Source: Lytechinus pictus
Lineage: Eukaryota
Reading direction: 5' to 3'
Assembly (NCBI RefSeq): GCF_037042905.1
Contig: NC_087260.1
Location: forward strand, 25,544,001-25,608,000
Length of the DNA stretch: 64,000 nt
A model generated the notes under the pieces. The model made no database searches. It was not told where the DNA came from and saw only the letters and a list, made by a program, of their open reading frames with translations. Each line of letters begins with the position of its first letter. The stretch's first letter is position 1. A program made the position numbers and the translations under genes. Below are positions 1 to 64,000 of this stretch, in pieces.

Positions 1-1566
1 GCAAAAGAAAAAAGTCTAAAGAGATAAAAACAATGCTAGAAAGGGCATGCGAGAGTGACTACAATTACCAATGATCTATGACATGGATTAGAAAATTATA
101 AAATCATTCAGCTTGTTTGGTCCTTACTCCTTTATGATTGCTTTAGCACAATAAAAGAAATTTGCTAATTAAAAAGAAAAAAAAGATTGATGAAAAGCAG
201 TAGCATACAATTATATAGCAACAAAATAAACACAATTTATACATAGTATTCATATTGTATATTTACAAATTAAAAATCACTAACCCAACATTTTCATAAA
301 ATTGGAATCAAATAATCTAACTAAATTAATCTTATCTAAGCCTAGATGTCTTAAAATTCAGAGATTGTCATAGCAATACAATTCATTAATTGCTATATTT
401 ACAATGTGAATATGAAGAAAAAAATCAAATCTCATTATCATCTTAAAAAAATGGACTCTTCTTTCTAAAAAAAACCTTCCGTCTTTCAGGTTCACATAAT
501 ATTTTTTAAAAATTCTTGCACAATTTAAACAAAACACATGAAATTATTGAATTAACTTGATTTTTGCTCATCTACGTGTACACTTAAACACTTTTCCTGG
601 CAATAATTTATTGGAATACTGAAAATTCTAAAAACAGATCTATTGCGAACTTAATTTGGCACTGTAATGTATTTCTAAATTGAAATCCAGTCTTCAGATC
701 AATACTTTGATACATTATGGTGAATACTTCATGATTTTGTTGAATACTTTGGAAGATATTTCTATGATATACGTTATCATTGTTTGAATACTATGAAAAG
801 TGAAAGCGAAGTTTCCTGAAAATTGAGACCATTTTATTCATAAAATATTTGTTTCTAATTAATACGATTGTCATTTCCTTTTCTGTTCCAGATCTGGCTT
901 AAATCATAAACTGGTGTATTTTTTTAAAATGAGAGAACCACTAAACGAAGTACATATAAATTTGATCTTAAAAGATTACATTTAAAAAAAACAAATATTG
1001 AAATCATCTACTCAATTCCAGAAACATTCAGTATAAGGAAACGAATAGAAACCAATTTCAGATATGCTAAAATGGATATTCTCTGTGCCCTATATTTATT
1101 GGACTGTATACTAAATAAGGCTTTTTCAGTTTTGGGAATATTAGATAAATACCAATTAAGGCACTTAAATGAATTATGATCAGAGCTTCTTTCCTCTTAC
1201 TTTTTTTTAAATCTGAATGATCAATGTGAGGTCTTATAGAATAGATTAAAAATAATATAAACAATGCTCCTCTTTTTTTCTAAAAAATTGACATTTTTTT
1301 CAAAATCATATTAAGAGTTTGAACGACACGAAACAAAAAGCAATTTGATATTAACACCCACATAACGCTTGCATCTTAGTTGTAATCTTGTCTTCCTACA
1401 GATCAGCTGAATTTTGGAAACCCAGAACAACATTCAAATCGTTATTCGACATCAGAGCCAGAACACAATTTGAAACAAAATGAGACAGAGAAAAAAAAAT
1501 AAGAAAGGGGCTTTCTAAAGCTTGTTTCCATATACCATGCAATCACCATTCACACAATGTTATATT

Positions 1567-2011
1567 GGTTAACACTCGTTATTTGGAACATTCGTCATTC
1601 TAAAGATATGATATTTTGAAGGTTCAATATTTCAAAAGTTTGTTGATGCAAAGGTTTGTTAATCCGTGAATGAAATAAGGTTTGATAGTCTGAAAATAAT
1701 GGAAAATGTTTATAGTTCTTTACTTATTTTCATAACAATGAATCTAATTTCATTTTTGGATTATCAGACCTTTGGAATAACAAACATTATTGTATTTTCT
1801 GACTGTAGGAAATTGAACTTTTGAAATAGCAAACTCCTTTTCTCTTCAGATTTAAAATCTTCAGGGTAATGCCATAAATGTTCGGGTTAACAAACCCTTA
1901 TTCATTTTCAACCTTACGATGAAAATTTGGTATATATATGCGATTTGTGATTTTTTTTGGTGAATAACGAACCTCCTGAATAACACATCTTCAGAATAAC
2001 AAGTGTATACC
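1567..2011. mobile_element. Old foldback-type MITE built from GAATAAC(A/G)AACCT-like subrepeats
   Basis: Imperfect TIR: ggttaacactcgttatt / aataacaagtgtatacc. Internal subrepeats switch orientation mid-element. A related degraded fragment lies at ~9990-10142. Confidence 0.55.
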
Positions 2012-2539
2012 TAACCCAGAGAGCTCCCGCCCGCGCAGCGGGCGGGAGCCCAGAAGCTCACAGTGTATTCTACCATTGCCACCGGACAAGGGTGATTTAT
2101 GGTCTAAATATTTCTCCAAATGAATTGTGAAAACAAAAAGTGTACAATTACCACGATTATATGGATGAAGGTCTAGCGAGTGGCAGATTCCTGACATCTG
2201 AGCACAGTCTGGAACCTCAAAAAAACCAAAAGTTCTCTCCTTCTACCCAGTCTCGATCGGCCGTTTTGTTACGATTTTTAACAAAAATGGCCGATCGAGA
2301 CGGGGTAGAAGCAGAGAACTTTTCGTTGTTTTGAGGTTCCAGACTGTGCTCAGATGTCAGGAATCTGCCACTCGCTAGACCTTCATCCATATAATCGTGG
2401 TAATTGTACACTTTTTGTTTTCACAATTCATTTGGAGAAATATTTAGACCATAAATCACCCTTGTCCGGTGGCAATGGTAGAATACACTGTGAGCTTCTG
2501 GGCTCCCGCCCGCTGCGCGGACGGGAGCTCTCTGGGTTA
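2012..2539. mobile_element. 528-bp near-perfect palindromic non-autonomous DNA transposon, TA..TA termini, 9-bp TSD (AcademH- or MULE-like)
   Basis: The two arms of ~260 bp are almost exact reverse complements (centre ~2275). Perfect TSD GTGTATACC at 2003-2011 and 2540-2548. Confidence 0.92.
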
Positions 2540-3923
2540 GTGTATACCGGTAATGTTTGGTAGTGGAATAAAAAAACAAATGAAATATCACAATATAATC
2601 TTTGCCTCAACAAGTGGAGACATAAAAATGGAAGTTAGTGTGAAAAAGTATGAAAAAATGAGGTATACAAGTAATACAGTTGTCTCTCACTCTTTCTATG
2701 AAAAAAAATTCTATAATAGCACATTATGCTTCCTCTGAGGGCAAAATCAAGTAATAAAACTATAGTGCTAAATTGATTAAAAATAGCATTCATTTACTGC
2801 ATTTTATTAAATAATCTTTTATATATTTCTGAATCGTTAAAGCTTTCATGACTAGGATGGAAATACTCATGTAAAATCAAAATGAAAACTTAGATATAGC
2901 ATTTTCCATTAAACTGTCATGTTTTTAAATATTATTATTGATCATATTTCATATTTGTCCTACAAACTGAATTATCCAAAGGCCTAAGGGTTCTTGTTAT
3001 ATTAAGTATTATATCCCATATTCTCAGAACAAAAGCTATAATTACTCCAGTATTCCTAAAGGCCCCAAACCAATATCAATAAAAAAGAAGAAAAAATAAT
3101 AAAATGCAACTAAAGATCCGACTTTGACACACTTATTTATTCTTTTCTTTCTTCTTTGTTTTACTCAATCGTACTTGGAAGGATAAAGTTATACAATTTT
3201 ATCAAATCATTGTTCTTAAAAGAGCCTTAATTGGCATCCACTCCGAAGTCATATCACTCACTTAACATGGGTAAATTAAAACTATAGCAAATTACTTAGT
3301 TTTTCAAGAAATTGAAAGATATTTGATCTAAATTCATGTGCATTTTACCAGCTTTTGTTTGGAGCTGCATAATTTTGAAAAAACAGCAACAACATTTTGA
3401 GCAGTATTTACAATCATACAAATTTACATTTCTTTTCAAATTGCGGTACTACTATATGTTTAAAAATAAATGGATGGAATTTTTTTTCCTGTATGAGTGT
3501 GATATATTTTATAGTGTATAAAAAAATACCTGTAATATTCATCTCTAAATTTAATGTAAGGTGAGGGGAGGGGGGGGGGGTAAAATGCTATTTTAAGGGC
3601 AAGATATATTTGCATTACAAAAGAGGTTACTACATTCATTTATCATAATTATTAGTAATTAGTAGTCAGTCAAATAAATGCCACCATTCCATATGAAAAT
3701 TATGTATTAGAACCACTACAATCCTAAATATAAAATGTGTTAATCTGTGCAATAATGGATTAATAAGTAAATCAATTTTGCTGCGAACAGAGTTGTTTGA
3801 TGCATTGACATTAGAGTTTTAAAGGGGTGTAAAATTGTGATGATTAATTTGGTGCGAGTGATGACAATCAAAACATAATATCACATTCCAGTTTGTGTGA
3901 TAGACATTTATTTCTTACCTTGC

Positions 3924-4367
3924 CAGGGTGCTACATAACATTTTAGAAGCGCTTGCCCGGTAGGGCAAGTAAAGTTTTAAATGGTTGGAATATACTTGCC
4001 CAAAAATCTATTTCACTTGCCCGAACAAATCCTTGAAAAAAAAAGTTTTACCTCTTCAAAAGAAAGTTTTGCGATTTTATAAACCACTGACCCTTTTCTC
4101 TCTTTTCACATGAACTGATCTACCTTGTTATTGCATTTCTTTTTCCAAAGTAATTTTATCTTGCCTGCCATGACCAAAATTAGGGTCAATATCATATCAT
4201 ATCGACCCTAATTTTGGTCATTCTACTGTGAGAATTTTGCTTTCTACTGAGTGAATTTTGCTTGCCCAATTCGGGCAAGTAGTTTTGGTCTTTACTTCAA
4301 AACACTTTCCCCGACTCTTACTTTTACTTGCCCCGGGCAACCAGGCAAGTGCTTATGTAGCAACCTG
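3924..4367. mobile_element. hAT-like MITE (CAGGGTGCTACATAA TIR)
   Basis: TIR 14/15 identical. Subterminal CTTGCCC/GGGCAAG repeats. Flanks ccttgc/ccttgt give a 6-bp TSD with one mismatch. An internal 17-bp inverted repeat lies at 4171-4220. Confidence 0.8.
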
Positions 4368-4421
4368 CCTTGTTTATATGCTTTATCACAAAGGGAAAAG
4401 AAAGTTTTGTTGCTATCCCAA

Positions 4422-4481
4422 AATTCAAAATATCCATAGTAATTTCAATTCAAAATATCCATAGTAATTTCAATTGAAAAT
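4422..4481. repeat. 25-bp tandem repeat (aattcaaaatatccatagtaatttc), ~2.4 copies
   Basis: Seen directly. Confidence 0.85.
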
Positions 4482-6462
4482 AGTCAACTTGGGTATAGCT
4501 TCCTTTTGCAATACAGAATGAATTCATCAATTAAAAAAGGAATAAATTGAACTAGAAAATTGGGAAATAAAGCATATTTTTGGCATTTTAAGCATAAGAA
4601 AGCAACACTTGAGAGTAAAAAATAAATAAAAGAAAAAAGAAGATGGAATCAAAATAAGAAAACAATTTCTACTTTACCATCCATCTGATCATTTAATTTT
4701 TTTTACAAACTGCAATTGAGCTAAGTTTACTGAAGGCTCATAAAGCTTTGACACTGCGAAAATAGTATAAAGGACTTACAGGTTGCCAGAAAATAACTAA
4801 TACAAATACCTTCCCCCCTTCCCCCACGTCAGAGAAGACAGAACATATATCTCCAAATGAAGTAAACAGTGACGAAAAATTTTATCAATGTATTTTTCTG
4901 ATTGATATCAAAGCATCTTGAGTTCATGTTCAATCTTAAATAAAATCAGTTCTCCTCTCAATCCAGTTTTCATAATGTACGATACATATTAAAAAAATGC
5001 TGAATTAGGCACTTAGAGGGGTTTTTTTTTCACTTAAGGTAGAGATCACATATGGAAGCAAAAAAAAAAGAAGAAAAAAAAGAACTTGATTGAAATAATT
5101 TCATCCAAAGAATGGCTGATCTAACAGATTTCAAGTAAAGTTCATATAAATACAGGTAAGTTCCAAAGTGTTTAAATTTTTTACTTTATTTTTTTGGGAG
5201 AAATCATTTTAGTGAGAGTTATATTTCATGCCTAAATGAAAGCTCCAACATAATTTTTACTTTAAGGCTCACCAGAAAGGTGGGATTGAAATTAGTACAG
5301 AAAATTTCCTGAGCTAGAAAAGAAAAAGTAGATCGGTCATCAAGTTTATCTTTATCTCAAAACAAAAATGTAATTCAATGAGATCAAGACAAGAAATAAA
5401 TCACAAAGATTGAAGAATTAACATAAAACCTATAATTTGAGCATTATTTCATAGACAAATCTTCTCAAACACAATCATTAAATTAAGTTCTATTAAAAAT
5501 TTAAACTTAAATTCAAGTACACAATATCTAAATTTTGATTGGTGGAATATGGAGAGGAAAAGAAAAAGAGGGGTTGGTAGCGGGGGCAGCTTCAGAAACT
5601 TTTTATTTAGATGGTAAAAGTTCCAGGCTTTTGAACATAAGTTATTCCTGAGTTTATGATAAAGGAAGAAGGGTTTTCAAGTAAATTCCTAGTTAATTTC
5701 ATGATTTTTGGGGTTCTTATTTACAACATGGTTTTGGGCAAGAGGCATGGGTGGGGGCAGAAAGCAGGGTGGGGCACGGTACTTTATTGAATAGAATTCA
5801 TCAAAGCTGAATATTAGTGAAGCAGGTACGCACTATGTAGTACAGACAATCATTTTTTTCTTCAAAGTATCCTTGTCTTAGGTGGGATTAACGTTGCAAT
5901 GGTTTCTCCGTGGGTTGAGGAAATAGTACCTTGTTCATACAAAGACTGGATTCTCACAACGATCATCCAATGCAAGATTTCTGATGTAGTACTGGGTATC
6001 GACCCCGCGATAGCTTGTTTGATTATGTACAGGTGTGAACACAGCCATGGATAGGAATACCCCCCAACACAAAAATAACACGAGATGACCACCCATGGCT
6101 GTTCTGTTCATACTATTTGCCAAACTAATTGTGAATGTATATAACAATTATCCAATATGTTTTTCAGTATTACCTTTCATGCGCTTGAATAGTTTACATG
6201 CTTATATATGCAAGCTATGAAATAAAATAATGAATTTATCAAATGCACTGCTAAATTTTGGCGCAAAACATACATGATCATTAACAACTTTTACGTATAT
6301 ATTTGTTAAAAAATGGGCATCAGCAAAAGAAAAGATCTTTGACTGCCCCTTTTAATAGAAAATTACTAAAATCTCTATTGTATCATTGTATTTAATGCTA
6401 ATAAATGTATTGTTATATGGAAGTGCTGCATTATATTGATGCTTATACACTTTACGTATGCT

Positions 6463-6468
6463 TTTATT
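6463..6468 (-). promoter_or_regulatory. First candidate polyadenylation signal (AATAAA) downstream of the terminal exon stop
   Basis: TTTATT on + strand ~170 nt past the stop. Several more follow (e.g. ~5783, ~5602, ~5185), so the true 3' end is undetermined. Confidence 0.25.
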
Positions 6469-6640
6469 GTTCATATGTTAATATTTAGGCAGTTTACAAT
6501 GTCATTATCCATAGTGCGACATATTCTCTCTTTTGTTTAAAAATCAAACTTCATGAATGATGAATTGAAATAATGTAAATAGTGTTTTGATTATTCAGAG
6601 TGGTGACTGATTTTCAAAGTGTGAGAATAATGTGTGTTTT

Positions 6641-9308
6641 TTAGTCAAAATCATCTGAATTGCAAGTGCTCGCTGCCAGGGAGAAATCGTTATTCTCCAA
6701 GTCAGCAAACAAGTCGTGTCCATTCCCAGACAGTATTCCCCCGCTACTGCTGAAAATATCAAAGTGAGCAGCGGCACTCCCAGCATCCGGACCTAGCACT
6801 TGGTCTCCTCCCTCGCTACTGGAGCTACCAGATTCACCCAGACTGCTCTTAGAATGAGTTTTGGTGTAGCAGGCTTCAGAGACCTTATACTGATACACAC
6901 AACTATCATTGGAGCTAGAAGTAGTGCCTTCATCACTCCCAACCTCACTATCACTCTCATCACTCAGATGATCAGCCAAACCACACCCCAAGTTCAAATA
7001 CGCACCATTACTACCACTATCATCACAGTGCACACGCAAGCTCTCGTTTTCTAGGTTTCCAAAACTCAGCTCACTACAACTGACAAGGTCATCGGGGTTG
7101 CGCACCGTACCAAAGTGTCTGCGCATGGAGTCGTCACTCCCGGGGCTGCTTGACTTGGCAGCACTCCCGGCGCTTCCGGGCTGGATTAACAGTTCACCTG
7201 GTCGAGGAATCTGAACCTTTAACTTACTGACATACATGGATTGACCCGACCCTTTCTGATGCCAGTTTGTTCCCTGAAAACCATTCCCTGCAATATTTGG
7301 TAGATCCCCAAGGATATCATCACCCCCTCCCTCTATCTCATCCTGGATTACTGTGCGGATAGGTGCTGCCTCGGTCTGGGCTTCTAGTTTGGCAACCATT
7401 TCCTTAGACAATTCTGGAAGTTTAGGAAGACTACTTTCTGGTAGAATACCAGGACTAACATAATGGTGAGGTGGTGACTGAAGGGGAGCAGCAGAATTAC
7501 CAGAGACATCATCCACTAGAGCATTATCCCTTTGAAATATTTCATCGTAATCCCTCAAGTAATCTATTTTAAGATCTAATGGGGTTGGACTTGAAGTTTC
7601 CCTAGATTCCTTGAGCGATTCCAGCACGCCGGGAATCATTGATGTCTCATTGGTATCTGTTGAAAAAGAAACATGTTTTGTGCCCACTTCGATTTCTGTA
7701 AGTCCCTTAGAGATTACCCCTTTGACTTCTTCATCTGGGTCAGTTCCAGAGCTTGTTTCTGTAAAAGCATCGACTCCTTCCGCCTGAAGGGTATCTCGAG
7801 TCTCTGCTAAGGATTCTTCTAACTGTACAAGGGTATGGGAAGTTTCATCAAGGTCGTCTTCTAATGCCTGGAGAGTAGCGTTCGTTTCTCCAAGAGTTTG
7901 ACCAAGGTTCTCATCACTCTCAAAGAACAGTTTTCTTTCTTGTCTAAAGGCCCTATAATCACTATGAAGGTTACCTTCTACGTTTCCCGTATTCGCAATT
8001 GGCGCTGCATCAGAATGGACTTGTGAGAAAGAGTCAAGGCTTGGTGAATCGTAACTACTGAAAGTGAAAGCATCATCCACAGAAGGGCTTGTTAGATTAC
8101 TTGCAACAGGTTTTACTTCAGTGGCGGGATATTCAACTTTAATTTCAGTATCGGTACGCCCTCTTTGATCAAAGTCATCACTGCTGCTGCTGCTACTACT
8201 ACTACTTGAGCTACTGCTACTCAAACTAGAACTTCCCCTTCTGCGAAGCCCATCTTTATGTAGCATATCGCCAATTTCAGAAACAAAGAGGGACTCGTTA
8301 ATCTGCAAAGGGGATAAATTACGACCATCATCATCATGATCAATATCACTAACACTATCAGGGGAGCCGAGACTTTTAAATATGTCAGAATTAGGTTCAG
8401 TATCCGAAATGACCTCTGGCAAACTAAATAACCCACCTTCTAAGTCAGTGAAAGTGCCGGGAGTGCTCATCTCACTAAGCAGGCCGAGAGTAGCCTCACT
8501 ATGAATCTGAGTCTCCACTTCCGAGGGGCTGACTGTACCCATTTCACTTAGCATTTCTGAAACTGATCCCAGGTCAAAATCCTGGTTTTCTGTTTCCCCG
8601 TCCTCCCCTTCCTTGTCTCCCTCCGTCTCAATGTCTAGATTTGACGAGACGAGGGAGGAGTCACTATCAGAGTCCTCGGAAGTGAACTTGCCCCCAATGA
8701 GGAGAGGACGCAAGATGTCCGCAATGGGACGGACCGCTTGCGTCCCCTCCTCTTCCTCTTTCACCTCCTCCTCCCCATGCTCATCAACAACACTTAAACT
8801 GGAAGAACTAGAAGAAAGCATACTCTGATTGCCTCCCATGTTGATGTCTCCATTCCTCTTGGGCTCTGCATCCGAGAGGGCATCCAGTCTGGTCTCTCCC
8901 GAAGACACCAACGGCTCCGGCTCCATCCTGGCATTGAAGGAACCTGAAGAACTGGCCAGCCTGCTCGCCTGGCTTGGATCCACTTCAGCCTGGTTCTGTT
9001 GCTGTGAGTTGTCATCATTCACTGTGTACTCGTACATGATACTTGAGTTGGACTGGCCTTTGTGGATGGCAATCCTTGAGTTCTCATGGACTGGCGTGAT
9101 GGGAGTCGACGACGGAGGCGACGTCGGTGACTCAGAGACAGGACTCTTAGGCATGTCGGGTTTGGCATAGGTGGGGTCATCTGGGAAGGCCAGGTTAGGT
9201 GCACTGTGATGATCAGTGACTATTGTCTCTGTCATGTCGATGGTGAGAGGGGTGGTGGTCCTTGGAGCACCAAGGCTTCTTGTTGACATCCTTGAAGCAT
9301 TTAATGTC
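6641..9308 (-). CDS. FARP1: Giant terminal coding exon (~890 aa, acidic/Ser-rich, probably disordered, with a short coiled coil)
   Basis: Acceptor atttacag at 9309. Phase 2 puts it in frame with the 882-aa track ORF 6641..9289. It begins [12 protein letters not shown], which resembles the end of the FA domain, and ends at a TAA. Confidence 0.8.
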
Positions 9309-12300
9309 CTGTAAATTCAAGATGGATACAGATACCAATAATACCATAGCTGAATTTCATGAGCATACCATAAAATAATTAACCTTTTAGTATGTTTGAT
9401 ATGTCACTTCATTTCTTTCTCATTCTTACTTCATGTAAGAACTGCTCTAGCCATGATAATTTGAGAACATTATACCTTCCATATAAAGAAGAAAACATAG
9501 ACAAATCATTTAGGAAACTCCCACAAAGGGGGTTGGACATACCTGTTCATGGAATTGCTCAACATCAAAACTGAAAATTCGATAACAGCCTACCATAATT
9601 TTTCTTTTTACAGATCTTATTCAATAAATCCAGAAAAAGAACATGGACTGTAAATTGTTTTTTCCTCTTCATATTATATCTAGAAAATTCAAATTAAGAT
9701 AATTCCTTGGATTAACGATAAATCAGTCTTTTTCAAAACTTACACTAATGATCTTGAGTTTCCTCCGACCCTGGCCTGCTCAACTACTTGCTTCTGTGTC
9801 CTTCCACTGAAAAAGAAAGAAAAGAATTGATGATGTGAACAGAACTATTTCCACAACAAATTGAATAACACAAGCCAGTGCTTTTGCAATCCTTCTGATC
9901 ACAAAATCCAAAATGCATTTCTTTAAGCAAATTAATCAAGATTATTTCATAACATAACACTTTGTTAAATTTCAATTTGGGAACTATAGAACTTTCTAAA
10001 TAACAAACCTCATTCTGCTTTCAGATTATCAAATCTTTAGAATATTGAGCCTTATTTCCTCTTTGGAGTAGCAGACCTACGGCTTAACAAACCTTTGGAA
10101 TAATGAGCCTTTGGAGTACTTAAATGTTGGGAATAACAACCTGATTACCAATTTTGTGAGAATGATAGACAGACTAAATATACGGCGGTGCTCAACAGTT
10201 TGTGAACCCCACCAGAAAAATGAACATATTTAAAGTGTTCAAGTTTTGCCATGTTTTAGATTAGATAAAAGTTTATTTCTCAGGGCTCGCCAAACATTGA
10301 AGTGTTGTTGTCTACATTCATCACTCATTATGAAGGAGTGCATTTGTGAAGGGGTTCACTAACTTTTGAGCACAACTGTATATATATATATACATATATA
10401 TATATATAAACAAAAGAAGACTTAATAGAAACGCTGTGAGGAGACATAATCTTCCAAATTTTAGGTCATAGACCTTCTTCAGGGATGATTTTATTATCCA
10501 AAACAGGTTGCATCATTTGGTGATGATACCAACGCGCAATAAATACAATGCGCAACATAACGCGACAGGTGCATTGTTAGAAGATATTGTGACGTAATGA
10601 GTAAAGTCCAGGCAAATTTGGAAGATTATGTCTCCTAACGGCGTTTCTATTAAGTCTTCTTTTTTTTCTACATTATGACGCAGACGCAAAACTCTTTGAT
10701 TTATATATATACATACCTGTATCTGAATGTTGATCCTCTACTCAAGAGCCGCCTCCTTGATCTAGGATACTTGATCTGTGTTAGACGGAAGAAGGCATGA
10801 TGTTCTACACAGCTCTTCCAGAACTGTTTACAGTCATTCCTCGTTTCCATCTGGAACTCTACGGTGCTCCTAGGGTAACCCTGTGAAGCAGGAGAGAAGA
10901 AATAGCAAATGGCGTAAGCATGTATTCAATGATATTTGCATATTTTTGTTAGATGAGATATAAATCTCTTGTTTAAGCATGGAATGGGAAGACATTTTGG
11001 GATATTATCCTATCGATATGAATAGCTTTGTTTATTTCCAATCACTAAATTTCTAAGGAAGGAGCTAGAAGGTCCCTTTTTTTTTTAAAGAAAATAAAAC
11101 ATTAAAGAGAGAGGGTGCTAGTATAAAAACAAATTCAAATTTTCAAAAAGAACATACAGTAGAAAAATAATAAAATCAAAGGCCCCAGATACATATCTAT
11201 GATTGGAATGTGAGATTTTACTTATGTATTTTTCGAATTATTGACCCTTTACCAAACCTTAAGCTTGGCTTTAAATCATGGTGCATATCATTTTCACATT
11301 TCTTGCTATTCATTGCTTTTTGCCCCCCCCCCCCCTCCCCCAATCCCACTTTTTCTCTCTCCTCTCTTTTCCCCTATCTCTACCCTCTCCATCCATCAAT
11401 TCAATGATTGATATGATCATTATTAGATACCAATACATAGCTAGGACTGGTCATCTCTCACTCTCCCTCCCCCTTCTTCCCTCTCCTTTTCTTCCTCTCT
11501 CCCTCTGTCCGTCCATCCACCCACCCACCCATCCATCCATCCAACTAATGATTGACATGATTATCATTAGAAACCAGTACATAGCTAGACAGGTAATTTC
11601 TCCCTCCCCCCTCTCTCTCTACTGTCCGTCTGTTTGTCCAACCACCCATCCATCCAATGATTGATATGATAATCATTAGAGACCAATACATGGCTCCAGC
11701 TGGTCATCTCTCTCCCTTCCTCTCTCTTTCTTCCTCTCCTCCTATCATCCATCCATTCATCCATTCATTCAACGATTGACATGATTATCATAAGGAACCA
11801 GTACATAGCTAGACTGGTCATCTCTCTCCCTTCCTCTCTCTTTCTTCCTCTCCTCCTTCATCCATCGATTCATCCATTCATTCAACGATTGACATGATTA
11901 TCATAAGGAACCAGTACATAGCTAGACTGGTCATCTCTCTCCCTTCCTCTCTCTTTCTTCCTCTCCACCTGTCATCCATCCTTTCATCCATCCATCAGTC
12001 CATCCATTCAACGATTGACATGATTATCATAAGGAACCAATACATAGCTAGACTGGTTATCAATCTCTTTCATCGATAAAGGTCATATGATGATAACACA
12101 ACATGAATTGCATTACCCTCATCATAAACCCTTCATAAACTAAATACTAGTACTTTATCATTCCATCTAGAGTAGGGGTGTGTTCATGTGAATCAATTAA
12201 GCTCGAATCACAAAAATAAATCACAAAAAACATGATCACAAAACATAGTCAATGTGAGAGATTATTAAAAAAAATATCTTGTTCTGATTTTTTTAATTTT

Positions 12301-15300
12301 ATTTCATCAATGATGATGTCCCTCAATTCATACCAGGTCAATGCACACATAACATGAACTTTGACCCAGAAAGTAAATGTCAACTTGGGAATGTATACTA
12401 TTCATGTTCACACATGAAACAGGCCACTATAATGACTTTGCTATCCACCTAGGTTCGTTTGTTTTTCAATTACATAAATTTTGTGTCCGAATGTTTTCAT
12501 AATCATGTCATCATGTCATACTCGTGATTCGAAAGGCATTCAATTCTACATCCGATAAAAGTTACTTGAATGCAAGAATCTTCGAAAACAAATCTTGGGT
12601 TAAAAAGTGAATATGAACGCAACCCCAGTCATATCCAAGATATGAAAATGACATGGCATAATTGAGTTATACATGTTTTATCTTGCTTTTAATGAATTAA
12701 TTATCTATCGCTTCATCTAAATTCATCATGATTGTCCGTTTATATTTTTACACAAGAACCAATCAACTATATAATTTTCATATACATGTCATTTTTTTTA
12801 AATATATCTATGTTCTGATAAGAGAAATTCTGCCAGGCAAATGTGACTGTAATACTAGTCGTAGGAAACTGGTCGAGGCAGATGTGAAACTGGGGTAAGA
12901 GGATATATGATGTATGGTCCCCGTCACCTGAACAGATTATAAGGCATTCCAAGTATGTATCGTGGAATGTAGATACACCCAAAGGGGATGTATTGTACAA
13001 CCTCCCAATGGGGCTTCCCTATCATCCTGACCAGGGGGGTGTTCCATAAGCTATTTGTGAGTATGGAAAGCCAAGTGAGATACTTATTTCATATTAACAG
13101 GATAAGATTAGTCTGCAGGAACATACCCTTGGTTCGCGCATAATGCACATACCTGCCAACCTTTGATAATAAAAAATCAGTATCAAAGTCACGAGGGCGC
13201 CGAGCGGGTCGCGCGCGAGATGGTTTCCCCCTCCCATGGTAGGGACTCTGCATTTTCTGCATGTAAAAGTAGCATTTCCCTACCCTTTTTAAAGCAAATT
13301 TACCCTCTTAACCATACCACAGGATGACCTACATGTAACGTTAGTCTACTTATATGTAATATAATATCATTTATCAATCAAACATTAAAACAAGGGTCTT
13401 TAAGATATCACGTTTGTGACAAAAAAATACACCCAGTTTCATTCAGGTGTGATTTGTTTTCATTGAAATCTATATAGATTTAGGAATAATTTGATTTTGA
13501 GCATATTTTTGTAAGGCCCTCTATTGTTGGAAAGTTTCTGGAAAGATTCTCTTTTTAATCAGAAAAAAACTAATTTCAAGAATTCAATTGAGTTTTGGGC
13601 CAAGGGATATTTTGTATCATTAATTCAGATTCAAGTTGGCCTAGCCTACTGTATTAAAAACTGAGTGCAAAAAAATCTAACAAGTGATGGAATCACTTGA
13701 GTGACGCTGTCATCAACTCAACATCGACAAGCTCATTCAAGAAGGCCATTGACAGAGCTTTCTAATCCTCACCCCGCCCTCTCTCACCCGATGCGTTTAT
13801 GCCCAGGAGGGCCCTGCATCGTATACATCCAGATCCAGAACATTTATTTATCATTTATAATTATATCAAGTCTATCATATGCATCAAAATAAGCCAAACA
13901 TTGTCATCTTATTCATGTTTATATTTCACCACACAGGAGTAGTGACTGAGGACAAGGTTATATCATAACCTTTATTAGATAAGTGCTTGTTGGCATAAGA
14001 AAGCATATTTTCAGCCATGACAAAAACGGAGCCGAAGTAATACGGCGGAATACGCCCGACCCGCACCCACCACTGCACTTGCGGTGCGCCGATGAGACTG
14101 TGAGGCTGAGGCGCTGCAACTCGGGCGCCGGGAGTTTAGGCAAGCGAAGCAAGTAGATTTGGCGTTCGGCTCCGATGGATCAACTTGACTCGAAAGTTGA
14201 TAATTGCCGCTTTCTTTCTCACAAATTTGACAATTATTCGAAAAAATAAAGTACAGATCAATTTAACATTGCGTAGGGATAAACTTGAGTAACTGCGGCA
14301 GAGCCTCCCGATGTGCACGGCGCGGCCGATCGGCCGGGTAAGCAGGCGCCGGTAAGCAGACTCATCAATGATATTACCAGCACACTCTAGACACCAGTAC
14401 ACGACTCATTCACTAACTCATTCCACAATACAAAATCATCCGGCGAAAAGAGCAAAACCTCGAATAAAAAGTGAAATTATCTTACTAAATCACCATATTT
14501 CGCGTCAAAAATATCACCATCCTTACTTCTATACATCGTAGTTAGGAAACAAGGGGTCTAAAAAAGTGAATTTTTCACGGTTTTTCCGATGTTCGTGGAT
14601 TTTGAAAACGTGTCCTCACTGAAAACTGGCACTTTCGCGAGCTGATGTCAGCCGCCATTTTGTTCCGGAAGTCAACGCTAATATCGGCCGCGCCGCTGTG
14701 GCCGCTGCTCGTAATTTTCACATGCAATTGCAATGGAACTGTGCACTTAGCACTTAGCCGTGCGCCCCAGTTGTTTATGCGTTAGTCGTATGTTACAGCC
14801 GCTTATGCGTTAGTCGCATCATACAGCCGTTTCAATAATTTCAACACTATATTGATTGACCTAAAAATCGGAATTTTGGTTTAAAAATTCGGAATTCGGA
14901 ATGGAGGCTAAAAAATCGGTATAATTCCGCCAAAATCGGAATGGTTGGCAGGTATGAATGCATAATGCAGAGTCTGAAATAGGAGACTAGATTCGCCCAT
15001 GTACTGAGGCTGCTTCTACCGATTATTCGACAGAAAGTTTGGAGTTTAGTCTCAACTCAAGACATGCTACATATATACTGTTAAAGAGACAAACTTGAGT
15101 CTGTGGTTGCAGACTAGAATAAGATTCATAATAATGCCGCTAAAAGGATGTACAATCACAAATCACAATCCCCCAATGGAGATTCACTCTCTCACTAACA
15201 AGGGGGGGGGGGAGTGGGGTTCCATAAGCTTTTTATGAGTATGAAAGGACAAGCGGGACACTTACTATATTCTTAACCACAGGATAAGATTCAGATTGAT

Positions 15301-18300
15301 GTGGCCAGAGGGGACGTATTGAACAACATCCTATGGGACTTCACTATTCCATCATTTCATTCATTCTTATAACTGATTGCACACAGTGATCAATGCTATC
15401 AATCACAAAACCTGCCCAATGATCGATTGCTAAGTGTTGTGCTACAGGGCCAATATGCATTCTTAAAGGTCAAGTCCACCCCAGAATATTGTTGATTTGA
15501 ATTAATAGAGAAAAATGTGAGAAGCATAATTCTAAAAATTTCATCAAAATCGGATGTAGAATAAGAAAGTTATGGCATTTTAAAGTTTCCCTTATTTTTT
15601 TACAAAACAGTGATATGCACAACTCAGTGACATGCAGATGAGTCAGTCGATGATGTCCAGCACTATTTATTTTGTTTTTTATTGTTTGAATTATACAATA
15701 TTTCATTTTTTTTACAGATTTGACAATAAGGACCAACTTGACTGAACCATACAATGTAAAAAAAAAAAGAAGCTAATTCCACATGTTCAGGGAGGAATTA
15801 ATCGTTGTTTCACTTGACAGTGAGTGGAAAATTCGAATATTTCATATTTCATAAATAAAATACAAAAGAAATAGTGAGTAGATGACGTCATCAGTCTCCT
15901 CATTTGCATATCGACCAGGATGTGCATATAACTGTTTAGTGAAATTAAGCGAAACTTTAAAATGTCATAACTTTCTCATTTTACATCTGATTTTAATGAA
16001 ATTTTCAGTGTTATGCTTGTTGATTTTTTTCTCTTTTTATTCAAATCAACTATTTGTTGGGGTGGACTTGTCCTTTAAAAGAAACTACTTACAAATCCTT
16101 CGGGATGTAGCTTGATGAGGAACCTTTTCCTCTTGAAGCTGAGCTTGCGGATCTTAGCCCAGGAGAATGTGTTGATCTTTGTGTTGTTCTGGAAGACCAA
16201 GGTACCTTGATGGGATACAGCCAGATAGAGCTGGACGTTCTCATAGTCCTTGGCAGGATGAAGACGCACCCCGTACATCTCTAGTCTTCTTGCAACGTCC
16301 AGGAGATTGAAGTCTGCATCAGCCATTGTTTGACCGCTGGAGTGGGGATCAATTTTATTTCACATTGCATGTAACATCTCGATTGGAATTACTGCACTTA
16401 TATAATCATTTGTGAATGCAATGTGTTATCTTATCTACTATTTGTATTATATCACATTATGTTGCACCGAATGATTTTGGAAAAAAATAAAATCAAGTTA
16501 AACAAAATCAAATGTGTTAATTAGAACAGATCAGATAATTAAAAATATTAATTGACAGACAGAACACATCTAATAATTTTACACAGAATTCACACACTGC
16601 CTACATTGTAACTTGGAGCCCTTGACTTAAACAAAGGTTGCTGTGAAATCAAACAATTTTTTTCTGATACTCATAAAGTTAGTATATACTCAATGTAAAC
16701 TTTCACATTTTCATTGGTACACTTTAATGAACAAAAACAATTTGAACATAAAAACTTTCTTTCTAGCATTTCCTTCTTTTGATAATATTTCATCCTCAGA
16801 AAGCTTTCGTTGGTCACGTTTCATGAAGAATTGTTAAAATTAAAAAAAATGCTTAACATCAGCCAATCAGATAGAAGGGTTTCAGTAGCTTGTAACTGTT
16901 ATTGCAATTTTTTTTTTATAATTTCAAGTTTTAAGAAATTGGACCCTGGGCTCTGAAATCACTGAAGATATAAATTTCCAATGGTTTGAGAGGATTTAAA
17001 TTAATAAATTGACCAAAAAATAATTTTAAGGGAAACAAAAAATACAAAACATTGACTTCCCATCTTTTTTCAAGAATGGAGAATCAATGTGTAACTTACA
17101 TGTGGTTTTTGTGGTACTCCTGAATCTTAAGTTCCATTGGTCTTGATTGGTTGGGCACAAAACGGAAAGCTGTGATGTAACGACCATCGTCATGTTCCAT
17201 CGGACTGTAGTCCCCAACCTCGGCTGAAAAAGGAAGAGTGTATAAACCATTTCAAAAGCTAAACCAGGGACCGTTGATTTATGCTTTATAGCAGAAGAGT
17301 GATTTTGTAAGAGATTTTCTTTAAAGACAGTGGCGGAATTAGGCTGACCTAACTTTGAATTAAAAAGGTTTTTAAAGTATGAAGTTCAAATGCAAGAGGC
17401 CACAGGGGGAGGTTTCATGAAGTGACAAAATCACATTCAGCCAATCATATGCAAGTATTTCATTAACTAGAGACATTATTCAGTGAAAGCTACTGACCAA
17501 TCTGTTCATGTTTATGTCTCATTGTACAGTGATAAAAAAATCAGTTTATTTCATTCAAGTTCATTACAGCATTACCAGCAATTTCAGTATAGGCCTATCA
17601 GTATTTAAAAAGTATGCCATTTTGGATGGCTCTTGTTTTGTTTATCTTGAGAGTTCAATCTGGCAACTCCGAGAGTTGCCAACACTAAAATGCGTGCACT
17701 TGCCAAGATCTATTCCTTTGCATTTAGGGGCTTTGAACTCAATACAGAGTGAATCTTCCACCATTTAAATTTAGATATTCTTGATATAATTATACAGTAT
17801 ACCCTCTCAATAAAATAAGATCAGAAGAAACATATTGTGAAATTTCAGTTTGTAAATAAATTGGCCATTTGATCTATAATGAGAAACAGACAGGCCCAGA
17901 AGCATACATTTCATTTAATTTTAATGACAAATATTGTGGTATTAATTCTGTAGATATGAGAAGGAAATTATTCATCATTGAATGTAAGACTACATAATAA
18001 AATATTGCATCTTAGATAAGGATGCAAAGTCCCCATTTGAGATAGTTTAGGTCTTGTGATGGCGCTGTTTAGAGGAGCTGTGGCATAAAACTCAAAACTC
18101 ACCTTGTAAGATATATGAAGCCATGAGGGCTGCTGTGTTTTCTGAGCACGGTAATCTACCATTGGCTAGATCTTTCTTCACTTGTAAGGCAAACAAGTAT
18201 CTGTGCAATCAAAGAAAATATTATCATAAATGAAAAACAACAATGATGATGATGATGATAAGGAGGATGATAATGATTGGTAATGACAATGACGATGATG

Positions 18301-21300
18301 GTGGTGGTGGCAGTGGTCGTGTTTGTGATGATGGTGATGATAGTGATGATGATGATGATGGTAATGATAATGATGGTGATGATGACGGTGATGGTGATAA
18401 TAATGATGGTGACGATGAAAGTGAAGATGATGATGGTAATGGTGATGATTATGAGGATGATAATTCATAAAGATATTAATCAGTACTTGTAGGATGCATT
18501 TTGCCATTATTAATAATTTTGACTCATATCATATCCATATTTCATATTTTCAAAGTATGAAAATCAATGGAAAATCAATGATTGTTGCCAGTTTAAGGAG
18601 CGAAACAGATTAATCTTGAACTTACATATAAGTCTATGGGTTAAAGAAGAACTGATTGATATATCACTTACTTTGTGAATTAATCATTTTGACTCATATC
18701 ATATCCATATTTCATATTTTCAAAGTATGAAAATCAATGGAAAATCAATGATTGTTGCCAGTTTAAGGAGCGAAACAGATTAATCTTGAACTTACATATA
18801 AGTCTATGGGTTAAAGAAGAACTGATTGATATATCACTTACTTTGTGAATTCTTCATGCAGCTGACCTGGATCCGATAAGTAGAATTTGACTGAAAAGTG
18901 GAATAACGTCTTCTTAGGAGCTGAAAGATATAACAATAAGATAAAACATTAATAATAAATTGAAGTGATTATCAAATGTGACAAAGAGTTGAACAGAGTT
19001 CTGAGAGTGTAACAAAATCATTTCATATTGACTGAATCTGAAGAAAGTGACTGTGATGCTCGCCAGATAACAAACCTGTTGTGACAGATAATGAAATATG
19101 ACAAGCAGCTAATGCTATGGTCACAAATACCTTTACGAACAATTTTTATACATACAAATAAATGGTATAAACTCGTTTGTAGGTGTTTGTAAAAGCATTT
19201 AATAGCTATAGAGTACAGAATACTAATGCAATATTGGAGTACCAAATGTATCAAATAAATAATACTCTAAAATATTAAAAGCAACAACTAAAAACAAAAA
19301 GTTGTTAAATCATACAAGAGCTGGCAGTTACATGTATATTACATGTCAAAGTAATGTAGGGATACTAGGGCATCATGAATGCATCGTCTATTCATGGGAT
19401 GCAGGACCTGAATTACAGCATCTTCTACTATAAATGACTGTCTGAATGAAATTGAGATATGACTCTATTAGATGTAATATCAGACAGGCAGCAAAGCATG
19501 GTAAAATAGGGCATATGGACCATGTCTCACAAAGAGTTGCAATTGATCTGATTCATTACAACTATGAAAAGCCAGCAATGCCAAAATCTAGAATGCATGT
19601 CATTTTTAAGTGTTCTACATGTGTCTTGACAACTATGCTCCTCTTTATGCTCCTCTTTGTTCACAAAGAGACATTGTGTACACTTCCTTTATGAAGTATT
19701 ATGACATCAATGGATTTCCAGAGTTAGGATCGATCAGATCAATTTGTAAGACCCTGGGGCCCGTTGCAGAAAGAGTTGCAATCAATCGCAACTTGATTTT
19801 CAACCAATCAACAGCGCGCATTTGGGACTTGCCATTGATTTTTGACTTACGTTTAAACGCAACTCTTTCTGCAACGGACCCCTATTAGAGGATGAGTCAG
19901 AGTATTCATTCTGCAGAATGCCATTCACCGTGCTTAATGAAAGCGAGATTGCATGTGGTTTGATTTGGATTATAAGAAGTCATTTCTCGCTATCGATTGC
20001 GGGATTTTGGGGCTAAATTGCACATCTTCATATTAAAATGACCCAACATCAAAACAACTAAGCAGTAATGCTCCCAGACAGACTTCATTTTATGAGAACA
20101 CATCTTTGTACATAAAAAAAGGAATATTAATGAACAAAGCCATGGGTGAATGTAAAATGTATGAATAGCACATTTATAGCTCTTTTGGCATCACTGTAAG
20201 CCTCAATTACATAAGTTTAACTAACATTACATGAGTTCAACATTACTTCAATAGCTTCAAATGTTTATTTTGTATAAAAAATATTAAAACTAATCAATGT
20301 TCACTGAAGTATTATGTCTGATTACATGTATATAATTTTGGTTCAATATCACGAACATTGCAGTGTTGTAGTATTTTATTGCCCATGTCACATATGTAGT
20401 GATATATGATCTTTAAAACAGATTTGTAATGTTCATTGTAAGGTAACTGTTCTAATTTAAAAAAAAAATGAAATTACAAGCTAAAAATTTTAATGGGTAA
20501 AATATTTACAAATCAGAAGATTTTTCAGGAATAACGTTTTTTTCTGACAAATTATTACCAGAACAAACTTGTGTTATTCGAGCAGGGGGGAAAGAGGTGT
20601 TAATAAAGTCATCTCTCAAGATTTGAAATTATCCAAGATCTTGGTTTGTCTCTTGATGACCTTTAAACCAGGCAAGTTATGCATAATCATGTACCTATTC
20701 TAATTATAGCCTCCTTCCAAGCACCCACAGACAAAACAAATCCATTCCTGAAATTGGAGAGGTGAAAACTTTTGCCCGGTAACCACGATAAATAGACGGT
20801 TTGCTGGGTAACAATCTCGTCCCTTTCGGCCTGGATGTCGTTGATTAGGTTTAAGTGATGGCTAAACCCAGATCCTCTGTATATCCCTAGTCACTGCCGA
20901 TTTCCTGTTTTCTGATATAGGGCTGTATTGAAAACAAGCTAGGGAGTGTGTGCATACAAACATGGAAAGCTATATGTGGGACTCTGTGGATGTCATACAG
21001 GAAAAAAAATGATAATACGAGACTGTCTGTATGCAGCAACCTAAAGATATTTATCCCTCACATCTAAAGTATCTCTAAAAACCACCACCCAAAAAAAGGC
21101 ATGCACCCTTCTAAAATTTGGCAATGGTGATTAACGTTTCAATGATTTATTTTTTCTGAAGGCTATTGTTTTCAATTTATATGTCATTTATTCATATATT
21201 TTACAAATGTTATGTAGGTTACTTTTAAATGTCTTGTAAAATCACAACCCAAATTTCCTCATGGACATTTATTGATGCAAAAAGATTTGATGATCAAGCA

Positions 21301-24300
21301 CCAAAATTATAAAATTGTATCCTTTCCAACTTCTGTGGTTGGAGGCATCTTTGTTTGACTAATCAAATTAAACTTAAAAAAAAATTGTAAAATATTTTTG
21401 CACCCCCTGAAAGTAGAGAATGATGCATGCCCCTATTTCCCCTAGAAATACTACAGGGTAAAGTATGGGAAGCTGAAACAGAGGACTTTGACCTGCAAAT
21501 GACTCCATGTTCATTGAACTTCTGCCCCCCTCATTTCATAAAACTTGTTATTAAAACAAATTTGCAATAACAGTTTAAAGCTACTGAAATCCTTCATTTT
21601 GATTGGCTGATAGTGAACTTATAGAAATTATGAATTCGTTAATAACTGGTCATCATCACAAACGTATCACACAATACTGAAATGTCATTTTAACATTCAA
21701 ATCTTACAGTTTACTGATTTTCATTACTTGATTCCATTCAGAACGCTGCAAAAAATGATTGAAAAGAAAGCAGAAACTGGCTCAGAAAGGATACAATCCT
21801 TTGCTTTGTATGATTATTTGGGGTATGTTTTTTATTTTAATTCTTGCTTGAAAAGGCAGAAACTGGCTCAAATATGTTAAAAACATTTGCTTTTATATTT
21901 CTTTTGTATAAGTTTTTGTTTTGCTTTGAAAGGAAAGAATACACTGGCTCAGAAATGATACACAAATTTGCTTTGTTAAGGACAAATTCAAACATATCAA
22001 ATATATTTCCCTTCCTCTCTAATTAGCGAAAGGGAAATGAAGAGATAAGCAGGACCCCTAGCTAATTATAATGTTAGTCAAATACTTCCTGTTTTCAAAG
22101 AGCTCCTGTACTAAAGACGGGAGAACAAGTAATTTGGAAGTTTCCTACCTTCAAACCCTAAGTCTAGAACAAGGCAATATCCATATGCATTTGAATATAT
22201 CATTGATTGGATTTGTTCTATGCTTTTCTGATTTTATCAAATCTTATTATGTATACTGTCTTGAAAAGATGCCTGTGGGTTTGTTTTTTAACACCTGCAC
22301 CTGACTTTATTCCTGTTAGTGGGTGCGTCGTGGTCTAGTGGTTCTAACTCTCGCCTTTGAAACAGAGGGTCGCGGGTTCGAATAGTAGCCATGGCATGTT
22401 TTCCTTCAGCAAGAAATTTATCCACACTGTGCTGCACTCGACCCAGGTGAGGTAAATGGGTACCCGGCAGGATTCATTCCTTGCATACATTGAGAACTGA
22501 TGATGGTAGCTTGAGCAAAAGCAGGGGTAATAATAGCAGCGCTTTGTATCCTCTGGCAAAAAGCGCTTTATAAATCCAGCTATTATTATCATTATTATCA
22601 TTTATCATTTTTTTGTTCCTATATGTAGGCATATATGCATTTTATTTCATTTTTACATTTTATTTTGACTGCATGTTTATTCAATGTGTTATATGCTGAA
22701 TTTGGAGTTGAACTTGAATATCTCTTGACTATGCATGGAAACAATGGTTGGAAATTATGTTAATGCATTGATAAGACTCAATTGCATAATGAGGAAGAGT
22801 CCATTGATGAAATCACATGTAATAATAAATATACAATTATCAAAATTGATTTGAGAACACCATTTATCTAAACAACCCCATTGTTTATTCAAATCAATTA
22901 AAACAATACATTTTTTTACACAGTGGAGTAAAGCCATTACTTCAACCCATGGAATATGCACCCATCTCATCAATTTTCACTGCCAAAAATTATCTATGTA
23001 ATGACTCTGTAATATTTCTATGTTGGAAATGAATTGATAAAAATTTGGCATCGCTGAATCTGGCATATCTGCCAGTTATTCCATTCAAACGTGTCTACAA
23101 ATAAAATTAATATATCTGCAAGTTATTCCATTCAAACGTGTCTCCAAAAAAAAAATCATACACATGTATCTGCAAGTTATTCCATTCAAATGTGTCTAAA
23201 AAAAAAAAAATTCCTATAAAAACTGGTGACGTATTTTCCTGCACATGTAGGTCTAATCGATCATGTAAACCCTATCCACTTACGATGGATAATCCTAAAA
23301 GAAATCCGACTGACAACCCAAAGTCTACGCAAATGTCATGTCCAGGCATATAATCTCATGTAATAAGCTAGCTCTATAGAGGGATTTCAGAAAATGAAAT
23401 ATCATTGGTAGAGGTGAAATTGATTAGCAAAGAGCGTGAGTGATGATGGTGTGCATAGATTTGTGAAAACTACAATGCAATATGATAGAAGGCTATGGTC
23501 CACAATCATCATGATAAATTTAGAGTCAAGATTGAAATCATAGCAAATTTTAGTTTCAGGGAATAAAAAATTGATTTCAAATTATTTAGAAATTAAGCAG
23601 ACTGATTAATAGGGGTGGGGGGAATGCAATGCACTTTAATGTCTGGATGTTGAAAAACGACTGTACTATCTTCATATTGCCCAAAAGAAATATGTTACAA
23701 CGATAATTAATATTGAACTAAAAATTGGGAAAATTTGGTGTGTTTTTTTAAGTATAATTGTTAAAAAGAGAGAGAGACAAGTTTTGCAGTGAACTGAGTG
23801 TAAGATTCGGTTGAGGTTATAAAGTACAGAGGGGGGGGGGGGGGTGGCAAAGGAAGAGAAGATCAAGAGGAATACTGATAACAGGAAGAGCTTTTGGAGA
23901 ATTTTCACCTCAGATTCTGACTTCTTGAGATTACCATGACAACCAAGGTGAGCAAAAATGCTCTTTCATCGGTAAACTCTGTACTTATCATCAAACTAAT
24001 AGGAATAGTGTCTACATGAGGAACATTATACCTACATCAGGGAATAATTTTCCTGGTATCGCATCGCAATTTGCTCCACATTTTTGAAAGACTGCTATGC
24101 ATAAAGTCTTTGGTATAGCATATTTTTACATAGGACTGTACATGAATAGTTGAGAGCTTTTCTCTTATGACCAATAATGCTATTCAAATTTGTAAAGCAA
24201 AATTATTCACTGCTACATGTAGACATACATGCTGCAGACATATCAAAGTGATTTTAAAGAAGTTTGGGTATTGTCAGATACCAGTAGTAGAAAATTGATC

Positions 24301-25706
24301 AAATTTTCACCAGAAACTCATAATGTAAAATTGTACATTTGCCTTTTAGCTTACAACTGCCGTGGGATAACCACTTGATATTACAAGAGATTAGGATGTC
24401 CATAATAAAACCTGCATCAATTTATTCCACAATCTAATTCTGCCTCCTCATGAATTCAGTTATCGATTGCTTAATTTCTTTTATTCAAGTCAGTGCATTT
24501 GATGTAATTAAATCCAATTGGACGGACCAGTTGAGGTATTTAATGTCTGCCTTGAAAAAACACTGGAGGCTACATAAAAAAACGAAGGCTTATAGTTATT
24601 TGCTTTTATGTATGGTTGGCTTGCAGCAAATTGTTCTAAACTGGTGCATGATTTGATATACCAAAAATAAAGTTATCACACATCTTCAAGGAATATATGT
24701 TTAGAATAAAAACATTAATAATATACTGTGATATGATGTAATATGGTGATGACTATGAAGATGATGATTATAATAAATGCATATTATTAAGCCCTTGTAT
24801 CTATGCTTGAGGTACTGATATTCATTTTTACCCAGGCTGTAGCCATTTACATGTATAATCTACATGAAGGTGCACAAGCATATCTATGAGTGAATATTGT
24901 ATTTTCATATTTTTAAAGTCATATTAATAGGTCCTAATATACAACACATAGCTAGTGTTCTGATATGGAGTGTCTAGAGTCAGTTTCTGAGCTTATTTTG
25001 GTGACTCACATCCTACTATTTTCCTGTCCAGACGAAAACATTCTCACCCCTCCCTAACCTTAAACTTCCATTCAATATACCTTTCATTGATGTATAGCAA
25101 AAAGAATTTGTGATGAAATGGTTTAGACAGATAGACATACAGTTAGACAGTCAGATAGATGGCTATTTAGTTACAATAGAAAATTGGACAAAAAGATAGA
25201 TACTAAGGCCTACTACATGTAAATATACAGACAGGTAGACAAAGTACGTCATCATCATCATCATCATCATCACAATTGTTGTTGTCGTCGTCATCATCAC
25301 CATCGTCATCATCATCATCATCATCATTGTTGTTGTCGTCGTCATCACCATCGTTATCACCATCATCATCATCGTTAAAATCATCACCATAATTATCACC
25401 ACCACCATCATCATTATCCTCACCACCACCATCACCACCGCCAGTTACCATCACCATCATTATNNNNNNNNNNNNNNNNNNNNNNNNNNNNNNNNNNNNN
25501 NNNNNNNNNNNNNNNNNNNNNNNNNNNNNNNNNNNNNNNNNNNNNNNNNNNNNNNNNNNNNNNNNNNNNNNNNNNNNNNNNNNNNNNNNNNNNNNNNNNN
25601 NNNNNNNNNNNNNNNNNNNNNNNTATTATCACCACCACCACCTTCACCATCAATACCATAATCACTATCATCGTGTTTATCATTACATCATCACCACCAT
25701 CACCAC

Positions 25707-25739
<33 letters not shown>

Positions 25740-25819
25740 CATTATTATCACCACCACCACCTTCACCATCAATACCATAATCACTATCATTATCATCGTG
25801 TTTATCATTACATCATCAT

Positions 25820-25855
<36 letters not shown>

Positions 25856-28800
25856 TCATCATCATCACCATAATCTATTCATCATTATTGTTCATTATTG
25901 GGTGTAGTCAAATTGTACATGTAGCCCCCTCTATGTAATACAAAAAAAGGTCAATCTACAACATAAATAAAGAAAAAAAAACTTTACAAGCCCTACATGT
26001 ATATCCAGGGATCACGTAGTAACAATAAATCAGCTGTGAAAAGCGTTTAATTAATGATAAAGTTTCGGCAACACCTAAAGTGAGATGGATAAATATTTGG
26101 GTGTATCCTTTCCCTGACACATTTTTTAACTTGCGAGGGAAATAAGCGAAGTCTATTAAACAGCCCCCTAAATTACCCCATTTCTGATTAAAAATTTATT
26201 GGCGATTTGTAAACAGAGCCATTTGAGCCGACATAATTTACAGCCTAAATCATTCCCATGAGAACTTGGTGAAGAAACAAAAGACATAGATTCAGAGCAG
26301 GATGACGAGGCTTGCATACTAGCTATTTTTGTGTGGCTCACACCTAGAATAAATAATTTGATTTTTATACACAACAATATATTTTGCATCATATTTATCA
26401 TTTGCATTAATATAGCTCAAACTATTTCTGTAATGCCACACTATAGCACAACAAATATAATTTTCAATCAAATGCATTTATGAATAATTGTTCTTTAAAA
26501 AAAAAAAAAAAATTCAAAGATTATATCATAATCTCCTAAAATTATATATATTCAATATGCATACACCCATCAAACATTTTTTTGGTACTCATCTTTCACA
26601 CCTAAAACTAATTAATGTTTTTTCAGATCGGGGAGGTGTGAACGCACACATTGAAATTATTCCCAGGGATCTCCAATGTCTTATCAATGTGAACATGGAT
26701 CCCTTATTAAATGTTTGCTTTTAATTGCAAGTCTCTATAGAGGAACGATATTACGCAGCAGACTGTGTGAGTGAATGGGTGTGGAATCGTGGAGGGGCAT
26801 TAAGGGGCGCGCAGGCCTTGGAAATCAATTTGTGAAGCCTTGCAGAAAATCGGCCAGTGGTAGAGGAGAATCAGGCAGTCCCATCCTGGTTAATGACATT
26901 ATTATAGAGTGCAATTTAATTACAGATCCTCATTATGGTGTGTTTAGAGTGAACACTCCTATGCAGTCATGTGACTGCGAGGATGGGTTGTAGTTTGCTG
27001 GTTCAAACCTTTGTCGTTTAGAGAACATTACAAAGAGTCTCGTTTTGAGACTACAAGTACACTTCAGAGGCAGTCTCTTGCTCATATCTTGTCCTTTTAT
27101 AACCTCTGAACTCTCAACTGTCCATGACATGAGCAATGACAGGCAAAGCTAGACTAGGCTCAAGACTTCATTAAATTATATTCAAATGTCCAAATTGGGT
27201 CTGCATGTGCAGACTAATGAGAGAGGTGTGGGGTGGGGCAGGCAGAGAGTGTTGAGAGATGTGCTAATGGTCAACAGATGATGCAACTCAGCATAGGATA
27301 GAGCTCCAAAAGATATGGAAAAACATCTATACATGTAAAGTTTGACTGCACAGAAAACATTGTACAACACAATAATGTTCATTAATACGCACACCGCAAG
27401 GTGCTATTAATGGAATCTTATATTATTATCTTTTTTTTTGTCACAAGAGTAATGACTTTCATCCCTAAGGCTAAAATATGAAGATGTGATATTTCTTTGT
27501 TGCATTGGCACCAATGGCTATACATACACATGTACTGTATGTGAGGGTCTCTGATTCACACATTTCATAAACTCAAGATGTCATTGACTCCTAAATTTTG
27601 AGGAGTCCTCGCCCTTCTGATTAATGGTCATCTATTATGGTAGTGGTCAAACTGACCACATTGGCCTATCATTCAATGCTGAATCAGGTCCCTAAAAAAC
27701 AAAACAATCAATGAGTTTAAACTACAAAATGCAAACATTTGCTTTTGTTTTTAGCATTAGTCACAGATATAAAATGACTTCATTGTCAAAAGCTGTAATT
27801 AAATTATCCTGACATTTGGATTGCGGTGACTGACAATATGCTCCTGACTGTTCAGACCAACACAAGGAATACAAAAGTGAAAGCGAAGACCTCGTCCCAT
27901 TTATAAATAAAAGTCTATTCTGTGAAGAATATTATGAAACACTTAAAGCTAAATGAACGTAGTTGCAGTAAAACACTGAATTCGTGAGAAAGTCTGTAAA
28001 ACCAAGGAAAAGTATTGATATATCATCGTGGATCTAGATCTGGTACAGTTACATGTAAACTGAACTTTGTGAAATCATAATACCTAGCTAAAAACGATCA
28101 CACTGAAGATCGCCAACACAGATAGGCACACGTGGGACAGTGTATTATTATTGCTGGAATAAAGACCCGACGGAAGTGACCGAATCCGCGCTTATTTTGC
28201 TTATTTCTCAGCAATTACACAATTTCTTCCAGAATCCTTTGGCACATATTTTTTATTCATACAAACGGACACTTTGGTGATCTTTATATTAAATTCTGTA
28301 AAAAGTCATTTTGAGATCGTTCCCACAACTGGAATTTATCTTTAAAGCAAGCTTTCATTACAAAATACCACAAACTCAAAGGTGAATATCTATATCTATC
28401 TAGCAGATAAATTTTGACTGGTATCATATTTCTATTTGCTCTGTGCTTTCTCTTTATAAGTGCTACACAAATTGTTTTTATGCATGTCCAGGTTTTCGAA
28501 TAGGACTGTAAACAATGTTTACTTTTTCACCCTATGACTAAAACTGCTTATCAATGAGAACTAGAAATGTTCCCTACTTTTGGCTGTCCTGTCATAGTTT
28601 AAAGATTGAAATAACCACTATATTTGCATATTCATAATCTTGAAAACAATAGAAAGTGAAAGGTAATTAGAGATCCACTTTTCATTAAATTAATGATGGT
28701 ATCTCTTTCCCACAGATACACATAGGCCTATAAATCCATAACTTGAGAAAAAGTCATATGGATACCCTAGCCAATGATGTAGCTCAACAGTTTTTAATCT

Positions 28801-31800
28801 GTGAATCAGTTTCAGTGCCACCAGAATAAGGCTAATCTCCAATTGACATCTAAAACAACTTTTGTGCTCAGATTTGGCCCAATTTAAACGCTTTGTGTCC
28901 AGATGAGATGCCTACATAGTTCAGTGAATTGTGTTCTCATAGCAGATATAAACAACCCAGTATTTGTATGCGTTTCAAGACTTTTAAAAATTTGATGTAC
29001 ATGAATATTATGAGCTCTATGTGCATCACCAACAGATGAGTTTGTTTTATTATACAATGAAATACCAAATAAAAAGGTCAATAAACTTTTAAAGTTTACA
29101 TAATCATAATTTTTATAAAAAATGTGGCTACAAGTAATTAGAGAACACCAGTTTCCTCTCTACAACGTTCCTTTTTCATACCAAATACAACACAATACCA
29201 TACTCGATATTCATGATATTTAGGGTGGTATCTTCTATAAAAAGTCTGAATCACCAGACTAGAATTGCTGCAGATTACAGGTGCATCTCAATGTCAATGT
29301 ACAGCCTAGTGTGGGTGTACACACAAAAATGGATACATCCACACAACACCTATTGTTCTCCTATTCTTTTGTGTAACCTAAAAGATTTAAAGAAAGATTC
29401 ACCTCAAGAGCTTTGTATTCTGATCAAAGTGCCACAAATAACACTTCAATAAGCACTGACTTTGTAGAATTCTGTCCACTGTATTAGATCTGTACATAGG
29501 CTATGTGTTTACAAAAAGCATATTTTACACCGTGCTGAATTTTACCCATTCCAAATACATTATTCCTAAACTTGTGTCATTCTCTAATGATACGAAAGTC
29601 ATGTCTACTGTGAAATTATTACGAAGAGGCTCGGCGAGTTGGTCTGAAATGCTCAGAAGAGAACTGAAAATCAAAAGAAAGAGCCCCAGAACATTCCTAT
29701 TCACTGCAATAGTAAAGCTTATCCAATGTAACAGATTTTGGCAGGCCACAGTAGGTTGTCAAAAGTAAATAGCCCCCCCCAAAATTAGATATGATCTTTT
29801 GTCCGCTGTTCAATATCTTTTTTGTCTTCATGAAATTGCGACAAGAGGTTAACCACCTGTATTATAAGTATTTAGACAGAAATTTTGGGCTACTAGCCAT
29901 GTAAAGGATGAATAATCTCGAGGTGGCCAGCTCCAGAACCAGCTTTGAAAGCTGTCAAATATGTACCAGGAATCTTAGATTTCTGTCTGCAAACCAGCAT
30001 TCAAGTAAAAAATCTTATAATTTCAGTAATTATACTACTCACCTGCAACTTGTTTGAGAACAGGTTTCTCAGGTTCTAGCCAAACCTATAGAATGAGAAA
30101 AAAATATGAAAATGAAAATCCATAATTTATTGTTCGAAATAGGCATGAAATGAAATACTCAGAAAATTTGCTTTGCCCAATTGATCGTGGGCCCGGCAGC
30201 CGCTGTGCAGCGCCAGATCGACGAGGCTCTATCCCTTTAATTGTTGAACACCTAACAGGGTAGCAGCAACTCCAATCTTTTAACGTCTTTTGGTCTGATG
30301 CAGCCGGGGTTTGAACCCCCGACCTCCCGGTTGTGAGACAGACGCTCTACCAACTGAGCCAACACACCTCATGAAAATGAGGAAACCAACAAAAAATTAT
30401 GGTTGTATTGTTATAAAGCAATCACATATAATATTTCCAATTATCTGCTTGCCATTGAAGCGATGATTGGGTATGAATCACTTTTTAAAGTGATTTTAAC
30501 CGAACTGCATTGTCTCCTACCGGATCGTTGATAACAATATGATAACAATATGATTCTGCAATGTATCTTGAGTGGTGAATATAGGAACATATCTTGGGGG
30601 TGGGGGGTCTTGGAGATGTGGCCCTTTCCTCATCTCCCGTTCTCATTCACGCTTTCTAAATCTAGTTTACTGGAAACCGGTTCAGGAAACCAGTTATGAA
30701 GATCGCTTTGCTTGCGTTCCCTTTTGATCACACGAAAGTGGTTTTCAAAATCACTTCACATAAAGCGATCTTGTTGCTATGGGAATGCTCTCAGTGGGGT
30801 GACACGTTTCGAGCGAAATTCGAAACCGCAGCTTGGGCATTCTACACACAGTGTGTGGAGTAGCGCGCTCAAAATGTGCAAAGATCTCTTCCTGAAGAAT
30901 GGTTGTGTCCTCACTTACACTAAAACCAGTTTAACGAAGCAAAGCGATCTTGAAAACTACATCGCGAGGTAGTTTTATGAACCGGTTTGGAAGATCGCTT
31001 CCAACATTGCTTCGACTGTTCTCTTTAGACGTTAAACTAGTTTCCAGTAAACTAGTTTTAGGAAGGTAGTGAGAACGGTGTCATAGTCTTGTCCTTCTAA
31101 TCCTCTCTTCTCCCTTCCTTATCCTTACCTTCCAATCCTGACTTCTACCCTAATCCACAAAGTTGTACTGACCAAGCTAAGCGAGGGAGTCAGTAGTTTC
31201 AACTTATACCCCTTTCACAAACCCATCCTCCAATTATCCGCCTAAGAGTAATGCAGATAATTCAATAAAAATTGCATTCACAAACTCCGAAAATAATCCG
31301 CACTATTTTTTTATGAGCGCCCGTACTGAAAAAGGCGGATAATTGTCATGGCAATTGCACACGCCCCCTCCGATGGGGTTGTGTATGAAAAGGGTGACCT
31401 TTTGTGACCGCACCATGGCAATTATCCGCATTTCTTTGGAAATGCGTTCACAAAGCCAAATCTGGTCCCGATGCTGCTATTATGCGGATAATTGCAGCAT
31501 CGAAATGATGCGGATAACTCTGGTCCCGCTCCGATTTTACAACCAAATTATGCGGATATTATCCGCATAATTGGGTTTGTGAAAGGGGTATTAATCATCT
31601 CTCCATAAATGCCCCTACCTGAATTCTACATATTTGTATGTTATCAAATACACTTATCCCCCCGAAAATAAATAAATCATTAACGATATTTGCTAATTAG
31701 AATATGAACAAATTCAAAAGAAAATCAAGCTCAGCTCAATGTAGTTTTCAAATCCTCACACCCCTCCCCATTCCTCAATCTAGCTTTGCCCCGTCAAGTA

Positions 31801-34800
31801 TAAAATGAGATGTAAAGAGAGATCATTGTAAAGCAATTCCACATTGTTCGTATATCAACTATTATCCAAACTAATCATGGATTCAAAGCTCACAATATGC
31901 CGATCTAATAATACCCCTTTCATTAATTTGTGAGTGCTGAGTACACATGTACGCAAACATTTTTCACGAAATTAATAATGACGGATCTTACCTCCCAATT
32001 CCAATTTCCAATGCAATTAGTTTCAGAAATAGAGCACCTAATTACAATTTCTGGAGTAAGTAATATTTCTGAATATAGAAACAAGGACAATTGTAGATAC
32101 CAGAGAAACCTTCATCCCTCAAGGTTAAAGAAAATTATTATGTTGATCTCTTATCGATCGCATGGCCATATTTGATTATAACCCCAACAATATGATTAAT
32201 AACAATGTTGTGACCTCAGCAAAGAAATAGTGGGGAAAGTTTTGCAATCCAGTGTGTTCATGCTGTATAATCTGATCAAAGTTAAACTATGATCATTTAA
32301 AAGAAGTGAACATAACATGCTTAATCATGGCACATGACAGAAATCTAGAAGTATCAGGGCCAAACTAGTGTTCAGAAACATAATAATGTCCTGATAGATT
32401 TAATCATTTCATAATGATTCAGGTAAAAAAAATAAATTTTAGTGCTACTTTTTAAGATGAAATACATAACTTACCAGATGATCTCCCTTTGTGTAATATT
32501 CCAAACCAAAGTAATCCATCTCATAAAGGTTGAGACATCGACAACATTCAAGAAAAACATCTACACCTGTTGCATTTTGCTGAAATGAGAGAGAGAGAAA
32601 AATTGTTATTACAATCATGGTGTAATCATACAGGAAAAAATGAATGTCATATTAAAGTGATAAATAATTTCTAACACTAACCAAAACATACTTATCAAGA
32701 ATAGTATTCTAACTATTCTTTATCCTGAATTATTAAATAATTATGTATCCTGAACATGTGTGTCATACATACAAACCAAAACATATTGTATATTAAGAAT
32801 ATTGTATTGTTATCCAATTTCAAACTTACATGTAGGCTTTAAGTATTATATAGTATATAGGCTATACAGTAATTCAATATTATAAGAAATTATACAAATA
32901 TCTTTGAAGAAGGAAAATTTAGGATTCATATTCATCAATTACTAAATCATGATGACAAAAACAATACCAGAATGGTAATGAGCTTTAAAACAAGAGTTTG
33001 GGGATCAGTGCCACGCCCCTTCTCAGTTCTACCAAATCCCCATTCCTAGTCATTTTGGGTCAAGAGGCAAAACGGACCAGATTCAGGGATGAGAACACAC
33101 CTAGCCATGACAACATTGACCTGGAAATGACCTTAGCACCAATATACCCTGGGGTGTGTGGTTAATAAAAATGAGGATAAACAATATGTTTCCTTAAAAG
33201 CCACTGCAATCTTCTCCACCATTATTTATCACCCAGCTTCAATATATTGACATGATAGGGGCTGTATCATATTGTCTGACTTTTCATTGTCATGTTTATA
33301 ATTGGAATGAAACCGAAATATTGGAATAAAATGAGTCCATGCAAGGGCAAATCTCTAGGCATTCTTGTCAATAGAACCAGTATCAGACCTAATTTCAATC
33401 TACTTTCTTCAAATGGTTTCCCTTAAATCGGTTAAGGAAACCGGGTTAGGAAATCAGTTTACAAGATCTCTTCCTGCAGCATTCTCATCATGATCTTCTG
33501 AACTAAAATATAAGGAGCACTTCATCAACATTGATTTTTTTTTCCAACAAGTTGTCTGATCTGACAACTTTCCATGAGTTTGATTGGCTGAGAAGCACTG
33601 TTACTATGGTAACTGTCAGATAAAACAAACTTCGTCAGATAAAACGTCTGACATGTCCTTTCATGAAATGTTTGAAAAGTGATTTTGCTCTAAGTGGGGT
33701 CATTATATCTTTATTTTTTTTAATTATTGTCTTTTTGTTGTAATACTGCTTCAAGTTCACATCAGGTATACATCTGAAGACTAGGCACTCTTGGCCCTCG
33801 TAACTGGGGCAGAATGGGGTGATTAGGGTGTAGGACTGGAAGCCTATTGGAAAAGAAAGAAGGGATCGAGCAGCCAATTTGGAAACGATCTAGAACTTGA
33901 TGATGGTATCTGGCATGAAGTGAGCAGGACTTGCACTCTTCATAAGCACAGATTAGGTTACAACAGACTGACAGGTATCGGGATGTAGCACCGTATTGCT
34001 CGCTCGGCTGAAAGTCATACATGTATGAATGGATATGATAAGTTATAAAGCTTATTGACAAGTTATAAGCTTATTTGTCTACACATTTTTTTAATTGATA
34101 AGAGGCACTGGCAAAAGAATGAATGCTGCTTTCTATTGGGATTTTATTCATAAGGACATGTTATCAATTCCTACATGTAGGCCTATATTCCAAATAAAAA
34201 CATCTCACAGCTTCATGTGATAAGATAACATAAATAATAGCAGTGACAGAACATGCATTGTGGGCCTTGTGGTCAAATAAATACTTTATTTAAATTTAAT
34301 ACATATAGCTCAAATATAATTGAAAGAGTGAATGTTGCTAGGAATCTTGTTTCACATACATGTAGCATGATAACTGCCTTTTTTTTTTTTGGGGGGGGGT
34401 TGCAGAGTCATCAATTTACACAACAAATTACTGGTTTATAGGACCTTTGGTATAAAAAAAGGCTGATTTTAAACCAAATGCGAAACAACATTATATGGAG
34501 GATTTTTAAGTAACCTTCAAATTTATGAAGAATCTTTCATATTTTGAAATTACTTAAAGTGATAATTCTTTAATCTCAAAATTACACACACAAAATTCTC
34601 TCAATATTATCTTCTTACACGAGAGGTAATATTTGATTTGGGGTTGGAAAATAAGAAAATACTGAGTACTACTTACTACTTTGCTTTCATTTTATAAACT
34701 TTTCATTTTATTTGCTTTCATTTTATAGACTTTTCATTCAGAGAAAAGCACTTTGCAATGCATTACTTTATGACATGGTTAAAATAAATGGTTAAGAATG

Positions 34801-37800
34801 GAATAGTTTTGATACTTAGTGGCCTTCAAAATACCTCAATTAAATTCCTACAAATGAACTTTCAATAAACTGCTATTTTTGCCTTCTTCCAGTCTTGCAG
34901 TCCGCTGACTTTGAATAGCATTAATGGTCTGCTTCCTAATCACTTTAGGGCGTTGGACGACTAGACATTTTCTATTCATAGAACAAACTACCGTTTCAAC
35001 CCCCGTGCACAGGAAAATGACATGTGACACACGTGGAAACTAATACATGGGACCATTATAAGCAGAACTACTCAATTGACTGCATCAGACAAGCATGGCA
35101 GATCAGTCATCACACATGGATAGAGTTCACAATCATTAAAATATTTCCTTTTTTTGCAGCACGCACAATTCACACACTAAAAAGAAGAAGGATGATGGTA
35201 TAATACAGCAGCTAGCAAAATTTTGACAAAACAAGAATTTTAATGACTTCCTTAAAAATTGACCAAACAAACATGAACCAAGTCCTCATATCTGATAAAA
35301 ACAGGTTTGCAATTTTCACCATATAGTGCTCTTATCACACCTATCTTGATTGTAAGATCAGATTGTATGATTAGTGATTGAAAGTAATTACAGAGAGTGG
35401 CTATGTTGGGTCAATGACTTCTTTGCTGCTCTCTCTTATCAATTTCATGAACTTTTGTTATTTTAATTTATTAAGTGCTGTATTATATGTTATTCCATTC
35501 AGAAATCTTTTTATTTTACATGTATTACGCTATTGAGACTTGTTAAGAAATAGATTGGAAGCTGAATTTTTCATGAATATAGATTGACTATTCCAGAATG
35601 TTACAACATATATGATCACCTTCTAACAAAGTTACACTCAGCAGTATAAATGTAGCATATTGGTATGTTGTACATGTATTTTGACTTCAAAGAAACAAGG
35701 ATGAATCATTATCACCTAATTATGACACATGTGTATTATGTAATACATGTAGGCCTTATAGCTGTACATTTACATATATATATATTGCCAGAGCAGATAC
35801 AAGTAACATACATGTACATGTATCAAGAAATTTCCCTTTTTGAACATTTTTCTTTCATTCTTGGCACTTTGACACTCATCCAAACTTTCTCATTCTTTCT
35901 TTTTCTTGTGAACTTTAGAATAGAATATGGCGCCATATAAATGCCTTTTATTATCATTATTATTATTATTATTATCATTATTCTGTGATAACTGGGTATT
36001 GAAGCGAGTTGAATTAATACATTCTCACCTTCTTTAATATTTATAAGTAAAAAATAACCAAGATACTTTTTACTTTTAAATAAACAGAATAAATAATATA
36101 AGTACATCTGTGCTACATGTATAAATACACATACTGTATATATGTGCCTGCACTTTTGGAGCATTCAATATAGGCGTATATGTATTTGTATAGGCCTATA
36201 TGTAATTTCTGGGATTTTCTGCCATAAAATCATGGATAAAGTAAAAAAAATCAACAAAAAAAGCTACCTAAAACATTTAAAGGTCAAGTCCACCCCAGAA
36301 AATTGTTGATTTAAAAAAATAGAGAAAAAATTAACTAGCATAACGCTGAAAATTTCATTAAAATTTGATGTAAAATAAGAAAGTTATGACATTTCAAAGT
36401 TTTTGTTATTTTTCACAAAACAGTGATATGCACAACTAAGTGACATGCAAATGAGACAGACGATGATGTCCCTCACTCACTATTTCTTTTGCTTTTATTG
36501 TTTGAATTATACAATATCTCATTTTTTACAGATTTGACAATAAGGACCATCTTGACTGAATTATATAGTATTAAACAATGCTAATGTATGTTCAGGGAGG
36601 AATTATCTGTTGCTTCACTTGACAATAAGGAGAAAATCTTGAATTAACACATAAAATCTCTTAATGGAATAAAAAGCTAACTAGGGCCTTTAATTTCAAG
36701 CATGAAGGTGGAGCATCATAGTCAAAGGCAGTCTGAAAGTTGACAGGTTTTACAGCTGCTGGCTCACATTCTGTCAACCAATTAATAAATACAGGAAACC
36801 TACAGCCATTCCCTCCTATATTCACTATCGATGGATGCCGGATTATAAGAAATCAACGCTACGCACAGCGCAGGGCATAATACGCATCGTAGGTGAATAC
36901 ATCTCGGATGAATAAACTGGATGCTTATTGGGAAATTCAGGATTGCGTAACCCCAGTGTATGACTACATGATGGGCAAGCCATTTCTTCACATGATCCTA
37001 TTTATTCACATATCAAGCAGTCAATTGTTTGATATCAAGATTGCCAACACAAAAAGATTTTATATTAAGAGAGACACACACAAGATAAGGGGGGTGTTTC
37101 ACAAAGATTAAAGTATGACTTAGAGTCGCACTTAAATGCCGAGTTGCATGTGGTATAAATGACATCACCATAATACTGCGTATAGATCAATAAGATTGCG
37201 CGTTGCATATGTCAGCATTTACATTAAGTGTGAATACAAGTCATACTTACCTGTAAATCTTTGGGAAACATCCCCAGGTCTAAGAATTCATTCGAGAAAA
37301 GAAAGATGACCCCCAATTTTATTTTTCTTGATTTCAAGAAGTAGGATTGAATGATGTAACAGCTTGCCATACTGTACGTACACGTACATGTATGTAGACA
37401 GAAACACCATTCTCATTACGCTTTCTGAAACTAGTTTACTGGAAACCCGTTCAGGAAACCAGTTTGGGAGAACGCTTTGCTAGCGTTCCCATTTGATCAC
37501 ATGAAAGTGGTTTTCAAAATCACTTCACGTAAAGCGATCTTGTTGCTATGGGAACACTCTAAGTGGGGCGACACGCTTCGCGCAAAATTCGAAACCGCAA
37601 CGTAGGCATCCTACACATAGTGTGTGGAGTAGCGCACTCAAAATGTGCGAAGATCGCATACCGAACAACGGCTGTGTCCTCACGGTAAAACCAGTTTAAC
37701 GAGGCAAAGCGATCTTGGAAATTACATCACGAGGTGGTTTTATGAACCAGTTCGGAAGATTGCTTCGACCGATCTCATTACACGTTAAACTAGTTTTAGG

Positions 37801-40800
37801 AAGGTAGTGAGAACAGTGTCATACTCTGGAAAAAAAAATCCAGTTGTGACAGGCCTTTAATTAGGGTCCAGGCAAGTTGTCATCAGTCGCAGCATCGCAG
37901 GTGAATATTCTTTGTAATTAAGAGATAACACTGAATCATGTTAATGAATAAGAGAGGGAATTCAAGTCAATGATGATCCCTGGTGGTGTGACCCAACTGT
38001 GGACAAAAAAACCCTCAAGGTTTTCTTCTCTTCTCAACAGACACTGGGGGAACATTTCAAAGACTTTTAATGAAACTAGAAAGCTCCTGTATTTCTACTT
38101 AAAATTACTGATAGTTAAATAGTGATGCGCATGAAGCAGTGCTGATGCTAGGTTAATTGTTACTCATGGGATAGATAATGAGACATGAAGTCTGGCTGAG
38201 ATTTCGGCTGAGATTTCAGCAGTGATTCTGACAGGAATGCACTTTGTAAAGTCTCTCTCCTCATTCACAGTCAGTAGAATAAAAATAATTTGCAAGTAGA
38301 TTTTTTTTTTAAATACAGAGCAGTCTTTTCACAATGACTCCCCCTCCCAAATATTATATATATCATAATATTTAGCTTTTAAAATAATAACAAATGACAA
38401 AGTATATTAGCCTTCTTGAAATTGTGAATGCAGGACGGAGTTGCAATACAGATGAGGGATGGGTGTTGGATAACAAACCTATTTGGCCTAGATGAGCTCA
38501 AAGTCCAAGTGAAATACAAAAACAGCATTTTTTCAGCCTCTGAATTTTATTCTAGGGGGAATAAAATGGAACTCTTGCCAATATACCTGTACATGATACA
38601 TGTCTTTGACACATTATACATCCAATGTAGAACTATACATTGATAACACACTAAGTGCTTCAACCGCAAGGAAAAAAGGCTCTGTATGATAAATATGGAT
38701 GGGACAGTAATATTGGATTACACTGATATTCTTCCCACAGGGCTGATTCTGTAGCCTAGGAGGAGCACCAAGTCCGCATCTCCCATCCCATTGCCCCATC
38801 CATCGATTCTTTCCCTGGAGAAGTGTGCGAACAACACACATGCATTTTCACACACTCGAGCATGTAGACGAATCTCCCATGCACGGTTCATGTAATTAAT
38901 CGTAATAAAACCCCCCTCTCCTCTGCCCAATCAATTGTAAAATGAATGTATGAAGCAGTGAGAAATAAAAAGGAATCCCTTCTGTCTGTAGAATTTGGGT
39001 GTGTTTGTACAGTTCATTTCGCAGAGGAAGAGGGAGTCTCTCGCAACGCTCATCCAATTGCAATTCATGGGGGGAGGGTAAAGTGCTTAGCTTTCCAGGG
39101 GCCCGTTGCAGAAAGAGTTGCAATCAATTGCAACTCTAAAAATCGTAACTTGATTTTCAACCAATAAACAATGTGCATTTCGGACTTGCGATTGATTTTT
39201 TGACCTGCGTTTAAACGCAACTCTTTCTGCAACGGACCCCTGGCCTGATACTTTGCAAAGAAAAATAAAGCATCACTAGAAAGGCCAAGATGTATGGCTA
39301 GATATAAGTAACAATGATAAAGTCATCATGCGTAATTGCGCATACATATCAAATCTAGTAAATGCACATGAAGACCTACCGTATACTGTAAATACATATC
39401 AGGAAAGATGTGTGTATCTTGTGTGTCTTTCCTTGAAGTTCATCATCTTTTAGCTATGACTGGAATCTATGGATAAGATTTTAAAGCATGTCGCCTCACA
39501 CGGTGATATCCTTGGAAATAGACAAGACTCATCGGAATCTATCAAGCTGTGCTGAACCATATCAAACACGAAAGCCAACATCAGACCTCATTCACACTTG
39601 ACATATCCTTGAGTCATCGGAATCCATCAAGATGTAATGAACTATGTTGTGTATCAAACATGAAAGACATACATGTAATCAGGCCCTTTTCACACCGACA
39701 CTCAAAACATGAAAGACACCATTCGGCCTCATTCATATTGGCAAATCCTTGAGTTCTTGAAATTTATCTGTGTTGAACCATATCACACATGGAAGTCATC
39801 ATGAGGCCCCATTCACACTGATACATCTTTTGAAATACATGTAGAATCAGTTCAAACTGCATTGATTGAACCATAGACCCACATTTAACACCTCAGATGT
39901 GGTAGATAAAGGTCTTCGGTTGAATAATATTATACCTTACAAAGTTTTTACCTTGCCTTATTCATATTAAAACATCCTTCAAGATACTATAGACGTGTGT
40001 ATCAAGCAGAAGTGAATCATCATGGGGCCCCATTCACACTGAAATATCATCAAAATTTGGCAAACATTTGGCATGGATACGCAGAAGGAATAGACTCAAT
40101 CTGGGTTGAACCTAAACCTCAAAGCCATCACAAGGCCTCATTCACACTGAAATATTAAACTGAAAAATAGGAATTACTTATAGCTGCAATTACATGTACA
40201 GTGTATGAGAACACTGTCTAATGGCACTATTCACACCAAAAACATCCTTGGAAATGGTATCAGAATTGCATCAAGCTGTGTTCCTATCTGAGGTCCTACT
40301 TGATAGCTTTGAAATGAGAGCTACGTGTAGCACAAGGCCCTATTCATACTAAGACACCGTTCTCACTACCTTCCTATAACTAGTTTAGTGGAAACTAGTT
40401 TAGTGGAAACTACATGTAGTTTAACGTTTAATGAGAACGGTCGAATTGATCTTGGAAGCGATCTTCCAAACCGTTTCATAAAACCACCTCGCGATGTAGT
40501 TTTCAAGATCACTTTGCCTCCTTAAACTAGTTTTAGCGTAAGTGAGGACACAACCGTTCTTCGCACATTTTGAGCGCGCTACTCCACACGGCAGGTGTAG
40601 AATGCCTACGCTGCGGTTTCGAATTTTCTTGTGAAACGTGTCACCCCACTGACAGCGTTTCCCTAGCAACAAGATCGCTTTACGTGAAGTGATTTTGAAA
40701 ACCACTTTTAGGTGATCAAATGGGAACGCTAGCAAAGCGATCTTCCAAACTGGTTTCCTGAACCGGTTTCCAGTAGTTTTTTTCAAAACCTCACGCACCT

Positions 40801-43800
40801 TCACGCAAAATTTGAAACCGCAGCGTAGGCATTCCCCACACGCCATGGTGCGAAGATCGCTTGCCAAAGAACGGTTGTGTCCTCACTTACGCTAAAACCA
40901 GTTTAACGAGGCAAAGCGATCTTGAAAACTACATCGCGAGGTAGTTTTCTTAACCAGTTTGGAAGATTGCTTCCAAGACCGCTTTGACCATTCTCATTAC
41001 ACGTTAAACTAGTTTCCAGTAAACTAGTTTTAGGACGGTAGTGAGAATGGTGTCATAGAAATCCTAGATACTGATAGGTTGTTACCAGGGTAATACCATT
41101 CCATTGAAAAAATACCAAGATATTAACTTTAATGCAACAAGGCCATGAAATATTGAAAATACATGAAAATGTGCTGTTAACGACTCAGGAGACATTATGC
41201 AGGAAATTTAAACAAAAATATTGAACATTTCCAGTGAGTCAGTTGTGAGTCTCCAACAGAACGGTGTATGCTCAAATATTACAGGTTTCAATGTCACAGC
41301 CACACTTAGGAAAACAACTTTGGTACATACTGACTGAAAATAATCAATAAATGAGAAAAGCTATGTGAGGACGGAAGGCTGCATGGCGAACTAGTCAAAT
41401 ATGAGAGGTATTTCAATTATTCCAGCTGTCGTTTCAGTTGATAGCAAGGGTATTTGCATTTCTTGAAATGTATATTCGTACAATTTGTATACGTGTATAT
41501 AAAGTCGAGCACTATTATTAAAAAAAAAGAAATTTACTTGTGCTGCATAGGAGTACAAATTCAAATAATTGGACAGATAAGGTATCGTTTTTTATCGTAA
41601 AGATTAAGCTTAATTGCACATAACGAAAATGTGAAACAATCTGCATCAACATTCACAATGAGAGCCATTAGTGACATCTGCTTTCACCAAAGTTCATATG
41701 GTGTTCAGATCAAATATACAGTTTTCAATCGAACCTTATTTATGATTTAAATTATTAAAGCATCATGAACTAGAATTCATGATTACGTTCAATGTCAAGA
41801 TTTCCATTACAACCATACCTATTCATCTATCACAATTTCTTACGGATAGTCTGAACAAATACTTTTTAGTGAATAAAGTTTACTCAAACCCAGCAGGGAA
41901 CCTCTCGTCCAAATATCAGTCATTCTGCTAGAAATAATAACCATTTCCGACTTTACCATTCAAAATGCACAACACTTTTATGAATTCTAATTTGCAAGGG
42001 ACTAGGAAGACGAGTACAATACATAGTGTTAGTCAAGAATTTTGCGGTCTGTGATAATAAAAATTGAAAAGTCCTTTTTTCTCTCTCTCTCTTTCATTTC
42101 CTTTCTTCAAAGGCATTTTCAGATGCCATTGTTGAAAGAGCAAACAGCAATACTGAAGTGCATAAATACATGTAATACTTAGATTTTTGTAGAAGAGTGC
42201 AGAGCTTTTGTAATGATATGCTATGTACTTCCAAAAGCTTGGACCAGTTATATGTAGCTTCATCAATGTTTGTGTTGTATCTACATGTATACCGGTGTGG
42301 AAGGACAAGACTTCTAACAATCAAAGTATTTCATGTACTAAAATTTGTTTGAATTTTGGAATATTTGGGTACTCAAGTCTTCATAATAAGGCCGACCATC
42401 TCCAGCCCATTTTAACAACTCTTCATTCTTCATTACATGTATGCAGATACTGAACATTCACTTTGATCGCGCACCCAAAAATATTTGTTTTAAATGTATA
42501 TTTTTTCTATCAATCGATTGGATATTTTTTTCTCTTTAAATCCACTCATCTTTGGAACAGGCTGAAAATGTCGGGAGATATTTGTATGTTGACCTATATC
42601 TAATAAAGATACATGCTAAACATGCAATGTCAATACTAGATAGAAGATACCCACAAAAAGTCATATTTATATCAAATTTGAATTTAAAAGTTTATAAAGC
42701 ATGGATATGAACAGTATAGTATAGTGAATTGTTTTTCCACCTGCTCCAATGCCATGCTATCTATTTTCATAAAATTCATGGTCCACTGACATTGATTGCT
42801 AATAAACACCTATTTGGTGGATCCATTAGAAACAGATTGCCTGACCTAGCGGATGCTTGCATCTGATTTCAGGATTCACAGAGAGTGAGGGGTCAATGTC
42901 ACAGACGGACACTCATAAAGATAATTGGAGAATGAAGAGGTTAGGTACATGTAAGATGCTACAGCCTTAATACAGGTCATTACAGAAAGTTGAGGATGCT
43001 GCTGAAGAATGGAAAAGAGAAGATACTTGGGAATGATAAAGCAGAAGAAAAAAGTTCAAGAATAGCATCAGAAGTGAAAGAAGATGACAGGCACAAAAAA
43101 AAGTTTGTTTGCCACAAGCCAATCAACCAACCTGTCATTTTTTTTAATTCAAATTTGACCACCCTCCCACCAATTAAAAAAAAATGTGCTGACCAACTCT
43201 AAGTTTCATACTTTCTTTTACCTTTCAATAATTTTGTTTAAAAAAATAAACAAAAGCTGGGAATAGCACTGCTGATCAATCCTAACATTTTCCTCTGTAA
43301 TACAGCAATCACCCTTTTTCGGGGTTAACAATGGAAAGGAGACAGAGTAATAGAAACAGATAATTATTAGGAAGGTTGAAGCGGGGATGCACCTTGAGCA
43401 CTCCACATTCTGCATAGATGTATTAACATCAAATTTTTTTTTTTTTTCAGTCATAGTAAAGCATTAAATTCCAATCTTTTCGACAATTAACCAAATTAAA
43501 AGAAAAATCATTTTGAAATGAACCTAGAAAATGATATGAAAATAATTAAAAAATTTTAAGTGACATGTACATGTTCAAAAATAGATAGGGTCTAGTATAA
43601 AATCAAATAATTCCCCCCAAAAAATGAAACAGATAGAGAAATATTCTAAATGCAGGGATATAATAATACATGTCACTTCCAACATGTATCAAACCAAGGA
43701 GGTTCCTTGATCAAACTAATCATATAAAATGACTTGACCGACCAGTAGGTCTATGCATGCAAGCCATCCTCATCAAATTGACAGTCTTCTAAAAATAATA

Positions 43801-46800
43801 CATGACCTTCAACTACAAAACTATGCACATGTAAAGTCCAATATATACGTTCAGTCCCTTTAATACATGTATCATTCGGACCATGCCCGCGGCTGGTGCA
43901 TGAAAGTTGGCCGACAACAGCTGTGTCATGGTAGCGGCTGGTCGAGTACTGAAGACAAGTGTTTCGCTATTTGCCAGCTCTACTCGCATTACCCATCATA
44001 TCATCTTCTCATGTTATCTTCATGCGCATCATGTTTTCTGCGATGCAAAGTTCTGCATCATCTCAAAAAGTGAAATTATTGCAATCAATGTTGACAAAAA
44101 AAAATCACATTTCATACATTTGCACCTATGTATTAAATTTAGCCTCTGCAGTGTGAGCAGATCAAATAGGACCTTTATCCTTTCTTGATTTTTAGTTGCA
44201 TGTAGTACTACTAGCGTCCCATATCACAAAGACTTTGAATTAATCTATCAACCTCAATTACATGTACGAAATCCATCCATATCATAATTATTCTTTGCAC
44301 ATGAAATTTAATTGTCCCTTTGGAAGCAAAGAAAAGCACACTGAATTGTCAAGACACTCATTGCGTCTTGAATATACAGCACTTATACAATCATAGAAAA
44401 CTCTTTGGAACTGACATCCATTCTACAATGTAGTTGCAATTGATTGGATCAATCACAATCGAACTGGCCCTGTGCAACAGAATGGTGGACTTTCGATGAG
44501 ATTGATTCTACTTGTCCAATGCATTTAGAAAATCACTGATATTTCATTGATAATAAATGCTTTTCTGGTTATCAAACATTTTATCAACAAAACGGCCTAC
44601 CAACGACAATGATAACAGAAAAATAACTGCAAGCACAATTTGGACTGTTCAGTGATACAGTGAACATTGAAAGCAAATACCAATCTTTTGAACCTTTTGA
44701 GTACTGCATATTTAGATGATGAAAAAGTGAACAATAAACTTGATTCATATATTATTATGAGTCATGAATCCCAATATTGTTGGATTGTTAGCACAGACAG
44801 ATAAGGTGTTTGAACGTTCTTCCCTGAACACATTATAAAGTTATTTGTAGTTATTTTCTATTTACTTCATTTTTAAAGGAATCCTTCAATACAAGATTGA
44901 ATAATTAAATATTAATGTATTTGAAGAAAAAAAAGAGAAATACAGATTTTATTATACAAGGAGGCCATCCCTATCTATCGAATGCAAGTATTGATCCAAG
45001 TACCATATTTTGTGACTCATTATTTATCATGATAAAATAACTGCACATGGCTAACAAAGAATGGTCATGTTTAAGTACATCACTGGGTAAACGTTTTGGT
45101 GACACATCAATTTATATTTGATTAATTCCCAAGACTGAGCGAGTCTCAACTACACAAGAAGGCCTTTATATTGAAATGTAGAGGAAGATAATCAATATTC
45201 TTAATGCACTGTGTCCATTACTGCTTGCCCTATTTCAACTGGTCCAATAATATACACATAGCTAGGTTCACACATATGTCTGTAATCTCCCAACCTTCGC
45301 AAGTCTTGCAGATAAATGTATTTGTGTTGTGTAAAAAATAAGATATTTATCAGTGCTAAACACAATATGAATTTGTTGTTGATACAGACCATTAGCTCCA
45401 GGATGAATGAATGAGCAAAATTTTGTGCTATGGACATTCTTGAATAAATACAGCAATCAGCCTACATGTCAACAGAAAAAAAATCTAAGGAAACAAAGGG
45501 CAGCTTTCCAGTTGAAATGAAACAAACAGTTTAAGGCTCTAAAAATACCACTCTTTAGAAATTGTGTTTATTTTTATCATTAAGATACAGGAGATGGATG
45601 AAAATAATAGACATAAATGAACTATAAAGTGAACAAAGGTTAAAAGCAGAACAAATTTGTCTACAGTGCATATTCAGCAAGTACAGTATCATTAATTTCA
45701 GTTCACATTGAAATTGTTTGAATTCAAAGCTTTACTGTTTGTCCATTTATCATACACATTGTGGTAAAAAATTCCTGAAACTTTATGCTGTGAATTGTCC
45801 TTGAAAAAAGANNNNNNNNNNNNNNNNNNNNNNNNNNNNNNNNNNNNNNNNNNNNNNNNNNNNNNNNNNNNNNNNNNNNNNNNNNNNNNNNNNNNNNNNN
45901 NNNNNNNNNNNNNNNNNNNNNNNNNNNNNNNNNNNNNNNNNNNNNNNNNNNNNNNNNNNNNNNNNNNNNNNNNNNNNNNNNNNNNNNNNNNNNNNNNNNN
46001 NNNNNNNNNNNNNNNNNNNNNNNNNNNNNNNNNNNNNNNNNNNNNNNNNNNNNNNNNNNNNNNNNNNNNNNNNNNNNNNNNNNNNNNNNNNNNNNNNNNN
46101 NNNNNNNNNNNNNNNNNNNNNNNNNNNNNNNNNNNNNNNNNNNNNNNNNNNNNNNNNNNNNNNNNNNNNNNNNNNNNNNNNNNNNNNNNNNNNNNNNNNN
46201 NNNNNNNNNNNNNNNATTATTATGACTTCTGCTGTGCGTTGTATATCTGCTGAAGTCAAGCAGATTGTTAAGCATATCTTGCCATTCCGAAGCACACAGT
46301 AAACTCCCTCACAGTAGCTCGATGCAGGTTCTATCATTTTGGGTAGTATTTCATTTGCTATTGAAACACAATCTTCATAAAGATATCCAATACTACTTAA
46401 CCTATATAATGAATGAGGTCCTATACTCTGATGATGATTCTCCTATAATGAAGTACCTACCTCAAACTAAGGACTCAATTGAAGCTTGAGTGTACATGCG
46501 CTACAGCTCAGCTTCAATCGGTAAAACATCAATTGAAATTTTCAGAAATCAATCTTTTCAGCGTCAAGAAAGAAGGGAATGTTCATTTTCTTTATAGTTT
46601 TTTAATATATCAAAATGATTTTTAAGAAAAAAAAGGCAAATAAATATTTCATAGATGTAAATTTTAAGCAGTTTTCATTTTATTTTGTTTATCTATACAG
46701 TCAAATGGTCAACAAAATCCCATATTTAACAATAATGACCAACACTGGCGTAAATTGAAGCCGGGGGGGGGGGGTGATCTATTGTTTCAATACGCGATGT

Positions 46801-49800
46801 CATAGACCTACACCAATGACAATAATACAAACTGCATTTTAATTCTTTGACTCTGCCCTTGGCATGGATATGACGAATGAAGAACAGGAAAAAATAATTT
46901 TAAATGAATTTCAAAGCAAAAGGTAGGATTATTCATTTATTTTCTTGAATCCATTATCAATGCATGTACATGTAACCTTATTATTTGAAATTCACTTGAA
47001 GTTGAAGCATAATATTTCACTTTGATTCCAAATGATGGGATACGTAATGAAGTTGTGTCTACTCAGATGGAAGGCTACTACTACAGCCTTACCATTATCA
47101 ACAGGGACTGTATATAGGCCTGACTGTACATGTATGAATCAAAACTATGTATTGGATTTGATCCTGGTATAAATCGGGTGATAGGCTGCCTAATGTAGGA
47201 TGAAGTTTGGAATGGAGGGAGAGCAGCACAATGGGAGAGGAAATTTGAATAAGTGTGCAGTAGATGACTTTCCTCTGCCATGGGCAAAGAAACATCTCTT
47301 CTCTCATCCTCCTTTGCTCCATCACCCAAGGGTGACTGAAGAGATATTCATATGCTTCTTTCCTTCCAATCCATCTCAACCTTTTTCTGCATTTCCTCCA
47401 ATCTCCATTTCATTTGCTTCATCTCTCTCTCTCCCTCTTTCATTATTTTCCTCTATGATTATTGTCACCATGATTCCTTTTCTCTCTCACACTCTCTCTT
47501 TCCCCACCTCTCCCTCTCTACAGGCATCTTTCTTCTGCATTTTCATATCTTTCAGTTCCCCTTTTCCATTCTCGATACCCCTGTTTATCTCTCCCTCACC
47601 TCCCTACACCCCCTATCTCTGCAGCTCTCTCTCTCACCCTTCATCAGATTTTAAGTCAGTTTAAAAGTACATAATGGAGGCCCTACCATAAATCTGTATT
47701 TATATTAATTTTGTACGGTTGCCCCATCCCCTTCTCTTTGTGAGCCCCCCCCCCCTCCACCTCTCTCTCTCTCTCTCTCTGCATCCCACATTATAGTGTA
47801 CACCCTCAGCGCTCTCTCTCACCTCTGCTGCCACCCCCCCCCCCTTCCCCTCTCCATCCCTCTCTTGCTCAATATCTCACCATTGCCTCTCCCTTTACAA
47901 ATCTATCTCGGGCCTGCTCATGCCTCTCAAACTACTCCCATTCTGTGGACAAATCCAATTAGGCGGCCCACAACAGATCTCGGCTACCTGCTTGCCGCAG
48001 GATTCTCAAACGCTGGTCGGGCGCTTCATGTTGCTGAGTTGTTGGGTATCCTGTTAGCACTAATGATATCAAAGCATAGCCCCCAATTGCTGTTGTAAAT
48101 CATACGGGATACAATTGAAGGCATTAGGGAAGGCTGGTGGATAGATGTTATATCAAGGTAATAGGTTGATAGCATTTGGATGTATGAAGGGATTTTTTTC
48201 TTCAGGTAAACACTTGCACTTTACAATATGTAAAGGATATTGGGGGGCGTTGCTATACTACTGTACATGTATGTATGTATGCTTGTGCAGGTAAAATTTT
48301 CTGTTATAAGTAATCTACTGCAAAGGAATGCCTTCTGTAATCTGGGATAATTACAATACCTTTGGTAATTGTCCATTCTATCTTGTTAAGTGAGCTCACC
48401 TTGGAATGTCATGTACATCTGTCCTGGGTATAAATCTAAGCAGTAGCATGGGTCGGATAATTGCATCACAGGAATAAACTTGATAGATGACAATTCTGAA
48501 ATTGTACATGGTTTTTCAATATAATTGTGAGATACCACATAATCTGAAACTTTGTTTTCTTTTTACACATGTTCTGTTTTCAAGATTGCTTCAATGATCC
48601 AAACAAATCGATAGAAATCGATGCAATCATACATGTACATTAGGCTTTAATACATGTAGGTCTAATTTTGAAAGCCATTATTTACAAATCTACCAATGGT
48701 GGTAGGAGGTAAATTAATGTAGCTCAATTGCTCAAGCAGTAGTCTGTTTCTTATACTTTGATTACAACCACCGGTTTATGTGGGTAGCAGAAAGCCAATT
48801 TTCACACTAAATTTGGCACAGAAGCATCCATTACATTGGTAAGCCGCATGCTAGCCTAACCATGAGAATCTCCACCAATACAGTGGTCTATTAAAATTAA
48901 ATGTCAAAGGGAAGAAGTCTGAGATAAATACCATCTACAGGGAAGGAAGTTATCTCTTCCCACATGTAGCTCGATTCCGGCAGAAGGATCAAAGATGAAA
49001 TCCTTCATTTTGAAACAGAATGTTGGAGGCATCTTTAATGTGGTAATCCACTAGAAATCAATACCGACAGTAGAGCGTGGACAAGAGAGGTAATACAGAT
49101 CTCCAGATTTGTGGAGCGTTGTGGCCCAGTGGATTAGTCTCTGGACTTTGATACAGAGAGTCGTAGGTTTGAATCCCAACCATGGTGCAATTTCCTTCAG
49201 CAAGAAATTGATCCGCAGTGTGCTGCACTCAACCCAGGTGAGGTAAAAGGGTACCTGACAGGAATTTATCCTTTGAAACGCTTGAGCATGTACATGTAAA
49301 GTAGCTTGGCTATAAAAGCAAGGGAGATTGTGCTGCGTTATTGTAGAGCGCTTAGAGCCTTCTGATAAAGAGGTATTGGTGCTAAATATAAGCAAGTATA
49401 ATTATTATGATTTGCAAATTATCAACTTCATGCAATACTATTAGAAGCAGCAAAAACTAAATATAAACAGACCTATTAGTGGTGTTAACTGGGAAAATAG
49501 CTCACTATCCTTGATTAGTTTTGTGTAATTTCTATTTTTTATGTGCATTTTTTCCCTGATCTAGGCCTTAAACTGAAATCATGGTTGAAGAAAAATCTTT
49601 GTTACAAGCAGAGATATTAGCATGAAATTAGAGTCAATTGAAAAACGATGAATAAGATTAAGAGAAACAACCTCATAAGACTTCACAAAACCACACAATT
49701 AAAGAGCTTCAGGAAGGATATAACCAATCAAACTTCCTTCCTTTCTTTTTATCAAGAGATTAAAATGTGCTTTGATTATTATGACAATAATGTTTGGTTC

Positions 49801-51279
49801 TTGATGTACCAGTTAACATCTCTAGGCCCTTTCAAAGGACATGGATATTATCATCTTAGCTTTAGTCTGGCAAGCCTTTTACAAGTACACAAGCATTTTA
49901 AGGAATAAACACCTAATAGGTACCAATTTACCTCACCTGGGTTGAGTGGATCACAATCTGGTTCAATTTCTTGCTGAAGGAAACTACACCATGGCTAGGA
50001 TTCAAACCCACGGCTCTTTGTATCAAAGTCCAGAGACTAGTCCACTGAGCCACAATGCTCCACGTCTTGGAAACATGTCCTCAGGGCCCTATTACATAGA
50101 GCTTTAGCAATCGCTCATTGAGCTGATTTCTACAAATTATTGCATAATTGTTCTGTATCACCAATAAATCAGCCCCATGATCAATTGCTGAGCTTGATGT
50201 TACAGGGCCCAAAATAATACGTTATGAACACATCGATACATTGTAGCTTCCTTCTTTCATTATCATGTGTATGGCACAACACTAACATGAGATTCATCTA
50301 TGACATATTTTGCCAGTGTTTTCACGGACAAATATGCTCCGACCCAATCAAAGAAAGTAGCCATAGAGACAGGTGACCCTTTTAGTCAGGTTCTGTCAGA
50401 AATATTCCTTTCAAATGGGACACAGGTTTCCTGGCCCCTAAAGACAGGTTTGCACTATTATAATAGACAGGTGGCCACCTATACAAGCTCATTACATCTT
50501 CCAACATTAAGCCGATATCCACCATCAAAATGGATAGTGGGAATGCAATGTCAGGGTGCATGATGAGTTGATGACCCCTGGATTGCTTCCTGGAACCAGG
50601 TTGTCCCTAGTCTGCTATGCAGACTCTGAATGGCTCGTGAAGTGGGATCTGCAGCTGGTTTGCGAACCAGCCTGAAAGGGCGAGCGAAGCCAGCCATTTC
50701 AGATCTGCAGGCTCTAGTAGACCTAGTCTGCTATGCAGACTCCTTGAATCAGCTGTGATACACACACTGCAGATGTGGGTCTACAATTGTAGACTGCAGG
50801 CTCTAGTAGACCTAGTCTGCTATGCAGACTCCTTGAATCAGCTGTGATACACACACTGCAGATGTGGGTCTACAATTGTAGACTAGGTTGTCCCTGTACA
50901 AAGTCTATTGGAATAACCAAAGTCAGAAGTCTCAAGGGTTTAAACTTACCACAACATCAACAGTAAGTACAGAATCATCCAGCATCTGAACCTTGAGTGA
51001 CATTGTCTTCCCCTTCTTCCTAGGGGTGGTGCCATCCCGACCCGAAGACATCCCGTCTGATCTCGCAGTGCTGTACGAATGGGTTGGTGTGGCAGCTGGG
51101 CTGTACCCGCCGTAGGAGTACGAGGTCTCTCGATCGCTGAGACCCTCGCGGCTGAGGGTGGTGTCGTTGTAACGACCGTGGTTTTCAGAGAGCTGCGAAA
51201 GGGCCATGGAGTCCTCCCGCTTCATGGGCGACACAGGGACTGGTTCTCCGCGAGATCCAGCAGCCTCATAGTCGCTCAT
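6641..51279 (-). CDS. FARP1: FARP1/FARP2/FRMD7-family FERM protein, 10 coding exons: join(50950-51279,32475-32579,30043-30085,18842-18920,18103-18200,17100-17223,16093-16336,10717-10880,9744-9806,6641-9308), 1305 aa
   Basis: All junctions are GT-AG with matching phases (0,0,1,2,1,2,0,2,2). The translation aligns with human FARP1 as I recall it: [112 protein letters not shown]. The symbol denotes the family: an invertebrate gene would probably be a co-orthologue of FARP1, FARP2 and FRMD7. Confidence 0.9.
9744..9806 (-). CDS. FARP1: FARP-like coding exon 9 ([21 protein letters not shown]), FERM-adjacent domain
   Basis: 63 nt, phase 2-2. Acceptor tctttctttttcag, donor [14 protein letters not shown] matches FARP1. 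Confidence 0.93.
10183..10378. mobile_element. Tc1/mariner-type MITE
   Basis: ~28-bp imperfect TIR (CAGTTGTGCTCAAAAGTTAGTGAACCCC-like), flanked by TA on both sides. Confidence 0.8.
10405..10705 (-). mobile_element. Penelope-like element / retrozyme fragment with a partial inverted terminal copy
   Basis: ~50-bp inverted repeat (10412-10461 vs 10614-10664) that starts at the cleavage-site palindrome of a minimal hammerhead motif at 10448-10490. Confidence 0.6.
10448..10490 (-). ncRNA. Minimal type-I hammerhead ribozyme motif, degenerate (G12>U)
   Basis: Minus strand reads AAUCAUCC CUGAAGA A GGUC UAU GACC UAAA AU UU GGAAGAUU. Stem I is 7/8 bp, the core is CUGANGA, stem II is 4 bp, and stem III is the palindromic AAAUUU. 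Confidence 0.6.
10717..10880 (-). CDS. FARP1: FARP-like coding exon 8 ([54 protein letters not shown]), end of FERM-C and start of the FA domain
   Basis: 164 nt, phase 0-2. Acceptor ctctcctgcttcacag, donor CAG|GTATGT. Confidence 0.95.
11400..12066. repeat. Minisatellite: six copies of a ~58-bp core separated by variable CT/CCAT-rich linkers
   Basis: Core tcaacgattgacatgattatcataaggaaccagtacatagctagactggtcatctctc at ~11401, 11545, 11655, 11768, 11882 and 12008. Confidence 0.9.
12175..12626. mobile_element. Degraded PIF/Harbinger-like MITE
   Basis: Imperfect TIR ggggtgtgttcat / atgaacgcaacccc. TSD unclear. Confidence 0.4.
13688..13839 (+). mobile_element. 5'-truncated LINE 3' end (CR1/L2-group ORF2 C-terminus, 3'UTR and tail)
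   Basis: 13688-13765 translates [25 protein letters not shown], fitting the WNxLPxxV...SxxxFKxxLD C-terminal motif of CR1/L2-group RTs. A short UTR and a (TCCAGA)n tail follow. Confidence 0.65.
14651..14672 (-). promoter_or_regulatory. ETS (CCGGAAGT) + YY1 (AAAATGGCGGC) promoter-like module inside the hAT element
   Basis: Adjacent consensus sites in a CpG-rich patch, oriented in the host gene's sense. Confidence 0.4.
15467..16074. mobile_element. Kolobok-like MITE (AGG(T/A)CAAGTCCACCCC TIR, TTAA TSD), copy 1
   Basis: TTAA on both sides and long imperfect TIRs. Carries TGACGTCA at 15883. Other copies at 36281 and 61963. Confidence 0.9.
16093..16336 (-). CDS. FARP1: FARP-like coding exon 7 ([22 protein letters not shown]...[11 protein letters not shown]), FERM F3 lobe
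   Basis: 244 nt, phase 2-0. Acceptor ccccactccag, donor GTAAGT. Overlaps track ORF 16075..16326. Confidence 0.96.
17100..17223 (-). CDS. FARP1: FARP-like coding exon 6 ([40 protein letters not shown])
   Basis: 124 nt, phase 1-2. Acceptor cttcctttttcag, donor GTAAGT. Contains the E.GDY and P.Q....E.KI..YH motifs. Confidence 0.93.
18103..18200 (-). CDS. FARP1: FARP-like coding exon 5 ([32 protein letters not shown]), FERM F2 lobe
   Basis: 98 nt, phase 2-1. Acceptor ttgcacag, donor AAG|GTGAGT. Confidence 0.94.
18242..18465. repeat. Imperfect (GAT/GGT)n microsatellite
   Basis: Seen directly. It accounts for the poly-His/Asp/Met ORFs in the track. Confidence 0.95.
18511..18850. repeat. 170-bp tandem duplication that includes the exon 4 donor site
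   Basis: 18511-18680 and 18681-18850 differ at only one position that I could see. Confidence 0.93.
18842..18920 (-). CDS. FARP1: FARP-like coding exon 4 ([25 protein letters not shown])
   Basis: 79 nt, phase 1-2. Acceptor tatctttcag, donor GTAAGT. Contains the VKFY..DP.QL.EE.T motif. Confidence 0.93.
19756..19882. mobile_element. PIF/Harbinger-like MITE (GGGGCCCGTTGCAGAAAGAGTTGC TIR), copy 1
   Basis: 24-bp TIR with one mismatch. Sits at the end of an older related MITE (~19510-19758). Second copy at 39098. Confidence 0.85.
21761..21975. repeat. Degenerate triple repeat (gaaaag..agcagaaactggctca...tttgcttt)
   Basis: Three similar units at ~21761, ~21849 and ~21927. Confidence 0.6.
22321..22605 (+). 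mobile_element. tRNA-derived SINE, family A, copy 1
   Basis: A box TGGTCTAGTGG, B box GGTTCGAAT, core ccttcagcaagaaattt...acccaggtgaggtaaatgggtacc (Nin/Deu-type-like), (ATT/ATC)n tail. Homologous copies at 49111 and 49780. Confidence 0.85.
23064..23197. repeat. Three copies of tatctgcaagttattccattcaaacgtgtct with A-rich spacers
   Basis: Seen directly. Confidence 0.85.
25246..25875. repeat. (CAT/CAC)n microsatellite spanning an assembly gap (N 25464-25623)
   Basis: Seen directly. Includes a ~120-bp internal duplication after the gap. Confidence 0.95.
27947..28341. mobile_element. TTAA-flanked Kolobok-like non-autonomous element
   Basis: TTAA on both sides. Imperfect TIR ag(c/a)taaat...agttg. 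CpG-richer than its flanks. Confidence 0.55.
30043..30085 (-). CDS. FARP1: FARP-like coding exon 3 ([14 protein letters not shown])
   Basis: 43 nt, phase 0-1. Acceptor ttttctcattctatag, donor CAG|GTGAGT. Matches the FERM WL...KP..KQ motif. Confidence 0.92.
30116..30370 (-). mobile_element. tRNA-derived SINE, family B, with 10-bp TSD
   Basis: Minus-strand head ggtgtgtTGGCTCAGTTGGtagagcg...GGTTCAAACCcc and a (TTTTCA)n tail. atgaaaatga is duplicated at 30106-30115 and 30371-30380. Confidence 0.88.
30633..31083. mobile_element. MITE family with TGACACCGTTCTCA..AAACTAGTTTACTGGAAAC TIRs, copy 1
   Basis: ~45-bp imperfect TIR. Homologous to 37402-37821, 40352-41055 and a fragment at ~33400-33500. 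Confidence 0.88.
31207..31590. mobile_element. PIF/Harbinger MITE (TACCCCTTTCACAAACCCA TIR, TTA TSD)
   Basis: Perfect 19-bp TIR with TTA on both sides. Internal ATTATCCGC/GCGGATAAT subrepeats. Confidence 0.92.
32475..32579 (-). CDS. FARP1: FARP-like coding exon 2 ([35 protein letters not shown]), FERM F1 lobe
   Basis: 105 nt, phase 0-0. Acceptor ctctctctcatttcag, donor GTAAGT. Contains the DYFGL FERM motif. Confidence 0.93.
36281..36688. mobile_element. Kolobok-like MITE, copy 2 (internally deleted)
   Basis: Starts TTAA-AGGTCAAGTCCACCCC, is colinear with copy 1 for ~360 bp, and ends ggcct-TTAA. Confidence 0.85.
37089..37275. mobile_element. Harbinger-like MITE (GGGGGTGTTTCACAAAGATT TIR)
   Basis: Imperfect ~45-bp inverted termini. 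Confidence 0.7.
37402..37821. mobile_element. TGACACCGTTCTCA MITE family, copy 2
   Basis: Colinear with 30633-31083. Confidence 0.88.
39098..39240. mobile_element. PIF/Harbinger-like MITE, copy 2
   Basis: Same TIRs and interior as 19756-19882. Confidence 0.87.
39490..40350. repeat. Old, diverged minisatellite (gttgaaccatatcaaacatgaaag..catc.ggcctcattcacactga.atatccttg)
   Basis: The motifs tgaacca and ggcc(c/t)cattcacact recur many times at irregular spacing. Confidence 0.65.
40352..41055. mobile_element. TGACACCGTTCTCA MITE family, head-to-head composite (reverse copy plus partial forward copy)
   Basis: 40352-~40775 is a reverse copy and ~40795-41055 a forward copy. TA flanks both ends. 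Confidence 0.85.
45812..46215. other. Assembly gap
   Basis: Run of N. Confidence 1.
49111..49408 (+). mobile_element. tRNA-derived SINE, family A, copy 2
   Basis: A box TGGCCCAGTGG, B box GGTTTGAATCC, and the same core as 22321. Confidence 0.85.
49780..50063 (-). mobile_element. tRNA-derived SINE, family A, copy 3 (inverted relative to copy 2)
   Basis: Reverse complement of the copy 2 head and core. Confidence 0.8.
50084..50210. mobile_element. Short GGGCCC-terminated MITE
   Basis: ~27-bp imperfect TIR. A related end lies at ~15420-15451. Confidence 0.55.
50608..50885. mobile_element. TAGTCTGC-terminated composite MITE with perfect 9-bp TSD and an internal 89-bp tandem duplication
   Basis: GGTTGTCCC at 50599-50607 and 50886-50894. 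tagtctgctatgcagactc occurs at 50608, 50724 and 50813. Confidence 0.9.
50950..51279 (-). CDS. FARP1: FARP-like coding exon 1 (MSDYEAAG...[22 protein letters not shown]); the exon probably extends to 51411 as 5'UTR
   Basis: ATG at 51279, with an in-frame upstream TGA at 51322-51324. Donor GTG|GTAAGT at 50950/50949. Acceptor ttttcatttcacacag ends at 51412, implying a further non-coding exon upstream that I did not find in the window. Confidence 0.85.
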
Positions 51280-54200
51280 CGTATGCACCAGTCCGGGGTT
51301 GAGTGTGAAATGCGTATGTTCTCAAGGCACCGGTGTTGTCCTGCAGCAACTTCTGTCTGTTTAGAGTGATTAATCCAGAGACATCCTAAGAATGGCCAAT
51401 GAAGAGGAAATCTGTGTGAAATGAAAACAGATGGAGAGTCAAACTACAGGAAAATATTTTGATTTGATTCAGGTTGATTTGTAAAACTTTAAAAAAAATT
51501 CCCCTATGTGATAATGTAGCCCTACATGTACAAGCAAATGATCCTACATGTGCAAAGATTATTCATATATTCAATACCAAACAAAATTTCATGAATCACA
51601 TAAAACAATTTTTAAAATTCTACATCACATATTGATGACAATGAAAGAAATTCAATAATTAAACAGATTCATAGGGGGAATTCGTAATAAAGGATAGCTT
51701 TATATATTTTATCCAAAAAGAATACATGTAGATAAAGAATAATGATTTTGCAACAATTAAAAAAATAAACTTTCAAATTTAAAAAGATTACAGTATCACA
51801 GGTTTTAAACGTACACAGAAACTGTATCCGTAATAAAACAACCATGAATACATCAAGTAAATACATATGTCTTATTGTCATAAATCATACACTGCACTCA
51901 ACACACATGTACTCCAAGCATCATGCACACATTACACTGGTCATCATGGCCATGGTCTTATCCTCCGATAATCCCTATTAATCCCCTTTAATCCCTATTA
52001 CCATGCCCACTCCTTAGAACAGAAAGGGATGAAATCTACTCAGCCCACACAGTGCTTATAGGACAATAACCCATCTGTGTGCATTAAAACAATAACTGTG
52101 TACAGTTTGTTGACCTTTTCCTGGAGTACTCCTCACTCTGGCTACAGTGTATTTTGTTTTCCTTTCTATTATTCATCAAAGGAGACAATATGAACCACAT
52201 CTACAATGTACATGTGTACATATAATCTCTCAAAAAAAAATGATACAACCTATTTGAGATCCGACCAGTAATATAGGCATAGTGACATATGCATTCATGC
52301 AGGCTCTACATGTACGTAGGCACTACATATACATGCAGCCCGGGAGGGGGGGGGGGCACTTCCATTGACGAGTGGATACGATGCGTGACCAAAAAACATG
52401 TAAAAAGGATCTCTTTTGCAAGAAAGGGCACGTTTATACATACATGTACATAACGTAATAAGGGTGTCAACAACATTAAAATAATTTTAAAAGGGTATAT
52501 ATTTCGCTAGGAAAACTATCCAATTTGCGAGGGTATAAACAGACTTAAATATCTTTTTGCCTCAACACTACATGTTTAGGGTCCGATTTGGGTTAAAAGG
52601 GTTAAGAGGCTCACAATCCCTGTAGGATGACAGGTACATGTAGGCTATAAAGGCATGAAAAATGACTTTGATTTGCTCCTGCTGTGCACCGTCATAACAG
52701 GTGCACTCATGTACAAAATAAAAATTACCTCAGAACCAGGCACAGATAGGGTGAGCAAAAGGGGGCACACCCGCCCCACCCATTTTTGGCTTGCGAGTCA
52801 GAATTCTTTTTAACTCTTACTATGCCATGCCCAATACCCCTATAGTGCCAGGGATATTCGAGGGAATCCTAAATTGACCGAAACGTAAGCAGAGACCGAT
52901 TTTAAAACGGTCATATCTCTTTACCCGTACGTTGTATAATGAAACCTTCTACATATGAAATGATGCATGGTTCATGAACTTTATGATCATGTTATGACCT
53001 TTCATATTTGCAATCGGAAAAATTGAGAAAAGATGAAATATTTTACATAGTTTTTTTTCAATAAGTAAAACCTAGAAAATTACGGTTTCATGAACATTTC
53101 AAAGAGTAAATAACCTGAGTAATTGTAGAGATACCAAAAAATTAAGAGGATAAAATTAAAGTTCAATGTTTACCCTTTCAAATGACGTATCTATTGATGA
53201 AATTGAGCAAACAGAAATATGAAAAATAATGCTCTTTTTAATGAAATACTATTTTGCTATTCAAGTTATTTCCTCTGAAATGTGAGAGGGTTTATACACA
53301 CGAAATAGAAACCGACCTTTCCAAAAAAGGGCATTGTCGTCGATCAAGTGACCAATCACAACACAGCTGCGATCCCCACGCAAACACACACAATAATATA
53401 TTAGAGCCATGTATCTTCACAGTGCAGCCAACCGTACCCTTACATTCGTGTAGTCTTCAAAACAAGACCCTGTAATTTTTCAGAATGCGCGGTATTCCGA
53501 AACAACCGCTATGGGGGAAACAAAATTATTAGCGCAGTGTAAATTTTATGTCATTTCAATTCTTGTCAATATTGTCGTAATGCAAAACATGTTTTTAGAA
53601 AAATCGTAACCTGGATACGATTTGTGGTGTGCGATGCACTCAACTATATACTGTTTTGGATAATGTAGGCGATTTCTATCCAGTGTCGGCAACAGACATT
53701 TGCGACCCTCTCAACTATCGATCAAAAGCATGAATCAGTGTAAAGTTTGGCCATATTTTGTCAGGGTCGATTCGTCGTACATACTATACGGGCTTTCGTA
53801 CTGTAACAAAGTTATTGCCAGTCAGAAGGAGACAAAATATAGAAAACTAAAGATGATATATTGAAATATAGATAAAGAGGGATCGGACAGATTCAATACT
53901 AACGGGTTTGGGGTGTAAAATCCCACAAAATAATATGGGCGTTTTTGGCAAAGTACACAGAACTAAGAAAAAATGTTTATTTTTCGTGAATCAAGAAGAG
54001 GAAATACAGATCAGTTACAAACTAAAAATAAATTCAATACAAATTTTCAAAAAGAAATTTTAGTTCTATTTGTTCTGTATTTGTGGTCTGACCCCCCCCC
54101 TCGCCTTACAAAAAAGTGAGGTCAGGTGGAAATGTTTATGTTGATTTTTAGCCCTTTTTGTGATGACCAAGGTTGAATACAAAATTAAATGTATTTATTA

Positions 54201-55994
54201 CAAAACATAATTCTAGCATAATATTCATACGTTATCATTATTACGTAAATAACTGATCTCACATCTCTCTTTCTCTCTCTCTCTCTTTCCATCTATCTAT
54301 CTATCCATCTCTCGTAATCTCTGATCTCTCTCTCCTTTCTTTTTCATGCCGTGTTTTTTTTTCACTTTTATTTTACTTTTATATCTTTGCATAGATTCTG
54401 TGCTTAAATGATAAACGATTATTTACAGTGAGCTAATGAATTATAATGAGAGTAACAAAACTACTACTACTACTACTACTACTACACTACAACTACTTTT
54501 TACAGCAGTACAAAAACTGGGTGTCCTGGTCGGACAAATGAATCGCTTAAAATATTATGAACGTTGATATTTGTGAACACTCATTCTTAAACTGTCAAAA
54601 AATGTTAAGGTTGATCCGTTTTGAAGTAAGAGACCCCCCCCCCCCCCCCCCGGCTTCCAGGGTAACCAAAATTAAGATAAATATAATGAATAATTACGCA
54701 ATTAGAATTTTGTGATTACAGTCATTATAAGACTGGTATTCTGACAATTTATAGACTGTAATCTGGGCCAACTATGCATCTCGTACATGCCAAGGAATGG
54801 ACAATACATGCCGGATATTCTTTTTCGTGTGGATAATATCATGCAATATGAATATGAAAATATAATGGCAATTTTAGACAAGAAAAGGGCCCCATTGCAT
54901 ATTATGTCTTTGAATAATTGATTATTTTCAAACTTTAGGCTTCATTCATTCCGCAAGCGAGCAAAGTAGCCACCTGTCTGATAGCGACTGCATTTTTATT
55001 GTTCATGCCACCAAGTCATGAACAATAGATGCCCAGACTCCCTTTCACGAGGAATGTCTAATCCGCACTCCCTCCTGACCTATTATCGAGGAGAGCAATT
55101 TAGCACAGGATGTTCATAGAAATCGGGCCACGCGCGCGTCTTTTGATTTGAATACTTTCAAAGGTTCCGATACGCACAATAGCTTTTCTCTCCGTTGAGA
55201 TCAAGATTAAGATTCCTCCGTCTCTTTCCCCAACACCTTCCATTGACTTATTGCCATTAAAGTACATAATTTTTATTCAAATATTTGTTTCGACTTTAAG
55301 ACATTTAGCATCGACAATATACGTCAAATTTCCTGTAATCTAAATGATGATGATGATAATGATAGGGATGATGGTAAAGATGGCATGGATAATGTCGAGA
55401 ATGAGAACAAGAAATCACGGGGAAACAGCACACCTTGTAGCTGAAGCCTATTTTGCATATTTAGAAATAAAGGATAAAGATAAGATTTATGATTGAAGAA
55501 ATGTATAGGCTATATAATCCTTGACAAATCAAAAATACAGGAAATTGAAAGATAAAAGATGGAACATAAATAACGAAGCAATGGGGTTTGAAGGTAGAAA
55601 TTACTAACAATTTGGAGAAATTTAGATCTTTATAATTTGTTGAACCTTACGATTGTTTATTCAAATAATATGTTTGTAATGGATCATCTATCAGAAAAGT
55701 AAGATATTGCTTTCGACAATATCAGAAATTATATTTTCTACACCTCTTTATTTGTGATATTTATAATTACCCCGTCATTAAAAATATCAATCTAGTAAGG
55801 ATTAATTTTACTTCCCCTTCCCTGAAATAAAAATTAAATGGACATTATTTGCTGTTCAAATGATATATAAGTGACACCACTAAGTTTCTTTATACCGTGC
55901 ATTGTCAATATTCATGCAGTAGGACTTATGCACAATCAACATACTCGATATGTTAGTACAATTTACATTTCCAATTATTAAATTTGCTTGATAT

Positions 55995-57038
55995 ATTATT
56001 TTTTTTCCATTTAGTAGTAATCCAGTTTATGCTTCCCGATTTGCCATATGAGCTCAGCGTGTAGGGGAATATACCCATTATATTTTTGCTGGCAAAAAGG
56101 AAGAAACAAAAGAAAGTGGAACATCGGAAGAAATTATGCATTGATTGATATAAATTATTTCTCGCTAATAAAACAAATGAGGAAGAATAAAAAAAAACGC
56201 ATTACGGAAAATGCATGACATTCACAGAATTTTGTAAATAAAAGATTATGAAAAGTGCGTTTACTCGCTTGATTCGCTCACTCACACTTTTCTTTTTTTT
56301 TAAATCTTCCTTACACCCATCATATTTTTATTTCACCCTTGTCACATTGATAACATATATTTTGTTGATGATCAAAATAATATTTAGGTTTCTTACCGTA
56401 ACCGATGCAAATTTGATGTTTATTTTTTCCACCAAAATTGGTACGTAATTTGGTGTTGTTATCAAATTTTCCTGATCCATTTTTTTTTTCATTTAGTAGT
56501 ATATGATATCAGATTTGACATATGAGCTCAGCGTGTAGGGGGATTTACCCATCATCGTTTTGCTGGCAAAAAGGGAGAAACAAAAGAAAGCGGATCATCG
56601 GAAGAAATGATACATTGATTAATATAAATTATATCCCGCTAATAAAACAAATGATGAAGAATGGGGGAAAAAACGCATTGCGGAAAATGCATGACATTCA
56701 CAGAATTTTGTAAATAAAAGATCATGAAAAGTGCGTTTACTCGCTTGATTTGCTCACTCCCATTTTCTCTTTTTTTTCTTCCTTACACACATCATACTTT
56801 TTATTTCGCCCTTGCCACATTGACATCATATATTTTGTTGATGATCAAAATAATATTTAGGTTTCTTTCCGTAACCGATGCAAATTTGATGCTTATTTTT
56901 TCCACCAAACTTGGTACATTATTTGGTGTTGTTATCAATTTTGCTTGATTCATTTTTTTCGTTTAGTAGTATATGATATCACATTTGACATAAGAGCTCA
57001 GCGTGTAGGGGAATTTACCCATCATCTTTTTGCTGGCA
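55995..57038. repeat. ~472-bp tandem repeat, 2.2 copies, inside the piggyBac-like element
   Basis: gagctcagcgtgtagggg recurs at ~56050, ~56524 and ~56994. The duplicated ORFs MKSAFTRLI... reflect this repeat. Confidence 0.92.
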
Positions 57039-57769
57039 TTGATTGCCCTTACACATTTTTGTACACATTGCCTATTGACTTGGGGAAAAGCGAAGATTTT
57101 ACAAAATAACACGACTTTTTCCTCGTAAATTTCTTAACTATTCTGTTGATTTGAGAAGCGACACCTTTGTTTCTAGAAAGAAAAAATGTCTGCTCTTTCA
57201 TATTTACATTTACTAAAAATCCTGAAAACACTTCAGTTTGGCGCAATTAGCAATTGATTCGGAAAACACCGCCACAGATCCAAATACCAGCAATGTACCA
57301 AAACGGCTCCGCCGCAGGGAGAGGTTAATTATCACTTTTTTTTGCTTCGTCCTATTTTATTCGAGGAGAAAATTGAACAATTCATATTTTTGTGAGAAGT
57401 TTGAATATGATATTAATAAGCGTAACAATATCAATAATTCTTTTTTTATAATGGTAGGGCTATAAAAACACAAACGAATATGAACCATTATTTACCTGAT
57501 CTTAAGTTTATAAAGAGAGAGTTTTGCTGCAGGAGAAATGCAATTAATATGATTACAATCATTTTTATGACATAATATGTAATTATAATATTTATGACTG
57601 TTTTCACAAAATATTACTAAACTTTGAAATTCAATAACTTTGTTATTTGTTATCCGATTTTGATGAAATTTTCGGTATTTTGCTCAGTGAATTCTGCTTT
57701 GTATATAAAACTATAAATACTTTCAGCCGGGACCATCCCTTTTATACTAAAAAAGAAGGTGAAAGAGAA

Positions 57770-57870
57770 GAATAATGATAATAATAATTATAATAACAAT
57801 AACAATAACAATAATGATAATAATAATTATAATAATAGTAATACTAATAATGATAATATTAATAACAATA
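57770..57870. repeat. (AAT/AAC)n microsatellite
   Basis: Seen directly. Confidence 0.9.
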
Positions 57871-60692
57871 AGAAACGAATAAATAAATAATGAGTGTGAT
57901 GATTGCAGTGCGCAGACGAGAGTTGGAAATGACAGGCTTCTTTACTCATATATTTATAACGAGAACAATTTTGTGACAATGCTAAAAACAATGTATAAGA
58001 CCTTTCCCCCGCCCCCCCCCCAAAAAAAAAAAAAAATCCCCAAACAGTGCACATTTGCAGGCAGAAAAAAGCCTTGACACAAGAATACTACCATACTGGC
58101 CTGCAAAAGACCCGATCGATAGCTCATGAATATTCATGTAACAATAGCGAATGGGCGAGTAGTGTTGGGTGAGGAACATCGTACCGCTCGGTCATTGGTC
58201 AATTCCGAGCTGAATGTCTTCACACATTCGCCGTTGCTCTGCCCATAGAAGTACGTGTATTGCTACACACAACCGTTATATCACACGTGTCAATAGGGGA
58301 AATCTTGATTCAGATCGCGGCAATATCCGAAATCAACTCTTGAAAATAATGATGCAAAAATACAATTTTACTCAAAAAATGTCTATGTAAACCACTATTT
58401 TTTATATGATAAAATGAATGGTGAATTCCTGGCCAGTATAACAACATAAAAAACAGAAAATATGGTGTTGATTTTCTGGCTGTAAAATTGGTTTAAAAAA
58501 AAAGTTCTCTGGGCACGCATACGTGCCAATGGCATTAGAGGGCTAAGGGCACGTATAGCTGCCAACGGCATTTAAAGAGTTAAAGGTTAAGTGCTTCCAA
58601 AATTGATAGTGACCTTTGACATTCCCCTCCCCTTTTTATCTGTTTTTTAGGAAAATGTTTGCCCCCCTCCCACGCCCTGTATAAATACTGGATCCACCCT
58701 TGCTCACAACACATGCATGCAAAAAGGCAATGCATGTATAATTACATACAGCTTACATGCTAGTAACACATCATGTGCGCTTTGTGATTTTCCGTATTGA
58801 AGTGAGTTTGTCCCTGATATTCCCACCTGAGCCTATGTTTTGATGCTTCGGGCGTTTTTGAAAATTTGTGGTTTATTCATTAGTCATGGATTTTTACCAG
58901 AATCCCTTTAATATTTTGTTTTCAATTCCGGGATCAAAGCAAAATGAAAAAAAAATCAAACATTAATGTGTAAATCACGACATCTACAGAAACTAAATTT
59001 TGACACTATTCAAATTGTTGCACATCTCCTATTTAAATAAAGTCATCCATGTTCATGTAAGGTGTGATACGATACACTCATAAAACAATGAGTTTGTAAT
59101 TGAGGAGTTTTCAATTTTTATCATCTTTGTTACAATAACACCTAAGTTAGACTATTTATATAGTGTATTTATTCTTTTCAAAATTCCCCTTTTTTAACTC
59201 AAGGACAGTGATGATGCAATACACAAGATAAACTCTATTCTTTAAATTCTAATATGAGATCAATATTCTGTCACTAAAAATGAAATTGATTTTACTTGTT
59301 CATGTGTTTTTAGCTATGAAGACAAGTATAAAATGAGATATAATTGGGGAGTGTTTTATGTGAAAGCATCTTGTTTTATAGTGATTTTCATAAGCAAACT
59401 TGTTCTGAGCCAATCAGATGCAAGGATTTCAGTAGCTTATAACACATGTGTCAATTAAAATCATCACTAGGCCTATACATGTATTTTATATAAAATGCTT
59501 CCCTGTATACAAGTATTTCACTGTGCATAATAGCATGCTGATGTGGTTTTTATGAAGACTTAAAATATTTATCCTGACTCCATACTAGCTACTCCCTCGC
59601 ACATTGATTATGAATGCGCAAGCTGGGGACCCTGGAAGCCCTCGCTTGTTATTCCGCTGCCAGGGAAGCTGTATTAATTACAGTCAATGCCCTACATGTA
59701 CATCTACACTGTAAACTAGTCACATGACCATTCAACATCATTATGGACCAGTCTGTATTTTTCTGCTCCATGTATTCTCCTCTATCTTTGACATTCATTC
59801 ATTCGATGAATGCAATGGAATTTATAGAAAGATGATTTGAAAACAGGATTCCAAATTGTCTTGCCTGAATACATCGTTGTCCTCTAACGTTACAATACAC
59901 ATGTCGGGGGGGGGGGGGGGAGGGATATTAATAATGTGATAGAGGACAATCTCATGCAAAGTATATCATGTATGAAACGAACCTATTTCATTTGAAGGAT
60001 ATGTACAGTAGACCTCCAGTTGGATTGAATCAAAACATTGTATGCTGCTCCACTAAAAAATACACAAATCTAGTCTCATTCATCAAAATGCATTCAGACT
60101 ACTATTAAATGAACACCAGTTTTAATGTGGCATCAGATGCAGGTTGAAGAAGCTCCTCATTAGGCCTATACAATTCGTGTACAAGTACTTGCAAAACAAC
60201 TTCTCAACTACCGGGGACACATCTGGAGAATCTTAAGAGGGCCATTATCGCACAAGTTGTAAATCTCAGAAATAAGGCCAATTAAAACCAGTGATTCGAG
60301 TCACAAACACTAATGACTGACCAATCGCCAACATCTAGAGGCTACTGCTCTCCAAATGGAAATGAAAATGACCAGAAGCAAGATTCATGCTTGGAAGCCA
60401 TTTTTCTGGTTAGAAATTTATTGATTTACCTCAACCTACAGATAAATGCTTGATCTATGTATTGTGTGGTTCTTTGATGCCAGATTTCAAGAATACAAAT
60501 AAACATGTAATTTTTTTTTCTTTTTAAGGACAAATTCAATCATAATATTTTAATTTACTAACCCTAAAAAATAAGGATGATATTGGCAGTAAAAAAGAGA
60601 AGTACAGTGTTTCATGTAGGAGGAATACATGTATGTACATGTAGGTCCTATAGTAAATTACCAAGAAATATTTTATTTTGAATGAGGTTCTC

Positions 60693-61811
60693 TTCTCTTC
60701 AAAAGTCAAACAGTCACACTGCAGGTCCCAAGAAAGTGGCTTCTTTCATCCAAGTGATATTCATGACTTGAGATGTTTTGCATATTTAATGAGCTTGATG
60801 CGGACCAAAACACCTCTTTTCATTCGGTCATTGCTGCTCTAATTGTGCATCGAATTTCATGAATTTGGTACCATTGTAAAGAAGAAGAATCATTCTTTCA
60901 GGTCATGTGTTTGGATCTATTCAAAGATTTTGTAATATAGGTTAAAATTTTGATCTAAAATATGCTACAAAATAAATATTTTCACCTGACAAAAGCTGCT
61001 ATTTTCACACTTTATTTTTGTTTGAGCCCAAATGATTTTTATATCATGATAAAGCTGAATATGTATGCTTTGAAATGATATAGGTTTCAAAATAAGAATT
61101 GGTTTAATCGGGTCAAGATCACACTTTTCATTTGCCAAGTACATAAAGCAGCTTGAAAACAAGAATACTGCACTCTGATTGGTCAAAGAGACCGCACACT
61201 GGCAAATTCCAACGGTTCCAGTGCCTGGGTTCGTGGGAAGGTCACACTTCCCATGTGGTAATCTCCTCAAATACCCCGCGCCTGTTGTTCTGTGAATCTT
61301 ATCCAGCCAATCAGAAATCTGGATTTCATGCAAGTACAAAATTTCAGAAATCTCGTCTTGTACCTTGGTGGGAAAAGTGTGATCTTGACCCGATTAAAAG
61401 GTGCTGCATATCAAGAGTGGCATTGTGAAAAAGTACAGAGGTTCAGCTTTATGTTGATATAAATATCATTGAGGCTCAAAATAAAAAGTTTTGCACAATT
61501 TGCAAAAGAAAACAGAGGAAGAAAATTCAGTTTTGAGGCACATTTTCAGGCCAGAAATTTACTTATTTAACAAAATATTGTATACAAAATAAATGACCAA
61601 TATAAAAGAGTAACTTTTACTCTATATGATGGTGCAATAATATTTCATTTAACTTGAGTTCAAAACAGGTAAATTCTTAGAGAAAGAAAATCTCACGAAT
61701 CACGAGATTTTGCAAGGAGGAGGATTCAGCCACGAGATGATTTGGATGAATCTGGCCTTTTTGCTCATTAGCATAGGGACCTGCGGTCTGACTGCAAAAC
61801 TCCTGAAAGAA
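60693..61811. mobile_element. ~1.1-kb non-autonomous DNA element (boundaries approximate)
   Basis: Subterminal inverted repeat cagtcacactgcaggtccc (~60710) / gggacctgcggtctgactg (~61776). Confidence 0.5.
61104..61397. mobile_element. Nested MITE with perfect 26-bp inverted ends that include TTAA
   Basis: ttaatcgggtcaagatcacacttttc / gaaaagtgtgatcttgacccgattaa, with an internal inverted ctgattgg/ccaatcag pair. Confidence 0.88.
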
Positions 61812-61962
61812 CTGTAGCCTGGAGGAAGAACATCTTTCTTTTTCAGCCCCCCCCCCTTAAAACACTTAAAGAAATACAAGTTTGTTAATGCACTAAACAA
61901 AAATGATCATGATTTTCTGATAGTACTAGCTGCAGGATGTGTAATTTTCCAGCATTTATTGA

Positions 61963-62566
61963 AGGACAAGTCCACCCCACCAAAAAGTTGATTTGAATAA
62001 AAGGAGAAAAATCCAACAAGCAAAACACTGAAAATTTCATCAAAATCGGATGTAAAATAAGAAAGTTATGACATTTTAAACTTTTGCTTAATTTCACAAA
62101 AACAGTTATATACACATCCTGGACGGTATGCAAATTGACAGACTGATGACGTCACCCACTCACTATTTCTTTTGTATTTTATTATATGAAATATGAAAAA
62201 TTCTAATTTTCTCCCCATTGTCATGTGAAACAACATTTTATTACTCCCTGAACATGTGGAATTACCATTATTTTAACAGTTTATGGTTAAGTCATGTTGG
62301 TCCTTATTGTCAAATCTGTAAAAATTGAAATATTGTATAATTCAAACAATAAAAAACAAAAGAAATAGTGAGTGATGGACATCACGACTCTCTCATTTGC
62401 ATATCGCTGAGTTGTGCGTTTAACTGTTTTGTGAAAAATAAGCGAAACTTAAAAACGTCATAACTTTCTTATTTTACATCCGATTTTGATGAAATTTGCA
62501 GCATTATGTTTGTTTTATTTTTCTCTATCGATTCAAATCAACAATTTTCTGGGGTGGACTTGGCCT
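61963..62566. mobile_element. Kolobok-like MITE, copy 3 (opposite orientation to copy 1)
   Basis: TIR AGG(A/C)CAAGTCCACCCC, flanks ttga/TTAA, TGACGTCA at 62147. Confidence 0.9.
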
Positions 62567-63804
62567 TTAATATCAAATGTGGGGAAAATAGGTCTGTATA
62601 TGTGTCTTGAGCAGCAACGCACATGTGAGATGGAACTAAGCAGAGAGGTTGGGGAAATGTACAGTACATATATGGATGAAAAATGGCAAAGAGAACCCGG
62701 TGCCTGGGTACAAAATGGATATGGGCTAATGAATAGAGAAGTGATTGTTCAATCCAAATACTGTCGTTTGCAGTCCATGGTCCATGCACATACATTGCTA
62801 CAGGCTGTATCATTGTAATAGTCTTGCTTCCATCCACAGCTGTAAATTCTTGACCGTACCTTTTAAAAGTAAAAATCATGGGATTTGTTGGGATACAATA
62901 TACAGTAAATTCGGTTTAATTAGAAATGACAGAATATAGATCTAGAAGGTCCATGCTATAAAAACAAGACAGAATAATTTTGAGATAAATTTCAGTTCTG
63001 GGCCCTTTTCAAGCTAATTGTTAATGACAGTACAGTTGAATTTATGCATTTTATTGAACATACATGTACACTGGGGACAGTGAATTTATATTGAATTTAC
63101 ATTTAAAAAAAAATGCCTTTCTGCTACGCAAAATCCTGTAATCCTGTTCAAACTTCATCTTTGTCAAAGCAAACGTAGAAAGTAAAAACAAACATGAATG
63201 CTGTCAACCTGTAATTGAAATGAACAACAACAAAATGATGAAAGAGTCAAAATAAAGCCAATTTCTCAGAAAAGAAAAAAAACAATTCATTACAATTTGT
63301 TTTCCTCTGGCACTTTGAAGGAGAATTGTGGCAGCCCATGCCCAGTTGTGGGGGAAGCCGATAATAAGCCTTCTTTCACTGGCTCACACAAACAAGGGTA
63401 AAGCGCAGGATATCGGGTTCGTTAGCACGGAAACCAACTCGCTAGCAGATACTAGCACAAGTCTGCTGCTGAATGGCTTGCTAATATAGAGCTCTGTGAG
63501 ATTTGTCATCAGCAACTTAAGTTAAGCAGTACAAACAACACCCTTGTTGGACTGCTGGACTAAAGATAAAATGTTTAAGGTCAGAAGAGATTTTTGAAAC
63601 ACTTTGAATTCAAAACAAAGTTGAGCCCTACAATTCCATACAAAAATTGATCAAGAAAATATAAAAGAAAATTGTGGCCTTTTTACTTCTTATACCGAGC
63701 TTTTACCTTCATACATGTATGTACAGTATATAAATGTAGGCCTACATGTACATTAATAAAGAACATACGTGTACATGTATTGAAGAACATGTAAACACAT
63801 TCAA

Positions 63805-63964
63805 TTCCCTCGTTTTTACTATCATCAACAATTACACTGCAATCATTCCAACAAGAATAAAAGGTTTATCCAAGACAAACTCATTTCCCTCGTTTTTACT
63901 ATCATCAACAATTACACTGCAATCATTCCAACAAGAATAAAAGGTTTATCCAAGACAAACTCAT
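63805..63964. repeat. Exact 80-bp tandem duplication
   Basis: 63805-63884 equals 63885-63964. Confidence 0.92.
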
Positions 63965-64000
63965 TTTTGTTGAAACAAGAAAAAAATCAGGAATCTATTC

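Follow-up and report, generated by a model that had tools for sequence, protein, structure and literature searches.

The minus strand of the window, by which we mean the whole 64,000-nt stretch of Lytechinus pictus DNA analyzed here, is the Lytechinus FARP1-like locus, and its long exon at 9308-6641 is probably a composite exon, yielding a GEF isoform when the internal splice site at 8824/8823 is used and a GEF-less isoform, composed of FERM, FA and a long tail, when that site is read through. FARP1 and FARP2 of vertebrates and Cdep of Drosophila are Rac/Rho exchange factors with the domain order FERM-FA-DH-PH-PH, in which the FERM domain links cell-surface receptors to Rac/Rho. Lytechinus has a single FARP gene (FERM, ARHGEF, pleckstrin; Cdep-type). 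It is the gene described here, and the echinoderm orthologue of this family.

In the model that we propose, the spliceosome chooses the internal 5' splice site 8824/8823 in most transcripts, and thereby splices the exon, after its first 161 codons, to some 15 DH-PH-PH exons further downstream, giving the canonical Rac/Rho GEF of 1109 aa. In the remaining minority, this donor would be skipped and another 727 codons would be read up to the TAA at 6643-6641, with polyadenylation about 200 nt past the stop and possibly also about 1 kb past it. The predicted long product would be a FERM-FA protein of roughly 1300 aa without a GEF module, ending in a Ser/Asp/Glu-rich, mostly disordered tail with a conserved 50-residue helix, several short motifs and an SDDFD C-terminus.

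The FARP locus and its probable composite exon

We mapped the full P0004 protein (FARP1-like isoform X1 of L. variegatus) to the window with tblastn. Residues 1-578 were placed on nine window exons at 99-100% identity, and residues 579-1109 found no match anywhere in the window, in keeping with a first-pass annotation of the sequence, which had seen no RhoGEF or PH exon in the remaining 6.6 kb (1-6640). The coding features, up to and including the long exon, are as follows.

50950-51279, minus strand: first coding exon, with the start Met, the N-terminal low-complexity region and the start of FERM_N (tblastn, P0004 residues 1-110, 99% identity)
32472-32597, minus strand: FERM exon (tblastn, P0004 residues about 105-146)
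16093-18939, minus strand: FERM_M/FERM_C cluster of four exons, at about 18939-18841, 18202-18098, 17230-17099 and 16335-16093 (tblastn)
10719-10892, minus strand: end of FERM_C and start of the FA region (tblastn; Pfam FERM_C, E=5.7e-10)
9744-9809, minus strand: small FA exon (exon 9, with a 21-residue FA segment), donor GT at 9743-9742 (tblastn; splice reads)
8824-9308, minus strand: proximal part of the long exon, 161 codons and the split codon, common to both isoforms (tblastn; RNA depth)
8818-8823, minus strand: internal donor in phase 1, GTATGC, preceded by CAGA on the exon side; its use leads to the DH-PH-PH isoform (reads; contig)
6644-8823, minus strand: distal extension of 727 codons, predicted to reach the protein only if splicing bypasses the internal donor (open frame; dN/dS; homologous tails; RNA)

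The three-lobed FERM domain at the N-terminus is supported by Pfam FERM_C matches (also E=1.2e-15 on 16078-16359) and by the mapping of P0004, which carries FERM_N, FERM_M and FERM_C; FERM_M itself gave a weak, sub-threshold Pfam match on the window exons (E=0.08). The FA region lies directly 3' of FERM, on exons 10892-10719 and 9809-9744 (including a 15-residue FA stretch), and PF08736 (FA) is precomputed for P0004, for the starfish protein P0011 and for P0002, a UniParc entry that joins FERM-FA to the tail and for which the evidence basis is not given. The best 120 matches of a FERM search were all invertebrate FARP/Cdep proteins except for one fish PTPN3. Rfam models at gathering thresholds had no match in 1-12000.

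Splice reads join 9744 to 9308 (exon 9 to exon 10) in all four RNA runs, skipping 9309-9743, with a loose end at 9809, and the acceptor of the long exon reads tttacag/G at 9309/9308. From there the exon comprises base 9308 of a split codon, then 9307-6644 with 888 sense codons, and finally the TAA, within a stop-free stretch of 9316-6644 on the minus strand; the ORF listing gives an ATG-to-stop ORF of 882 aa at 6641-9289 on the same strand. The first-pass annotation had thus correctly described a single long exon, open for about 890 codons and then closed by a stop. Since 888 codons stay open in DNA of 41% GC, the frame is real and not a product of chance, and a second Lytechinus assembly likewise keeps all 888 codons of this frame open.

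P0004 residues 418-578 match 9307-8825 exactly (100% identity), and the donor in main use, CAGA/GTATGC, lies at 8824/8823. A loose end at 8822 is formed by 14 X22 reads and by an X1 contig of 3751 nt with a depth of 218, and its consensus encodes SPAPSPTKSI, which is the next exon of P0004 and also the next exon in the L. variegatus reference (L007). The same donor letters are found in L007 and in L001, from another urchin family, and in A. rubens the homologous position also carries a donor, in the same phase. In L007, P0004 residues 580-1109 fall on 15 exons at 64741-79318, on the same strand as the long exon (49027-51694), so that the DH-PH-PH exons lie 13-28 kb downstream of the stop of the tail. 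Together, the junction reads at 8824 and the L007 mapping assign a DH and two PH domains to the same gene, with their exons outside the window, and the main transcript leaves the long exon at 8824 to reach them. The first-pass annotation had suggested that one FARP locus could make both architectures through an internal donor, and had named linkage of DH/PH exons to the locus as a test. The suggestion is supported, including the linkage on the same strand in L007, with a different donor from those it had in mind: its candidates at 8765/8764, 7975/7974 and 7198/7197 are absent among the joints and loose ends listed, and the one in use, 8824/8823, was not on its list.

RNA from the distal part

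The RNA data come from four runs, two of which were rRNA-depleted, and in all four libraries examined the long form makes up the smaller share. The proximal part of the exon has a depth of 218 in the X1 contigs and of 14-21 in the X22 reads, against about 8 and about 1.5-2.5, respectively, for the distal part, which amounts to some 4-10% of the proximal depth in these two libraries. The distal X1 contigs, at the depth of about 8, cover 6440-7650 and 7680-8696, and X19 and X20, which are stranded, show distal reads in the orientation of the gene. Intron 9 has zero depth in all runs. Past the stop, coverage continues into a putative 3' UTR.

5580-6640, minus strand: 3' UTR of the long form (polyA-signal scan; X1 contigs 6440-7650 and 5628-6203)

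An AATAAA at 6468-6463 lies 23 nt ahead of position 6440, where an RNA contig ends, and a second one at 5607-5602 is close to the end of coverage; depth is zero in 4591-5378, with flanking bins each at 0.7 or less. The flank that contains the 3' UTR is 94% identical to L007, compared with 84% further downstream. No single read or contig was seen to connect exon 9 or the proximal part with the distal part over 8824, and the contigs listed do not cover the low-complexity stretch 8697-8821. Two internal gaps in P0002 (about 9205 to 8640 and about 8261 to 8020) were considered as further splice events and rejected, as read joints correspond to neither of them and the second has no GT at the matching place of the window. 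The ratio of the two isoforms may be set by the weak-looking internal donor competing with the downstream polyA sites.

Conservation of the tail and alternative readings

To L001, the distal tail shows a dS of 0.72 and a dN of 0.048 over 721 distal codons, an omega of 0.067 that we rate as the same as that of the shared proximal part (0.054), and to L007 its dN/dS is 0.118 (30 synonymous and 13 non-synonymous changes). Codons 100-300, which extend across the donor, have omega values of 0.10 and 0.09 without a break in the frame. Judged by these substitution rates, the distal 727 codons are under strong purifying selection and protein-coding; conservation of the ORF in close relatives, which had been put forward earlier as a check, is borne out (dN/dS 0.067).

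Homologous tails occur in four echinoderm lineages, including starfish and sea cucumber, and also in ENA contigs. A profile built from nine tails had six matches among 1.84 billion representatives: the four of recorded origin are either echinoderm (P0007 of Acanthaster, P0003 of Diadema and P0129 of Apostichopus) or, in the case of P0127, near-identical to the starfish tails, and the remaining two, P0005 and P0128, are from ENA contigs. This profile search detected no tail homologue outside echinoderms, and no vertebrate protein was among its matches. Three segments of the tail stand out.

7766-7915, minus strand: conserved long helix, distal-tail residues 303-352, including a 31-residue core stretch (AlphaFold2; alignment)
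6854-6925, minus strand: conserved 19-residue motif (invariant columns S636-K654 in urchin, starfish and ENA-contig tails)
6641-6658, minus strand: conserved C-terminus S(D/E)DFD followed by TAA at 6643-6641 (same ending in 9/9 aligned tails and in Apostichopus P0129)

The motif at 6854-6925 also has a diverged copy in the sea cucumber protein P0129. AlphaFold2, run on the tail alignment, gave a mean pLDDT of 40.7 and a single helix, which is the sole segment with block-mean pLDDT values of 62-88 (peak 83-88) and holds many invariant columns of the tail alignment. The tail had previously been called acidic, and it is indeed Asp/Glu-rich; it is also Ser-rich and mostly predicted to be disordered, with this one confident helix. 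Pfam gave no family at E<=0.1 for the 888-aa exon product, and a feature search of the ESM Atlas, with the distal tail as query, reached at best 0.73 (growth-hormone-receptor tail fragments and APC), below a meaningful level; these matches reflect disordered composition alone.

We considered three other readings of these data. The one that survives best, which we nevertheless regard as unlikely, is that the distal ORF is a nested gene with its own start in the exon or just upstream of it, encoding a FERM-less protein of about 650-880 aa that is no FARP isoform. Indeed, ORF callers and NCBI list tail-only products (P0001, 883 aa; P0003 of Diadema, 635 aa; P0129 of Apostichopus, 392 aa), with NCBI giving Diadema setosum and Apostichopus japonicus a stand-alone "uncharacterized protein" for the tail, and the bridging read over 8824 was not seen. 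However, P0001 and its kin derive from unspliced genomic contigs: the Logan contigs with P0001 were rejected as transcripts because they contain introns 8 and 9 unspliced, and were used solely as orthologous genomic DNA. A start upstream of the exon is contradicted by the zero RNA depth in intron 9, and the Met at 9289 (ASRMSTRSL) is a Val in starfish and in a crinoid, so that no start for a FERM-less product is conserved. Moreover, selection and the open frame continue unbroken from the shared part over the donor, and the NCBI models of A. rubens, Acanthaster and Patiria connect FERM-FA with the tail. We therefore prefer the composite exon, with a tail that is presumably translated joined to FERM-FA and not alone.

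A separate invertebrate FRMD7-like gene, consisting of FERM-FA and the tail without a GEF module, was another option raised by the first-pass annotation, and is one that the window taken by itself would suggest, as the gene model there ends in a stop followed by polyA signals, with no DH/PH exon. Two results refute it, the junction reads at 8822 and the way P0004 maps to L007, and we give it hardly any weight: most transcripts splice from 8824 to the DH-PH-PH module, the GEF exons follow 13 kb further on and on the same strand in the reference assembly, and in starfish both products use the same FERM exons. Equally improbable is that the distal part is nothing but intron retained in the GEF transcript or its pre-mRNA, with no protein product, as could be read from its low RNA depth and from the two rRNA-depleted runs (such libraries carry nascent RNA), since an omega of 0.07 at a dS of 0.72 over 721 codons is impossible for an untranslated intron, a tail with the same C-terminus is kept in four echinoderm lineages, and coverage ends at the polyA signals, with neither intron 9 nor the remainder of the same intron showing RNA.

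Comparison with other FARP genes and FRMD7

The composite layout that we propose for Lytechinus has its closest counterpart in starfish, where both forms are already annotated by NCBI in A. rubens. The FERM-FA-tail protein P0011 of A. rubens (1504 aa) and the GEF form P0014 of A. amurensis are near-identical up to NNTEGL and then diverge, and at the A. rubens locus (L008) the exon runs on into the tail (46867-49872), with the GEF exons beginning at 62373. Comparing the Lytechinus tail with those of the starfish isoforms (A. rubens LOC117298336 isoform X1, and the "sec16-like" isoforms X2 of Acanthaster and Patiria), we found 27-29% identity, the same helix, the DSCVY.Y.V motif and the S(E/D)DFD end, as well as the same position and phase of the internal donor and GEF exons downstream. 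The starfish tails differ in being about 200 residues longer, with Pro-rich inserts, and an extra intron splits the proximal part. Furthermore, starfish tails are annotated, whereas our protein search turned up no Lytechinus protein with the distal tail. In echinoderms the GEF-less form exists in automatic annotations only, where it is called, for example, "COPII coat assembly protein sec16-like" or "uncharacterized protein"; with the tail annotated so inconsistently, at times as separate "uncharacterized" genes, the Lytechinus tail protein could be curated.

GEF-less long-tail FARP/Cdep products are annotated in starfish, amphioxus, ant and other arthropods, the ant being the non-echinoderm of which we examined the locus. 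As in Lytechinus, isoform X6 of ant Cdep (Linepithema humile) reads into a giant exon of the linker, at 8684-12862 of L009 and about 1390 codons long, which the GEF form exits after 75 codons, and in the other arthropod and amphioxus pairs the long and GEF forms also diverge in the FA-DH linker. In contrast to the starfish case, the ant, other arthropod and amphioxus tails have no detectable sequence in common with the echinoderm tail (a search with the amphioxus tail found matches in Branchiostoma alone), the giant exon of the ant begins at a different point of the linker, and the X6 model rejoins a DH exon out of frame. For these long forms and those of echinoderms, the data do not separate a common origin from repeated invention.

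FRMD7, the vertebrate X-linked infantile nystagmus gene, has FARP1 and FARP2 as its closest homologues; its FA domain spans residues 288-336, exon 11 ends at c.1050, and exon 12 encodes residues 351-714 (PMC3163398). It thus resembles the long form in having FERM and FA followed by a domain-less C-terminal region from a large last exon that starts soon after FA, and the read-through product, at the level of architecture only, has the FRMD7-type make-up of FERM, FA and a long domain-less tail without DH/PH. Similarity between the C-terminal regions was undetectable with the nine-tail profile. Disordered tails diverge fast, so common descent may have escaped the profile. FRMD7 stands alone as a gene and has no GEF exons, while the Lytechinus form is an isoform of a GEF gene, with DH-PH-PH at the same locus and used by most transcripts. 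It is conceivable, though we hold it only tentatively, that a single ancestral bilaterian FARP gene already made, by read-through of its linker exon, a GEF-less isoform with FERM, FA and a long tail, that one of the copies left by the genome duplications of vertebrates kept only this isoform and became FRMD7, and that FARP1 and FARP2 kept the GEF form. If true, this would be a case of subfunctionalization of isoforms into genes, with echinoderms, amphioxus and arthropods still in the undivided state.

In the literature on FRMD7 and FARP evolution and on Cdep isoforms, we found no description of a GEF-less FARP isoform. Because it lacks the DH domain, the long isoform cannot itself have exchange activity, and it may act as a FERM-targeted scaffold or competitor; a targeting module made without the exchange module from the same gene would be a built-in candidate regulator or an alternative scaffold. 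Like FARP1, FARP2 and Cdep, the Lytechinus locus encodes FERM_N/M/C, FA, RhoGEF and two PH domains in one gene with a canonical major transcript, and unlike these genes as described, it probably also gives a GEF-less product by read-through of the linker exon.

The long exon and its internal donor

The long exon stays open from its acceptor through one split-codon base and 888 sense codons to a TAA, and FERM_C and weak FERM_M signals (Pfam) lie on the exons upstream of it. The first-pass annotation had described FERM exons followed by a terminal exon open for about 890 codons and no RhoGEF/PH exon in the remaining 6.6 kb, and all three points stand: tblastn of the full FARP protein found no DH/PH coding in the whole window, including 1-6640.

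9316 to 6644, minus strand: stop-free stretch (six-frame scan)
9309/9308, minus strand: long-exon acceptor, tttacag/G
6641..9289, minus strand: ATG-to-stop ORF of 882 aa (ORF listing of the window)
9307-8825, minus strand: exact match to residues 418-578 of P0004
8824/8823, minus strand: phase-1 internal donor, CAGA/GTATGC
6643-6641, minus strand: TAA closing the frame

A protein search with the exon product retrieved P0004, [quoted passage not shown], a FERM-FA-RhoGEF-PH-PH protein of 1109 aa with 100% identity over the query's first 18%. Nine window exons encode its residues 1-578 at 99-100% identity, and tblastn of residues 579-1109 gave no match within the window. From residue 579 the sequences part (P0004 ...GGNQS/SPAPSPTK... 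versus window ...GGNQS/MLSSSSSS...), and this point is the internal donor at 8824/8823. In the L. variegatus reference locus (L007), the long exon lies at 49027-51694, and the exons for P0004 residues 580-1109 follow downstream on the same strand at 64741-79318, so that DH/PH exons are indeed linked to the locus. Window and L007 are 97.5% identical over the long exon with short flanks, 91% over intron 9 and 94% over the first kilobase past the tail stop. The window is therefore distinct from Lvar_3.0, the assembly holding L007, and represents either a divergent haplotype or a close Lytechinus relative.

Starfish have the same layout. The Asterias proteins P0011 (FERM-FA-tail) and P0014 (GEF form) are near-identical up to ...NNTEGL and divergent after it. 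In the A. rubens locus (L008), the tail is the continuation of the same exon (46867-49872), the GEF form exits at a phase-1 donor, TTGA/GTACGA, at a position homologous to the urchin donor, and the DH-PH-PH exons start 12.5 kb past the tail stop. The two-architecture, composite-exon design is therefore older than the starfish/sea urchin divergence. Short exon pieces of the DH-PH region are also found two or three times over within short distances (L008 67993-68527, L007 78115-78433); P0014 residues 799-818 match at three places on L008, and P0004 residues 1040-1057 at two places on L007.

Two long low-complexity intronic tracts of the window, 25166-25820 (flanking an N run, 25464-25623) and 18159-18528, translate as Asp/Asn/Gly-rich or His/Ile/Thr-rich sequence; they are microsatellite-like and non-coding.

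The distal part as coding sequence

An orthologous exon, 85% identical in nucleotides, lies on genomic contigs of a second urchin family (L001-L006), whose similarity to the window collapses beyond the ORF. Their product, P0001, is 88% identical to the window product and, in its shared part, very similar to a protein of Strongylocentrotus purpuratus. Comparison of the long ORF between relatives, as the first-pass annotation had proposed, indicated purifying selection.

Nei-Gojobori estimates, window versus the orthologue from the other urchin family
Distal part: 721 codons, dS 0.72, dN 0.048, omega 0.067
Shared proximal part: 153 codons, dS 0.458, dN 0.025, omega 0.054

Every omega value per 100-codon window lies between 0.009 and 0.13, and the distal part differs from L007 by 30 synonymous and 13 non-synonymous changes (omega 0.118). 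Homologous tails were found in Diadema, three starfish and three ENA contig sets, with the sea cucumber Apostichopus added by an exhaustive profile search; common to all are a helix-forming block (NL..LE..LDETS..L..LE.SLAET), the motif DSC(V/I)Y.Y.V and a C-terminal S(D/E)DFD. In the AlphaFold2 prediction, 633 of the 726 tail residues are disordered, and the single confident helix is at distal residues 303-352 (block-mean pLDDT peak 83-88). No Rfam family matched window 1-12000 at gathering thresholds.

The tail could alternatively belong to a nested gene, translated from an internal start separately from the FERM domain. We consider this improbable: starfish and a crinoid have Val in place of the Met opening the urchin ORF, and open frame and selection continue unbroken across the 8824/8823 donor. 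Because of these two observations, we argue that translation of the tail probably begins at the FERM start, an inferred step that carries the main uncertainty.

RNA from the two forms

The RNA set comprised one contig run (X1), two stranded rRNA-depleted runs and one cDNA run. All four contain the exon 9 to 10 junction skipping 9309-9743, and intron 9 has zero depth in each. A loose end at 8822 occurs in 14 reads of run X22 and in one 3751-nt X1 contig (depth 218). Read in reverse complement, the consensus of this end encodes SPAPSPTKSI and matches the next exon of L007, with acceptor ...ttttgtag/GTTCTCCTGCCCC. Since these loose ends continue into the next exon, the GEF isoform is the main product of the locus. 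The earlier suggestion that one FARP locus makes both forms through an internal donor is supported as to mechanism but not as to site, none of its three candidates being the 8824/8823 donor.

Past the donor, X1 depth falls to about 8, roughly 4% of proximal depth, in contigs spanning 7680-8696, 6440-7650 and 5628-6203. X22 depth is about 1.5-2.5 distally versus 14-21 proximally, and distal reads in the stranded runs have the same orientation as the gene. None of the listed reads or contigs bridges 8824, the low-complexity stretch 8697-8821 being left uncovered by the listed contigs. Long-form coverage has two apparent end points, near 6440 and near 5580: the contig end at 6440 is 23 nt past an AATAAA at 6468-6463, and a second AATAAA lies at 5607, where coverage finally ends. 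Such coverage is what a low-abundance mRNA ending at a 3' end of its own would give. Nascent intron of the GEF transcript does not account for it, since coverage ends at polyA signals and depth is zero in 4591-5378 (flanking bins at most 0.7), although that transcript's intron spans all of 4400-5560.

Downstream of the long exon, in otherwise silent surroundings, window 4000-4393 has very high RNA depth for each strand (word depth 1700-2800 in X1, 10-35 in raw reads) and numerous loose ends and internal skips. The stretch resembles a multi-copy repeat or a piece of a mobile element, expressed from its many copies, rather than a part of this gene.

GEF-less forms elsewhere and comparison with FRMD7

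Among the listed matches of a FERM-region search, FERM-FA-only products of FARP/Cdep genes occur in amphioxus, ants, crayfish, Drosophila, ticks and spiders, and long and GEF forms diverge in the FA-DH linker in every pair aligned. The locus of the ant Linepithema humile (L009) has a 4.2-kb linker exon (8684-12862), which the GEF form exits after 75 codons and the X6 model reads to its end; ant and echinoderm linker exons start at different points. With HMMER, the echinoderm tail profile gave six matches among 1.84 billion representatives and 0 in vertebrates, and the amphioxus tail search returned Branchiostoma only. As far as HMMER detects, echinoderm and non-echinoderm tails thus appear unrelated in sequence, and GEF-less forms across phyla may reflect shared ancestry or repeated invention.

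Directly past the ant linker exon, on the same strand and within the Cdep gene range, a 1457-aa product without Pfam matches is called at L009 12902-17275, which may be a further part of the extended exon/tail system. In amphioxus, the GEF-containing P0023 (Branchiostoma floridae, 1262 aa) holds 65% of the B. lanceolatum GEF-less "tail" at 87% identity, and part of this extension can therefore act as linker sequence inside a protein as well.

The best-supported model is a composite exon in which an internal 5' splice site would compete with read-through and polyadenylation, use of the site yielding the GEF form and read-through a FERM-FA scaffold that lacks the GEF module and ends in a conserved, disordered tail. 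FRMD7 is said to act via partners such as CASK; from this and the domain content, the long form likely occupies or organises FERM-binding sites without activating Rac/Rho. The finding is real, in a gene that is itself already known: some automatic annotations include a GEF-less FARP isoform, which was not found in Lytechinus protein records or in searchable literature.

FRMD7, whose closest homologues are FARP1 and FARP2, is a 714-residue protein encoded by 12 exons; FERM occupies 2-282 and FA 288-336, and the C-terminal region is without homology to other proteins (PMC3163398). Its exon 11 ends at c.1050 (PMC3163398), and the last exon therefore encodes residues 351-714. The long Lytechinus isoform shares with FRMD7 its architecture and a large last exon beginning soon after FA. 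Unlike FRMD7, it does not come from a stand-alone gene, and the HMMER profile of the echinoderm tails detected no homology to the FRMD7 tail. A separate invertebrate FRMD7-like gene, the other early proposal, is contradicted by the DH-PH-PH exons of the same locus and their use in the major transcript; we class the long form under FARP, as an isoform that would work in the manner of FRMD7, and not under FRMD7 itself.
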